Source of the DNA: Patescibacteria group bacterium
Lineage (GTDB): Bacteria; Patescibacteriota; JAHJAL01
Length of the DNA: 64,000 bases
Direction: 5' to 3'
NCBI GenBank assembly: GCA_049322675.1
Contig: JBMORM010000009.1
Coordinates: 158,132-222,131 of the forward strand
This document shows, in pieces, positions 1-64,000 of this stretch. Position 1 is the stretch's first letter. Each line of letters begins with the position of its first letter. The notes beneath the pieces were generated by a model that did not search any database, was not told the DNA's origin, and saw only the letters and a list, made by a program, of their open reading frames with translations. The translations under genes and the position numbers were made by a program.

Positions 1-558
1 GGTTACCATAGTGACGAAATATTAAGTTTGGAGCAATTGCCTTTGAAATACGTCGGCTTTTCACACTGTTTTAGAACTGAAGACGGAAGTTATGGCAAAT
101 ATGCCAAAGGTCTGTATAGGGTACATCAATTTTCCAAAGTAGAAATGTTTATATTTTGTCAGCCGGAAGATAGTGAGAAACACCACCAAGAGATGCTAAG
201 TATCGAAGAAGAAATTTTTCAGGAATTGAAACTTCCATACCGCGTTTTGTTACAATGTGCCGGAGATGTGGGCGCGCCTTGTGCCAAAACATATGATATT
301 GAAGCGTGGATGCCTAGTCGAAAGACTTATGGCGAAGTAACCAGCACTTCCAATACCACTTCTTTTCAATCGCGCCGACTCAATATCCGTTACAAAAATA
401 TTAACGCCGAAAACGATTTTGTCCATATGCTCAATGGAACCACCATGACAAATAGCCGTATTCCTTTAGCAATATTGGAAAATTATCAACAAGCCGATGG
501 CAGTATAAAAATTCCTGAAGCGCTAGTCAAATACACCGGATTTGACAAAATTGGCTAG
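1..558 (+). CDS. serS: seryl-tRNA synthetase, C-terminal catalytic part (5'-partial; the frame is open from base 1)
   Basis: Class II aaRS motifs are present (FRTE motif 2; [14 protein letters not shown]; DIEAWMPS...[10 protein letters not shown]; LNGTTMT...[11 protein letters not shown]), and the ORF runs into the window edge. Confidence 0.85.
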
Positions 559-609
559 GTTTAGACCTTATCAATTATTAGTTTCAAATATAAATATGCA
601 AGGAGAGTT

Positions 610-1152
610 ATGCAATTGATTTTGTCTTCAAGAAAAGTTGACGTTACACCTGATGTTAGAGCTTATGTGGAAGAAAAGATGGGGAAAATCGGTAATTATT
701 TTGACCGAGTGATTAGTGTGCGAGTCGAATTGGAAAGAGAATTGCGTCGAGATGATGGTAAAGAATTTGGCTGCGAAATACTACTGTCTGTTCCGGGCAG
801 GCAATTGCGTGTGGGACAAAGAGGAAAAGAACTATATGAATCAATCGACTTGGCCGAACAGGCTTTACAGGGCCAAATAAAGTCTTTCAAAGGAAAAATG
901 ATTGATGAAGCGCGTCAAGCAAAAGAAAGTATCAAAAATATTCCTGATCCATCGCTTGCGGTCGCAAAAGATGATGATGATTATGAATATATGTATCAAA
1001 TTGGTCAGGAACCAATGACTTTGGACGAAGCCAAACAACAGATGCAATTGTTGGGGCATGATTTTTATGTTTTTACCAATATTGAAACCGGAAAAACAAA
1101 TACGGTTTACAAGAAACAAGATGGAAGATTTGGGGTGATCGTGGAAAAATAG
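610..1152 (+). CDS. hpf: ribosome hibernation promoting factor (long HPF/RaiA form with C-terminal dimerisation domain)
   Basis: The 180-aa protein has an N-terminal sigma-54 modulation/YfiA fold signature (VRVELERE..GCEILLSVPG..LRV) and a C-terminal extension typical of long HPF. An RBS (aggaga) lies upstream. Confidence 0.8.
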   Translation: MQLILSSRKVDVTPDVRAYVEEKMGKIGNYFDRVISVRVELERELRRDDGKEFGCEILLSVPGRQLRVGQRGKELYESIDLAEQALQGQIKSFKGKMIDEARQAKESIKNIPDPSLAVAKDDDDYEYMYQIGQEPMTLDEAKQQMQLLGHDFYVFTNIETGKTNTVYKKQDGRFGVIVEK

Positions 1153-1180
1153 GAAAAATTAATATTACCTTGTTTCACAA

Positions 1181-1210
1181 AAAATAGACCACATCCGGTC
1201 TATTTTTTAT
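1181..1210 (+). terminator. Rho-independent terminator after hpf
   Basis: Hairpin atagacc-acatcc-ggtctat followed by a T-run. Confidence 0.7.
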
Positions 1211-1231
1211 CTACACTTTAACTGTACATTG

Positions 1232-1645
1232 CTAGATTGATTTGCGTATTAGTTCAGATTGGAAAAAATGAAATATCTTTTTTATTTGGTTAATTTCTTT
1301 ATTACTCATTAAAATCGGTAGTTTTTCAGTTTGGTCAATCAGACACCTTACTGCATTTTGGGTATTAAAAAGATAACTGGTGCGAGTGTGGAGTCTCGCC
1401 GCCTCGGGGTTGGCATAGTCAAGATCAACCGAGCCAGTCGGATTATTTTTTCCATCGGTAATAATGGCCTTGTTTATTTCATTGACGATATTGTTGATGA
1501 TCTCGCTTTTGTTGTTGGTGGTGACATTCATTAAAACCAAGTCAAAAATATATAACCTGGATTTGTGATCTGAAGGAATGTCTTTCAGCGATAATTTTAA
1601 GACATGGTTTGGAATTGGATCAAAATCCATATTTCGACTTAGCAT
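1232..1645 (-). CDS. hypothetical protein (137 aa)
   Basis: ORF without a recognisable motif; first of six co-directional unknown genes. Confidence 0.45.
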   Translation of the reverse strand: MLSRNMDFDPIPNHVLKLSLKDIPSDHKSRLYIFDLVLMNVTTNNKSEIINNIVNEINKAIITDGKNNPTGSVDLDYANPEAARLHTRTSYLFNTQNAVRCLIDQTEKLPILMSNKEINQIKKIFHFFQSELIRKSI

Positions 1646-1653
1646 ATTTCTCC

Positions 1654-2268
1654 TTAAATTTTTTCTAAATATTCTTTTACCTGGACAAAGGTCGATATTT
1701 TTTCCGGGGAATTTTGATTGTATTTGAGATAATTTACGATAAAGTTTAACAGTTTGGTTGCATTAATCATTTTCGAATCGGACGCACATTTTTGGATCGA
1801 TTCTATCAATTCTTCTTTAAATAATTGGTAGTCCAAACTTTTTTTCGTTTTGAGGGAAGCATCAAGATATTGCTTTATCGCCAACAACGCTCTTTGCTTA
1901 ACATCAATGATTACTTTTTTGTGCTCAGGTTTATGACTTGAATCGGATATTTTGGCAATATCAGTTTCAACCAACAACTCGATCATTTTTCCAAATGCTT
2001 CGATCGAGTCAGAAGAACAAACTACCTGATCTTTGGGAAATATTTTTATGACTTTGTTGATAACATTTTTGTATCCGTTATCAACCAGAAAATTACGGAA
2101 CGAGTCGTGGGCCAAGATAGCATTGTTGATTTCAAAAACGGCATTATTGTCGTGATTAGCCTTAATCAAGGATTTAAGAAAAACCAGAAATTGACTATAA
2201 GAATAATACTTATCAGTCAAAATGAGGTCTTCCGAGTTTGTTTCATAATTTTTGGCGATTTGTTCCAT
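1654..2268 (-). CDS. hypothetical protein (204 aa, alpha-helical)
   Basis: ORF tightly packed with its neighbours (8-bp gaps); no recognisable motif. Confidence 0.5.
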   Translation of the reverse strand: MEQIAKNYETNSEDLILTDKYYSYSQFLVFLKSLIKANHDNNAVFEINNAILAHDSFRNFLVDNGYKNVINKVIKIFPKDQVVCSSDSIEAFGKMIELLVETDIAKISDSSHKPEHKKVIIDVKQRALLAIKQYLDASLKTKKSLDYQLFKEELIESIQKCASDSKMINATKLLNFIVNYLKYNQNSPEKISTFVQVKEYLEKI

Positions 2269-2273
2269 ATTTT

Positions 2274-3029
2274 TTAACCTATTTCAATGTTGTGTTTGAT
2301 GGCTTTAAGAGTGTTTTCTTTCTGACGAATTCTTTGAATGAGATCATCGATAATTTTAACGACAGTGATATGCGATTCGTCGGTGATTTCGAGTTGATCT
2401 TGGTCAATCATTTCAAGATAGGATTTCAATGGAAGTAATTCGGACGGACAGGTGATGGGCTGATTTAGATATTCAGGCATTAATTCAATTATTTTGATTA
2501 GATCATTGTTCTCAACTCTATGCTGCGGATTTGTTTCCATTTTTTTATTGATAGCAACAACACTTTTCATTTCCTGTCGATATTCGATATTTTTGATTAT
2601 TCCTTGCAGGAATTTTTCTTGAGGAATTTGTGTTCCTTTGAAAGGATCCATTTTGGCGCGCAACAATTCTATCAGATTTTTTTTATCAAAATTGAGTGAT
2701 TTTAGACATGGCAGAATAATTTTGGAGAATTCTTCATGATTTAAGTCAATTTCCTCTCTGCTATTTAAAGAAAGAATGAGCGAAGAGAGGATATAATCAT
2801 TTTTAATTATCACGGCCTCGGAGTTGGCGCATAAATCGATGTATGCTCGATCAAGTTCATGTTGTTTGAAGTGTTTTCGATCTCTTTTGACGATGTCGAT
2901 TATCGCTTGAGAAAGTTGTAATTGCTTATCTTTTTCTAGAAATTTTGAATCGACCCGACTCCAAGCGTGGTGGATTGGTTCTGAATCTTGTTGATTTGAC
3001 ATACGAGGAAAATTTTCAAAATGATCCAT
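2274..3029 (-). CDS. hypothetical protein (251 aa)
   Basis: ORF with no recognisable motif. Confidence 0.5.
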   Translation of the reverse strand: MDHFENFPRMSNQQDSEPIHHAWSRVDSKFLEKDKQLQLSQAIIDIVKRDRKHFKQHELDRAYIDLCANSEAVIIKNDYILSSLILSLNSREEIDLNHEEFSKIILPCLKSLNFDKKNLIELLRAKMDPFKGTQIPQEKFLQGIIKNIEYRQEMKSVVAINKKMETNPQHRVENNDLIKIIELMPEYLNQPITCPSELLPLKSYLEMIDQDQLEITDESHITVVKIIDDLIQRIRQKENTLKAIKHNIEIG

Positions 3030-3119
3030 AAAAATATAGATAGTTGCTAAATAAACAGAACTATCTATATTTTATAAGCTATCTTATTTTTCGTCTAGGC
3101 TTTTGTCTTAGTTATCTCG

Positions 3120-3509
3120 CTATATTCTATTTTGTGGTATTTCTTTTCCCAAAATATCGGCAATTGTTTTTACGAGATATTCCAAGGGTTTGAGTACTTT
3201 TTTTTGTAATTCCTGCATATTACGCATCATGTTTTCATGATTCTCTGTTTCATCGACACTGCCGAACGAATGAAATTTTTTTAGATTGTCGTATCGGCGG
3301 CAGCAATATTGAAAAAAATCATCAGAATCTTCTTGAAAATCAACATTGTCCCTGATTTGCCCTAGTGTCAATTTAATACTTATGTCATTTTTCTTGTCTT
3401 TTAGATATTCTTCCAAAAAATTCTTAATTTCGATTTTTTGTTGATGCCAATCGGAATTTGTGGTAGTAGTTTTTTCTTCAATGGTTCTCATATTATCTCT
3501 CGAATGCAT
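3120..3509 (-). CDS. hypothetical protein (129 aa)
   Basis: ORF that overlaps the next gene by 17 bp, which suggests an operon. Confidence 0.45.
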   Translation of the reverse strand: MHSRDNMRTIEEKTTTTNSDWHQQKIEIKNFLEEYLKDKKNDISIKLTLGQIRDNVDFQEDSDDFFQYCCRRYDNLKKFHSFGSVDETENHENMMRNMQELQKKVLKPLEYLVKTIADILGKEIPQNRI

Positions 3510-3723
3510 TAATTATTTTTTTTAATTCGTCGATTTCTTGTTCCAATTTTTTTCTGGTTAATTGAGAATCTAAAAGACGGTTCGTCAATTTTGCCTCTTC
3601 TTCTTTGAGAAAATTATAAAAATGTTCTTTGGCGGCAAGTTCTGATTTCAAATAACCAACTTGTTCTTTTTGTTCGTCTTTATCGAATTTATTTTCGATA
3701 ATATTTCCATCGGATAGTTTCAT
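3493..3723 (-). CDS. hypothetical coiled-coil protein (76 aa)
   Basis: Heptad-rich sequence (ELKKIINAFER...). Confidence 0.4.
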   Translation of the reverse strand: MKLSDGNIIENKFDKDEQKEQVGYLKSELAAKEHFYNFLKEEEAKLTNRLLDSQLTRKKLEQEIDELKKIINAFER

Positions 3724-3788
3724 AAATGCAAAAAATATACTCAGCTAAAGTGTTCTGAGTATATTTTATAGGCGTTTGCGGGTTTTGA

Positions 3789-4298
3789 CTAGTTTTTCGT
3801 TTTTACATCAAATTTTTCGGAAATAAAATTGATAAAATCCTCGGGTTTAAATTCTTCTGTTTCTAATATTTTTCTCACTATTTTCTTCTTTGTTTTAGTA
3901 TCTTCGGGCATTTCTACATATTTGTAGGTAACTCTTTTGATTCCTCCAAAGTATTCATAAGGCAATCTTTCTCTTTTTTCCAATAAATCTTTCAATTTGC
4001 CTATTTCTTTGTTTTGTTCGTTATTTTCTTTCTCGAGTATTTTAAGTCTTATTTCTTGTTCTTCAATTTTTTTATTCAAATTGTTTAGGTCCTTCTGATA
4101 GTCTTTGAGAACGTCAACAAATGGCTCGTAAACGTAGTTTTTGTATTCAGGATCATCGAAGATATCTCGATTTCTTTCGCTTTTCGAAAAATTTAAATCC
4201 ATTTCTTTTTCTGCATCTTCAAAATTTAGTTTGGGACCAGCAAGATAATTTTCTTTTGGTTTATTATTTTCTGATTGATAGTCGGGGTTAAATTTCAT
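3789..4298 (-). CDS. hypothetical coiled-coil protein (169 aa)
   Basis: K/E-rich coiled-coil segment. Confidence 0.45.
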   Translation of the reverse strand: MKFNPDYQSENNKPKENYLAGPKLNFEDAEKEMDLNFSKSERNRDIFDDPEYKNYVYEPFVDVLKDYQKDLNNLNKKIEEQEIRLKILEKENNEQNKEIGKLKDLLEKRERLPYEYFGGIKRVTYKYVEMPEDTKTKKKIVRKILETEEFKPEDFINFISEKFDVKTKN

Positions 4299-4299
4299 A

Positions 4300-5350
4300 A
4301 TTTTGTGTTAATAATTAAAAAGCACGAGGTATTACAGTAACACTATATTCTTTCTATGTCAATGGTAATTTTTGCGTGACTATCCCTTTACAGCAAGTAA
4401 TATCTGTGATAACCTAGATATAGACTTACTTCTAACCTAATTTATGTCTTACACAATCCGACAATTTAATCTCGATTTTCCCTCCGATAATGCTTGTCTC
4501 GACTACATTTTTGACCAAAGATATGGCAAAGATTTAATCTGTCCCAAATGCCACAAACAGGGATTTCACAGAGTTTCTCTTCGCAAATGTTACGCTTGTG
4601 CCTGGTGTGGTCATCAAATACATCCCTTGGCCGGTACAATATTTCACAAATCTTCTACCAAATTGACTAACTGGTTTTATGCTATTTTTGTTGCTTCTCA
4701 ATCTAGGAACGGAGTAGCAGCCAAAGAACTACAAAGAACACTTGGCGTTACTTATAAATGTGCTTGGCGAATGGCCAAAAAGATCAGAGAACTCATGAAA
4801 CAAAACAGAGACATACTAGGAGGCATTATCGAGGCTGACGAAACATACATCGGAGGTAGGGCTCACAATGAAAATAAATTTGATAATAAGTCTTCGGTCA
4901 TAGGAGCCGTTGAAAGAAAAGGTCGGGCAAGAGTTAAAAAAGTTGACGATATAAGCCGAAGCGTAGTTATAAAGTATCTACAAAAAAATATTTCTCCTGA
5001 ATCGCATTTAATGACAGACGAAAGTTCTGTATATAAAAAATCTCCCTACAAAAGGGAGACAGTTAATCATCATTTGAAAGAATATGTCCGAGGTAATGTT
5101 CACACTAATTCTATCGAGGGATTGTGGAGTTTAATCAAACGTTCTATTGATGGGACTTATCATTGTGTTTCTGATAAACATCTACAACACTATCTCGACG
5201 AGTTTGTTTTTCATTATAATCATCGCCAGGACGATCAACCGATTTTTTCTTTACTGTTGGAGAGAGTGGTAAAGAAGCCTTCTTAAGAAGGGAAAAGAAA
5301 AGTTCTTTGTTTGTTACTTTTTTGGACATTCTTAAGATGTTTTTTCTTAT
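4300..5350 (+). mobile_element. IS1595-family insertion sequence; terminal inverted repeats could not be resolved by eye
   Basis: A single transposase ORF with short flanking non-coding DNA. The boundaries given are approximate. Confidence 0.5.
4444..5286 (+). CDS. IS1595-family (ISXO2-like) DDE transposase
   Basis: N-terminal zinc-ribbon (CPKC..CxxC) followed by a DDE core with the family hallmark IEADETYIGG, and a C-terminal HTNSIEGLWSLIKR...YHCVS..HLQHYLDEFVFHYNHR. Confidence 0.85.
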   Translation: MSYTIRQFNLDFPSDNACLDYIFDQRYGKDLICPKCHKQGFHRVSLRKCYACAWCGHQIHPLAGTIFHKSSTKLTNWFYAIFVASQSRNGVAAKELQRTLGVTYKCAWRMAKKIRELMKQNRDILGGIIEADETYIGGRAHNENKFDNKSSVIGAVERKGRARVKKVDDISRSVVIKYLQKNISPESHLMTDESSVYKKSPYKRETVNHHLKEYVRGNVHTNSIEGLWSLIKRSIDGTYHCVSDKHLQHYLDEFVFHYNHRQDDQPIFSLLLERVVKKPS

Positions 5351-5568
5351 TTGATAGTGGTACAACTAAAATCATCGAGATTTTCACGCATAAAAGCTGC
5401 AATTTCTTTTGCTCTTTCGTAAGATGTGCCTTTGGGAAGTTCAAAGCTATACATAAACTGTCTTTGAGTATCTGGTGGTGCCATATATGGCTCAAAGCAA
5501 ATCCATGGCTGGCCTCCTTCGTATTCCTTCACGGTAAATACATATTTTCCTCTCGTTGTGTCACCCAT
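5347..5568 (-). CDS. hypothetical small protein (73 aa)
   Basis: ORF only. Confidence 0.35.
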   Translation of the reverse strand: MGDTTRGKYVFTVKEYEGGQPWICFEPYMAPPDTQRQFMYSFELPKGTSYERAKEIAAFMRENLDDFSCTTIK

Positions 5569-5614
5569 GTTAAATCCTTTGTATTAGGGAACTATATACA
5601 TTATTACCATAATT

Positions 5615-5944
5615 TTATTTACTACTAGTAGAAATATATGTGAAAATTATTGTAATGATGGAAATAATAATTGGTATCCAAAAACTGATGTTTTTCCACC
5701 AAAATTCATCATTATATTCCTTAGCTGATTCTTTAGCATGAATTTTTATTTTCGACCGACCATCACCAGAGTCTATTACTTCAAGAGCAATATTCTTTAC
5801 ATCTTTTTGGAATTCTTGGAATCTTTCATTGGAATAACATTTATCTACTTTTTGCTTTAATTTTTCCTCTAACGCATCAATGTCGCTAGTTTTAGCGACA
5901 TCTTTTAATTCATCTGGGATAGGTTTATTCGCTTTGGGTGGCAT
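5615..5944 (-). CDS. hypothetical protein with C-terminal transmembrane anchor (109 aa)
   Basis: Hydrophobic C-terminus (WIPIIISIITIIFTYI). Confidence 0.4.
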   Translation of the reverse strand: MPPKANKPIPDELKDVAKTSDIDALEEKLKQKVDKCYSNERFQEFQKDVKNIALEVIDSGDGRSKIKIHAKESAKEYNDEFWWKNISFWIPIIISIITIIFTYISTSSK

Positions 5945-6185
5945 CTGTATCGTTTTGTTTAATAAGTTGTTGCGATGGTGTTAAAACAACCTTTTTTTCT
6001 CCTTCGTCAACATACAATACATTTTTCTCCGCTTTGAGTAATGCAAACAAAGCAAAGCGTAACATTGCTTGTTCATCAACAAATCCAAATTTATCAACAA
6101 CGTCTTTTAACGCCTGCAAATCACCGTTATCAATAGATAATTTCATTAATTTTTCGGTTGATTCTGGTAGTTTTTTTATTGCCAT
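5925..6185 (-). CDS. hypothetical protein (86 aa)
   Basis: ORF that overlaps its downstream neighbour. Confidence 0.4.
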   Translation of the reverse strand: MAIKKLPESTEKLMKLSIDNGDLQALKDVVDKFGFVDEQAMLRFALFALLKAEKNVLYVDEGEKKVVLTPSQQLIKQNDTDATQSE

Positions 6186-6240
6186 ATTGAACCCTTTTTA
6201 TTTATTTTAATTATAACTTTTGTTTTTAAACTAAGCAATT

Positions 6241-6268
6241 TTGACATCTTTTCCCAAATCAGTATGAT
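6241..6268 (+). promoter_or_regulatory. sigma70-like promoter (TTGACA-16 bp-TATGAT)
   Basis: Consensus -35 hexamer and a good -10 hexamer with 16-bp spacing, about 230 bp upstream of the 6496 ORF. Confidence 0.5.
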
Positions 6269-6269
6269 A

Positions 6270-6495
6270 GAGGCGTTAATAAAATTTAGTGCCTAAACTT
6301 TGTATTTATACAAAGCATGGCGACAAAACCTTACCTATAAAGATGGTCTTTCGACCAGCTATCTGTAGGTAAGGTCTATACCCGAAAGGATATAGGGTGG
6401 TTCTCGCAAGGGAATTACCGGCTGGTTCGGGAGACCTTTTTTGTTTGCCCAAATCAGAAAAACCTTACCTACTTATTTTTATTTGAGGAACAAGT
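6270..6495 (+). ncRNA. candidate cis-regulatory leader/attenuator RNA
   Basis: Perfect palindrome ctttgtat-tt-atacaaag (6298-6315). Direct repeats aaccttaccta (6327, 6461) bracket an inverted copy (6364-6377). An embedded terminator aggtct...agacc + T6 (6372-6442) shares its 5' arm with the inverted copy, giving mutually exclusive pairings. Confidence 0.4.
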
Positions 6496-6960
6496 ATGAA
6501 AAAATGTCCTTATTGTGCCGAAGAGATTCAAGATGAAGCAGTATTTTGTAAACACTGTAAGACAAATCTCGAACAAAGGCCAAAACAAGATAATCAACCA
6601 GTACAGACAAATACTACCATTGTAAAACAAATCAATACTGCACCAAATTATTGCCTATGGGGTGGAGGTTGCTGTGCCTTACTTTTACTATCACCAATAT
6701 TATTACCATTGTTTGGTTTAGGAGGATTGATTGGGTTTAGTATCTTTTTATATATCGCTCCTGTGGTTATTGGAGCTATTATTAGTTTTATTATTTTTAA
6801 ATATACAAAATGGTCAAATAAAAAGACGATTATAACTAATATACTAATTATTTCAGCAATTCTTACAGTTCTTTGGATAATACTGTTATCTTATGCGAAC
6901 TCGCAATCATCTCAAACAAATAATATTTCTCATTCTATTACAGAAAATCAGTTAAAGTAA
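6496..6960 (+). CDS. zinc-ribbon membrane protein (154 aa)
   Basis: N-terminal CPYC...CKHC zinc ribbon followed by three to four transmembrane helices. Confidence 0.55.
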
Positions 6961-7263
6961 ATTTCACCACTTGTCTAAATGTCAGTTTGGAACATATGAT
7001 TAAAGAGCGGACATCCTTGTCTAAAGTTAATACATGGTTTGACCACTTGACCGTATTTAACGGCAGACGGGTTGGGTCGGACTCGTTCATTAATCTTTTT
7101 TACAAGGATTTATATGAAAAAAACATATAAACCAGGAGAAAAAGCAAAAATTTCTGGTTAATACAGACTTCTAAATTTATCTGGAAAATCTATGAAAATA
7201 GAAGTCACGGTTGTTGCAGGAAAAATCTTGCCACCCACTCCAAAACCTAAGATGAAGTATCGT

Positions 7264-7668
7264 CTAATAGACATTACTAAACATCGCTAATAGGTAGAAA
7301 AAGGATGTCCGCCATTTTTTGATTGTGTAATCTATTTCACTAAAAATCCATTTTACAATTATTCTAGCCGTAATCATTGTTTCTATCAAAGTACCCGCAA
7401 TAATCAATGACAAAACATAACCAACTTTATCCAATACACCAAAGATAAAAGCAGAAATAAGAATAGCGAAAACAATAATATTTTGCCATTTCAATAAATC
7501 AATAAAGAATTTCCCATACGATGATCTATTATTGAGTCGCCATTTAATATCTTCAGTTCTCAACTCAAACAAATCTGACTGTTGTTTTAGTTCTTCTTTT
7601 TGTTGTTCTTGATCAATATCATTCTTGGAGAAATCTGTACTTATTTTGATATTTGGATTTTCCGACAT
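7264..7668 (-). CDS. hypothetical membrane protein (134 aa)
   Basis: Two to three transmembrane segments; its start lies 3 bp after the upstream gene. Confidence 0.45.
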   Translation of the reverse strand: MSENPNIKISTDFSKNDIDQEQQKEELKQQSDLFELRTEDIKWRLNNRSSYGKFFIDLLKWQNIIVFAILISAFIFGVLDKVGYVLSLIIAGTLIETMITARIIVKWIFSEIDYTIKKWRTSFFYLLAMFSNVY

Positions 7669-7670
7669 AT

Positions 7671-8189
7671 CTAAGCAATTAATCCTAAGTTTTTCAGTCT
7701 AAAAAACATAGCTGTTTTGGATACAATAAAAATATTGGCCATTTCTTCCCAATCGTGAGAGTAACCCCAATATATTTCTACCAATTTTTTTGGCATCAAT
7801 AAACTTGCGGCAAACAGATTAGCTTCTTGTTCTCTCTCATTAGTTTCTCCAGAAAGATTTAATGCTTGCTGGCGATAAAAAGTTTCTTCACCTAAATCAG
7901 AATGTAAATAAAAATGGCCTAACTCGTGAGCAATCGTAAAGATTTGTCTTCTTATATTTTCTGAACTAGAAACATATATCTTTTTTTCTTGTTTATTATA
8001 GTAACCTGAAACATTTTCATCTTTAAATTTTGCCTGTAAAATTTTTAAACCTGTTTGATCTAATATAGCTGATGCTTTTATTGGTGGTTTAATATTTTCA
8101 ATATAACCGTAGTAGGTTTCTAATATATCTACGGTTTTTGCTTCTATTTCTTGTTTTTTTTCTTTTATTAATACCATATTCGTATTCAT
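7671..8189 (-). CDS. ImmA/IrrE-family zinc metallopeptidase
   Basis: HEXXH motif in the IAHELGHFYLH context typical of the COG2856/ImmA family. Confidence 0.65.
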   Translation of the reverse strand: MNTNMVLIKEKKQEIEAKTVDILETYYGYIENIKPPIKASAILDQTGLKILQAKFKDENVSGYYNKQEKKIYVSSSENIRRQIFTIAHELGHFYLHSDLGEETFYRQQALNLSGETNEREQEANLFAASLLMPKKLVEIYWGYSHDWEEMANIFIVSKTAMFFRLKNLGLIA

Positions 8190-8272
8190 TTTAATATTTT
8201 CTATCTATTTCTATTATACTGTAGCCTAGGCTACTTTTTAAGTTGATAAGTTGCTTACCAGAATCAAAATTT

Positions 8273-8698
8273 CTATTTGTTTTTCTCTTTCTTTGCTTCT
8301 TTTGTTGTTTTAGAAAAGGTGATTTTTTTATTTTTACACGAAATAGTAACATCCATGCCTAATTGTTGTAAAAATTCTAAACCTGCCAGACAACCATTCA
8401 GGTTTGAAAAAATAGCCAAATGACCAGCAATACACTTACCCTCAAAGTAAACCAAAATAAGATTCTCTTTTACGATAATCTCTTCTCCATAGGCTTGGAA
8501 ACATTTTACCTCTCTACTGTGTAATGCTTTAGCTTTATTAGCTATTTCGGGAGGAGCAGCAATAAAACCGTTATAACCTGTATCTAATGCCGCTAAAATT
8601 ATTTGATTTTCATTACCACATATCGTAATAGGCAGATTAATCAACAATTTTCCATTTTCGTTCTCTTCTATATCAAAAGTGATGCTTTTCGATTCCAT
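8273..8698 (-). CDS. retropepsin-like (clan AA) aspartic protease
   Basis: The LDTGYNGF catalytic D-T-G motif and a size of about 140 aa. Confidence 0.55.
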   Translation of the reverse strand: MESKSITFDIEENENGKLLINLPITICGNENQIILAALDTGYNGFIAAPPEIANKAKALHSREVKCFQAYGEEIIVKENLILVYFEGKCIAGHLAIFSNLNGCLAGLEFLQQLGMDVTISCKNKKITFSKTTKEAKKEKNK

Positions 8699-8966
8699 GT
8701 AAGGCTTCTCCCAACGTATGAAAATAAAGAAACTCTCCAGCTATATTTTTTTGCTGATACCTAGTTAAATAATAATCATCGAGATGGGCAATAAGCAAGC
8801 CTTGTACAGGGTCGATAGCAATATAATGTTTTAAAGTAATTCTGTTTTTAATAATATCTTGATTTTTTTCTAACAGTTGAGTCGATATCCCGACGAAATC
8901 CTTATCGTCTATTCTTTGTTTTAACTTCTCACCCTTTAATTTTAATTTCATGACTTTTTTTGACAT
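8673..8966 (-). CDS. hypothetical protein (97 aa)
   Basis: ORF overlapping the protease gene by 26 bp. Confidence 0.4.
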   Translation of the reverse strand: MSKKVMKLKLKGEKLKQRIDDKDFVGISTQLLEKNQDIIKNRITLKHYIAIDPVQGLLIAHLDDYYLTRYQQKNIAGEFLYFHTLGEALHGIEKHHF

Positions 8967-9428
8967 TTTTACTTGTTACGATGGGATAGTTGCGAATTTT
9001 TGGGCGAAAAAATAGCCAGCGTGGGGGAAATTAATAATTAACAATGAATAATTAATAAAAATTATTTTTGTTAGGTATTAACTTCTCTTGGCTGGCTTAA
9101 AAATTTTTATTTTTATTATAAAAGAGGGGGAGAAAAAAGTTTCTAGCTAGAAGCTAGAGACCTTTTTATTTTTTTTGTCCGGAATTTTTTAGAGACACAT
9201 GGTGCCCCAAGGCTCATATCGCCTGTAGGCACTTCTTTCTCCTCAAAAATCCAGACTTTACCTGAACGGATAAACCATCCAGGTTTTTTATACTTTTTTT
9301 CTCTTTTTTTTGTCATTTTTAAAAAACTCTCCCTCTTTTTTGTTTTTTTCTGTGGTGTCAATAAAATTGGCACCACCTCCTTTCATTTTTTGCCCTCCGA
9401 AAGGGCTTTTGACCCGCTTGAGGCGGGC

Positions 9429-9454
9429 GTCCGGAGTAGATCCGGACTTTTTTT
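9429..9454 (+). terminator. strong intrinsic terminator on the + strand inside a non-coding gap
   Basis: Hairpin gtccgga-gtaga-tccggac followed by T7, preceded by the hairpin cccgc-ttgag-gcggg. Confidence 0.5.
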
Positions 9455-9575
9455 ATTTTTAGAAAAAAGAGAAACGGAAAAATCCCCCGAAGAAAGATTT
9501 GAGTTTTTCTTGGGTGAAGAAAAGGGATTCTTCCGCTCTCTAATTTTTTCTTTTTAAAAAACAAAAAAATAAAAA

Positions 9576-9593
9576 GCTTCAGAGTGCTGAAGC
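9576..9593. terminator. bidirectional hairpin terminator (gcttcag-agt-gctgaagc)
   Basis: Palindrome flanked by an A-run and a T-run, downstream of the 9682 minus-strand gene. Confidence 0.5.
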
Positions 9594-9681
9594 CTTAAAT
9601 TTTATGCTTTGATTCTAACTGAAAAATAGCCAATGGTCAATATTTTCTTTGAAAATCCCAGTAGTAATAATGTTTGGGAGA

Positions 9682-10113
9682 CTAATCGTCCGATTGGACT
9701 TCATCTATGTCATCATCATCAATATCTGACTGAGAAAGTTGAGTAAAGAAATCATTCATTTTTTTGAATTTTTCCTCAATGTCCCGCCGGAAATCAGTGT
9801 CCAGATCAAAATAATTGGAGATATAATATTCTTTAATTTTTTTTGACAAAGATAGGCAAGCATTATATTTTTTGGCCTGATATAAATGATTGAACTCCAT
9901 CAAGGCGGCGCCGATGATAAAATTGCTGTATATTTCCCTGTCATCTTTTTTGCTTGAGTTTGGGCGATAAGTAGTCAAAAACTCTGTTGTACTAATATTG
10001 ACACTGGCGCACATTTTGTCGAGATATTTTTTTTTGGCCAGATTGGATAATTTGGGCAGATTGTTAATCTCAAATTTATTATTGTCTTTTTTGGAAAAAA
10101 ATTTTTCAAGCAT
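9682..10113 (-). CDS. hypothetical protein with acidic C-terminus (143 aa)
   Basis: ORF located 13 bp downstream of uvrA on the same strand. Confidence 0.45.
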   Translation of the reverse strand: MLEKFFSKKDNNKFEINNLPKLSNLAKKKYLDKMCASVNISTTEFLTTYRPNSSKKDDREIYSNFIIGAALMEFNHLYQAKKYNACLSLSKKIKEYYISNYFDLDTDFRRDIEEKFKKMNDFFTQLSQSDIDDDDIDEVQSDD

Positions 10114-10126
10114 GAAGATGATGATA

Positions 10127-12967
10127 CTATTTATTATTGAATATTTTTGCTAAATAGTGACCGGTGTATGATTTTTTGACCTCGGCAACTTCTTCGGGTG
10201 TGCCGCTGGCGATTATTTCTCCGCCATCGTCCCCTCCTTCTGGCCCGAGATCAATAATATAATCTGCGGTTTTAATAACGTCCAGATTGTGTTCGATCAC
10301 CAAAACGGTATTTCCCTTGCGGATAAGGCGGCCAAGAACTTTCAAAAGATTATCCACGTCAGCGTAATGCAAGCCAATGGTCGGTTCGTCCAGGATATAG
10401 AGAGTTTTATTGGTTGATCGTCGAGCCAATTCGGTGGCCAATTTGATACGTTGGGCTTCACCGCCGGACAAAGTGTTGGCCGGTTGTCCCAATTCGAGAT
10501 AGCCCAGTCCAACATCCACTAATATTTTTAACTTTGTTTCCAAAGAAGGGATGTTTTTGAAGAAGATGACCGCTTCTTCGGTAGTCATTTTCAAAATATC
10601 GGCGATAGTTTTGCCTTTGTAAAATATTTCCAGGGCTTCCTGATTGTAACGTTGGCCGTGACATTCGGGACAAGTAACATAGACATCGGGCAAAAAGTGC
10701 ATCTCGATTTTGATTGAGCCATCGCCCTTGCAATGTTCGCAGCGTCCGCCTTTGACGTTGAAAGAAAATCGGCCTTGTTTGTAACCGCGCATTTTGGCTT
10801 CGGGAACTGCAGCGAAAAGATCGCGAATGATCGTGAATGCGCCAGTGTAGGTAGCTGGGTTGGAGCGGGGAGTGCGACCAATAGGTGATTGATCGATTGT
10901 AATAACTTTATCAATATTTTCTACGCCGTTGATTTCGAGAAATTTTCCCGGTTTTTGTTTGGAGTGATAAAAATGTTGGGTCAAATAACGGGAAAGAATT
11001 TTGTGAATCAAGGTTGATTTCCCGGAGCCGGAAACGCCGGTGACACAGACAAATTGGCCGAGTGGAATTTTTATATCCACATTTTTTAGATTGTGTTCAC
11101 TGGCACCTTTTATTTCGATAAATTGACCGGTGGGTTTTCGCCGGCCAGAAGGGATAGCAATGCTTTTTTTGCCGGAGAGATATTGTCCGGTCAATGATTT
11201 TGGATCATTTTTGATTTCCGATGGTTTGCCTTGAGCAATGATCTTTCCGCCGTGCTTGCCGGCGCCGGGACCAATATCGATCAGATGATCGGCCTCAAGC
11301 ATGGTTTCTTCGTCATGCTCGACAACGATAATGCTGTTGCCAAGATCACGTAATTTTTTTAGAGTAACAATCAATTTTCCGTTATCTCTCTGGTGAAGAC
11401 CGATTGATGGTTCGTCCAAAATATACATAACACCGGTGAGGGTGGAGCCAATCTGAGTAGCTAGGCGAATGCGCTGAGCTTCTCCACCGGAAAGAGTATT
11501 GGCAGATCGATGGAGAGTTAGATAACTGAGACCGACATCGTACATAAATCCCAGTCTTTCATTGATTTCCTTGAGTATTTGTCGGGCAATTTGAGTTTTT
11601 TCTTGGTCAAACTTGAGTTGTTTGAAAAATAAAATCAGGGATTTGACGTTCATCTGAGTTAGATCAATTATGTTTTTGTCTTCAATAGTCACCGCCAATG
11701 ATTCTGGACGCAAACGGCGGCCTTCGCAGACCGGACAGGGTTTGATGGTCATATATTTTTCCAAATCTTGGCGAATGTAGTCACTGGTGGTTTCACGGTG
11801 CATGCGCATCAACGAGGGAATGACACCTTCAAAAGTGGTTTCAAATTCACGAACTTTGCCGTATGGACTGAAGTTTTTAACCAAATAGGTTTTTTCATCC
11901 GTGCCATGCAAAATTATTTTTATGGCTTTGGGGGACAGATCTTTGACAGGTGTATTTAAGTTGAATCCATTTTTTTTGGCGACCGTTTCCAAAATGCGGA
12001 TATGCCAATTTTGACGGTTGGAGGTTTTGCTCCAGGGGCCAATGCCACCTTCGGCGATAGTGAGATTGTTGTTGGGAAACAATAACCCTTCATCAACTTC
12101 CAGACGGGTACCAAGACCAGTACAACCTGGGCATGCTCCCTGTGGATTATTGAAAGAAAAAATACGAGGTTCTATTTCAGGTAAATTGATCCCACAGGTC
12201 GGACAAGCAAATCGTTCGGAAAAAGTTTTTACGGTTTCTTTATCGACTTGCAGAATATTAACAAGGCCATTGCCATAGTTTAGTGCTGTTTCGAGCGATT
12301 CTACCAGACGGGAACGGAAATCATTATCTTTTTGTTCGATCTCCAAACGGTCAATAACTATTTCGATAGTATGCTTTTTTTGTTTGTCAATAAGGATTGG
12401 TTCGTCAACGGTCATGATTTCGCCATCAACACGGACGCGCATAAAGCCGGCTTTTTTGATTTCAGCCACAGTATTTTTATGTTCGCCCTTTTGGGCAATA
12501 ATCAATGGGGCCAAAATCATAATTTTTGTTTTGTTGGGAATTTGTAATATTTGATCGGCGATCTGACCGATAGTTTGAGAAGAAATCGGTTGATGACATT
12601 TGGGACAGTGAGGAGTGCCGACTCGGGCGAATAATAATCGGAGATAGTCATATATTTCCGTGATCGTACCAACGGTGGAACGAGGATTGGAAGAAGCGGA
12701 TTTTTGGTCGATGGAAATGGCAGGAGATAATCCTTCAATTTTATCCACATCCGGTTTTTCCATGATGCCCAAAAATTGACGGGCGTAGGCGGATAGAGAC
12801 TCGACGTATCGACGTTGACCTTCGGCATAAATAGTGTCAAATGCCAAAGAAGACTTACCCGATCCGGATAAGCCTGTGATTACTACTAATTTGTTTTTGG
12901 GAATTGTAACATCAACGTCTTTTAGATTGTGCTCGCGAGCACCTTTGATAATTATTTCATTAATCAT
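10127..12967 (-). CDS. uvrA: excinuclease ABC subunit A
   Basis: The 946-aa protein has two ABC ATPase modules (GLSGSGKSS / GVSGSGKST Walker A, LSGGEAQR signatures) and zinc-finger cysteines. Confidence 0.97.
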
Positions 12968-13049
12968 GAGAATTCCCCGGTTAAATTTTTAGAATTTTCT
13001 AGAGGTTAACACAAAAATATCAAAATATCAATTATAATAGTATGGGACT

Positions 13050-13110
13050 GGGGAAAATTTCCAATTTCCAAGTCACAATTTCCAAAAAATTTTCAATGAC
13101 CAATTTTCAA
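13050..13110. repeat. half-copy of the TTCCAATTTCCAA heptamer-palindrome element
   Basis: Sequence aaatttccaatttccaa...tttccaaaaaattttcaatgaccaatt, matching the arms of the elements at 14877 and 19022. Confidence 0.5.
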
Positions 13111-13793
13111 TGAAAAAGAGAAGAAAAAAGTATCAGAGGAAGAAACCGAGTTGGTTTGGTATTTTGTCTTTAACCATATTGGCTTGGGTTTTGATACCAA
13201 TAATAGTGGTCAACCTAATTTTGACTATCGGGGCGATTTTTGCTTTGCCGTGGTGGACAATGACGTTGGGTTGGATTGTTGTGGGATTTATCGGGTATAG
13301 TTTGATTCATATTTTTATTTATCAACCGACTTTTTTGTATGTTTTGCCGCACGAGTTGAGCCATGCTCTTTTTGCCTGGATTTTTGGGGAAAAAGTCAAA
13401 AAAATAAAAGTAAGAGATACGGGCGGTTACGTCGAGATGAGTCATTCAAATTTCATTATCGATTTGGCTCCGTATTTTTTTCCATTTTATGCTTTTTGGT
13501 TGGCTGTGATTAATTTTTTTCTCAAATATTTTTGGCACTACCAGCAATACGAGTACTTATTTTTGTTTGGCATTGGCAGCGCTTTAGCCTTCCATTATTT
13601 AAATAGTCGAGATATCTTGCATTATAAACAAACGGATATGATGTGGACCGGACGATGGTTTGGGATTGTATTTTCAATTATTGCAAATATATTTTTTGCC
13701 AATATTATTTTGTTGTTGATATTTTTTGATGAAAAAAATCTTATTTTCGATTATTATGAAAAGGCGTATTCTTTTGTTTTGAATTTATTGTAA
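13110..13793 (+). CDS. polytopic membrane protein with HEXXH motif (putative intramembrane zinc metalloprotease-like)
   Basis: About six transmembrane helices and LPHELSHALFAWIFG. Confidence 0.5.
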   Translation: MKKRRKKYQRKKPSWFGILSLTILAWVLIPIIVVNLILTIGAIFALPWWTMTLGWIVVGFIGYSLIHIFIYQPTFLYVLPHELSHALFAWIFGEKVKKIKVRDTGGYVEMSHSNFIIDLAPYFFPFYAFWLAVINFFLKYFWHYQQYEYLFLFGIGSALAFHYLNSRDILHYKQTDMMWTGRWFGIVFSIIANIFFANIILLLIFFDEKNLIFDYYEKAYSFVLNLL

Positions 13794-13802
13794 AAAAATT
13801 CT

Positions 13803-14378
13803 ATGAAAACTTTGGAAACAAAATTAAATGACAACCAAGTCGAAAGATGTGTTATTTCATTTCCTGAATCCTATCTAAAATCCATGAAAGATGAACTTAT
13901 CTCGATTTTGAAAAATGGCGATTGGAAAAATGCCTATCGAGTTGCCGCTGAGCTTAAACGACACAATATTGATATAAAAGGAGAAGAAATCGGCAAATTG
14001 GCAACCGAATACATTTTTCAATCCAAGGAACATCTTGGTCACAATGATTGGATTAAAATGTTTGACCTTGATGATCGGTTAAATAAAATCATAAAAGATT
14101 ATCGAACCAAACACGAAGTGATAAAAAATGATTTAATGACTTTGGACAAAAGTAATTTTGAAAAATTTATCCAAAATAATATTGATTTTCCAAATCGAAT
14201 GAAGATAGCCGTGGAGTTGACTTTTGAAGGAATATCGTTGAGAGAAAAGGCTTTGACGGAGTCGGCTTTGTCGAAGGCGGAGGATATTTTATCTCGAGCC
14301 GGATTGGTGGCCAAAATGGCCAATATGGATTTTGAAAAATTGGTTTTTGAGACAGAAAAAATGATAATAAATAAATAG
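13803..14378 (+). CDS. hypothetical protein (191 aa)
   Basis: ORF only. Confidence 0.45.
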   Translation: MKTLETKLNDNQVERCVISFPESYLKSMKDELISILKNGDWKNAYRVAAELKRHNIDIKGEEIGKLATEYIFQSKEHLGHNDWIKMFDLDDRLNKIIKDYRTKHEVIKNDLMTLDKSNFEKFIQNNIDFPNRMKIAVELTFEGISLREKALTESALSKAEDILSRAGLVAKMANMDFEKLVFETEKMIINK

Positions 14379-14385
14379 GACAACT

Positions 14386-14646
14386 ATGAGATTAGGACAC
14401 AAAGAAGATTGGCTTTTTGACAGGAAAAAAACAGGAGAGAAACAAAAAAACAACATCGAGGTTTTTTTAAGAAGCAAACATCTATTGTTTGAGGATAAAA
14501 AGGAACAAAGTGCTGACCCTTTGACCATGAGGGCGGAGGATTTTGTGAGTAGATATCAAGAAAAATATAAACAAAACTTGGATGAAGACGATGAAGACAT
14601 TGTAGCCGTTTTGAGAAAAAGTGAGGAATTTGAATTTGATGACTGA
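14386..14646 (+). CDS. hypothetical acidic protein (86 aa)
   Basis: ORF ending at a TGA stop. Confidence 0.4.
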   Translation: MRLGHKEDWLFDRKKTGEKQKNNIEVFLRSKHLLFEDKKEQSADPLTMRAEDFVSRYQEKYKQNLDEDDEDIVAVLRKSEEFEFDD

Positions 14647-14876
14647 ACGGGTGTATAGTTAGTTTGTCAGGAGAGTAGTTTGCCGCTTTCAAACAAACAG
14701 GGAGAAAAAGTCGCGACTGAGAACTTTTTTTTGTTTTAGGCAAACGAATACCATCTGACCCGTAACAAGATGAATACGGCACAATTTGCTAATAAAGAGC
14801 CCTTCCAAAAAGGGAAGTTGAGTGGAACCGCGAGTTTTTAAACTCGTCTCAATAGTGGATATTGTGGCGAGTTTTT

Positions 14877-15003
14877 TAATTTCCAATTGTCAATTCTCAA
14901 TTTCCAAAAAATTTCCAATGACCAATTCTCAAAAGCATTATTTTCATTGAAAATTGGAAATTGGACATTTTTTGGAAATTGAGAATTGGAAATTGAAAAT
15001 TTA
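14877..15003. repeat. MITE-like palindromic element built from 7-bp units (CAATTCT/CAATTTC)
   Basis: Arms aatttccaattgtcaattctcaatttccaaaaaa and ttttttggaaattgagaattggaaattgaaaattt are near-perfect reverse complements. The element sits immediately upstream of thrS. Confidence 0.65.
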
Positions 15004-16827
15004 GATTATAATTTAGGAGAAAATATGGACAAAAATATTAGTGAAGAGCAATTGCACGCCATGCGTCACTCTCTCGCCCACATAATGGCTGAGGCGGTAC
15101 AGAGTCTTTTCCCGGAAGCAAAATTTGGGATCGGGCCGGTGATCGAAAATGGTTTTTATTATGATTACGATCTGCCCAGAACTCTGATTCCGGAAGACCT
15201 ACCATTGATCGAAGCCAAAATGCGGGAGATAGTCGCACAAAAGAATCCATTTGAACGGAAAGAAATATCCAAGCAGGAAGCATTGGATTTTTTTGGTAAG
15301 GCCCAAGAGCCGTATAAAATTGAATTGATCAATGAACTCAATGATGGCGAAATAACTATTTATCGAAGCGGTAAATTTGTGGATCTATGCAAAGGACCGC
15401 ATGTGGCCAATACCGGCGAAGTCGGCGTTTTCAAATTGACTCACGTGGCCGGCGCGTATTGGCGAGGGGATGAAAAAAATAAGATGTTACAAAGAATATA
15501 CGGGGTGGCGTTTGCAACTCAGCAAGAATTGGACGAGTATTTGAATATGTTGGAGGAGGCAAAGAAGAGGGATCATAAAAAACTCGGAAAAGAACTGGGG
15601 TTATTTGTTTTTGACGAAATGGTCGGTGGCGGTTTGCCGATGTGGTTGCCAAAAGGAGCAATATTGTGGCGTTCTATCGAAGACTTTTGGTACAAAGAAC
15701 ATTTGAAAAATGGATATGAGTTGGTGCGCACTCCTCATTTGGGCAGTAAAAAATTGTGGGAGCAATCCGGACATTGGAATTTTTTCAACTCAAGCATGTA
15801 TCCACCATTGGAAGTTGGAAAATCGCTGGAAGAACATCAGACCGGACAAGAAGCAAAAGTGAAAGAAGAATACCTGATCAAACCAATGAATTGTCCTTTT
15901 CATGTTCGTATGTATAAATCAGCCATGTATTCATATCGCGATTTGCCAATTAGATGGGCAGAAATTGCGACAGTGTATCGTTATGAAAAATCCGGAGAAT
16001 TGAATGGTTTGCTTCGTGTTAGGAGTATTACTCAAGATGATGCTCATCTGATTGTAACCAAGAAGCAGGCAAAAAAAGAGTTAATGCGAGTGGTTGATTT
16101 TATTTTGCATATGCTGAGAACTTTTGGTTTTAATGAGTTTGCCGTTTATTTATCACTCCGAGACTCACAAAATAAAGAAAAATATGCGGGAAATGACAAG
16201 GGTTGGGAGTTTACCGAAAAAGTATTGGAACAAGTGGCAACTGAAAAAGGTCTTGAAGTAATACGCCAAGAGGGAGAGGCGGCATTTTATGGTCCGAAAC
16301 TGGATTTTAAAGTCAAGGATGCTATTGGTAGAGAATGGCAGTGCTCTACCCTGCAATTTGATTTCAATTTGCCGGAGCGTTTTGATATGACTTTTATCAA
16401 CGAAAAAGGCCAAGAAGAAAAACCATATATGCTACACAGAGCTTTATTTGGTTCATTTGAGAGATTTATCGGGGCCGTCATCGAACACCATGCTGGAGTT
16501 TTTCCTCTCTGGTTGTCCCCTACTCAAGTAACGATTCTGCCGGTATCTAGTGAAAAACATTTAAAATATTGTCAGAAGTTGGCGAAAAAATTGATAGCTA
16601 AAGATTTTAGGGTCACGGTAGATGACAATAATGAGTCGGTTGGCAAAAAGATTAGAAACGCTTTATTGCAAAAAATAAATTATCTATTGATAGTCGGTGA
16701 TAAAGATATTGAAAATAATACCGTCTCCGTGCGGCCACTCAAGGGTGATGATTTGGGGGCGATGGATTTGGCTGATTTTATTAAGATGATCAAGAAAGAG
16801 AGAGACACAAAGAAAATTAACAATTAA
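14986..16827 (+). CDS. thrS: threonyl-tRNA synthetase
   Basis: Class II motifs (HRALFGSFERFIG, YWRGDEKNKMLQRIYG), an editing-domain HxxxH, and a C-terminal anticodon-binding domain. Confidence 0.95.
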   Translation: MEIENLDYNLGENMDKNISEEQLHAMRHSLAHIMAEAVQSLFPEAKFGIGPVIENGFYYDYDLPRTLIPEDLPLIEAKMREIVAQKNPFERKEISKQEALDFFGKAQEPYKIELINELNDGEITIYRSGKFVDLCKGPHVANTGEVGVFKLTHVAGAYWRGDEKNKMLQRIYGVAFATQQELDEYLNMLEEAKKRDHKKLGKELGLFVFDEMVGGGLPMWLPKGAILWRSIEDFWYKEHLKNGYELVRTPHLGSKKLWEQSGHWNFFNSSMYPPLEVGKSLEEHQTGQEAKVKEEYLIKPMNCPFHVRMYKSAMYSYRDLPIRWAEIATVYRYEKSGELNGLLRVRSITQDDAHLIVTKKQAKKELMRVVDFILHMLRTFGFNEFAVYLSLRDSQNKEKYAGNDKGWEFTEKVLEQVATEKGLEVIRQEGEAAFYGPKLDFKVKDAIGREWQCSTLQFDFNLPERFDMTFINEKGQEEKPYMLHRALFGSFERFIGAVIEHHAGVFPLWLSPTQVTILPVSSEKHLKYCQKLAKKLIAKDFRVTVDDNNESVGKKIRNALLQKINYLLIVGDKDIENNTVSVRPLKGDDLGAMDLADFIKMIKKERDTKKINN

Positions 16828-16973
16828 TAGCGAATAATTGATAAAAAATATTTGAAATGTATTTATTTATTTGCTTGGCGAAATATTATTTGTTATATTG
16901 AAATCGTTGAAATTATTGTAATTTAAAAACTTCTCATTCGTTTGGATGGGGAGTTTTTTCTTAAAAAACCAAA

Positions 16974-17273
16974 ATGAATATTGATGATTGCTACGAGAAA
17001 AATCGACTTCACTATGCAACTAGAATATTACCAGAATTGACTCTAGAAGAAGAATTGGCGGCCGAACTAGAATTGAGTGAAGAAACCAAGAAAGCGATTG
17101 AAAAATATTTGGAGACTGGGGAAAAAGCTGATTGCTTGATAAACAATGACAAGGTGAACAATATCACTATTGAACATTTTTTGATTAGTAAAAATCTGAG
17201 TAAACTTAACTTGACTGATTTGAAAACTATATGGGAAAGAATTAATAATTTAAAAAAGAAGGAAAATACATGA
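16974..17273 (+). CDS. hypothetical protein (99 aa)
   Basis: ORF whose stop overlaps the next start (ATGA). Confidence 0.4.
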   Translation: MNIDDCYEKNRLHYATRILPELTLEEELAAELELSEETKKAIEKYLETGEKADCLINNDKVNNITIEHFLISKNLSKLNLTDLKTIWERINNLKKKENT

Positions 17274-17635
17274 AAAACCTTAGAGAATTTAGGCAAACAA
17301 TAAATCACGAAGAATTATTTTTAACAGATGAACAAAAGAGAACAAGACAGTTGGGAGAAATTGACAAGATTTTGCGATTAAAAAATTTATTTTTTATTGA
17401 ATGCGATAAAGATACAAAAAAGAAAATCGGGGACTTGCTCGAAGCAAAGATTGTGGAAAATAATAAATTGATCGGCGATCTAAAAAAAGAAGAAGAATGG
17501 AAAATTATTATGGACTATATTGGACACGATAGTTATTCTGATTTGAAAATACTACAAGATTCTATGATGGAAGCAAATCAAATTTTCACAAAAATTCAGA
17601 AAGAACAAACAATTTCAGGATCCAGGAAAAAGTAA
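17270..17635 (+). CDS. hypothetical protein (121 aa)
   Basis: ORF only. Confidence 0.4.
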   Translation: MKNLREFRQTINHEELFLTDEQKRTRQLGEIDKILRLKNLFFIECDKDTKKKIGDLLEAKIVENNKLIGDLKKEEEWKIIMDYIGHDSYSDLKILQDSMMEANQIFTKIQKEQTISGSRKK

Positions 17636-17637
17636 AA

Positions 17638-19023
17638 TTGTTGTACAATTGGATCATGAAAAAAAATAGTCCAAGCAAATACTATATAATTACATTTGGT
17701 TGTCAAATGAATCATAGCGATTCGCAAAGAATGGCGGCTTTGTTGGCGGCCAATGGTTTGACACAAGCTAAAAATGAAGATGAGGCTGATTTGATTATTA
17801 TTAATAGCTGCAGCGTTAGGCAGATGGCGGAAGATCGTACTTATGGGAAGATAAATAAATTGGCCAAAAAGAAAAATAGGCCACGAATCATAGCGACCGG
17901 ATGTTTGGTGTCGGACAAGATCAAGAATAAATTGCTCAGGCAAAGTAAGTTTGATTTGTGTTTGCCGATTGATCGGATGATTGATTTACCGAAATATTTA
18001 GAAAAATGGGGGCTAATTAAGGTTCTAGGTTCTAGGTTCCAGGTTCTAGGAAAAGAACTGATGAAAGAGGGGAATTATAGACATTATTTGGATATAATTC
18101 CGAAGTTTGAGCAGAATTTTTCGGCTTATTTGCCGATTATGACTGGGTGCAATAATTTTTGCAGTTATTGCGCGGTGCCGTTTACGCGCGGGCGGGAAGT
18201 TTCGCGACCGATGGAAGATATCGTTAACGAGGCAAAAGCTTTGGCAAAAAATGGTTGTGTGGAGTTGATTTTGCTGGGGCAGAATGTGAATTCGTATATG
18301 GGTAGTTTAAAAGTTGAAAGTTTAAAGTTGAAAGTTGGGGAAAATAATAAATTTGTTGAATTACTGAGAAAAATTTCTGATATTAAAAAGTTGAAGAGAA
18401 TATTTTTTATTAGCTCGCATCCGAAGGATATGTCGGATGAGTTGATTGATCTGGTCGCCAGTCGAGATAATTTGTGCAAATATATACATTTGCCGTTGCA
18501 ATCCGGGGATGATGAGATTTTGAAGCGGATGAATCGACATTATACTCAGGAAGATTATTTGCAATTGGCAAAAAATATTAAGGATAGGATTCCGGGGGTG
18601 GTAATTTCTACCGACGTAATCGTTGGTTTTCCGGGGGAGACTGACGAGCAATTTGCCAATAGTTGCAAGGTATTTAAAGAAGTCGGGTTTGATATGGCTT
18701 ATATCTCCGAATATTCGCCGCGGCCGAAGACTGCGGCGGCTAAATTGGATAATGATGTATCCAATAAGGTTAAGTCGCAACGGAAAAAGATTTTGAACGA
18801 TGACTACCTGGCAAAATCCAGTTTGGACAATAAAAAAAGATTGCTAAATAAAACTATTCCAGTTTTGGTGAGCAAAATTAACCGTAAAGGGAAATTGGTT
18901 GCTTATACGCAGGGATTGCAGCAGGTACATCTTGAAGGCAAGAAAGATTTAATTGGAAAAATTGTTGATGCAAAGATTACGGAGATTTTTATTTGGGGAA
19001 TGCGAGGAACGACAAATTTTTAA
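17638..19023 (+). CDS. miaB: tRNA-i6A37 methylthiotransferase (radical SAM MTTase, MiaB-like). The true start is probably the MKKNS codon at 17656.
   Basis: N-terminal MTTase domain (YYIITFGCQMN), a radical SAM CNNFCSYCAVP motif, a C-terminal TRAM domain, and miaA immediately downstream. Confidence 0.88.
   Translation: MLYNWIMKKNSPSKYYIITFGCQMNHSDSQRMAALLAANGLTQAKNEDEADLIIINSCSVRQMAEDRTYGKINKLAKKKNRPRIIATGCLVSDKIKNKLLRQSKFDLCLPIDRMIDLPKYLEKWGLIKVLGSRFQVLGKELMKEGNYRHYLDIIPKFEQNFSAYLPIMTGCNNFCSYCAVPFTRGREVSRPMEDIVNEAKALAKNGCVELILLGQNVNSYMGSLKVESLKLKVGENNKFVELLRKISDIKKLKRIFFISSHPKDMSDELIDLVASRDNLCKYIHLPLQSGDDEILKRMNRHYTQEDYLQLAKNIKDRIPGVVISTDVIVGFPGETDEQFANSCKVFKEVGFDMAYISEYSPRPKTAAAKLDNDVSNKVKSQRKKILNDDYLAKSSLDNKKRLLNKTIPVLVSKINRKGKLVAYTQGLQQVHLEGKKDLIGKIVDAKITEIFIWGMRGTTNF
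18029..18058 (+). repeat. intragenic heptanucleotide repeat (GGTTCTA/GGTTCCA) x4 inside miaB
   Basis: Sequence ggttcta ggttcta ggttcca ggttcta gg, translated in frame as VLGSRFQVLG within the linker. Confidence 0.8.
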
Positions 19024-19166
19024 TTTTCAATTCTCAATTTCCAATTTCCAAAAAAGGCTCAATGTCCAATTTCCAAACAAATACATTTTTTACTTTAGAA
19101 TTTGATTTGTTTGAAAATTGATCATTGGAAATTTATTGGAAATTGGAAATTGAGAATTGAAAATTT
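19022..19166. repeat. MITE-like element with roughly 30-bp perfect terminal inverted repeats (AATTTTCAATTCTCAATTTCCAATTTCCAA)
   Basis: The left arm at 19022-19053 and the reverse complement of 19135-19166 are identical. The element lies between miaB and miaA. Confidence 0.7.
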
Positions 19167-19296
19167 AAATCATATATGGACAATAACGAAAAAAATTTAA
19201 AGGCTACAAAACGAGAGAGAAAGCGCAAGAAAAGAATATATGGTATGAAGATTCAGCCGGGGGCGAAGACTTTGGCTTTGATTTTAAAGAAAAAAA

Positions 19297-20241
19297 GTGA
19301 AAAAGAAGAACGAAAAAAATAAGATGGTAAAAATTGTGGCGATTGGGGGACCGACCGCATCTGGCAAAACAGCCGCTTCTTTGAAATTGGCGCGCGAATT
19401 TAACGGGGCGATAATTTCTTGTGATTCCCGGCAAATATATCGGGAGTTGGATATCGCGACGGATAAAATTCCCTACTCCCTACCCTACCATGAACCGATT
19501 GATTTTGATGGGATTGATCATTATGGAATTAATATCGCTGAGGCAGATAAGACATTCACACTATACGACTGGCAAGTTTATGCCAATAAGGTGATTGAAA
19601 AAATCGTTAATGATGGCAAGGTGACATTCTTGGTCGGCGGGACCGGTTTGTATATTCAAGCGATTATCAATAATTATAGTCTGGAAAATGATTTTGACCC
19701 GAAGTTGCGGGAAGAGTTGAATGCTTTAACATTGACAGAACTTCAAGATCGATTGAAAAGTCTTGATCCGACTGCTCTTGAGAAGATAGATGGTAAAAAT
19801 CCTAGGCGGGTGATAAGAGCCGTTGAAAAATTAATAATTAATAATGAACAAGTGACAAAAATTAATAATGAAAAATTAATAATTAATAATTATTATTCGA
19901 TTGTTTTGGCCTTTGAGGCAGATAGAGAAGATATTAGAAAAAAGATCAAATTGAGAGTTGAAGAACATTTGAAAAAGGGAGTGATTGAGGAAGTTAAAAA
20001 ATTGGTGGAAAAATATGGGGCGGATAATCAGATTTTGAATTCGACAATTAGTATTCAGGAATATATTCCATATGTTTTAGGAAAGATTAGTTTGACGGAT
20101 GCAAAAAAACAGGTAGTAATAAATAACTATCAATACGCCAAGAGACAGATGACCTGGTTTAGGAAATATGGGAATACGGTTTTTTGCGACAATATTGAAC
20201 AGATGAGAAAAAATATTAAAGAATTTTTAAGTTATAATTGA
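19297..20241 (+). CDS. miaA: tRNA dimethylallyltransferase. The likely true start is 19324 (MVKIVAIGG).
   Basis: P-loop IVAIGGPTASGKT and the DSRQIYRELDIATDK motif. There is a low-complexity N/I-rich insertion. Confidence 0.9.
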   Translation: MKKKNEKNKMVKIVAIGGPTASGKTAASLKLAREFNGAIISCDSRQIYRELDIATDKIPYSLPYHEPIDFDGIDHYGINIAEADKTFTLYDWQVYANKVIEKIVNDGKVTFLVGGTGLYIQAIINNYSLENDFDPKLREELNALTLTELQDRLKSLDPTALEKIDGKNPRRVIRAVEKLIINNEQVTKINNEKLIINNYYSIVLAFEADREDIRKKIKLRVEEHLKKGVIEEVKKLVEKYGADNQILNSTISIQEYIPYVLGKISLTDAKKQVVINNYQYAKRQMTWFRKYGNTVFCDNIEQMRKNIKEFLSYN

Positions 20242-20289
20242 GTTACTACCCTATTATTTGTCAAAGGAGGCATTTTTTTAGGAGCAGAT

Positions 20290-20733
20290 ATGAAAGAGAA
20301 AAAAGAAGATTATTTGGACAATAGAAATGTGGATCAAGTTTCTTTGAATCGATTGGTTGAAAAAATCAGGGAACTTGAGAAAACAAACAATCTGCCGCCA
20401 ATTAGACCAAAAAGAGAGTATAAAGAAAAGATTTCGCTTTGGAATGATAAGGCCAAGGAAATAATAGCTCTAAAACAAGTGGTCGAGAGAAAGACTTTTT
20501 TTGTTGATCAAGGCATGGTTAGAAATATCAATGTTTACACTGACTGTATAGAGATTGAATATTTTAATCAGTTCAATGAGGTGGCAGTAGGAATACTAAA
20601 AAGAGATGATACTTGGAAGGAAAAAATTGAAATTGATAAATACAATATTATTTTTTCTGATTATAGCAAGGAAGATACTTATTTTGTCAGTAACAAGCCG
20701 GCAGAAATTGTCGGAGTAGTGGTTTTGGAGTAA
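20290..20733 (+). CDS. hypothetical protein (147 aa)
   Basis: ORF with an RBS (ggaggca) upstream. Confidence 0.45.
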   Translation: MKEKKEDYLDNRNVDQVSLNRLVEKIRELEKTNNLPPIRPKREYKEKISLWNDKAKEIIALKQVVERKTFFVDQGMVRNINVYTDCIEIEYFNQFNEVAVGILKRDDTWKEKIEIDKYNIIFSDYSKEDTYFVSNKPAEIVGVVVLE

Positions 20734-20752
20734 TCATTTTGAAAAATGCAAT

Positions 20753-21898
20753 ATGGTTTTTTGCGATAAATTTGGGACGATAAAAACAATGCTATCCGGG
20801 GATGATCGTCGATCAATTGGACAATCAAATAAAGTGGTAAAATCCGTTACCAAGCAAAAAGATTTTGATGAGTTGTTCATATTGATTTCTGATTCAGATC
20901 CCATGGTGGCGATGCGGGCGGCGGACGCGGTGGAAAAAATTACGGTCTATCATCCGGAATTTTTAGCTACTCATAAGAAAGAAATTTTAGAAAAACTGAT
21001 TAAAATAAAACAGCAGGAAGTCCGTTGGCACTTAGCCCAGATAATCCCTAGATTGAAATTGAGCGAGAGTGAAAGAAAAAAAATCTGGGATATTTTGATT
21101 GAATGGTATGAAGCGGAAAAAAGTAAGATTGTGCGGACTTTTGCATTGCAGGCTTTATTTGATTTGGCCGGAGATTCGTTGGAATGGTTGCATAAATTTA
21201 AATTATTGATCTCCAGAATCCCAGCAGGCACGCCGGTTTCGATAAAGGCGCGAGCGAAAAAAATTGGGGCTCTAATCGAAAAAAAGTTGGAAAAAATAAA
21301 TTTCCAATACTGGCAGGATGATTGGGGAACAGAAAAGGAAAAATGGCCGACTTCGGATTTTGCCCAAAAAACCTGGAAATATATCAATGACAAAAACTAT
21401 CGAACATTGCTGGATTTGGGTTGCGGCAATGGGCGAGACGCGGTCTTTTTTTATAACCACGGTTTGAAAGTAACGGCGGTGGATATTTCCAAAAACGGGA
21501 TCGAATCATTAATGAAGAAAAATAGTCTAATAAAGACAATACTTAAAAATATAAAGAATATCAGCTTTCCGAAAGAATCATTTGATGTTATCTATGCTCA
21601 TTTGAGCCTGCAATATTTTGATCCAAGAGAGAGCAAAATAATTTTTGATAAGTTGCATAATATTTTAACTCCCGGTGGGATGATTTTTGTGCGTTGCAAA
21701 TCAACTGACGATCCGAAATATGGCGAGGGGATGAATCTGGGCGGTAATATTTTTTTCAAAAGTCACTTACGACATTTTTTTACTGAAGAATTGATGAAGA
21801 AATTATTAAAAAAATTTAAAAATATTAAAATAGATAAAACGAGTCATATAAGGGATGGAAATGTTTCACGGTTTATTGAGGGAATTGGGGAGAAATAA
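20753..21898 (+). CDS. fusion protein: N-terminal HEAT/alkylation-repair-like helical repeat domain and C-terminal class I SAM-dependent methyltransferase
   Basis: Motif I LLDLGCGNGRDAVFF, an acidic loop VTAVDIS, and a post-I IYAHLSLQYF in the C-terminal half. The N-terminal ~190 aa are helical repeats. Confidence 0.55.
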   Translation: MVFCDKFGTIKTMLSGDDRRSIGQSNKVVKSVTKQKDFDELFILISDSDPMVAMRAADAVEKITVYHPEFLATHKKEILEKLIKIKQQEVRWHLAQIIPRLKLSESERKKIWDILIEWYEAEKSKIVRTFALQALFDLAGDSLEWLHKFKLLISRIPAGTPVSIKARAKKIGALIEKKLEKINFQYWQDDWGTEKEKWPTSDFAQKTWKYINDKNYRTLLDLGCGNGRDAVFFYNHGLKVTAVDISKNGIESLMKKNSLIKTILKNIKNISFPKESFDVIYAHLSLQYFDPRESKIIFDKLHNILTPGGMIFVRCKSTDDPKYGEGMNLGGNIFFKSHLRHFFTEELMKKLLKKFKNIKIDKTSHIRDGNVSRFIEGIGEK

Positions 21899-21923
21899 TT
21901 TCCAGTTTTTAATCGATACCGTA

Positions 21924-22036
21924 TGTCATCCTGGAACTGGAAGGTAATCCGCTCCAATATCCAGGATCCAGAAAAAAATATGGAGATGGATCCTGGATGT
22001 CGAATAGCGGTTACGCTTTCGGCTCCAGGATGACAG
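21924..22036. repeat. nested long palindrome / structured element downstream of the methyltransferase gene
   Basis: Outer 12-bp arms tgtcatcctgga/tccaggatgaca and inner perfect 12-bp arms atccaggatcca/tggatcctggat. Confidence 0.6.
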
Positions 22037-22116
22037 CATTTTGTTGTTAATTCTTTAGTTTTTAAGGGTTTTAGAGAGTTTTAAAGGGTTTATAAGAGTT
22101 TTTTCAAATTATTATT

Positions 22117-23868
22117 ATGTTCGATGAAGCAATAAATAAATATTTTTCTGAATTAGTTTTAGATAAAAACGGTGGGCAGTGGCGGGTGTGTCGGCTGTCT
22201 GGGCAAAAATTTTATGTCCGACCGGAGGATATCGCTTTTTATAAAAAAATTGGCGTGCCCCTCCCTACTCTGTGTTTGGATGAAAGATTGCGAAATAAAT
22301 TTGCATTTTCTTCGGCGCAGTTGTTTTATAATACTTCCGATAAAACCGGTAACAAGATTGTTTCGATGTATCCACCGAATAACAAGTATAAAATTTATGA
22401 ACATAAAATCTGGTTTTCGGATGAGTGGGATCCGATGGAATATCAGATTGACTATGATATCGATAATTCATTTTTTGAACAATTTGCCAAACTCATTATT
22501 CAAGTGCCAAGGTTTGCTTTATTCACTGACGAAAGTAATGAAAACTCAGATTTTACCAACAATTCGGTGCGGCTGAAAAATTGTTATTTGGTTTTAAATT
22601 CTTTAGATGGAGAAGATTGTTATTATACGCGAACTTTACTAAATTCGAAGAATTGTTTTGGCGGGACATTGCTTTTTAATTGTGACACTTGTTATGAATG
22701 CGCTCAGGCCTATGATAGTTACAATTGTTTTCTTGCTGAACACATAAAAAATTGCCGAGACAGTCGTTTTTTGTTTGACTGTCGCGGCTGTAGTGATTGT
22801 TTTATGTGTGCCAATCTGCGTAATAAACAATACTGTTTTGAAAATAAACAATTGACCAAAGAAGAATATTGGGACCGAATGAATGAGATTGATTTGGGAT
22901 CGTGGCAGGTTTTGCGTGAATGTCAAAAACAATTTGAGCAGATGAAAAAGACGGCTATTTATCGGCAAGATCATAATGAGAATGCAATCGATGCCGATGG
23001 AGATTATATTTTGAATTCAAAGAACATTCACCGTTCTTTTTATATTCTCAATTCGGAAAACATTGCTTATAGTAGTGGTTTTGCCGCTTATAAAGATTCA
23101 TTTGACACTTTGGGCGGAGGGGGTGGCGAACAATGTTATGAATTGGCGACAGTTTCGACCGAGGGAAATTATCGGGTCTTTTTTTCGTCTTTTATCAATC
23201 ATTCGACCAACCTGGAATACTGTGATAGTTGTTTTGATTGCCATGACTGTTTTGGCTGCGTGGGATTGCGTTACAAAAGTTTTTGCATTGGGAATAAACA
23301 ATATACCGAAAGTGAATATTGTAAAAAAGTGGATGAATTGAAAATTGGAATGTTGAAAAGGGGCGAATACGGGGAATTTTTTCCACCGAATATTTCGCCT
23401 TATCCTTATGAAGTGTCCGATGCGTTTATCTCTGGTCCGGAAGCTGGACAGACGGAAAATGCCAGAAAATTTGGTTATAATTTTCCGGAAAATAATCTTA
23501 GCGACCTTGAAAGTATTGATAAATCCGATCAAGAGATAATCAAGGCAACCGAGTTGATGGATAATATTGATGATATTGACGAGAAAATATTGAACAAGAT
23601 AGTTTTTGATGAGCAGAATCAGAAAAAATTTCGTTATATTTCCCAAGAGTTGTATTATCACAAGAAATATAATCTGGCGTTACCCAGGGAACATCCGGCA
23701 GTACGGCGTGAGCGAATTATGAACAGTGTTTTGCCATTGGGTTTTTGGATTTATGAGAATTTTGAAAGAAATTGTGATAGTTGTCAGAAAAAAATGACAA
23801 GCGTCTATAAACCGGATTTTGCCGGCAAGGTTTATTGTGAAACGTGCTATCAGAATAACGTCGTTTGA
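22117..23868 (+). CDS. cysteine-rich repeat protein (583 aa), putative metal-binding; function unknown
   Basis: Reiterated C-x2-C-x2-C / NC-x7-C-x2-C blocks (CDTCYECAQAYDSYNCF, CRGCSDCFMCANL, CDSCFDCHDCFGCVGL) and a C-terminal CDSCQ...CETCY ribbon. Confidence 0.6.
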   Translation: MFDEAINKYFSELVLDKNGGQWRVCRLSGQKFYVRPEDIAFYKKIGVPLPTLCLDERLRNKFAFSSAQLFYNTSDKTGNKIVSMYPPNNKYKIYEHKIWFSDEWDPMEYQIDYDIDNSFFEQFAKLIIQVPRFALFTDESNENSDFTNNSVRLKNCYLVLNSLDGEDCYYTRTLLNSKNCFGGTLLFNCDTCYECAQAYDSYNCFLAEHIKNCRDSRFLFDCRGCSDCFMCANLRNKQYCFENKQLTKEEYWDRMNEIDLGSWQVLRECQKQFEQMKKTAIYRQDHNENAIDADGDYILNSKNIHRSFYILNSENIAYSSGFAAYKDSFDTLGGGGGEQCYELATVSTEGNYRVFFSSFINHSTNLEYCDSCFDCHDCFGCVGLRYKSFCIGNKQYTESEYCKKVDELKIGMLKRGEYGEFFPPNISPYPYEVSDAFISGPEAGQTENARKFGYNFPENNLSDLESIDKSDQEIIKATELMDNIDDIDEKILNKIVFDEQNQKKFRYISQELYYHKKYNLALPREHPAVRRERIMNSVLPLGFWIYENFERNCDSCQKKMTSVYKPDFAGKVYCETCYQNNVV

Positions 23869-24073
23869 TTTTGATTTAAGATTTTTAGACGCTTGGCGCC
23901 AAGCAACTATTTATGCTTTTCTCGTTCTTGCAGTTTTTGATAATCGATTATTTCCGGTTTTCCAATCGCTTTCGATAGATGAATTACTTTGTTGTCTCCA
24001 AGAAATAATGTCAAATGCGCTCCCCAAGCGTTATTTTTGTTGTTGTATAACAAAATCTATCTGCCTTGATTGA

Positions 24074-24784
24074 TCATTGTTGGTACTCATTTAAAATATG
24101 ACTTACTAAATGAAAAGAATTTTTGGCAACTATCGGGAGAAATTTATTGAAATCTACTGATGCTTCTTCGTTGGCTTTGTCCGATATGGTTCTGATGATT
24201 AAAAATGGAATATCATTAACGGTGCAAACTTGTCCGACCGATGCTCCTTCCATTTCGACGGCATCGCCTTTTAATTCTTCGGTTAAGTATTTATTTTTAT
24301 TAATTTCTTTTTTAGTTAAAAAACTGTCCCCAGTCAATATTCTACCTTCATAAATTGTCTGTAATGATTTTGCCGATAAAGCAAGGGTTCGCAGATATTC
24401 ATCGGTTTCGAAAAATCGATAGTTGGTGTATGGTATGGCTCCCCTGGCGGAACCAAGTTCTCTGGCATCAAAATCATGCTGGACGCAATCTCTGGCTACA
24501 ACTATATCTCCAATATTATGTTCGATATTTAATCCGCCGGCTACTCCGGTAAAAATAATGGCTCGCGGATTGTAGGTATCGATCAACTTTTGAGTGGTAA
24601 GAGCAGCTAAGACTTTTCCCATGCCTGACTTAACGATGACGATATTTTTTTGGCAAAAACTGCCTTCGTAAAAAATAAATTCCTGCCAGTTTTTTATTTT
24701 TGGATTATCGAGATGTTTTATAAATTCATCAATTTCGGCATCGAGAGCTCCCATGATAGCAAAAATATTATTTGGATATTCCAT
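24074..24784 (-). CDS. mtnN: 5'-methylthioadenosine/S-adenosylhomocysteine nucleosidase
   Basis: IMGALDAEI at the N-terminus, FTGVAGGL, the AVEMEGA motif and the IRTISDKA tail. Confidence 0.9.
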   Translation of the reverse strand: MEYPNNIFAIMGALDAEIDEFIKHLDNPKIKNWQEFIFYEGSFCQKNIVIVKSGMGKVLAALTTQKLIDTYNPRAIIFTGVAGGLNIEHNIGDIVVARDCVQHDFDARELGSARGAIPYTNYRFFETDEYLRTLALSAKSLQTIYEGRILTGDSFLTKKEINKNKYLTEELKGDAVEMEGASVGQVCTVNDIPFLIIRTISDKANEEASVDFNKFLPIVAKNSFHLVSHILNEYQQ

Positions 24785-24868
24785 AAAAATTTTATCACTT
24801 TTGTTATCTAAAAAATCAGTAGCCTTTATTATTATATCAAGGCACGATAAACATTAGAGAGTTATTCC

Positions 24869-24925
24869 CAAATTTCTAATTTTTAATTTCTAATTTCTAA
24901 ACATATTTAGAATTAGATATTAAAA
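24869..24925. repeat. heptamer palindrome (AATTTCTA units) in the mtnN upstream region
   Basis: aaatttctaatttttaatttctaatttctaaa is mirrored by tttagaattagat. Confidence 0.55.
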
Positions 24926-25005
24926 ATATTAATATTAATTTTAAAGACGGGTTAGTATAAAGCATCTTTCCTGCCTTTGCGGCGACATCGAATACCGGCA
25001 ATTGT

Positions 25006-25055
25006 ATCAAACAAAAAAACGCGATTGTGTTTTTTATCGCGTTTTTTTGTTTGAT
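25006..25055. terminator. perfect 20-bp-arm palindrome terminator downstream of the NUDIX gene
   Basis: atcaaacaaaaaaacgcgat / atcgcgtttttttgtttgat with a 10-nt loop. Confidence 0.7.
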
Positions 25056-25073
25056 GCTTAAATTTTTTGATCG

Positions 25074-25676
25074 TCAATTTTTTTCCTGGCTTAAATATAT
25101 TGCCCATGCAGCCAGAGCGTCTTGTTCGATTATTTTTCCTTCTCTAATCATGGCGGTTATTTCTTCCTTGGAGAACCAGAAATTTTCGATTTCTTCTTCG
25201 ATGTCGGAATCAAGATATGATTCTTCCAAACCGGTTCCTATATAGACATAGACCATGGCATCGGACCGACGATTGTTGATTAAAAATTTGCCGAGGAATT
25301 GAAGGTTATTGGCTTTGATTTTCGATTCTTCCATTAATTCTCGATTGGCTCCATTTTCAAAATTTTCATCGAGATTGATGGCGCCGCCGGGAAATTGAAA
25401 TAATTTTTGGTTAGGCGGATAAGCGTATTCGCGCTGCATTAATATTTTGCCATCTTCTCTTTTACAAATTACCGCTGCTACGTTGCTGATATTATCAAAT
25501 CTTAGATAATTTGTTTTGTCCCCGTTGGACAATTCTACTTCGTCCTCGATTAAAGTAATTCGAGGATGAGTAAATAATATTTTTGATGATAATTTATTCC
25601 ACATATTGATTTTTGTTTTTTTAATATTTTGTTTTATTAATCTTGTTATTGTACTAAATATCTTGACAAAAGGCAA
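25074..25676 (-). CDS. NUDIX hydrolase
   Basis: Nudix box GGAINLDENFENGANRELMEESKI (G-x5-E-x7-REUxEExGU). Confidence 0.8.
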   Translation of the reverse strand: MPFVKIFSTITRLIKQNIKKTKINMWNKLSSKILFTHPRITLIEDEVELSNGDKTNYLRFDNISNVAAVICKREDGKILMQREYAYPPNQKLFQFPGGAINLDENFENGANRELMEESKIKANNLQFLGKFLINNRRSDAMVYVYIGTGLEESYLDSDIEEEIENFWFSKEEITAMIREGKIIEQDALAAWAIYLSQEKN

Positions 25677-25743
25677 TATTATTGGGAAGTATTTGTTGAG
25701 AACGCGACTATAGGCTGATTATCAATGATTGATAAAATAATAA

Positions 25744-26286
25744 TTATTGAATATTTTTGACGAATTCTTCTAATTTCTTTTTGATTTCTCCTTGGTAGGT
25801 TTCGTTGGTTAATCTGGCCTTCATCATGGCTTCATCTTTGTTTTTTACATCTTCTGGAATAACAAGATTGATAGAAAAAGCGGTACATTGAACACACTTG
25901 TCTCCAATTATATCTTTTACTTTGGTAAAAACTGAATTGTAACCAAATTTGTCGTCTTTATTTTCGTCTTTGCTGCCGCAACAGGTGACAAAATAGAGAT
26001 TTTTTATTTCCTGATGATATTTTTTTAAAAATGATCGAAGCGGCGTAATCAGATTTCCCATCCAGATTGGTCCACATAAAATGATATTGTCGTAGTCGGC
26101 AATGTTGTGTTGAAGATTTTTGAGGCCGGTGGTTAGGTTTAGATTGGATAAAATCATTTGCCAGAAAAAGGCGTTGAAACTTGGCTCGATTTTTTCACAA
26201 TCGCATTGTAATTCTTGAGCGATTTTTTCGGCCAAGAATTTGTTGTTGGCAGTATGGGAATAATAGACAACGAGGTTTTTGGACAT
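25744..26286 (-). CDS. flavodoxin-like fold protein
   Basis: LVVYYSHTANNKF, a flavodoxin-type N-terminal phosphate-binding loop. Confidence 0.5.
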   Translation of the reverse strand: MSKNLVVYYSHTANNKFLAEKIAQELQCDCEKIEPSFNAFFWQMILSNLNLTTGLKNLQHNIADYDNIILCGPIWMGNLITPLRSFLKKYHQEIKNLYFVTCCGSKDENKDDKFGYNSVFTKVKDIIGDKCVQCTAFSINLVIPEDVKNKDEAMMKARLTNETYQGEIKKKLEEFVKNIQ

Positions 26287-26305
26287 GATTTTTGATGGTT
26301 ATTGA

Positions 26306-27004
26306 TTATTCATTAAAAATTTTTACATTTCCGATGGTTTGAATTTCCGATTTTGAATAAACTATCCCGGCTCCATCTGGAATAGCATAAATTGTTTTAT
26401 TTTTTAATTTCAACTCTTTGAACTCTTCCAATAGATTCATATTGTCATAATGGACTTCCACATAAATATTCTTCTTTACCAAATCCAAACCTTGGCAAAA
26501 TATAAATTTTTCATAGTCTTCATCAGGAGTACAAAAATACTCAGGTAATTGAATCAAAGCTCCCGCACTGGCTCCCATAATGATTCCGTCAAATTTTTTA
26601 ATGGAATCAATCAAATCTTTTTCTTTCAGTCTTTCGACTGTTTTATCAGGAAGACCACCAGTTAAAAAGATAATATCGGCTTGTGCAATTTTTTCTTTCA
26701 TGGTCTCTATGGAATCTTTGAAATAGTGTACTAATTCAATATTTTCATATTTAATCCCAAATTTTTGAAATTGATTGGCGATTATTTCAAAATATTCTCC
26801 ACCCCTTCCGCAATATTTATCATATTCTACAGAAGTAGGCATCATGGAATCATAATGAGAAAAGGCAATGACTGCAACTCGCATGCTTTCTTTAATGTAA
26901 CGTTTTAATCTATCGAATAAAACGCCTTCTGCGTAGTCATATGAACTTAATAATATATTTATATTGGTGGAAAGTTTTAATTTTTTATATTTTTCAATAC
27001 ACAT
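26306..27004 (-). CDS. peptidase S51 family (dipeptidase E/cyanophycinase-like)
   Basis: IIFLTGGLPDK...IIMGASAGALIQ, with the catalytic Ser in GASAGA. Confidence 0.6.
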   Translation of the reverse strand: MCIEKYKKLKLSTNINILLSSYDYAEGVLFDRLKRYIKESMRVAVIAFSHYDSMMPTSVEYDKYCGRGGEYFEIIANQFQKFGIKYENIELVHYFKDSIETMKEKIAQADIIFLTGGLPDKTVERLKEKDLIDSIKKFDGIIMGASAGALIQLPEYFCTPDEDYEKFIFCQGLDLVKKNIYVEVHYDNMNLLEEFKELKLKNKTIYAIPDGAGIVYSKSEIQTIGNVKIFNE

Positions 27005-27477
27005 TCTAACTCATTTAAATCAATATATTCTATGTTCAGGCCAATTTCTTTGGGAAGTTCTTGGGAAATAAATTCTCTTATGATATATATTTTTTTTGGA
27101 TTATAGTACCCTGAAAAACCTATCTCGGCCATAACCATTCCACCGTAGCCGACACAAAACATCATGTCACATTCTTCATTAAATTTTGAAGGTTGATTGG
27201 GCCATTTTTTACAAGAAATTATTTCTCCTAATTCAGTATTTAGATGCTTATCAAAATCATCATCCAACGGAACTATTTCGAATATTTTTTCGCCCTTATT
27301 TTTTAGATATTCTTTTCCCAATAATTCCAATAAAGAATTTTTGTCGGGAGTTAAAAGAATTTCAAAATTTGTCTTTGCAAAGATTTTAGCAACTTTTTTA
27401 AGATTATTTTTTCTTATTTCTAACTCTTCTTTTTTCAATTGAGGACATTGATTGGGTCCTATTATTCCTATTCTCAT
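26977..27477 (-). CDS. LOG/SLOG-like Rossmann-fold protein (TIGR00725-like), tentative
   Basis: MRIGIIGPN at the N-terminus and VGYGGMVMAEIG, which resembles the LOG PGGxGT motif. Confidence 0.35.
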   Translation of the reverse strand: MRIGIIGPNQCPQLKKEELEIRKNNLKKVAKIFAKTNFEILLTPDKNSLLELLGKEYLKNKGEKIFEIVPLDDDFDKHLNTELGEIISCKKWPNQPSKFNEECDMMFCVGYGGMVMAEIGFSGYYNPKKIYIIREFISQELPKEIGLNIEYIDLNELECVLKNIKN

Positions 27478-27878
27478 ATAAGTTTGTTGTTATTGACTAC
27501 CAATTCTTTAAAACCGGTATTTTCGTCCATGGTACGGGAAAAAATCAGATTTTTAATTTCTCCGATAACCACTTCGGCAGTTGTATAAATTGTACAACCT
27601 TCTTTCAAATGACCGCCAATCACATTTCCATCTTTGTCAGACAGCGAGATGTGCAGATGGCAACCATCGGTGGAAAATGTGCCGACCAAGGAAACGATTT
27701 CATATTTTTTGGTAAATGTTTTTATAATATTTTCATCGGCCATTCTGAGAGTTGCACAATTTAAACTTCCGACGCAAGTTAAAACCACACCGGCCTTGAT
27801 CTGATTTTCGCGGGCGAAATCTTCAAGGGATACTTTCAGGTCTTGGTTGGGTTGAAGTCTGATGGCGTAAATGTTCAT
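27474..27878 (-). CDS. PPC/DUF296 domain protein
   Basis: VVLTCVGSL...GTFSTDGCHLHISLSDKDGNVIGGHL, the conserved PPC-domain pattern. Confidence 0.6.
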   Translation of the reverse strand: MNIYAIRLQPNQDLKVSLEDFARENQIKAGVVLTCVGSLNCATLRMADENIIKTFTKKYEIVSLVGTFSTDGCHLHISLSDKDGNVIGGHLKEGCTIYTTAEVVIGEIKNLIFSRTMDENTGFKELVVNNNKLI

Positions 27879-27928
27879 AAAGAAACTATAAAAAATTATG
27901 AGGGGATATAATTATTTATTTGCTTTAA

Positions 27929-28813
27929 CTATTCTTTATTCGTCGAAACAAGATTGGCTAAATCTCCGACTACATTAATTAAATTCTGATTGGCGGGGAC
28001 GATGATTTTGGTGTTTTTTTCGAGGGAGTTTTGGAGGGTTTCCAATTTTCTTAACAGTTGGGCATTGCCAATAAAATATTTGTTGGCGGCTTCATTGACC
28101 AATCTGATTGCTTCCGCTTCACCTTCCGCTTGAAGAATTTGAGATTGTTTAATACCTTCGGCTTGTTTGATCTGGGCTCGTTTTTGACCATCGGCTTCTG
28201 TCTCGACGGCAGTGGCGTGGTCGATGGCGGCGATTTTGTCGTTGGCGGCTTTGACGATTTTGTTCATGTTTTCTTGAACGTCTTTGGGCGGTTCGATTTG
28301 TTTGAGCTCGGTGCGGACGATTTCAATTCCCCAATTGGTTGTTTCTTTGGTAAGAGTTTCGTAAAGTCCGCCATTGATGGTATTTCTCTCACTATTGGCT
28401 GATTTCAAAGTCAGGGTGCCGACAATATTGCGGAGGGTGGTTTTGGCCAAAGATACTATTTGTAAGTTTATATCGTTAACGTTGTATTGAGAATTTTTGA
28501 CACTCTCTTCATCGGGCTTTATTTTGAAGTAGATCTGCGAATCAACGGTGGCATTTAGATTGTCATTGGTAATCATTTCGCGCGGTCCGGATTCGGTCAT
28601 TTGTTCGGTGATATTTACTTGTATCATCCTTTCTATCCCAAAAGGAATAATCCAGTTTAATCCGGGATTGGCGAATCTATTATATTTACCCAAGCGTTCA
28701 ATCAATCCCCGATGAGTCGGGCGAACGATTTTGATGCCGGAAAAAAATAATATGATCAAAAAAAGCGCGCCGACTATCCATAAAATCGCGCTAACTCCGG
28801 TTGAGATGTCCAT
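27929..28813 (-). CDS. SPFH/band-7 (stomatin/prohibitin-like) membrane protein
   Basis: N-terminal transmembrane helix, an SPFH core, and a C-terminal coiled-coil (AQILQAEGEAEAIRL). Confidence 0.85.
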   Translation of the reverse strand: MDISTGVSAILWIVGALFLIILFFSGIKIVRPTHRGLIERLGKYNRFANPGLNWIIPFGIERMIQVNITEQMTESGPREMITNDNLNATVDSQIYFKIKPDEESVKNSQYNVNDINLQIVSLAKTTLRNIVGTLTLKSANSERNTINGGLYETLTKETTNWGIEIVRTELKQIEPPKDVQENMNKIVKAANDKIAAIDHATAVETEADGQKRAQIKQAEGIKQSQILQAEGEAEAIRLVNEAANKYFIGNAQLLRKLETLQNSLEKNTKIIVPANQNLINVVGDLANLVSTNKE

Positions 28814-28858
28814 AAAACCTCCAAATTATATTTATGATTACTTTATCACTGATATATA

Positions 28859-29320
28859 TTATTTTATTAAACGCAAAATTGCTTGTTCCAATTTATTTGG
28901 CTCATCTGTGCCTATTCGATATATTTCACCATTTTTTAATTTTATTTCGACGGCATCAAAACCGGAAACATTGTAAATCCAAATTTTAGGCCAAAACCAG
29001 ACTCTTATTCCCCAGCCATAATACCAATGATTTTTTACGGTTTTGACAGAGACTATGTTATCAAGCAAAAACTTTTTACGATAAATGCCGTAGCCAAATT
29101 TGAGGCGTAAATATTTTTCATCAACGATTACCTGGAGCGACACAAAGGAGGAAAGAATTAACAGAATTAATGCCATGATGGAGGTGACGAGAAGATTTGT
29201 GCCTGAATCTGGCGAGGGTGGCTCGGCGGCGGCCGTGACATAAACCCAGGCGAAAAACACCAGTACTGCTAGGGTAACAGCTATCATCAAGTAACTGATT
29301 TGAGTGTGTTTGTAGTTCAT
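28859..29320 (-). CDS. NfeD-like membrane protein (partner of SPFH), tentative
   Basis: Two N-terminal transmembrane helices plus a beta-rich C-terminus. It lies directly upstream of the SPFH gene in the same orientation. Confidence 0.45.
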   Translation of the reverse strand: MNYKHTQISYLMIAVTLAVLVFFAWVYVTAAAEPPSPDSGTNLLVTSIMALILLILSSFVSLQVIVDEKYLRLKFGYGIYRKKFLLDNIVSVKTVKNHWYYGWGIRVWFWPKIWIYNVSGFDAVEIKLKNGEIYRIGTDEPNKLEQAILRLIK

Positions 29321-38897: not shown

Positions 38898-39449
38898 ATG
38901 ATCAATCAAAAAACTTATCTGTGGGCGAGGGTGATTGTGGCGGCGGGTTTGGGAATTGTTATTTCCCAAGCGGTGATTTTTGGGAATTTGATTTTGGCTT
39001 TGGTGTCGATGATCGTGGCTTGGATAATTTTGTTTTACCTGCGAAGCAAAGTCAAAGCGGTGTTGGCGGACGAGCGGGATTATGAGATCGGCGGGACGGC
39101 GGCGCGTTGGGCGATACAGATTTTTTCGATAGTGGCGGTGGTATTTATTTTGATATTTTATACTCAAAGAGGCGTTAATCCCGCTTACGAAGCAATAGCG
39201 GTGACTTTGTCGTACTCAGTTTGTTTTCTAATGGTTTTGTATTCGTTGATATTCAAATTTTATAATCGCCTACTCTGGTTGAAAGGAAAAAATTGGCTGA
39301 TACTGATTGGAACAGTATTGTTGTTGATGATTATTGTCTTTGGTTTGCGACTGCTGAGCGGAGAGGATGATTGGATTTGCCAAAATGGACAGTGGGTAAA
39401 GCACGGCCAACCGGATTGGCCGGCGCCGACTATTGATTGTAAAAAGTAA
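38898..39449 (+). CDS. membrane protein (183 aa, four to five transmembrane helices)
   Basis: ORF overlapping the downstream HTH gene by 17 bp. Confidence 0.5.
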
Positions 39450-39648
39450 TATTATGAAAAACAAGATAAAAGAATACAGGACAAAATTGGGGCTGACTCA
39501 GGAAGAGCTGGCGGTAAAAGCGGGAGTGCGGCGGGAGACGATTGTTTTTTTGGAACAAGGAAAATACAATCCTTCATTGGGATTGGCATACAAAGTGGCC
39601 AAGATTTTGCAAACGGGAATTGAAGAATTGTTTGAGTTTGAGAAATAA
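39433..39648 (+). CDS. XRE-family helix-turn-helix transcriptional regulator
   Basis: [31 protein letters not shown], the canonical HTH_XRE. Confidence 0.8.
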
Positions 39649-39670
39649 AATGACGCAAGAAAACAATAAA

Positions 39671-39707
39671 ACAGCGGCAATAAAATATATTGCCGCTGTG
39701 TTTTTTT
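39671..39707 (+). terminator. Rho-independent terminator
   Basis: cagcggcaa-taaaatata-ttgccgctg followed by T8. Confidence 0.7.
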
Positions 39708-39718
39708 AGGAAGTGAAC

Positions 39719-42472
39719 TTAGGCCCTTTGGGCACGATCAAGGGGAATGTCAATATTGATAAAGGCTTCTTTGTCGGATTTGATTTCAAAAATTTGACCA
39801 CAATACCAATCGACGTCTTTGTTTTTGTTAACTAAAACGCAAGCGTGACTGGGGAAGGAAAAGCCATCTTTTTCAACTTGAATAATATACTTCCCGGGAA
39901 CCACCATGAAAGAGAAGCGACCGGCAAAATCGGTGATTTTGGTTTCTAGGATTCTTTCGTAGGTTGGATCAATAATTTTGACGATGGCTGCTTCAACGGG
40001 CAAACCGGTTTTGGCGTCGTAGATGATACCCCAGGGTTTGGGCTTGATATTCAATTTGTAAATCGTGTAGATGAGAGCCATGAGGTACGTCAACATGACA
40101 AAATAATTGATGATTCCGCCATGCATAAGAACTATCGCGATGCTAACTATGAAACCAAGAGAAAGAAGGGGAAAGGAAATTTGTCCGAGATAATAACGAA
40201 GTTTGCGTAAATTGTATTTGTGTTTGGAGATAAGTTGTTGGTGAACCGACTCTTTGGGAGTGATGGGAATATTTAAATTGATTATCTCGTCATCATTTTT
40301 GATTTCGATTTGTCCGCCCAGGTAGAGGTTGCCATAACGTCCGTCGTATTGACCGTATTCGCCACGGGCGGGGAAAAGATAATTTTGTCGGCTGACTTGG
40401 ATAATATATTTTCCTTTTTTTACCAGAAACCCATATCGCCCGTTTTTGTCAGTAACTTTGCTTTCAACATACTTCTTTGTTTTGGCTTCATATAATCTGA
40501 CGATGGCCAAATCAAGCGGGGATTTTGTATCCGAGTCATATACCACTCCCCAAGGGCTACGTTTGGGAAAGATACCTAGCCAACTAGCCAATTGATTTAA
40601 TCCAAATAGCAAGAAACTGAAAATTTCAAAGATGAGTCCAAACAGAGAATATCCGATCAAAACAACCGCGCTCCAGAAAGCCACTTGTTCGACAGGATTT
40701 ACGATTTTGTCGGAAATGTTTTGGCGGAGATATTGTCGAATCCTAGTAGTGGAAGGCAATTTGGATACTATTTCAGCCGGAAGGGGTGTTATTTTTAATC
40801 TTTCAATGTTGCTTGGCAAACTGATAAACCCGTACTGATTGTTGACGACTGAATAGATTGAATATTCGTTGGGGGCAAGGTCGTTGATAAAGTTGTATTC
40901 ATAGAATCCATACTGATCGGATTTAACGTAGTAGATGCGGAAAGAATCCTGATTATAAACATAGATACTGATATCACTATTGGGAGCAGCAGTGCCTTTG
41001 ATCTTGGTTGAGCCTTGTTCGTCGATTTCGTTGGGGGTCAATTTGATAGTGGGTGGCATGATTACATAAACCGGCTTTTCAAATTTGACCGTGTCTTCAT
41101 CGATAATAATATCTATATCTGGAGGATAGATACCGAGATTAGAAAAATAACTGACCAGATTGGTTTTGAATTCGTCAATTGTGCCGAAACTAAAGATCAT
41201 TTCAAATTTGCCATCGACGTCGGCAAATACATTTTGTTCACTGATTTCGTTGGTACCCGAGACGGATGAATTTGGAAAAGTCCAGCCAACAATGGGGACA
41301 TAATATGGTTTTACTTCGGTTCCACCTGGAGTGCCGGGTGTGGTTGGCGTGGTTGGTTGGGTGGTTGGAGGTTGAATGGTTGGTGGGGGTGGTGGTGGAG
41401 GAGGCGGTGGGGGTGGTGGAGTGACATTGCCTGGACATACTCCGCCGCAACCATCGGGACAAGTTTGACCGATATAAGTATTGCCCGAACAAGAGCAGTT
41501 GGGGGTACATATTTCTTCCGGGGGCAGGGTTCCGGGACAAATACCGCCGCAACCGTCGGGGCAGGTTTGGCCGATATAGGTATAGTTTGAACAAGAACAG
41601 TTTGGCGTGCAGACAGTTTCAATCGGCGGAGTAACACCTCCGCCAGGAGGAGTGGTTGACTGAGCAATAATATAATCCAATACATAGGAAGATGACGCTT
41701 TATTGCTCATGGCATCTTCGCAACGCATATATACGGTTTTCGAGCCAAGTCCTGTCAGGTTTAGGTCGCATTGGGTAGTTGACAAACAAGTGTTTGTCAT
41801 AGAGTCAAAATCAGTATCAATAATATCCCATTTGCAAGTAGATGCTACCGGCGAGGTAGTGTATTGAACCAAAGTTGAACCATTGTCGGAATAGTCATAA
41901 TAAGGAGAAGTATTGTCTCCAGCGACGCTTACAATAGTGATGACCGGCGCAGGAGAAACAGTAAATGTACCAACAAAATCATCGGCGATATCAATCGGAT
42001 TGCCAGGATAAGTGGTGTCGGTACCGGTAACAGTAACAGTACCGGCAACGAGCGAAGTCAACGTGGCAGTAGTAACACCGGAAGCATTGGTGGGTAAAGT
42101 TGGTCCGACGATAATGGCGCCAGGTAAACCAGCGGTGTGTAAATCTACTGTGTGTCCCGAGAGCGGTGCTCCACCAAATCCTCTAATGGTTACGGTAATA
42201 GTTATTGTGTCCCCCAATTGAACCGAAGGAGGAATACCGTCAATGGTAGAGTTGGAGATAATCGCGTCCGCCAAAGAAAAAACTTCAACGGTGACATCCG
42301 ATGAAGATGAAGATTGAGCATTTACATTGGTAAAAAATGGTAAAAGGAAGATCTGTAAAACCAGAAATATTTTTACAAAAATATCGGATAATTTTTTTTG
42401 ATTTTTCATTTTTGTTTTTGATTTTTTGACTTGGGGGCCGGCACTTTTTTGAAGGAAATGCCGGTCACCCAA
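39719..42472 (-). CDS. large cell-surface protein. It has a signal peptide, an Ig-like (Big) domain, duplicated Cys-rich modules, a poly-Pro linker, two carboxypeptidase-regulatory/Cna-B-like domains, and transmembrane anchors.
   Basis: MKNQKK...FFTNVNA signal sequence, CTPNCSCSNYTYIGQTCPDGCGGICPG present twice, P14, and VYDSDTKSPLDLAIVRLYE...DKNGRYGF / IYDAKTGLPVEAAIVKII...DFAGRFSF. Confidence 0.7.
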   Translation of the reverse strand: MGDRHFLQKSAGPQVKKSKTKMKNQKKLSDIFVKIFLVLQIFLLPFFTNVNAQSSSSSDVTVEVFSLADAIISNSTIDGIPPSVQLGDTITITVTIRGFGGAPLSGHTVDLHTAGLPGAIIVGPTLPTNASGVTTATLTSLVAGTVTVTGTDTTYPGNPIDIADDFVGTFTVSPAPVITIVSVAGDNTSPYYDYSDNGSTLVQYTTSPVASTCKWDIIDTDFDSMTNTCLSTTQCDLNLTGLGSKTVYMRCEDAMSNKASSSYVLDYIIAQSTTPPGGGVTPPIETVCTPNCSCSNYTYIGQTCPDGCGGICPGTLPPEEICTPNCSCSGNTYIGQTCPDGCGGVCPGNVTPPPPPPPPPPPPPTIQPPTTQPTTPTTPGTPGGTEVKPYYVPIVGWTFPNSSVSGTNEISEQNVFADVDGKFEMIFSFGTIDEFKTNLVSYFSNLGIYPPDIDIIIDEDTVKFEKPVYVIMPPTIKLTPNEIDEQGSTKIKGTAAPNSDISIYVYNQDSFRIYYVKSDQYGFYEYNFINDLAPNEYSIYSVVNNQYGFISLPSNIERLKITPLPAEIVSKLPSTTRIRQYLRQNISDKIVNPVEQVAFWSAVVLIGYSLFGLIFEIFSFLLFGLNQLASWLGIFPKRSPWGVVYDSDTKSPLDLAIVRLYEAKTKKYVESKVTDKNGRYGFLVKKGKYIIQVSRQNYLFPARGEYGQYDGRYGNLYLGGQIEIKNDDEIINLNIPITPKESVHQQLISKHKYNLRKLRYYLGQISFPLLSLGFIVSIAIVLMHGGIINYFVMLTYLMALIYTIYKLNIKPKPWGIIYDAKTGLPVEAAIVKIIDPTYERILETKITDFAGRFSFMVVPGKYIIQVEKDGFSFPSHACVLVNKNKDVDWYCGQIFEIKSDKEAFINIDIPLDRAQRA

Positions 42473-42486
42473 ATCAAATAATGATT

Positions 42487-43458
42487 TTATTGTTTCATTT
42501 CTTCTTTAATCTCTTTTGATAGTTCGTCTTTGTAGCTTTTTGACGACATTTTGATAAAGAGAATGATCAAAATAACGATAATAATAATGATGACTATGGT
42601 TGTGAAATGGTAGTCACCAAAACTATAGCTTTCTTTGAAAACCTGTTTGCTATTGCCAAAGGTACCTTCGACAGTTGCAGTGTATTTGCCATACAAAGAA
42701 CCTTTTGGGTTCCAAGTGGTGGTCATCTTGCGAGTACTGCCAGGAACAACGTTTTTTCCTTCCAGTTGAATTTCGTCAACTTGAGTACCCATCCAGTTGG
42801 TGATTTTGATAGTTCCGACCGGTTTGAAATGAGTGTTACCGGTATTGCTAAAACGAAGATCAAAGTTTACAACCGGGGTGTTGGTTTTTTCATCTTTGGT
42901 GATGCCTTTGGTGCTAAATTCGACAACCTTTCCTGATTCAGTTGCATTACCGTTGACGTTTAGCAAAATCAAAGAACCGACACCGCTTTCTACTTTAAGT
43001 TGGGTTGATTCAGGGGAACCTTCTGCAGCCTTAGTTACAAAAACTACAGTACCATAATGTCCACCAGGATTGGCGGAAGTAGGGATATTGATGGTAAATT
43101 TTACATCATCTTTTTGGCCAGGTTCCAAACTGACTGATTCTTTGTTGAAAGTGATCCAGTCCATAACAGCGTATGGAGTGTCATCTTTGGTTAGAGATGG
43201 TAAGCCTTCTTCATTGCCTTCTTTGGGCAAAAAGTTTTGAGCTTCTGGATATAAAGTGAGTTTTTCGGAACCCGGGTTGGAAACGGTAATAATACCGGAC
43301 AATGCTTCACCAGGATTGGCGGTTAGATTGTCAAATAATGCGGGTGAAATTTTGATGGTAGTGCCGCCAGTTTGAGCCAAACCCAATTGGACGGACGACA
43401 AGGTCAAAACGGTGACCAATGATAATGCTAGGATTGAAAATATTGATTTATTTTTCAT
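42487..43458 (-). CDS. secreted/anchored beta-rich protein (323 aa)
   Basis: Signal peptide and a C-terminal transmembrane helix (IVIIIIIVILIILFI). Confidence 0.55.
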   Translation of the reverse strand: MKNKSIFSILALSLVTVLTLSSVQLGLAQTGGTTIKISPALFDNLTANPGEALSGIITVSNPGSEKLTLYPEAQNFLPKEGNEEGLPSLTKDDTPYAVMDWITFNKESVSLEPGQKDDVKFTINIPTSANPGGHYGTVVFVTKAAEGSPESTQLKVESGVGSLILLNVNGNATESGKVVEFSTKGITKDEKTNTPVVNFDLRFSNTGNTHFKPVGTIKITNWMGTQVDEIQLEGKNVVPGSTRKMTTTWNPKGSLYGKYTATVEGTFGNSKQVFKESYSFGDYHFTTIVIIIIIVILIILFIKMSSKSYKDELSKEIKEEMKQ

Positions 43459-43499
43459 TGCCTTCCTTTAAAATTAGTAAGAATATTTCGACCTAATAA

Positions 43500-44633
43500 T
43501 TAAAACGTAGCGGTACAAATGTACATCAAAGTATTTGAGTAAATACCCGCTTCTTGGAGGTTGGTAACTTCCAATTTGTAGCTGACGATATCTTCCTCGC
43601 CACTGACTGATCCACTAGCTCGAGCTACTTCATATGGAGTGTCGTTGGCCTGATAGCCAGCAAATTTGTAGCTATCATACAAACCGGTATGAGCGTCAGT
43701 GTCATCGCTGGTAAAACCAAAATAACCTTTGTGAGTTGTTGGCGTGGCATCTTTGGGTTGAGCCCAAACTTCAGGAGTGGTATAGGTATTGGCATTTCCG
43801 TCGGTGCCTTTGAAAGCATCAATTGTCTTGGCAGCAGCGGAAGTAAGATTTTGATTTTGTTGGACTGTTACAACATATCCACCGCTAGCATTGGTTGAAA
43901 CGGTTAGTCTTTGGCAACCAACTTTGGGGACATCGACGGTCATACTACCAAAAGGAATAGAAGTAGATGTGGTAGTAATGTCGGCAGTGCCGGTAGCAGA
44001 TGAATTTGGACAGTTACCGGCGCCACTGGCGATACCGGCAATGGCAAAAGTCAAACTAGATTGAACGGTAGCAGTAACTTGAATTGAACTATTGATATTG
44101 ACTGACAAAGTACCGGTGTCTGAAACGTCGGCATCAGTATCAAAAGCTCCAACTGCGATTTGATAAGATTGAGAAGATCCAGCTGGGGTTGGATTGGTAA
44201 TTTGGTTGGTACCACCGGCAGCATTGGTTCCGATTTCGATTTTCACCGAGTCTCCGGCACCCAAACTAACTGATGAACCAAAATGGAAAGTCATAACTCG
44301 ATCATTGAGTTCGTAACCGACTTCGGCGGCCGCTGGCGCGTCACCATCAACAACTGTTTGATCAACACCGTCCAATTCAACATCGACATCGCCGAAAGCG
44401 ATTGATGAAATTGTAAAATCGGGTGAAGCCGGCCAGGTAATGTCAATTTCGGCGTCGTCCCCGCTGATTGCGCTAGGAACATTGAAATCAAAAGTATGGT
44501 TTGAAACAACTGTTGGCGCACTATTAGTTAGTGTGTCCTTAAGACTTGTCAAACTCGCCGCTTTGGCCACAGGTAGATAAGAAAGTAACAAGGCCAGACA
44601 AGCAAAAAGTGGCAGAATTTTTTTTATTTTCAT
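43500..44633 (-). CDS. secreted Thr/Ser-rich beta protein (377 aa)
   Basis: Signal peptide MKIKKILPLFACLALLLSYLPVAKA. Confidence 0.55.
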   Translation of the reverse strand: MKIKKILPLFACLALLLSYLPVAKAASLTSLKDTLTNSAPTVVSNHTFDFNVPSAISGDDAEIDITWPASPDFTISSIAFGDVDVELDGVDQTVVDGDAPAAAEVGYELNDRVMTFHFGSSVSLGAGDSVKIEIGTNAAGGTNQITNPTPAGSSQSYQIAVGAFDTDADVSDTGTLSVNINSSIQVTATVQSSLTFAIAGIASGAGNCPNSSATGTADITTTSTSIPFGSMTVDVPKVGCQRLTVSTNASGGYVVTVQQNQNLTSAAAKTIDAFKGTDGNANTYTTPEVWAQPKDATPTTHKGYFGFTSDDTDAHTGLYDSYKFAGYQANDTPYEVARASGSVSGEEDIVSYKLEVTNLQEAGIYSNTLMYICTATF

Positions 44634-44910
44634 AGTTTTTACCCTTTTTAATTGCGCTATTAAGATATAAAATTTGTAAATTTAGTGAGAATATATTTAT
44701 CGACCAAAAAAATATAAATTTTTTCTCATTCTGCTATATACGTTATCAAATTGTGATGAAGTGTCAATTGAGGATAACTTTATATTTGATAAAATATTAT
44801 CTGGTTATTGTAACATCTTTTAAAAATTATTGCAAGCCTGTTGTCTTCCAAGAAATATTTGACTTTATCGTCTTATTTTGGCAATCTGAGTATATACGTT
44901 TGTATGTTGT

Positions 44911-44983
44911 GCCGAGATAGCTCAGTTGGTAGAGCAAAGGACTGAAAATCCTTGTGTCGCCAGTTCGATCCTGGCTCTCGGCA
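44911..44983 (+). tRNA. tRNA-Phe (GAA)
   Basis: Acceptor stem gccgaga/tctcggc, D-arm gctcagttggtagagc, anticodon loop cuGAAaa and T-arm ggttcgatcc (read as ccagttcgatcctgg). Confidence 0.9.
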
Positions 44984-45015
44984 TTTTTTTTCGACAATAC
45001 ATTATATATAATACG

Positions 45016-45438
45016 ATGAATTTTAAATCTTTTATTGATTGGAATTACTATTTTTCCAGTTCACCTGCGAGTGGTAATTTTAAATTTTTAATTCCTTTAT
45101 TGATTGTATTTGGGTTGCTTTTGTTGGTGGGAATATTTTTTAAATATTCGCTGTCGATTCGAGAAAGGGAAAAAAAGTACAATAAAATTTTGGGGGATAA
45201 AATTTTTTCTTCGTTATTAAATATTTTTATTGCCAGTTATGCCTATTTGTTTTTCAGGTACGAAGGAATAAGATTTTTGTCATCAAGATTTTGGCTAGTC
45301 TTAATTGTTGTTTGGTTCATATGGTCTGGTTATCAGTTGTGGATTTTTTACTCAAATGATTATCAAAAAATGAAAAAAAGCTTTGAGTCCAGAAGCCAAA
45401 CCAAGGTTTATAAGCCAAAGCGCAAGAAGAGAAAGTAG
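45016..45438 (+). CDS. small membrane protein (140 aa). The start was moved downstream of the tRNA.
   Basis: The MNFKSF... start codon lies in the same frame as the listed ORF. The region upstream of it overlaps the tRNA. Confidence 0.45.
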   Translation: MNFKSFIDWNYYFSSSPASGNFKFLIPLLIVFGLLLLVGIFFKYSLSIREREKKYNKILGDKIFSSLLNIFIASYAYLFFRYEGIRFLSSRFWLVLIVVWFIWSGYQLWIFYSNDYQKMKKSFESRSQTKVYKPKRKKRK

Positions 45439-45458
45439 TTTTTTAGTTTGTATTTTAT

Positions 45459-46802
45459 TTGTTTAAATATTTTATCAAAATGACTCAAGACAACACGATT
45501 ACCACCAATCCTCAGACCATGAAGGATTTATTGGAGTCAACCGGTTGGGATTTTAAAATCTATCAAACCGGAGATGTAGTTAAAGGCAGAGTAATTGACG
45601 TTTCCCAAAATAAAGTCTGGCTGGATATCGGAGGAAAATCTCTTGGAGTTATCCCCAAGAGAGAATTATTGGAAGAAAAAGGATTGAAGGACATTGAAAT
45701 CAACGAAGAGCTTTGCACATATGTTTTGGCACCGGAAAATGATGATGGTTATGCTGTATTATCCCTAAGAAGAGCAATACGAGAAAAGGCTTGGGAAGAA
45801 TTGAAAGACAAGTTTGATAAGCAGGAAAATGTTCAAGTGAGGGTAGTGGAAGCCAACAAGGGTGGGTTGTTGGTGGATATACACGGAGTGAGAGGATTTT
45901 TACCGGTTTCACAACTCAAACCAGAAAATTATCCTCGAGTAGAAGGCGGGAACAAAGAAGAAATCAGAGAAAAACTTTCAAAGTTTGTGAGCAAGGATTT
46001 ACAAGTTCGTATAATTGCTTTTGAAAGAGCGACCAATAAGTTGATTATGTCAGAAAAAGCGGTTCCTGATGCGAAACAAAAAGAGATTGAAGAAAATTAT
46101 CAAATTGGCGATGCGGTTGAAGGAATGATTAGTGGAATTGTTGATTTTGGTGCTTTCATGAAGTTTGATGGCGTAGAAGGTTTGATACATATTTCTGAGA
46201 TTACTTGGGGTAGAGTTGACAAGATTGATGATTATTTGAAAGTCGGCGATCAAGTCAAAGCCATGTTGATCGGACTGGAAAATGGTCGTATTTCTTTGTC
46301 AATCAAACGTCTTCAGTCTGATCCATGGGTCAAGATGATGCAAAAATATGCTGTTGGGGATATTGTTGAAGGTGAGATAAGTAAAATTACTCCTTTTGGT
46401 GCTTTTGCCACAATTGATTCCACTATTGATGGTTTGGTTCATATTTCTGAATTGTCTAGCAAACGGGTAGTGAATCCAGCGGAAGTGGTAAAAGTAGGCG
46501 AGCATCATAAGTTTAAAATTATTTCCATTGAAGCCGACAACCATCGACTGGGCCTGAGTTTGAAGGCTGTAACCGAACCAGAGGAGGAAAAGAAAGAGGA
46601 AAAAGATGATGCTGAGAAAAAATCCTCCGATGTTGACCCTTTGATGGAAATTGACGGAATTACCGCCAAGGTGACAGAGAATTTGCACAAAGGAGGAATA
46701 TCAACCGTCGAGCAATTGAAAAAAATCTCTAAAGAGGATTTGTTGAAGATAGATGGAATTGGTGAAAAGACCGCGGAAAAAATAATCGAGGCGGTGAAAT
46801 AG
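45459..46802 (+). CDS. rpsA: 30S ribosomal protein S1 (four S1 domains plus a C-terminal HhH)
   Basis: Repeated S1 OB-fold signatures (GDVVKGRV, GDAVEGMISG, GDIVEGEISK) and a C-terminal GIGEKTAEKIIEAV. Confidence 0.85.
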   Translation: MFKYFIKMTQDNTITTNPQTMKDLLESTGWDFKIYQTGDVVKGRVIDVSQNKVWLDIGGKSLGVIPKRELLEEKGLKDIEINEELCTYVLAPENDDGYAVLSLRRAIREKAWEELKDKFDKQENVQVRVVEANKGGLLVDIHGVRGFLPVSQLKPENYPRVEGGNKEEIREKLSKFVSKDLQVRIIAFERATNKLIMSEKAVPDAKQKEIEENYQIGDAVEGMISGIVDFGAFMKFDGVEGLIHISEITWGRVDKIDDYLKVGDQVKAMLIGLENGRISLSIKRLQSDPWVKMMQKYAVGDIVEGEISKITPFGAFATIDSTIDGLVHISELSSKRVVNPAEVVKVGEHHKFKIISIEADNHRLGLSLKAVTEPEEEKKEEKDDAEKKSSDVDPLMEIDGITAKVTENLHKGGISTVEQLKKISKEDLLKIDGIGEKTAEKIIEAVK

Positions 46803-46832
46803 CTATTTTGGTAAAATATTCTATTAAAAAAA

Positions 46833-46858
46833 CTATCAGACAACCTGATAGTTTTTTT
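46833..46858. terminator. terminator between the convergent rpsA and ylxR-like genes
   Basis: ctatcag-acaac-ctgatag followed by T7. Confidence 0.7.
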
Positions 46859-46863
46859 AAAAA

Positions 46864-47145
46864 TTATTGTTTCTTTAAATTATCTAAAAATATTTTACTA
46901 AAATCAGAGATGGCTGCGGCTGGAATTTTGGTTTTGAGGCGATGAGAGAATGCGTTTCTTTTGATTGCCTGGCGAAGGCAGTTTTCGTTGGGGCAAATAT
47001 GCGCTCCCCTACCCTCTTTTTTGTGATTAAGATGGGAAGAAATATTAATTTTTTTGCCGTCAAAACAAATACGAAGGAAATTGTTTTGATGATTGGTTTG
47101 GCCGCAACCTATACAAGTGCGTTGATGTTTTATTTTGCCGGTCAT
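46864..47145 (-). CDS. YlxR/DUF448-family protein
   Basis: RTCIGCGQT...LRI..., the conserved Cys cluster of the family. Confidence 0.55.
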   Translation of the reverse strand: MTGKIKHQRTCIGCGQTNHQNNFLRICFDGKKINISSHLNHKKEGRGAHICPNENCLRQAIKRNAFSHRLKTKIPAAAISDFSKIFLDNLKKQ

Positions 47146-47147
47146 AT

Positions 47148-47909
47148 TTATCGCTTATCAAATTTTAGAGTATTTTGTTGGGGAAAAATGTCATTAATAT
47201 TTATCAAGTCAAGAAATGATTGATATATTTTTTCCGGGGTATATATTTCAATTTTTTTGTTGTATTCATTGACTAAAAGTGTATTTTCTTCGACGAGCAG
47301 GTTGTATTCATCAACCAATTGATTGTAGCTAACCAGTTGATTTTCGGCTGATAATTTGTCCATGTTTTGTTTGAGACTGGAAAGTTTGGTCTTGTTTTCA
47401 TTGATTTTTTTATATTTTTCGATCAATGAAATAGCTTCGTTGAAAGTAGTTTGGAGGTTATCTAGATTTTGTGTTTGATTATTTGATTGATAATACTCTC
47501 TAATTTCTGTTTGATTGATAAAATCGTTGTACTCTTGTCGAGTTTTTTTGAGAGCATCCTGGTTGTTGTTTTTGTAGGCAGCATCAAATTCTTCCAGCCA
47601 AATGAAATGAAGACAAGATAAACTTTTTTTTAGAATTGTTTGATAGTCTGGAGAGGAAACTGCGCTATTTTTGTTATCAGAAAAAATTTGTTGAAGACTG
47701 TTTTTGATACTTTCCTTGCTGTCGTGCAGTAGATCGAGGTTGATATTGCTATTATCGTAAACATGATTGGAGTCGCTGATTTGTTGTACATGTATCGAAA
47801 CTTTGTTGATTTGGGAATTGATATTTTTGGTTGCCTGACTGGACGGAAGATTAGCGCCACAGCCGATCAAAAACAGGGAGGAGAAAAGCACAAGCATTTT
47901 TTTGAACAT
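47148..47909 (-). CDS. coiled-coil lipoprotein (253 aa)
   Basis: Lipobox LFLIGCGAN after a signal peptide. Confidence 0.5.
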   Translation of the reverse strand: MFKKMLVLFSSLFLIGCGANLPSSQATKNINSQINKVSIHVQQISDSNHVYDNSNINLDLLHDSKESIKNSLQQIFSDNKNSAVSSPDYQTILKKSLSCLHFIWLEEFDAAYKNNNQDALKKTRQEYNDFINQTEIREYYQSNNQTQNLDNLQTTFNEAISLIEKYKKINENKTKLSSLKQNMDKLSAENQLVSYNQLVDEYNLLVEENTLLVNEYNKKIEIYTPEKIYQSFLDLININDIFPQQNTLKFDKR

Positions 47910-48017
47910 TTTTTTGTCGGTTTTAAAGATAATCTTTCTTTATTATATTTTTAGTTTTGGATAAAATAAAGATATGATTGCTAACTATGAATATTTTATT
48001 GGTTAAACAAAACACAA

Positions 48018-49097
48018 ATGATTGATTTAAATGACGTAAGTGAGATTGAAAAAAGTGACCCGGACGGATATTTGAAAATATTGGCAGAGACACCGAATTT
48101 GTGTCGCCAGGTATTGACGGAATTTGACCAAGTTAATCTCGCCAAGAAAAGATTTGAGAAAGTAGCGATTTGTGCAATGGGCGGCTCGGCGATTGGAGCT
48201 GATTTGGCTCGTTATTTGTTGGAATTTAAAACCAATTTGAACATTCAAGTTTTGAGAGATTACAATTTGCCAAACTGGGTTGACAACAAAACTCTTGTAA
48301 TAACTATTAGCTATTCCGGAAATACGGAAGAAACTTTGACTGCTTTTTCTTTGGCTAAAAAACGAAATTGTTTGATATACGTTATTGCTTCAGGTGGAAA
48401 GTTGATTGAGCAGGCAAAAAATAATCTGATTGATTATTTTTTGCTGCCAACTGGTCTTCCGCCCAGAACAGCTTGGGGTTTGTCATTTATTTTGGTCAAT
48501 GAATTGATACGCAAATACGGCGCTCTCCAAAAAAATGATCTTGATAGCAAGGTCATGATTGACGAAATGGAAAAATCGATTGACGCCTATCGTCACGCTT
48601 TGCCAATTGAGAAAAATCCGGCGAAGTCGATTGCTTTATCTCTGGTAAAATCCACTCCAATTATTTTTGGAGCGGAGCATTTGGGAGTGGTGGCAAGAAG
48701 ATGGAAGGGACAATTTAATGAGAATGCCAAGTTGCCTTCTTTTTATGAAGATTTGCCTGAATTGAACCACAATAGTCAGCAAGGATTGGAATGCAGCGAC
48801 GAAATCAAGAAAAGTTTATCATACTTGGTATTGGATTCCGCTAACTATCATCCCCGCAACCAGTTGCGAGCCAAGGTAGTATTTGAATCATGGCAGAAAA
48901 ACGGTTTTGATGCGACTTTGGTACAGGTGGGTGGCGAGAATGCTTTTGAAGAGATGATCAGATGTATTATTTTGGGAGATTTTGTTAGCGTATATTTGGC
49001 TTTGATGTTGGGAAAAAATCCGGTCAAATACGAAGCGATCGAAGAGTTGAAATCATATTTGAAAACCGAAGAATATACGGATGAATTGTTGGGATAA
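48018..49097 (+). CDS. bifunctional phosphoglucose/phosphomannose isomerase (SIS-domain, archaeal-type PGI/PMI)
   Basis: VAICAMGGSAIGADL and the SYSGNTEETL SIS motifs; size and layout match the PGI/PMI family. Confidence 0.75.
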   Translation: MIDLNDVSEIEKSDPDGYLKILAETPNLCRQVLTEFDQVNLAKKRFEKVAICAMGGSAIGADLARYLLEFKTNLNIQVLRDYNLPNWVDNKTLVITISYSGNTEETLTAFSLAKKRNCLIYVIASGGKLIEQAKNNLIDYFLLPTGLPPRTAWGLSFILVNELIRKYGALQKNDLDSKVMIDEMEKSIDAYRHALPIEKNPAKSIALSLVKSTPIIFGAEHLGVVARRWKGQFNENAKLPSFYEDLPELNHNSQQGLECSDEIKKSLSYLVLDSANYHPRNQLRAKVVFESWQKNGFDATLVQVGGENAFEEMIRCIILGDFVSVYLALMLGKNPVKYEAIEELKSYLKTEEYTDELLG

Positions 49098-49103
49098 TAT
49101 TAT

Positions 49104-49139
49104 TTGATACTAGATACTAGGTACTAGGTTTTAGGTTAG
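49104..49139. repeat. heptamer tandem repeat (GATACTA/GGTACTA/GGTTTTA)
   Basis: gatacta gatacta ggtacta ggtttta ggttaga. Confidence 0.7.
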
Positions 49140-49179
49140 AGAGAGAAAAAGAGATTTATTTCATTATTATTATTTCGAT

Positions 49180-50460
49180 ATGACAAAAATTAAGACGATT
49201 AGAGCTCGGCAGATATTGGATAGTCGCGGTAATCCGACTGTTGAAGCAGACGTGGTTTTGGAGAACGATATTTGGGGAAGAGCGGCAGTGCCAAGTGGAG
49301 CATCAACCGGTGAACACGAGGCGATTGAGTTGCGAGACAAAGATAAAGCTTACGGCGGCAAGGGAGTTTTACAAGCGTGCAACAACGTGATGGATAAAAT
49401 CGCGCCGATTTTGGATGGAGTGGAAATATCTGAACAAGAAACTATTGATAGAAAAATGTTGGAATTGGATGGAACACCCAACAAATCAAATTTGGGAGCA
49501 AATGCAATATTGGCGGTATCGTTGGCTTGCGCACGGGCAGCAGCTGAGGATAGCAAAATGCCGTTGTTTAAATATTTGGCCAGTTGTTACGGTTTTGACT
49601 CTAGTAAATTTATTATGCCGGTGCCAATGATGAATGTAATAAATGGCGGTAAGCATGCTGAAAATTCAACAGATATTCAAGAGTATATGATTGTTCCTTA
49701 TGGAGCGAAAAATGTAAACGAAGCAATAAAAATGGGAGCGGAGGTTTTTGCTGAACTAAAATCATTGATGTCGAAGAATCATTTTCCAACGACGGTGGGA
49801 GATGAAGGCGGTTTCGCGCCAAGTTTAAAATCCAATCAACAAGCTTTGGATATTTTGATATCGGCTATTGAGAAAGCGGGTTACAGTCCGGCCAATCAAA
49901 TTGGCCTGGCACTGGATGTGGCGGCAAGTGAATTTTTTCACGGTGGGATCTATGACATGGTTAGGGAAGGAAAAACACTTTCCACGGCTGAGATGATTGA
50001 TGAGTACAAAGTATGGATTGACGAATATCCGATTGTATCGATAGAAGATGGATTGAATCAAAATGATTGGGAAAATTGGCCAAAGATGCAAGCAGAGATT
50101 GGCAATCGTGTAATGAATGTGGGGGATGATTTTTTGGTAACCAATGTTGACCGTTTGCAAAAAGCAATTGAAACAAAGGCGGCTAATGCGATATTGGTTA
50201 AACTGAACCAAATCGGCAGTTTAACAGAAACTGTGGCTGCGATCAAAATGGCTCAAAAAGCCGGATGGAAAGCGATAGTGTCCCATCGTAGCGGCGAAAC
50301 TTGTGACAGTTTTATCGCTGACTTGGTGGTTGCGACCGGTTGTGGTTTTATCAAAACCGGCTCCATGTCACGCAGCGAAAGAACGGAAAAATATAACCAG
50401 TTGATACGAATTGAAGAGTCTCTTGACAATATGTCCGTTTTCAGTGGTAATTTGAAATAA
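49180..50460 (+). CDS. eno: enolase
   Basis: ARQILDSRGNPTVE, SGETED-like SHRSGETCD, and IKTGSMSRSER. Confidence 0.97.
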   Translation: MTKIKTIRARQILDSRGNPTVEADVVLENDIWGRAAVPSGASTGEHEAIELRDKDKAYGGKGVLQACNNVMDKIAPILDGVEISEQETIDRKMLELDGTPNKSNLGANAILAVSLACARAAAEDSKMPLFKYLASCYGFDSSKFIMPVPMMNVINGGKHAENSTDIQEYMIVPYGAKNVNEAIKMGAEVFAELKSLMSKNHFPTTVGDEGGFAPSLKSNQQALDILISAIEKAGYSPANQIGLALDVAASEFFHGGIYDMVREGKTLSTAEMIDEYKVWIDEYPIVSIEDGLNQNDWENWPKMQAEIGNRVMNVGDDFLVTNVDRLQKAIETKAANAILVKLNQIGSLTETVAAIKMAQKAGWKAIVSHRSGETCDSFIADLVVATGCGFIKTGSMSRSERTEKYNQLIRIEESLDNMSVFSGNLK

Positions 50461-50497
50461 CTTTTTTGAATAAAAAGTAAAAATTTTTTAATAAAAA

Positions 50498-50527
50498 CAA
50501 TCAATCGTTTGTATTGATTGTTTTTTT
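50498..50527 (+). terminator. Rho-independent terminator after eno
   Basis: caatcaat-cgtttgt-attgattg followed by T7. Confidence 0.75.
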
Positions 50528-50592
50528 GTTGTCTTTGAAAACCCTTTGTTGTCGCGATGTTTCCCAATAATAATATTTTTATCATATATATC

Positions 50593-50621
50593 TTGAAATA
50601 TATGGGGGTTTGTGCTACAAT
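50593..50621 (+). promoter_or_regulatory. near-consensus sigma70 promoter with extended -10 (TTGAAA-17 bp-TGcTACAAT)
   Basis: Lies about 57 bp upstream of the giant ORF start. Confidence 0.55.
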
Positions 50622-50677
50622 ATACGGATTTGTAAAAATAAAAAAACGAGAACAAAAGAAAAAAGAAAAATAAAAAC

Positions 50678-53600
50678 TATGCAAAAATTTCTTAAAAAAG
50701 GAATTGCGATCATAACTTTTGTTAGTTTGGTAATACAGACTTGTGGTGGCGCCAATGCTTTGGAGCTTAAAATACTTGATCCGAAAATTGAAGGCAGTTT
50801 TCCAGATTGGGGGAACTTGGGAGAGGTTACCGATCTAAATAAAACTTATAGCGATTTGGTAACCGATAGGATTAGAGCGGTAAAGGAACAAAATGATATT
50901 GGCATAAACGAAGATATCTCGGAGAAAGAAAAAGATGATATTATAGCGAATGTTGGTAAAACCTCGGAGGAAACATTGTCCGTTCCGATTGAAGAGGTTG
51001 ATACAAAATGGAAAAAGCGGATGATGTTGGATGGACTGCAAAATGTAGATGAAAAAATAATTGAAGGTTTAAAAAAGTCACAGATAATTGATACGTTTAT
51101 TGACAGCGAGAACAATCAAGAGACGATTGCCAATCCAACCTTGGAAGACCAGGGAGAGAATCTGACAACCAAAGCAACGGCAGCAGAAATAGTATTGGGC
51201 AAAGACGCAGAACTGGAAAAGAAAATTTCTTTTTCGGGGGTCGTCAATGGAGAAGAAAAATTATATGAGGTCGGCTATCGCCCACTTTCGGCCGATCAAG
51301 TCGAAGCAAATGTGATAGAAAATAAAGCGATCTATGAAAATATTTGGAAAGGTGCGGATGTGGTTTTGACCGCAGAGTCAGACGGTTTTAAAGAAGATAT
51401 TATTTTAAAAGAAAGAAACCAGGTAAAAAATATTGATAGCAGCGGATACCAAGGAGATGGCCACTGGATTTTTTACTATGATTTGAATTTACAAGGTTTG
51501 ACAGCCAAGCTAGACAACAATCAGGTGATTTACCTTGATGAAAATAATCAAGAAATGGCTCGCGTAACCGCACCAATCGTGATAGACAACGTGGGAGAAG
51601 TTTCCAGTCGAGCATATTGGGATTTGATTTCCAAAGAAACCTGGGAAAACGGATATCAAATCGACAAAGAAAAATTTGGACAGGAAGAAATCTTGGAAGA
51701 AGATCTAACTAAAGGGGCGGAGTCGGAAAATAATTTACAAGAAAATGATTTGACCAGCCTTCCTGATTTTGGCGATAGTGATTTGAGTACTGCAGCGGAA
51801 GTTCAGTCAAATAGTGTTTGGCAAGATACCTGGCAGAGTGTCGGAAAATGGTGGAAATCAATTTTCAGTATTTTTGGGGCGGGTAAAGCCCAACAACAAG
51901 GAGAAGAGGAAAATGATTTAAGCGAAACCTCTCAACTTGATCAAACCACGGCAGTTACTCCAGTGGAACAAATCGGTCTGACCAACCAAAATCAAGAAGT
52001 AACAGAAAATTCTTTGACGGAAAAGGACATTTTGGTTTTGGTGGTTGATACCAATAATCTAACTTATCCAATCGATGTTGATCCTACCACTTATATTTTG
52101 ACTCAAAGTGATTTTTATAATACCGCTAACGGTAAATTGAGCAGTAATAATGTGAATGATGTCAAAGTTTACGACACAACCAAAGAGCCAACTAGTAATT
52201 ATAGTTACAATAAGGAAATAAAATCAACGTTGGCTTTTAATAATACCGTAGGAGAATTTGATCTGTCCGCGGTAAATAAAATTGCATACTGGAACCTGGA
52301 TGAGAATAGCGGGTCAATCGCTGAAGATGATGTTACGCCTGCAGCTAACGCATCATTGGTCAATAATCCCGGTTGGACAACGGGGAAAATCGGCCGGGCT
52401 TTGGATTTTGATGGAAACGAAGATTATTTACAAATAAACGATGACAATAAATTGAGCTTTGGTGGAAATAATGCTCTGTCCGTCTGGATCAATCCCGAAA
52501 ATTTGAGTCTGGAGCAAGGAATTTTGGGAAAAGGAACTTCCGGAAATTGGGAATATTATCTGGGAACGACAGTAAATGGAGGTTTGCAATATACTGCCTG
52601 GCAGTTGAATGGTAATGAATATTTTGCCCTGACTGCTCCAAGTAAAACTTTGAAAGCCAATGAATGGTCTCAGATAGTAATTACCAACAATGACGGCAAT
52701 GAGGCTCAGTTGTGGGTAAATGGAAAGTTGATCAAGAAAACAACATCGTATTCCGGAAGCACGGGAAATGGAACGTCTGATTTGAATATTGGAAGAGCGA
52801 ATAATAATGGAGAAATAAATTATTTTACTGGTAAGATAGACAATATTGGTTTGTTTGCTGAAAATTTGAACGAAGGACAAATCAAGGCACTATACAATAA
52901 CGGTTTAAGTAAAATCGTTGGATTGTGGTCGTTGAACGGAGTAGTAAGCGATTATTCCGGACAGAACAATGAATTGAGTAATGGCGGAGCGGTTTTTGAT
53001 GATAACGGACATAATTATCAGGCAATGAATTTTGATGGAGCCGATTGGTTGAATGCCGGAAATAGTAAAAGTTTGTCGTCTGCCTCCGGCTTTTCACTAG
53101 AAACCTGGGTTAAAATACCTGTCAATGGCGTAAATCAAAAATTAATTGAAAAAAATAATGAATATAGTTTAAACATCTGTCCGGACGGACGACCGGTGTT
53201 GATGATAAATACAAATTATGGTTGGAGCAGTACGGCCGGCACCGGAAATAGCTGTATTGATTCAACCGCACCGATTGTCACTGATGATGTCTGGCATAAT
53301 TTGCTTGGTACCTATGATGGAAAAATATTGCGTTTGTATGTTGATGGAAAGCAAACAGCCTATTATTACGCGCCTGGTTCTATCGTCGCAACCACTAATA
53401 ATCTTTTGATAGGACAAAATACGACCGGATCAATTGACGAAGTGGCGGCATACGCCAGACCTTTGTCCTCCGATGAAGCTGAACTGCATTTTGGCTTGGG
53501 ATATCAGTCGAGCGTTTCCACTATTATTAATTTGGACAATGAAATCGGCTACGCAGAATATAGTCAATTGGCTTTAGACAACTTGCAAGTAGAACAAACC

Positions 53601-56600
53601 GGTGTTTTGCAAATAAAAGGAATTGGAAGCAATGGCGAAGCGATAAGTGAAAAAATAAAGTTGAGAAATGGCAACTTGCAGCGCGTTTTGTCAGCCAAGA
53701 GATATAAAGCCATCACGGAATTATCCGCATTGAACGAGGATGGTAACACATCGGAAAAATCTTTGAAAATTTCTTCCGGAAAATTGTTGGCTTTTTCACC
53801 GTTTCATGACGCCAATTGGCGTTACGGTATAACCAAAGTCAATGATTATGTAACCGGTTTGTGGAACTTTGATGAAGGAGAAGGAAATATAGCCGAAGAC
53901 AATAGCGGCAGTAATAATACTGCTTATTTGGCCGGGGGGCAAAGTAATAATAATTGGCTTTATGAAAGAAATATTGATATTTCACCCGCAACTACGATCG
54001 ATGATTATCAATTGAAAGTAGAATTTAATCCAAATAATTTTGACTATATTAAAGCTCAGGATGACGGCGGCGATATCAGATTTTTCAATAACAATGGAGT
54101 GGAATTGTCGTACTGGATTGAAAACTGGAATACTAGTGGAATATCAAATGTTTGGGTGAAAATCCCCAATAGTGGCACTTCATCAATTTCGATGAAATAT
54201 GGGAATCAATCCGCTACCAACAAGAGCAATGGAGAAAATGTATTTGACTTTTTTGATGATTTTTCTGGAAATACTATTAATAATGACAAATGGGTCAACT
54301 ATGATAACGCCGGATATTTATCTCAAGATGGAAAATTGATAACTACGGGCGGGTCCGGCGCCTGGGGTAGTAATGGCTTGATCAGTAAAACAACTTTCCT
54401 TAGAAATAATAATTACGAATTGAATCTGGATTATAAACCAATCAGTGGAAATGATGTAATGTTTGGTTGGCACGATTCGGGAACAGGAACAAGCTATACA
54501 GATTTGGTGTATGCATATTACAGCAATAGTGCCAATGTTTTGATATATGAGGATGGCAATAACCGCGGCACCATGTCTGGTTCCTGGGTGAATAATACCG
54601 AATATAAAATAAAAGTCCCGGTGAAGACAAGCGGAGGAGCAACTTACAAAAGGAGTGTCATTCGAGGAGAAATTTACGAAACAAATTATGACTCAACGTA
54701 TTCTACAGAGAGCCCATTGAAGATAGGTATTGCCAATTATAATAAAGCTTTTGAAATTGATAATTTGTATGTGCGCAGATATGCCGCTACCGAATCGACT
54801 GGTACTTTGGGCGGTTTGATTTTGTCATCGGAAAGTTTGTCCGGCCAACCAAATTGGATGGATAGCAATTGGGCTTATCGCACGATGCTTCGGGTTGATA
54901 GCACGAATAACAATGAAGATTTGACTGATTTCCAAATACCGGTCAATATCGATAGCAAATTATTGATCGAAGCGACTAAAATGCAGGCTGATGGCGACGA
55001 TATTCGTTTTACCGATAGTGACGGGACTACTGGATTGAATTATTGGGTGGAAAGCGGAGTTGACACCAACTCGACTAAGCTGTGGGTAAAATTGCCGACA
55101 CTCCAAGCTAAGTCAAATAAGGCGATATATATTTATTATGGAAATGCTGCTGCAACTGCAAATAGTAGTTTTGACAATGTTTTTACAAAAAATTATAACG
55201 AATCAGGTATTACCGGACTTTGGCACATGGATGATGGTAGCGGGACAACATTGACTGATAGTTCTGGGCAAGGAAATAACGGCACTTTGGTTAACAGCCC
55301 AACTTGGCAAGCGACAGATGGCGGCCAATGGGGAAATCAAAGCGGGGTAACTTTTGGCACCGGTTCACATCTTTTGTTTAACGGGACCAATAATGTTGTT
55401 CAGATCAATGATAATTCGACTTTAAAGCCGAGCAATGCAATAACTTTGAGTGCGTGGTTTAACACAAATAATAAAACATTATTACAAAGAATTGTTTCCA
55501 AAACGGAAAGCGGAAGTTATCAGTTGAGTCTCAATGACACTTCCTGCCCTTCTAGCACATTATGCTTTCTTGTCAACGTAGCCGGCACATACAAATATGC
55601 TTCCATTCCTACGTCATATATTAATAACAATCAGTGGTATTTTGTTAGTGGCACTTATGATGGCAGTTTGGTTAAATTGTATCTAAATGGTTCGTTGGTG
55701 TCAGAAAATGCCGCCACTGGTACTATGACGCACTCTATAACCCCCTTGTGTATTGGCGGCGAATCGCAAGCGGGAAATTGTCTGGGTGGTGGATATTTCA
55801 ATGGATATATTGATGAGGTTCGAATATACGAGAGAGCTTTGTCAGCATTGGATATAAAATCATATTTTGAGAGAAGAAAATCTACATTTATCGCACCAAA
55901 TGTCAGTATAGATAATGTTACGCCAACATCATCTTTGCCAAATTGGGATGAAAACGGAAAATTTGGTAAGGCAATAAGTTTTGATGGGCAGGATGATTTT
56001 GTACAGATTCCTAGTGACGATAGCATAAGTCCAACCAAACAAATGACGGTGGGAGCTTGGATCAAGCCAATGGCGTTGAATGGATGGCTTTATACCAAAG
56101 CGATAAGCATGTATCCGCCGACTGCATACGATGATTATCAAGTCAAAGTTACTTTAAATAGCGGTAACTTTGATTATGGTAAAGCCAAACCCGATGCAAG
56201 TGATTTACGCTTCTCTGATAGTCGAGGCAACCAGTTGAAATATTGGATAGAAAAATGGGATCAACAAGGAACATCCTTGGTTTGGATTAAGGTCGCCAAG
56301 ACGGGAACAAACAAAATATTTATGTATTATGGAAATTCTGATGCCACCGCAGAAACTAGTTTTGATGGTGTTTTCACAAAAAATTTCAACGAAAATAATA
56401 TCGTCGGGTTGTGGCATATGGACGAAGGTAGTGGCGGAACGACAGCTGATATTTCGGGCTTTAACCACACGGCAACATTGAACAACACTCCAACCTGGCA
56501 AGGAACGGATGGCGGTCAATGGGGCGGACGAGCCGATGTAAAATTTGCTTCAGGTTCGCATCTGAATTTTAATGGCAGTAATCAATACTTATCGGTGCCG

Positions 56601-59600
56601 GATAGCGATGATTGGGATTTTGGCACCGGTGATTTTACAATTGATTTTTGGATAAATATCCCAAGTAATGCCACTTCGCAAACAATTATTGGAAATAGAC
56701 ATACCGCCGGGGCAAATAGTGTTTGGAATATTGAGTTTTATTCCACCGCCAATAGAATTGAATGGCATACACAATCAACGGTGGTTGGCAATAGTTCGGC
56801 AACTCTTTTGACAAACAAGTGGAATCACGTAGTTTTTACTCGCTCGTCAGGTAGTAGCAAATTTTATATTAATGGCACCAATACTAACACATTTAGTAAT
56901 ACATACAATTACAATAGTGGACAGACATTATATATTGGCAAAGATGGCAGTAATAGTACCGGACAATTGAATGGTTATCTGGATGAAGTTAGAGTAATCA
57001 AAGGACGAGCACTTTCAGCTCAAGAAATATTAACACAATACGAACGAAGATTATTTTTTAGCAATGAACCAACAACCAGTGTGGCGGTGGAAAACACTCC
57101 CCCACCCTCAACCAATCTTTACTCGCGAACAATCGATATTGATCCGGCGACTACAAAAGAAAATTATGTTGCTAAATTGGAATTAACACCAAGCAATTAT
57201 GATTATGCCAAATCACGGCCGGATGGTGGAGATTTGCGATTTGTCGATGACCAGAGAAATAATTTGAATTATTATATTCAAAATTGGAATAGTGGCGGCA
57301 CTTCAACTATCTTTATCAAAATACCAAATACGGGAACAAGCGCGATCAAGATGTATTATGGCGACAAATCATTGATCAACCTCAGTAACTGTGCCAATAC
57401 CATGACTTTGTGCGACGATTTTGGCGATGGCCAGTTTGACAATGACAAATGGTCTAAAGTCAGATTGGATGACCCAGACTGGAACGAAGGAGTCACAGAA
57501 ACTGGTTGGTTTATGTTGAAAGCATTAAACGGTAAAAACTTGGGGGACGGTAATAATACCGCACCAATGATCCTTTCCAATGATTTGGGAAATATTGATT
57601 ATGAATTGACTGCTCGTCTGAAATTTAATCCTGCTCCGTTTGAAAACGAACAACAGGCCGGGTTAATTATTTACGAGGATGAAAATAATTACTTGCTGGC
57701 AGATATTGGCAATATTGACGGTGGAAAAGCAAAATTGGCGGTAGAAGATGATGCTTCAATGGTCGCGTTTGGTGATAATTGGACAATACCAGCGGTTAGT
57801 GATTTGAAAATTGTGAAAACCGGAAATAATTATAAGTTTTATTACAAAGACGCAAATTCCAGTTCATGGATTGAACATAGTAGCGAAATTGCGGCGGAGA
57901 TGAATAAACAACAAATCGGTTTTACTGCCTTGGCAACTGCGGGATCGACGATCAGTTCATATTTTGACCATATCGAAATTAAAGAAATTTCGACCGAATC
58001 CAATTTGTCTTTGGAAACGGAACAATCATGGACGTACAAAAGAAGTGTTGGTTTTAATCCGTCCGTACCGGACGATGACTGGCAGGTGCGAGTAGATTTA
58101 ACTTCGTCAAATTTTGATTATGGTCATGCCAAATCCGACGGTAGCGATCTACGTTTCTTTACTCTCGATGGAGAAAAGTTGGATTATTGGATAGAGAAAT
58201 TTAATGACAGCGGAAATTCTGTGGTTTGGGTAAAAGTGCCGGAAGCGGGCACTAATGAAATATTAATGTATTACGGAAACAATAACGCAGTGACTGAAAG
58301 TAACGGGGAAAGAATTTTTGAATTTTTTGACGATTTCAACAATGGAGTTATCGATAGTAGTAAATGGGCAAACACAACAGGATTTACTGAATCGGGTGGA
58401 TATTTATCGGGCGGAAATACAACGAATAGAATTAATACTGTCGCCCGTTTTTCCGGTGACAAAATATTGGAAACAAAACATTTTGTTTCTACTGAAGCCA
58501 CAAATGGTCACATGGCCGCCGGTTGGTTTAATTCAACAACCGACAGTTTTGGCTTAAGGTTGAATCCGTCTAATACCTGGTACATACGATCTGATGGAAA
58601 TTGGAGCGGTTCAAATAGTTTCACCTTTATGAATCAATGGATAAAGGCGATCGTCAGTGCCACTGGTAGTACTTCCAAGATAAGATTATATCGTGAATCA
58701 GATGGTGTATATAGTAACGAAATATCATATTCAAATAGCGGACTATCAAATGAGCCGATAACTTTGGGAAAACAATATGATAACGCGAATGCAGGACAAA
58801 CTTACGTAGCAAATTGGGATTGGATTTTTGTGCGAAAAAAATATACGAGCAACGCCGAACCAACATCAACTTTGAGCGAAGAAGAACGATGGTTGTTTAG
58901 AAAAAATATTACTTTGACACCAGCCACGCCTCTGGCGGATTACCAAGTAAAAATTGAATTGAATAGCGGTAATTTTGATTATGGCAGTACGCGCGAGGAC
59001 GGCGGAGACATTCGATTTTTTGACAGCAATGGCTCAGCCTTGAGTTATTGGGTGGAAAGATGGGATAAAAACGGGACATCAGTAATATGGGTAAAAGTTC
59101 CCACGATCGGCACCAGTACAATTCAAATTGTGTACGGCAATCAAACCGCAGAGAGTCAGAGCAATGGTGAAAATACATTTGATTTCTTTGATGATTTTGA
59201 CGATCATTCTTTGGATGCGGACAAATGGAGTTGGACCAGAGAATCGGCCGGGGATTGGAATGAGGGTTATGACCGGCCGGATCAATTGTCAATGACTGCT
59301 TTGAATGGAAAAAATCTGTGGGGGACTGATGACAGCGCTCCGATATTACTGGAAAATAATACCAACTTCCCGATCGCTGCGGATTTTGAATTGATGGTAT
59401 CGACCGAGACGGATTTGACACAAAATTATGAACAAGCTGGTTTGATAGTATATGAAAGTGATTTGACCCACGTTCAAGCAATGCGGGGGTACAATGATGG
59501 GGCAAAAGTAACCTTCAAATACGAAGCGGATAACAGCGTAGTAGCGGCCGTGGACGAGAATCAGACGAGCAATTATACCGATTTGAAATTGAGAAAGTCA

Positions 59601-62600
59601 GGCAATGACTATACGATGTATTACAAAAATATTGAAAATGCTGGTTGGACACAACATGGCACAAATATTTCGGCCGTTATAAATAATCTCAAATTCGGTT
59701 TGACTTCATATGCGGATAGCGGCGCCAATGCCAATTCTTTTTACGACAACGTCCGTTTGCGAAAGTATTCAACCAATGATCCTGTCGCTACGGTGGGAAC
59801 ACAACAAGAAGCAAGCGCGGTAGTAACAAATAACATGATCAACAAAGGCACGCAATTTTCACTTGGTGCCACCGATGAGAAAGTATATGCGACAATGGGC
59901 AGTCAAACTATTGAAGGCGTGATTGATACCGATTGGAACCATGTGGCTTTGACTTATGACGGCGAAACACAAAAGTTGTTTGTAAATGGACAATTGAAAC
60001 AATCTTTGGAATACGATTTGCCGACTTGGCCTTTGGATGATTCGGATTTAATAATCGGTGATCAATATTATGGCGCAATTGATGATTTATTGATATCAAA
60101 AAGAGCGATGTCGGAAACCGAGATAAAAGACTGGTACGAAAGCGGCGTTGCTTACGAAAAAAAGCAGCCCACCGAGAATCAATTATTGGGAGAAAGCGAA
60201 ATAGATACAATTACTTCAGGATTAATTGGCCGGTGGAATATGAATGAGACGATGGGTATTGGCGTAAATGATAGTTCTGGTCACAATCATCATGGTTCAG
60301 CCATCAATGCCAAGATAGTAGAAGGTAGAGAAGGTAAAGCCAGAAATTTTGTGGCAGACAATGATTACGTCTCTATACCTGACAGCACTGAATTCAATTT
60401 GTCGGGCGACTACAGCATGTCGGCCTGGATCAATCCGGATAATATTGCCATGGACGATCGCGGAATCATGGGTACATACAACGGAAGTAGCAATGGCTTT
60501 ATTTTTTCTTTGGGATCATCAACTTCCGGTAATCCTACTTTGAATTTCTGGTCCAACGGGACCTGGAATAATGGTCCGGCAATAACCATGGATGGCACCT
60601 GGAAACATGTAGTGTTCACCAAACAAAATAATGTTGGTACTTTTTATCTGGATAGTGAGGCAAAGGCGGTGGTGACCGCATATCAGATCAATGACGGCGG
60701 TTCTATGCAGATTGGGGCTGGTGGAACAAGCTGGGCTTCCAACCGATTTGACGGACGGATCGATGATACCAGAATTTACAACCGGGCTTTGACCCCAACT
60801 GAAGTATATAAATTGGCTCATGAGTTTGATCCGCGTTGGACCAGCGAACAAATAGCCAGCCAAGCTAGTATGATCCAAGTAAGCGGTAATCAGGAAAATC
60901 CTCAGCATGAAGTGGCTATAAAAATAATTACTCCCGGTCCGGCGGGGATCGCAACTTACAAGACTTCGATTGACGGCGGAATGACTTGGTCGGAAGCTAC
61001 TTATACTACGTCAATTGGAACTTCGACCGTCAGAAGAGATTATACAAATACCGGCGTTGATATTGATTGGAATTTTGGAACGGACTTTGGCTCCGGCGAT
61101 GTGTTTGATATTGCTTCCTGGTACACCGAACCAAGATCAGCCTCAAGAGGCATATCTCGAACTTTTCCGGAAGTAGCCAATATAGTGGCTACAGACAAGT
61201 CGATAGAAATATTAGACAAAGCCGACAATAGTTTGTGGATGAGATTTACAAATTCTGCTGATAGTGGCTATTTGGGTGGTTCGACGACAAATATTGGAGC
61301 AGTAGATATGACGTATGGACATTTGGTAGCCGGAAGTAATACCGCCAGCAACTCGATCGGCCTGCTCGATATTGATTTTTCCAATGAAAAAGCCAGATAT
61401 TATCGAAATAATTCTTTGCCGGAAATACTGACCGGGAATATCATGAATCGAAATTTTGGCAATGAATTGATGGACGACAATAATTTGATTTTAAATAATA
61501 CCATCGTCAATGACGTGGCGGCAAAGATGATAAACAATGATATCTTGATAGCGGCGGCAACTGAGGGCGGTTTGAATGTAATTAATAAAAATATCGGTCA
61601 AATAATCTACGGCGCCAATGGCGCAAATAGCCTCAAAAAAGTAGCTTTGAGCAACAATGCCAATGCGGTTATCAATCAAACTGGCGACGCAAATATCGCT
61701 TTGTCCTTGGACAATATTTCCAATTACCACAATGATTTTGACTTGGAGAATCGAAACGAAGCGTATTTGGGAACCACCGCTTCCGGCTGGCAGAGTGATT
61801 ATCAACTGACAAACGATGCCGATACCGGTACGGTGAATGATTTGGCGATCAATGACAACAATTGGTTGGCTGACGAGGCCTCACCACAAATATTGATCGG
61901 AACCAATACCGGAGCGAGTTTGATCGATACTATGTCGAATAATGATGGCGATGATACGGAAAACAAAAGACATGATGGTTTCATCAAACATCTTAATAAT
62001 CAGTACATAACTGAGGGAATGAATGGAAATGGCTTGATCAAGGGTATGTGGTTGGAAGGAGATCAGACCGAAACAGTAGTGAGCGATCGCAGCGGACAGG
62101 CAAATGATTTGACGGTACACGGATTTTTGGGCAATGGCACTTTGACCAACAATGATTGGACAAATGGCGTACGGGGCAAGTCATTGAATTTTGACGGAAA
62201 CAATGATTACTTGGCCATCAACGATAATATTGATTTTGATTTTACCAATAATGATACTGTGAGCTTCGGCGCCTGGGTGAGACCAAAAGCGGCGGCCGAG
62301 AAATATATATTTGCGCAATCCGATGGGAGTGCTACTGACACCAGTTTTGGCTTGAAAACCAAAAATTCGGGAACGGGAATAAATTTCCAAGGCAATATCG
62401 GCTTTGGCAGCGATTTGTCCGAGGTTGATTCCAAGGAATATCCGCTTGATGTCTGGCATTATGTGGTTGGGGTGATGGACGGAAAAAACCAAACTTTGAG
62501 TATATATATCGACGGTCAGTTGGAAGAAGACGTTACTACGCCGGCCGGAATAAATAATCCAAGTAATCCTGTTACAATCGGCTGGGCGGAGGGAGCAAGC

Positions 62601-64000
62601 AAATATTTCGAAGGAAATATCAGCGGTGTATTTTTGACAAATAATGTTTTGACAAAAAACCAAATCAATAAAATGTATCAAGTCGGTTTGGGAGCTTTAA
62701 ATGACAACGCCGATGATTTGAATAAGATTGGCGGAACCAGCAATGATATCCGAGCAGTAGCGTTGGATGACGACAATTATCGCGCGTTTTTGGGAACCGC
62801 CACCGGTCTGAGCGAAATCGATTTATTGAAGGACAGTCGCACTCAATATTGGAATATCACTACCAGTCCGGCTTTGCCAAATAATTATGTAAAAACGATC
62901 AGTTATGGCAGTAATCGAATTTTGGTGGGGACAAATTCGGGAGTGATAAACATAAGAACTGATGGCAGCTACACTTCATCAGACACTTTGGGCAAATTGC
63001 AATCCGGAAAGGGCCGAGATGTGTTCACGGATGGTGCTTACAATTATTACGTTAGCGACAAAGGTTTGGATATCGTCAAATTGAGCGATATGTCGAGAAA
63101 GGGATATGTGACCAGAGAAGATGGTTTCAATAGCGTCGTCGCTTTTGGCGGAATGGTATATATGGGAAGCGAAGTTGGCGTTTGGAAAGCAAATATTACC
63201 AACGTGGTGGACGAATACGATCTTACTTCTGCCGCTTATACCAATCTATCCGTACCACAATTGATTTCAAATAATGTTTATGATGTTCATGGCCGAATTA
63301 TCGGCGGTAAACAATATCTTGTGGTAGGTACGGACAATGGCGCTCAATTGATTGGCGATATTGACGGGGAAATAAAATATACCGTTTTCAGAAATAATGA
63401 AAATGACGATATTACTAAAGTTTGGTTAAATGAAGACGGTGATCTGGCATATTACAATGCGACAGACAAGACGGTTTGCGTCTATAACAACGCGATCGAC
63501 TCGGAATTATACTATATGCAATTGGGAACAAGTTCATATACCCGACGTTACGATTTGAGTACAACCCCAAGATTGATTGATAATGTGGTCAACGATTTGG
63601 TATATATGGCCAATACTTCGACCGCACAAGCCGGAGGTAACACTTTGTATATTGGAACAAAGAGCGGCACGACGGTTATTCAGGAACATAGCACGATGGC
63701 CAGCAGCACAGTCAAACATTTGGTCAGCGGCGCAATAAACGATGATAGAACCGGTATCTTGTTGCCGTTTGCCGATCACAATTTGGCCCCCGCTACCGTG
63801 GACAACGCCGTATATAATTCGGTTAATCAATTTGATAGCGGACGACAAAAATTTAATTTCGCAAACGATAGAGATATTGCAGCTTTTTGGGATTTTGATC
63901 AAACTATGCCGGGCGGAGTGGCCGATCGAAGCGGAAATAATAACAACGGTTATTTTGGATCGGATACTGGTTTGGCTGGCGGTAAAATCGGTCAGGGATT
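50678..64000 (+). CDS. giant surface protein, at least 4,441 aa, 3'-partial (it runs off the window). It has a signal peptide and then alternating DUF2341-like, LamG/concanavalin-A-like and Reg_prop beta-propeller modules.
   Basis: Frame 2 is stop-free from 50678 to 64000. Six DUF2341-type units (..NFDYG..DG.D.RF...G..L.YW.E.W...GTS..W.K.P..GT..I.MYYGN) and more than eight LamG-type units (W.HV..TYDG....LY.NG) are present, followed by Reg_prop-like (L..GT..G...ID) repeats after 61.5 kb. Confidence 0.8.

What the first reader, a model, noticed from the sequence alone, without database searches (positions are those of the whole stretch)
50678..64000. Giant open reading frame, at least 13.3 kb, not reported by the ORF track, encoding a modular DUF2341/LamG/beta-propeller surface protein
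Frame 2 on the + strand has no stop codon from the ATG at 50678 to the end of the window. The track therefore lists only antisense junk ORFs in this region. The product of at least 4,441 aa begins with a signal/anchor (MQKFLKKGIAIITFVSLVIQTCGGANA). It contains at least six DUF2341-type modules with the invariant YYGN ending (around 54.0, 54.9, 56.2, 57.2, 58.1 and 59.0 kb). These are interleaved with concanavalin/LamG-like lectin modules (WxHV..TYDG....LY.NG) and followed by two-component-regulator-propeller-like repeats beyond 61.5 kb. The gene has its own near-consensus extended -10 promoter. Proteins of this size and lectin-rich make-up are what one expects for host/cell attachment in an epibiotic or ultra-small bacterium.
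Basis: seen in the sequence. Interest (0 to 1): 0.8.

Follow-up and report, generated by a model that had tools for sequence, protein, structure and literature searches.

The report
Giant lectin-rich surface protein gene
The window ends inside a real, selectively constrained gene of about 6,000 codons from an ultra-small (Patescibacteria/CPR) bacterium; it encodes a secreted chain of sugar-binding-type modules that most likely sticks the cell to glycans on a partner cell, a kind of protein already noted in this phylum though this family is unannotated.

Summary
The ATG is at 50679 (not 50678) and lies in frame 3 (not 2). The frame is open for 4,440 codons to the window end (chance about 1e-140).

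An independent Logan assembly is 100% identical over 15.5 kb and calls the gene at 5,984 aa. Two collinear orthologs (41-50% identity; 6,032 and 5,742 aa) continue 1,545 and 1,546 aa past the point where the window stops. dN/dS against an 88%-identical relative is 0.12. This is a functional gene, not a pseudogene or an assembly artefact.

ThrRS places the organism in Patescibacteria. The N-terminus is a Sec signal peptide. No TM anchor, LPXTG, Tat or prepilin signal is present, and no pilus genes lie upstream.

Best reading: a secreted multivalent glycan-binding adhesin. This is a new member of a known kind, because giant DUF2341 proteins in Patescibacteria are already reported. Interest is moderate.

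The parts
50493..50525 (+). Terminator-like hairpin after the enolase stop, followed by a T-run. It separates enolase from the giant gene.
   Evidence: RNA fold gives -10.9 kcal/mol, z = -3.9 against shuffles. The stem is kept in the relative L084. It is AT-rich, so the consensus terminator scan missed it.
50593..50621 (+). Sigma-70-type promoter-like element: TTGAAA, 17 nt spacer, TG, TACAAT (extended -10).
   Evidence: It matches 10 of 12 positions and has the TG. It is 100% conserved in the 87%-identical relative L084. It is a consensus match only; no transcript data are available.
50679..64000 (+). Giant coding sequence. The first 4,440 codons are in the window and the gene continues beyond it. 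The inferred full length is 5,984 aa.
   Evidence: No stops in 4,440 codons. The Logan contig is 100% identical over window 44930-60460 and calls the gene from 50679 at 5,984 aa. Orthologs P0139 and P0140 are collinear. dN/dS is 0.12.
50679..50759 (+). Sec-type signal peptide (aa 1-27) with the cleavage motif ANA|LE.
   Evidence: It is the only hydrophobic 19-mer in the protein. AxA-type sites align in the orthologs: VFA|LE and VQA|VE. No RR motif and no conserved prepilin motif are present. No dedicated signal-peptide predictor was available.
50760..52253 (+). N-terminal region (aa 28-525) restricted to this ortholog group. It reads as a helical part, a beta-rich part, an acidic low-complexity part, and a highly conserved 55-aa block (YPIDVDPTTY...).
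   Evidence: No Pfam hit and no PDB relative. The only database hit is an 88%-identical fragment. The AlphaFold model failed at pLDDT 37. The block at aa 471-525 is 71-73% identical to the orthologs.
52254..53528 (+). Two Laminin_G_3 (ConA-like lectin) modules, aa about 526-950.
   Evidence: Pfam PF13385 gives 143 bits in 2 stretches.
53529..53942 (+). Conserved unassigned linker domain, aa 951-1088.
   Evidence: No Pfam hit. It is 57-58% identical to the orthologs, above the protein average of 43-46%.
53943..59798 (+). Core array, aa 1089-3040. It holds six DUF2341 modules, each followed by a jelly-roll-type or unassigned module. Extended DUF2341 modules: aa 1089-1206, 1389-1503, 1801-1904, 2147-2259, 2446-2564, 2738-2851. 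Partners: unassigned (1207-1385), LamG (1504-1738), LamG (1901-2125), DUF1349/GH43_C2-like (2260-2440), unassigned (2565-2725), DUF1349/GH43_C2-like (2852-3040). A conserved LamG N-terminal fragment lies at aa 1739-1800.
   Evidence: Pfam PF10102 hits six times at 58-95 bits. PF13385, PF07081 and PF17851 also hit. Copies are 30-56% identical at protein level. DNA copies are at most 72% identical over at most 143 nt.
59799..60833 (+). A short Laminin_G_3 module and a full one, aa about 3041-3385.
   Evidence: Pfam PF13385 gives 142 bits in 2 stretches. The full copy is the only part with a PDB sequence relative (5hon_A, extracellular arabinanase; E 3e-8). This copy is absent from ortholog P0140.
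60834..62048 (+). Undescribed module, copy 1 (aa 3386-3790). It has a small N-terminal domain with an Asp-box-like SIDGGMTW motif, then a beta-propeller.
62049..62693 (+). Laminin_G_3 module, aa about 3791-4005.
   Evidence: Pfam PF13385 gives 76.6 bits.
62694..63848 (+). Undescribed module, copy 2 (aa about 4006-4390), propeller part.
   Evidence: The module HMM hits aa 4157-4358 at E 5.6e-15. BLASTP against copy 1 gives E 6e-4. Pfam gives faint propeller hits: EML_2 at E 0.003 and Reg_prop at E 0.61. This copy was not modelled; its fold is inferred from homology to copy 1.
63849..64000 (+). Start of the next LamG module, cut by the window end.
   Evidence: It aligns to the start of a Laminin_G_3 module in P0140 and P0139.

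Best explanation
This is the first three-quarters of a functional gene of about 5,984 codons in a Patescibacteria (CPR) bacterium.

Shown:
- The gene sits after a terminator-like hairpin and a conserved promoter-like element.
- The product starts with a Sec signal peptide.
- The exported protein is acidic and rich in Asn, Gly, Ser and Thr. The part in the window is about 485 kDa.
- The chain contains seven to eight LamG modules and two DUF1349-type ConA-like modules.
- It also contains six DUF2341 modules, each paired with a following LamG, DUF1349-type or unassigned module.
- It contains two beta-propellers of an undescribed family, each followed by LamG.

Inferred from orthologs: beyond the window lie more LamG modules and a GH130/GH43-type five-bladed propeller. 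There is no membrane or sortase anchor.

Inferred function: the many jelly-roll lectin-type modules bind glycans on the envelope of a partner or host cell, or on a polysaccharide matrix. Multivalency gives firm attachment from weak individual sites. The better-conserved DUF2341, linker and propeller modules act as the scaffold. The faster-evolving and shuffled lectin modules set specificity.
For: Gene reality:
- The open frame is far beyond chance.
- An independent assembly is identical.
- Orthologs are collinear at 41-50% identity, and their extra length (1,545 and 1,546 aa) matches the 1,544 aa predicted for this gene.
- PGI-enolase-gene synteny is conserved.
- dN/dS is 0.12.

Export:
- The only hydrophobic segment is N-terminal, with aligned AxA-type cleavage sites.

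Domains:
- Pfam scores are far above their cut-offs.
- The only PDB sequence relative is a domain of an extracellular arabinanase.

Scaffold versus specificity:
- DUF2341 is 46-61% identical to the orthologs, the linker 57-58% and propeller copy 2 55%. Most LamG modules are 31-42%.
- Modules are swapped or lost between orthologs.

Organism: ThrRS.

Literature:
- Giant DUF2341 or FhaB proteins in Patescibacteria were proposed as adhesion or host-interaction factors (PMC11809585).
- Glycan-binding-domain envelope proteins are essential for epibiotic growth of a cultivated Saccharibacterium (PMC10633639).
- The LamG domain of TafC is proposed as the adhesive tip of a fimbria (PMC11821415).
Against: - No binding, localisation or expression data exist for this protein or for any close relative.
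- No anchor to the producing cell was found, so it might be released rather than displayed.
- The ConA-like superfamily also includes glycoside hydrolases. The orthologs carry a GH130-like stretch, so an enzymatic role is not excluded.
- The last roughly 1,544 aa were not seen for this gene itself.
- The lifestyle of this organism (epibiotic or free-living) is unknown.
- The conservation contrast between module types comes from only two orthologs.
Confidence: 0.6

Rival explanations
1. The protein is mainly a polysaccharide- or cell-wall-degrading or processing enzyme, with many carbohydrate-binding modules feeding one or more catalytic domains. It would be used to feed on, or breach, host envelopes or biomass.
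For: - Pfam hits to GH43_C2 and DUF1349 ConA-like modules.
- The only PDB sequence relative is a domain of an extracellular arabinanase.
- A Glyco_hydro_130-like stretch (E 3e-9) lies in the C-terminal part of ortholog P0140.
- Giant genes of predatory bacteria have been linked to cell-wall degradation (bioRxiv 10.1101/2023.11.21.568195).
Against: - No catalytic glycoside hydrolase family reaches threshold within the 4,440 aa of the window.
- GH43_C2 is the C-terminal ConA-like domain of beta-xylosidases in Pfam's own description; that it is a non-catalytic accessory module rests on my own knowledge of the family. Only DUF1349 in module 6 (35.4 bits) passes its 32.4-bit cut-off; in module 4 it scores 25.2.
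- The GH130 match covers only profile positions 31-140 of 320 and lies in a homolog, not in this sequence.
- This reading is not exclusive with adhesion.
Confidence: 0.17
2. The protein is a structural envelope component (S-layer-like coat, sheath or fibre) with no specific partner recognition.
For: - It is very large, acidic, poor in Cys and built of repeated beta-sandwich modules.
- It is conserved and syntenic next to housekeeping genes.
- Purifying selection is strong.
Against: - No S-layer homology or other cell-wall-binding domain was detected.
- Lectin-type modules diverge faster than scaffold modules and are shuffled between orthologs. That fits recognition better than a lattice.
Confidence: 0.1
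3. The protein is a type IV pilus-associated tip adhesin (PilY1- or MshQ-like), as the usual annotation of DUF2341 suggests.
For: DUF2341 has been linked to PilY-like adhesins and to archaeal type IV pilus loci (PMC4858521). [quoted passage not shown]
Against: - There is no prepilin-type leader. The hydrophobic stretch precedes the putative cleavage site, and the motif is not conserved in the orthologs.
- No PilY1-type domain appears among the Pfam hits.
- No pilus assembly genes were found among the 38 ORFs scanned of the 40 ORFs of at least 150 aa upstream (ORF list).
- In the relative the gene again follows PGI and enolase.
Confidence: 0.06
4. The open frame is a pseudogene, an assembly chimera or a collapsed repeat.
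For: The protein is modular and repetitive, which is where assemblers can fail. The end of the gene is not in the window.
Against: - No stops in 4,440 codons.
- An independent assembly is 100% identical over 15.5 kb.
- DNA-level repeats are at most 72% identical over at most 143 nt.
- Orthologs are collinear.
- dN/dS is 0.12.
Confidence: 0.01

Closest known systems
Giant (over 4,000 aa) DUF2341- and/or FhaB-containing proteins of Patescibacteria (PMC11809585)
   Same: Same phylum, same size class, same DUF2341 domain, and the same proposed role in adhesion or host interaction.
   Different: That paper counted such proteins and gave no architecture for this family. This ortholog group is known only from unannotated Logan and ENA assemblies. 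It has no FhaB/TPS domain. It carries an undescribed propeller-LamG cassette.
Multi-LamG (ConA-like lectin) surface proteins of CPR bacteria and DPANN archaea
   Same: Secreted proteins with several LamG modules, predicted to recognise and fix the small cell to its host (PMC10266531; bioRxiv 10.1101/2025.02.25.640227).
   Different: Those described carry up to about five LamG modules and are far smaller. Here at least ten ConA-like modules combine with six DUF2341 modules and two propellers in about 6,000 aa.
TafC, the tip adhesin of haloarchaeal Tat-fimbriae (NCBIfam NF052521; PMC11821415)
   Same: A LamG domain used, as proposed, as the adhesive end of a surface structure. The NCBIfam model matches six times through that LamG part.
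   Different: The score of 226.6 is below the 410 cut-off. Only profile positions 136-363 match. There is no pilin-like donor-strand domain and no twin-arginine signal. It is not a member.
PilY1/MshQ-type type IV pilus adhesins carrying DUF2341
   Same: They share the DUF2341 domain family (PMC4858521).
   Different: No prepilin signal, no PilY1 domain and no neighbouring pilus genes. The protein is also several times larger.
SPEARE-type giant proteins of Nanohaloarchaeota
   Same: Giant extracellular proteins of an ultra-small symbiont, with adhesion-type domains (PMC10266531).
   Different: Those are membrane-anchored and carry a VirB4/TraG-like ATPase domain. Neither feature is detected here.

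Membership tests
DUF2341 (Pfam PF10102) | The match to the Pfam model is above the gathering score (23.4 bits). | tested here: met
   Six separate copies score 57.9-94.7 bits each when scanned segment by segment. The whole protein scores 408 bits.
Laminin_G_3 / ConA-like lectin-glucanase superfamily (Pfam PF13385) | The match to the Pfam model is above the gathering score (27.6 bits). | tested here: met
   471 bits in 7 stretches for the whole protein. Single modules score 76-143 bits.
Reg_prop, two-component regulator propeller (Pfam PF07494) | The match to the Pfam repeat model is above the gathering score (20.4 bits). | tested here: not met
   10.9 bits, E 0.61, with no stretch passing on its own.
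Beta-propeller fold (structural class, not a sequence family) | The predicted structure superposes on solved propellers with significant scores. | tested here: met
TafC family fimbrial protein (NCBIfam NF052521) | The whole-protein score reaches the curated cut-off of 410 bits (equivalog model). | tested here: not met
   226.6 bits. The best stretch covers profile positions 136-363 only, which is the LamG part.
TafC family fimbrial protein (NCBIfam NF052521) | A twin-arginine (Tat) signal and an N-terminal pilin-like donor-strand domain. | tested here: not met
   There is no RR in the first 40 residues. Profile positions 1-135 are not matched by the best stretch. The features are as described in PMC11821415.
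Type IV pilus tip adhesin (PilY1/MshQ type) | A PilY1-type domain, a prepilin-like leader, or pilus assembly genes in the neighbourhood. | tested here: not met
   No such Pfam family appears among the hits. No conserved prepilin motif is present. No pilus genes were found among the 38 upstream ORFs scanned. The downstream neighbourhood lies outside the window and is not testable.
Two-partner-secretion exoprotein (FhaB type) | An N-terminal TPS/haemagglutination-activity domain. | tested here: not met
   No Pfam hit of any kind in aa 1-520 at E<=0.1.
Sec-exported protein with a cleavable signal peptide | An N-terminal basic region, a hydrophobic core and an AxA-type cleavage site. | tested here: met
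   Seen directly in the sequence and aligned in three orthologs. No dedicated predictor was available, and cleavage itself is not shown.
Glycoside hydrolase/phosphorylase GH130 (Pfam PF04041) | A match above the gathering score, with the catalytic residues in place. | not testable with these tools
   The relevant region lies beyond the window. In ortholog P0140 a partial match (36.7 bits against 26; profile positions 31-140 of 320) is present. Catalytic residues were not examined.

The most novel reading that the evidence does not exclude
The roughly 400-aa module present twice near the end of the window is an Asp-box-like small domain plus a beta-propeller. On this reading it is a widespread, uncatalogued extracellular recognition module that works as a fixed cassette with the LamG domain that follows it. 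The roughly 6,000-aa protein would then be the conserved, syntenic host-recognition organ of a Patescibacteria clade, with its lectin modules exchanged between lineages to retarget hosts.
Probability: 0.3. Interest if true: 0.55.

Novelty: new member of a known kind. Interest (0 to 1): 0.4.

Why it matters
How CPR/Patescibacteria cells recognise and hold on to partner cells is largely unknown, and almost none are cultivated. This gene gives a concrete, well-delimited candidate. It is a conserved, strongly constrained protein of about 650 kDa whose modules can be expressed one by one and tested on glycan arrays or host cells.

It also exposes a large domain family (1,290 cluster representatives) that current domain libraries do not describe and that travels with LamG domains.

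The practical lesson for the scan is that ORF lists which drop frames running off a contig end hide exactly this class of gene.

It does not change the current picture. Giant lectin-rich surface proteins are already expected in this phylum.

Tried and rejected
- Translating from 50678 as given produced 468 stops. The ATG is at 50679.
- I first noted an in-frame upstream ATG at 50601. This was wrong. The ATG is at 50602, is out of frame, and stops at 50671. A relative has a 1-nt indel there, so the extension is not conserved coding sequence.
- I tried to recover the 3' end of the gene, without success:
  - A GTDB species-representative scan with the last 400 aa found no relative.
  - The first attempt at that scan failed on a frame error.
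  - The look-up tool does not accept proteins over 5,000 aa, so the rest of the Logan contig could not be fetched.
  - The homolog search did not return the self protein.
- UvrA was useless for taxonomy, at about 60% identity to many phyla.
- A whole-protein self-BLAST returned only the self hit. Chunked BLAST worked.
- The AlphaFold model of the N-terminal 503 aa, built from 4 sequences, failed at pLDDT 37 and pTM 0.36. No fold is claimed.
- PDB sequence searches gave nothing for the N-terminus and only one LamG relative for the whole protein.
- The afdb50 fold library was unavailable.
- Profile-profile comparison of the unassigned modules after DUF2341 copies 1 and 5 with the ConA-like modules was inconclusive. 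The alignments were tiny, and even known superfamily members were not linked.
- The genomic context of a stand-alone propeller-module protein (P0006) gave no functional hint.
- Cluster look-ups gave no organism names.
- Shine-Dalgarno comparison could not discriminate between candidate start codons, because most genes here lack such a motif.
- Considered and rejected: TafC membership, a PilY1/MshQ-type pilus adhesin, an FhaB-type exoprotein, a SPEARE-type protein, and a pseudogene or assembly artefact.
Full report
**1. The observation**

Translating from 50678 as given produces 468 stops. One base further on, an ATG at 50679-50681 opens a frame with no stop for 4,440 codons, up to the last complete codon of the window. 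By position this is frame 3, not frame 2.

The other five frames of the same 13.3 kb carry 120-468 stops each. From base composition a codon is a stop with probability 0.07, so the chance of no stop in 4,440 codons is about 1e-140. In 200 shuffles the longest open run was 161 codons.

The ORF lister shows only three antisense ORFs of 150-198 aa here, because by design it omits ORFs that run off the end of the source.

The in-frame stop upstream is at 50571. The only earlier in-frame start-type codon is a TTG at 50610, inside the predicted -10 box. An ATG at 50602 is out of frame and stops at 50671.

**2. Is it a real, intact gene?**

- *Independent assembly.* An exact-protein look-up of the enolase just upstream found a Logan contig (SRR32167788_71906, 23.7 kb). 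It is 100% identical to window 44930-60460 and has a gene called from the same ATG with a product of 5,984 residues. By arithmetic on the contig coordinates, that call ends about 33 nt before the contig end. This suggests a true stop, although I could not read that DNA.
- *Orthologs.* An exhaustive HMMER search returned two full-length relatives, P0139 (6,032 aa) and P0140 (5,742 aa). They align collinearly with the whole 4,440 aa at 41% and 47-50% identity. They continue for 1,545 and 1,546 aa beyond the point where the window stops. The Logan call predicts 1,544 aa.
- *Selection.* A third relative, an ENA contig of 5 kb (L084), has the same gene order (PGI, enolase, start of the giant gene) and is 88% identical in protein. 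Over 748 aligned codons dS is 0.56, dN is 0.066 and dN/dS is 0.12.
- *Repeats.* Inside the gene the longest DNA repeats are 143 nt at 72% identity, and protein modules are 25-56% identical. Collapse of repeats during assembly is not a concern.

Pseudogene or chimera is therefore effectively excluded for the part in the window.

**3. Expression signals**

After the enolase stop there is a hairpin followed by a T-run (50493-50525; -10.9 kcal/mol; z -3.9). A TTGAAA-17-TG-TACAAT element lies at 50593-50621. In L084 this element is 100% conserved and the hairpin stem is kept.

A 1-nt indel in the purine-rich leader changes the frame of the upstream ATG between the two genomes. That argues that translation starts at the conserved ATG at 50679.

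These are consensus matches and conservation, not transcript data. Most genes in the window lack a Shine-Dalgarno motif, so that criterion is uninformative.

**4. Organism and neighbourhood**

The window is ordinary chromosome. It holds UvrA, ThrRS, MiaB, MiaA, purine nucleoside phosphorylase, an S1 protein, PGI, enolase and tRNA-Phe.

ThrRS is 79% and 76% identical to proteins named 'Patescibacteria group bacterium'. It is about 63% identical to Parcubacteria, Portnoybacteria, Pacebacteria and Gribaldobacteria. UvrA was uninformative.

No type IV pilus or secretion genes were found among the 38 ORFs scanned of the 40 ORFs of at least 150 aa upstream.

**5. Anatomy of the product** (aa numbering from the ATG)

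| Residues | Module | Evidence |
|---|---|---|
| 1-27 | Signal peptide. It is the only hydrophobic segment. AxA-type sites align in the orthologs (ANA\|LE, VFA\|LE, VQA\|VE). | |
| 28-525 | Region restricted to this ortholog group. No Pfam hit, no PDB relative, and the structure prediction failed. | |
| 526-950 | Two Laminin_G_3 modules | |
| 951-1088 | Conserved unassigned domain | |
| 1089-3040 | Six DUF2341 modules, each followed by a partner module | |
| 3041-3385 | A short and a full LamG. The full one is the only part with a PDB sequence relative, an extracellular arabinanase (5HON). | |
| 3386-3790 | Undescribed module, copy 1 | see section 6 |
| 3791-4005 | LamG | |
| 4006-4390 | Undescribed module, copy 2 | see section 6 |
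| 4391-4440 | Start of another LamG | |

The partners of the six DUF2341 modules, in order, are: unassigned, LamG, LamG, DUF1349/GH43_C2-type ConA-like, unassigned, and DUF1349/GH43_C2-type.

The 'YYGN' ending is common but not invariant. The six copies read KYGN, YYGN, YYGN, YYGD, YYGN and VYGN.

The part in the window is 485 kDa after signal removal. It has pI 4.5, is rich in Asn, Gly, Ser, Thr and Asp, and has ten Cys.

**6. The 'propeller-like repeats'**

Pfam gives no significant hit in aa 3390-3800. In aa 4000-4440 it gives only faint hits: Beta-prop_EML_2 at E 0.003 and Reg_prop at E 0.61 (10.9 bits against a cut-off of 20.4). Reg_prop membership is therefore not supported.

The two regions are related to each other (BLASTP E 6e-4; module HMM E 5.6e-15).

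A profile of the first copy plus two database relatives found 1,290 cluster representatives at E<=0.001 and 800 at E<=1e-10. Carriers are mostly multi-LamG proteins. Stand-alone forms of 600-680 aa have no Pfam hit at all. Where there is room after the module, 70 of 110 copies are followed by a LamG within 120 aa. This is a lower bound from a crude model.

So the fold-level idea is right and the family is an undescribed one. It is preceded by a small domain with an Asp-box-like SIDGGMTW motif. The blade number cannot be stated from this model, and copy 2 was not modelled.

**7. What lies beyond the window** (inference from orthologs only)

The last 1,592 aa of P0140 hold two more Laminin_G_3 modules and a partial Glyco_hydro_130-like match (36.7 bits; profile positions 31-140 of 320) in a region of GYATS-DGI-W repeats.

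Neither ortholog has a C-terminal transmembrane segment, an LPXTG-type signal, a twin-arginine motif or a conserved prepilin motif. How the protein stays with the cell, if it does, is unknown.

**8. Evolutionary pattern**

- Against the two orthologs, DUF2341 modules (46-61%), the linker domain (57-58%), the block at aa 471-525 (71-73%) and propeller copy 2 (55%) are better conserved than most LamG modules (31-42%).
- The modules after DUF2341 copies 1 and 5 have exchanged places in P0139.
- One LamG is missing in P0140.

This fits a conserved scaffold carrying exchangeable recognition modules. It rests on only two comparisons.

**9. Mechanism**

*Shown:* this is a functional, constrained, Sec-signal-bearing giant gene built of lectin-type jelly rolls, DUF2341 modules and propellers, in a Patescibacteria genome.

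*Inferred:* it is an extracellular, multivalent glycan-binding adhesin used to attach to a partner cell or a polysaccharide matrix (confidence 0.6).

*Rivals:*
- An enzyme with many binding modules (0.17; not exclusive with adhesion).
- A structural envelope or coat protein (0.10).
- A pilus tip adhesin (0.06). There is no prepilin leader, no PilY1 domain and no pilus genes nearby.
- An artefact or pseudogene (0.01).

**10. Comparison with what is known**

- PMC11809585 reports that 149 of 2.1 million Patescibacteria proteins exceed 4,000 aa. Of these, 82 carry FhaB and/or DUF2341 domains, and the authors propose adhesion or host interaction.
- DUF2341 was linked to PilY-like adhesins by Makarova et al. 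(PMC4858521).
- ConA-like/LamG surface proteins have long been proposed as attachment factors of CPR and DPANN.
- Glycan-binding-domain envelope proteins are essential for epibiotic growth of a cultivated Saccharibacterium (PMC10633639).
- The NCBIfam TafC hit (226.6 bits against a cut-off of 410) is explained by TafC's C-terminal LamG domain.

**11. Verdict**

The domain claims are largely right. The Reg_prop label is wrong at family level but right at fold level. The functional reading is the standard, untested inference.

It is a new member of a known kind. Two modestly new elements emerge:
- an unannotated, syntenic ortholog family of about 6,000 aa;
- an undescribed propeller module family that travels with LamG.

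Interest: 0.4.

Noticed in passing
window 6290-6419 (+): Rfam LOOT RNA (RF03000) matches at 79.4 bits against a gathering score of 46.4, over the full model length. It lies in a low-GC, ORF-poor stretch (about 5.3-10.1 kb) next to an IS1595-family transposase gene at 4444-5286.
   Followed up: no
window 38014-44984: A tyrosine integrase (38014-38826) and a DUF2178 membrane protein are followed by three minus-strand surface-type proteins (39719-44633). These give sub-threshold hits to Big_1, SdrD_B-like and WxL-interacting-like domains, or no hit. A tRNA-Phe follows at 44910-44984. GC here is 0.41-0.43 against about 0.37 for the window. This could be an island integrated at the tRNA that carries further surface proteins.
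   Followed up: no
window 34287-37775 (-): An HNH endonuclease gene (34287-34976) lies directly downstream of a 930-aa AAA_21/SMC-like ATPase gene (34983-37775). This could be a defence gene pair.
   Followed up: no
window 60834-62048 and 62694-63848; proteins P0139-P0287: The propeller-containing module is a large domain family absent from Pfam. It has 1,290 cluster representatives at E<=0.001, occurs up to three times per protein, and also occurs as stand-alone proteins of 600-680 aa, of which P0006 shows N- and C-terminal hydrophobic segments.
   Followed up: partly
window 54300-54835 and 58373-58855 (aa 1207-1385 and 2565-2725); P0139: The modules that follow DUF2341 copies 1 and 5 have exchanged positions in ortholog P0139 relative to the window protein and P0140. 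LamG at aa 3171-3385 has no counterpart in P0140. This is module shuffling within an otherwise collinear giant gene.
   Followed up: partly
window 50640-50678 versus L084 about 2715-2754: A 1-nt indel in the purine-rich leader just upstream of the start codon puts an upstream ATG in frame in the relative but not in the window. The gene caller therefore gave the relative's protein 26 extra N-terminal residues.
   Followed up: yes
window 55893-56078 (aa 1739-1800): A stretch that matches only the first 60 or so residues of a LamG module runs straight into DUF2341 copy 3. It is 56% identical in both orthologs, so it is an old, retained feature rather than a recent deletion.
   Followed up: no
window, 25 start sites sampled: Most genes in the window have no recognisable Shine-Dalgarno motif upstream of the start codon.
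   Followed up: no
window 22117-23868 (+): A 583-aa ORF has no Pfam hit at E<=0.001.
   Followed up: no
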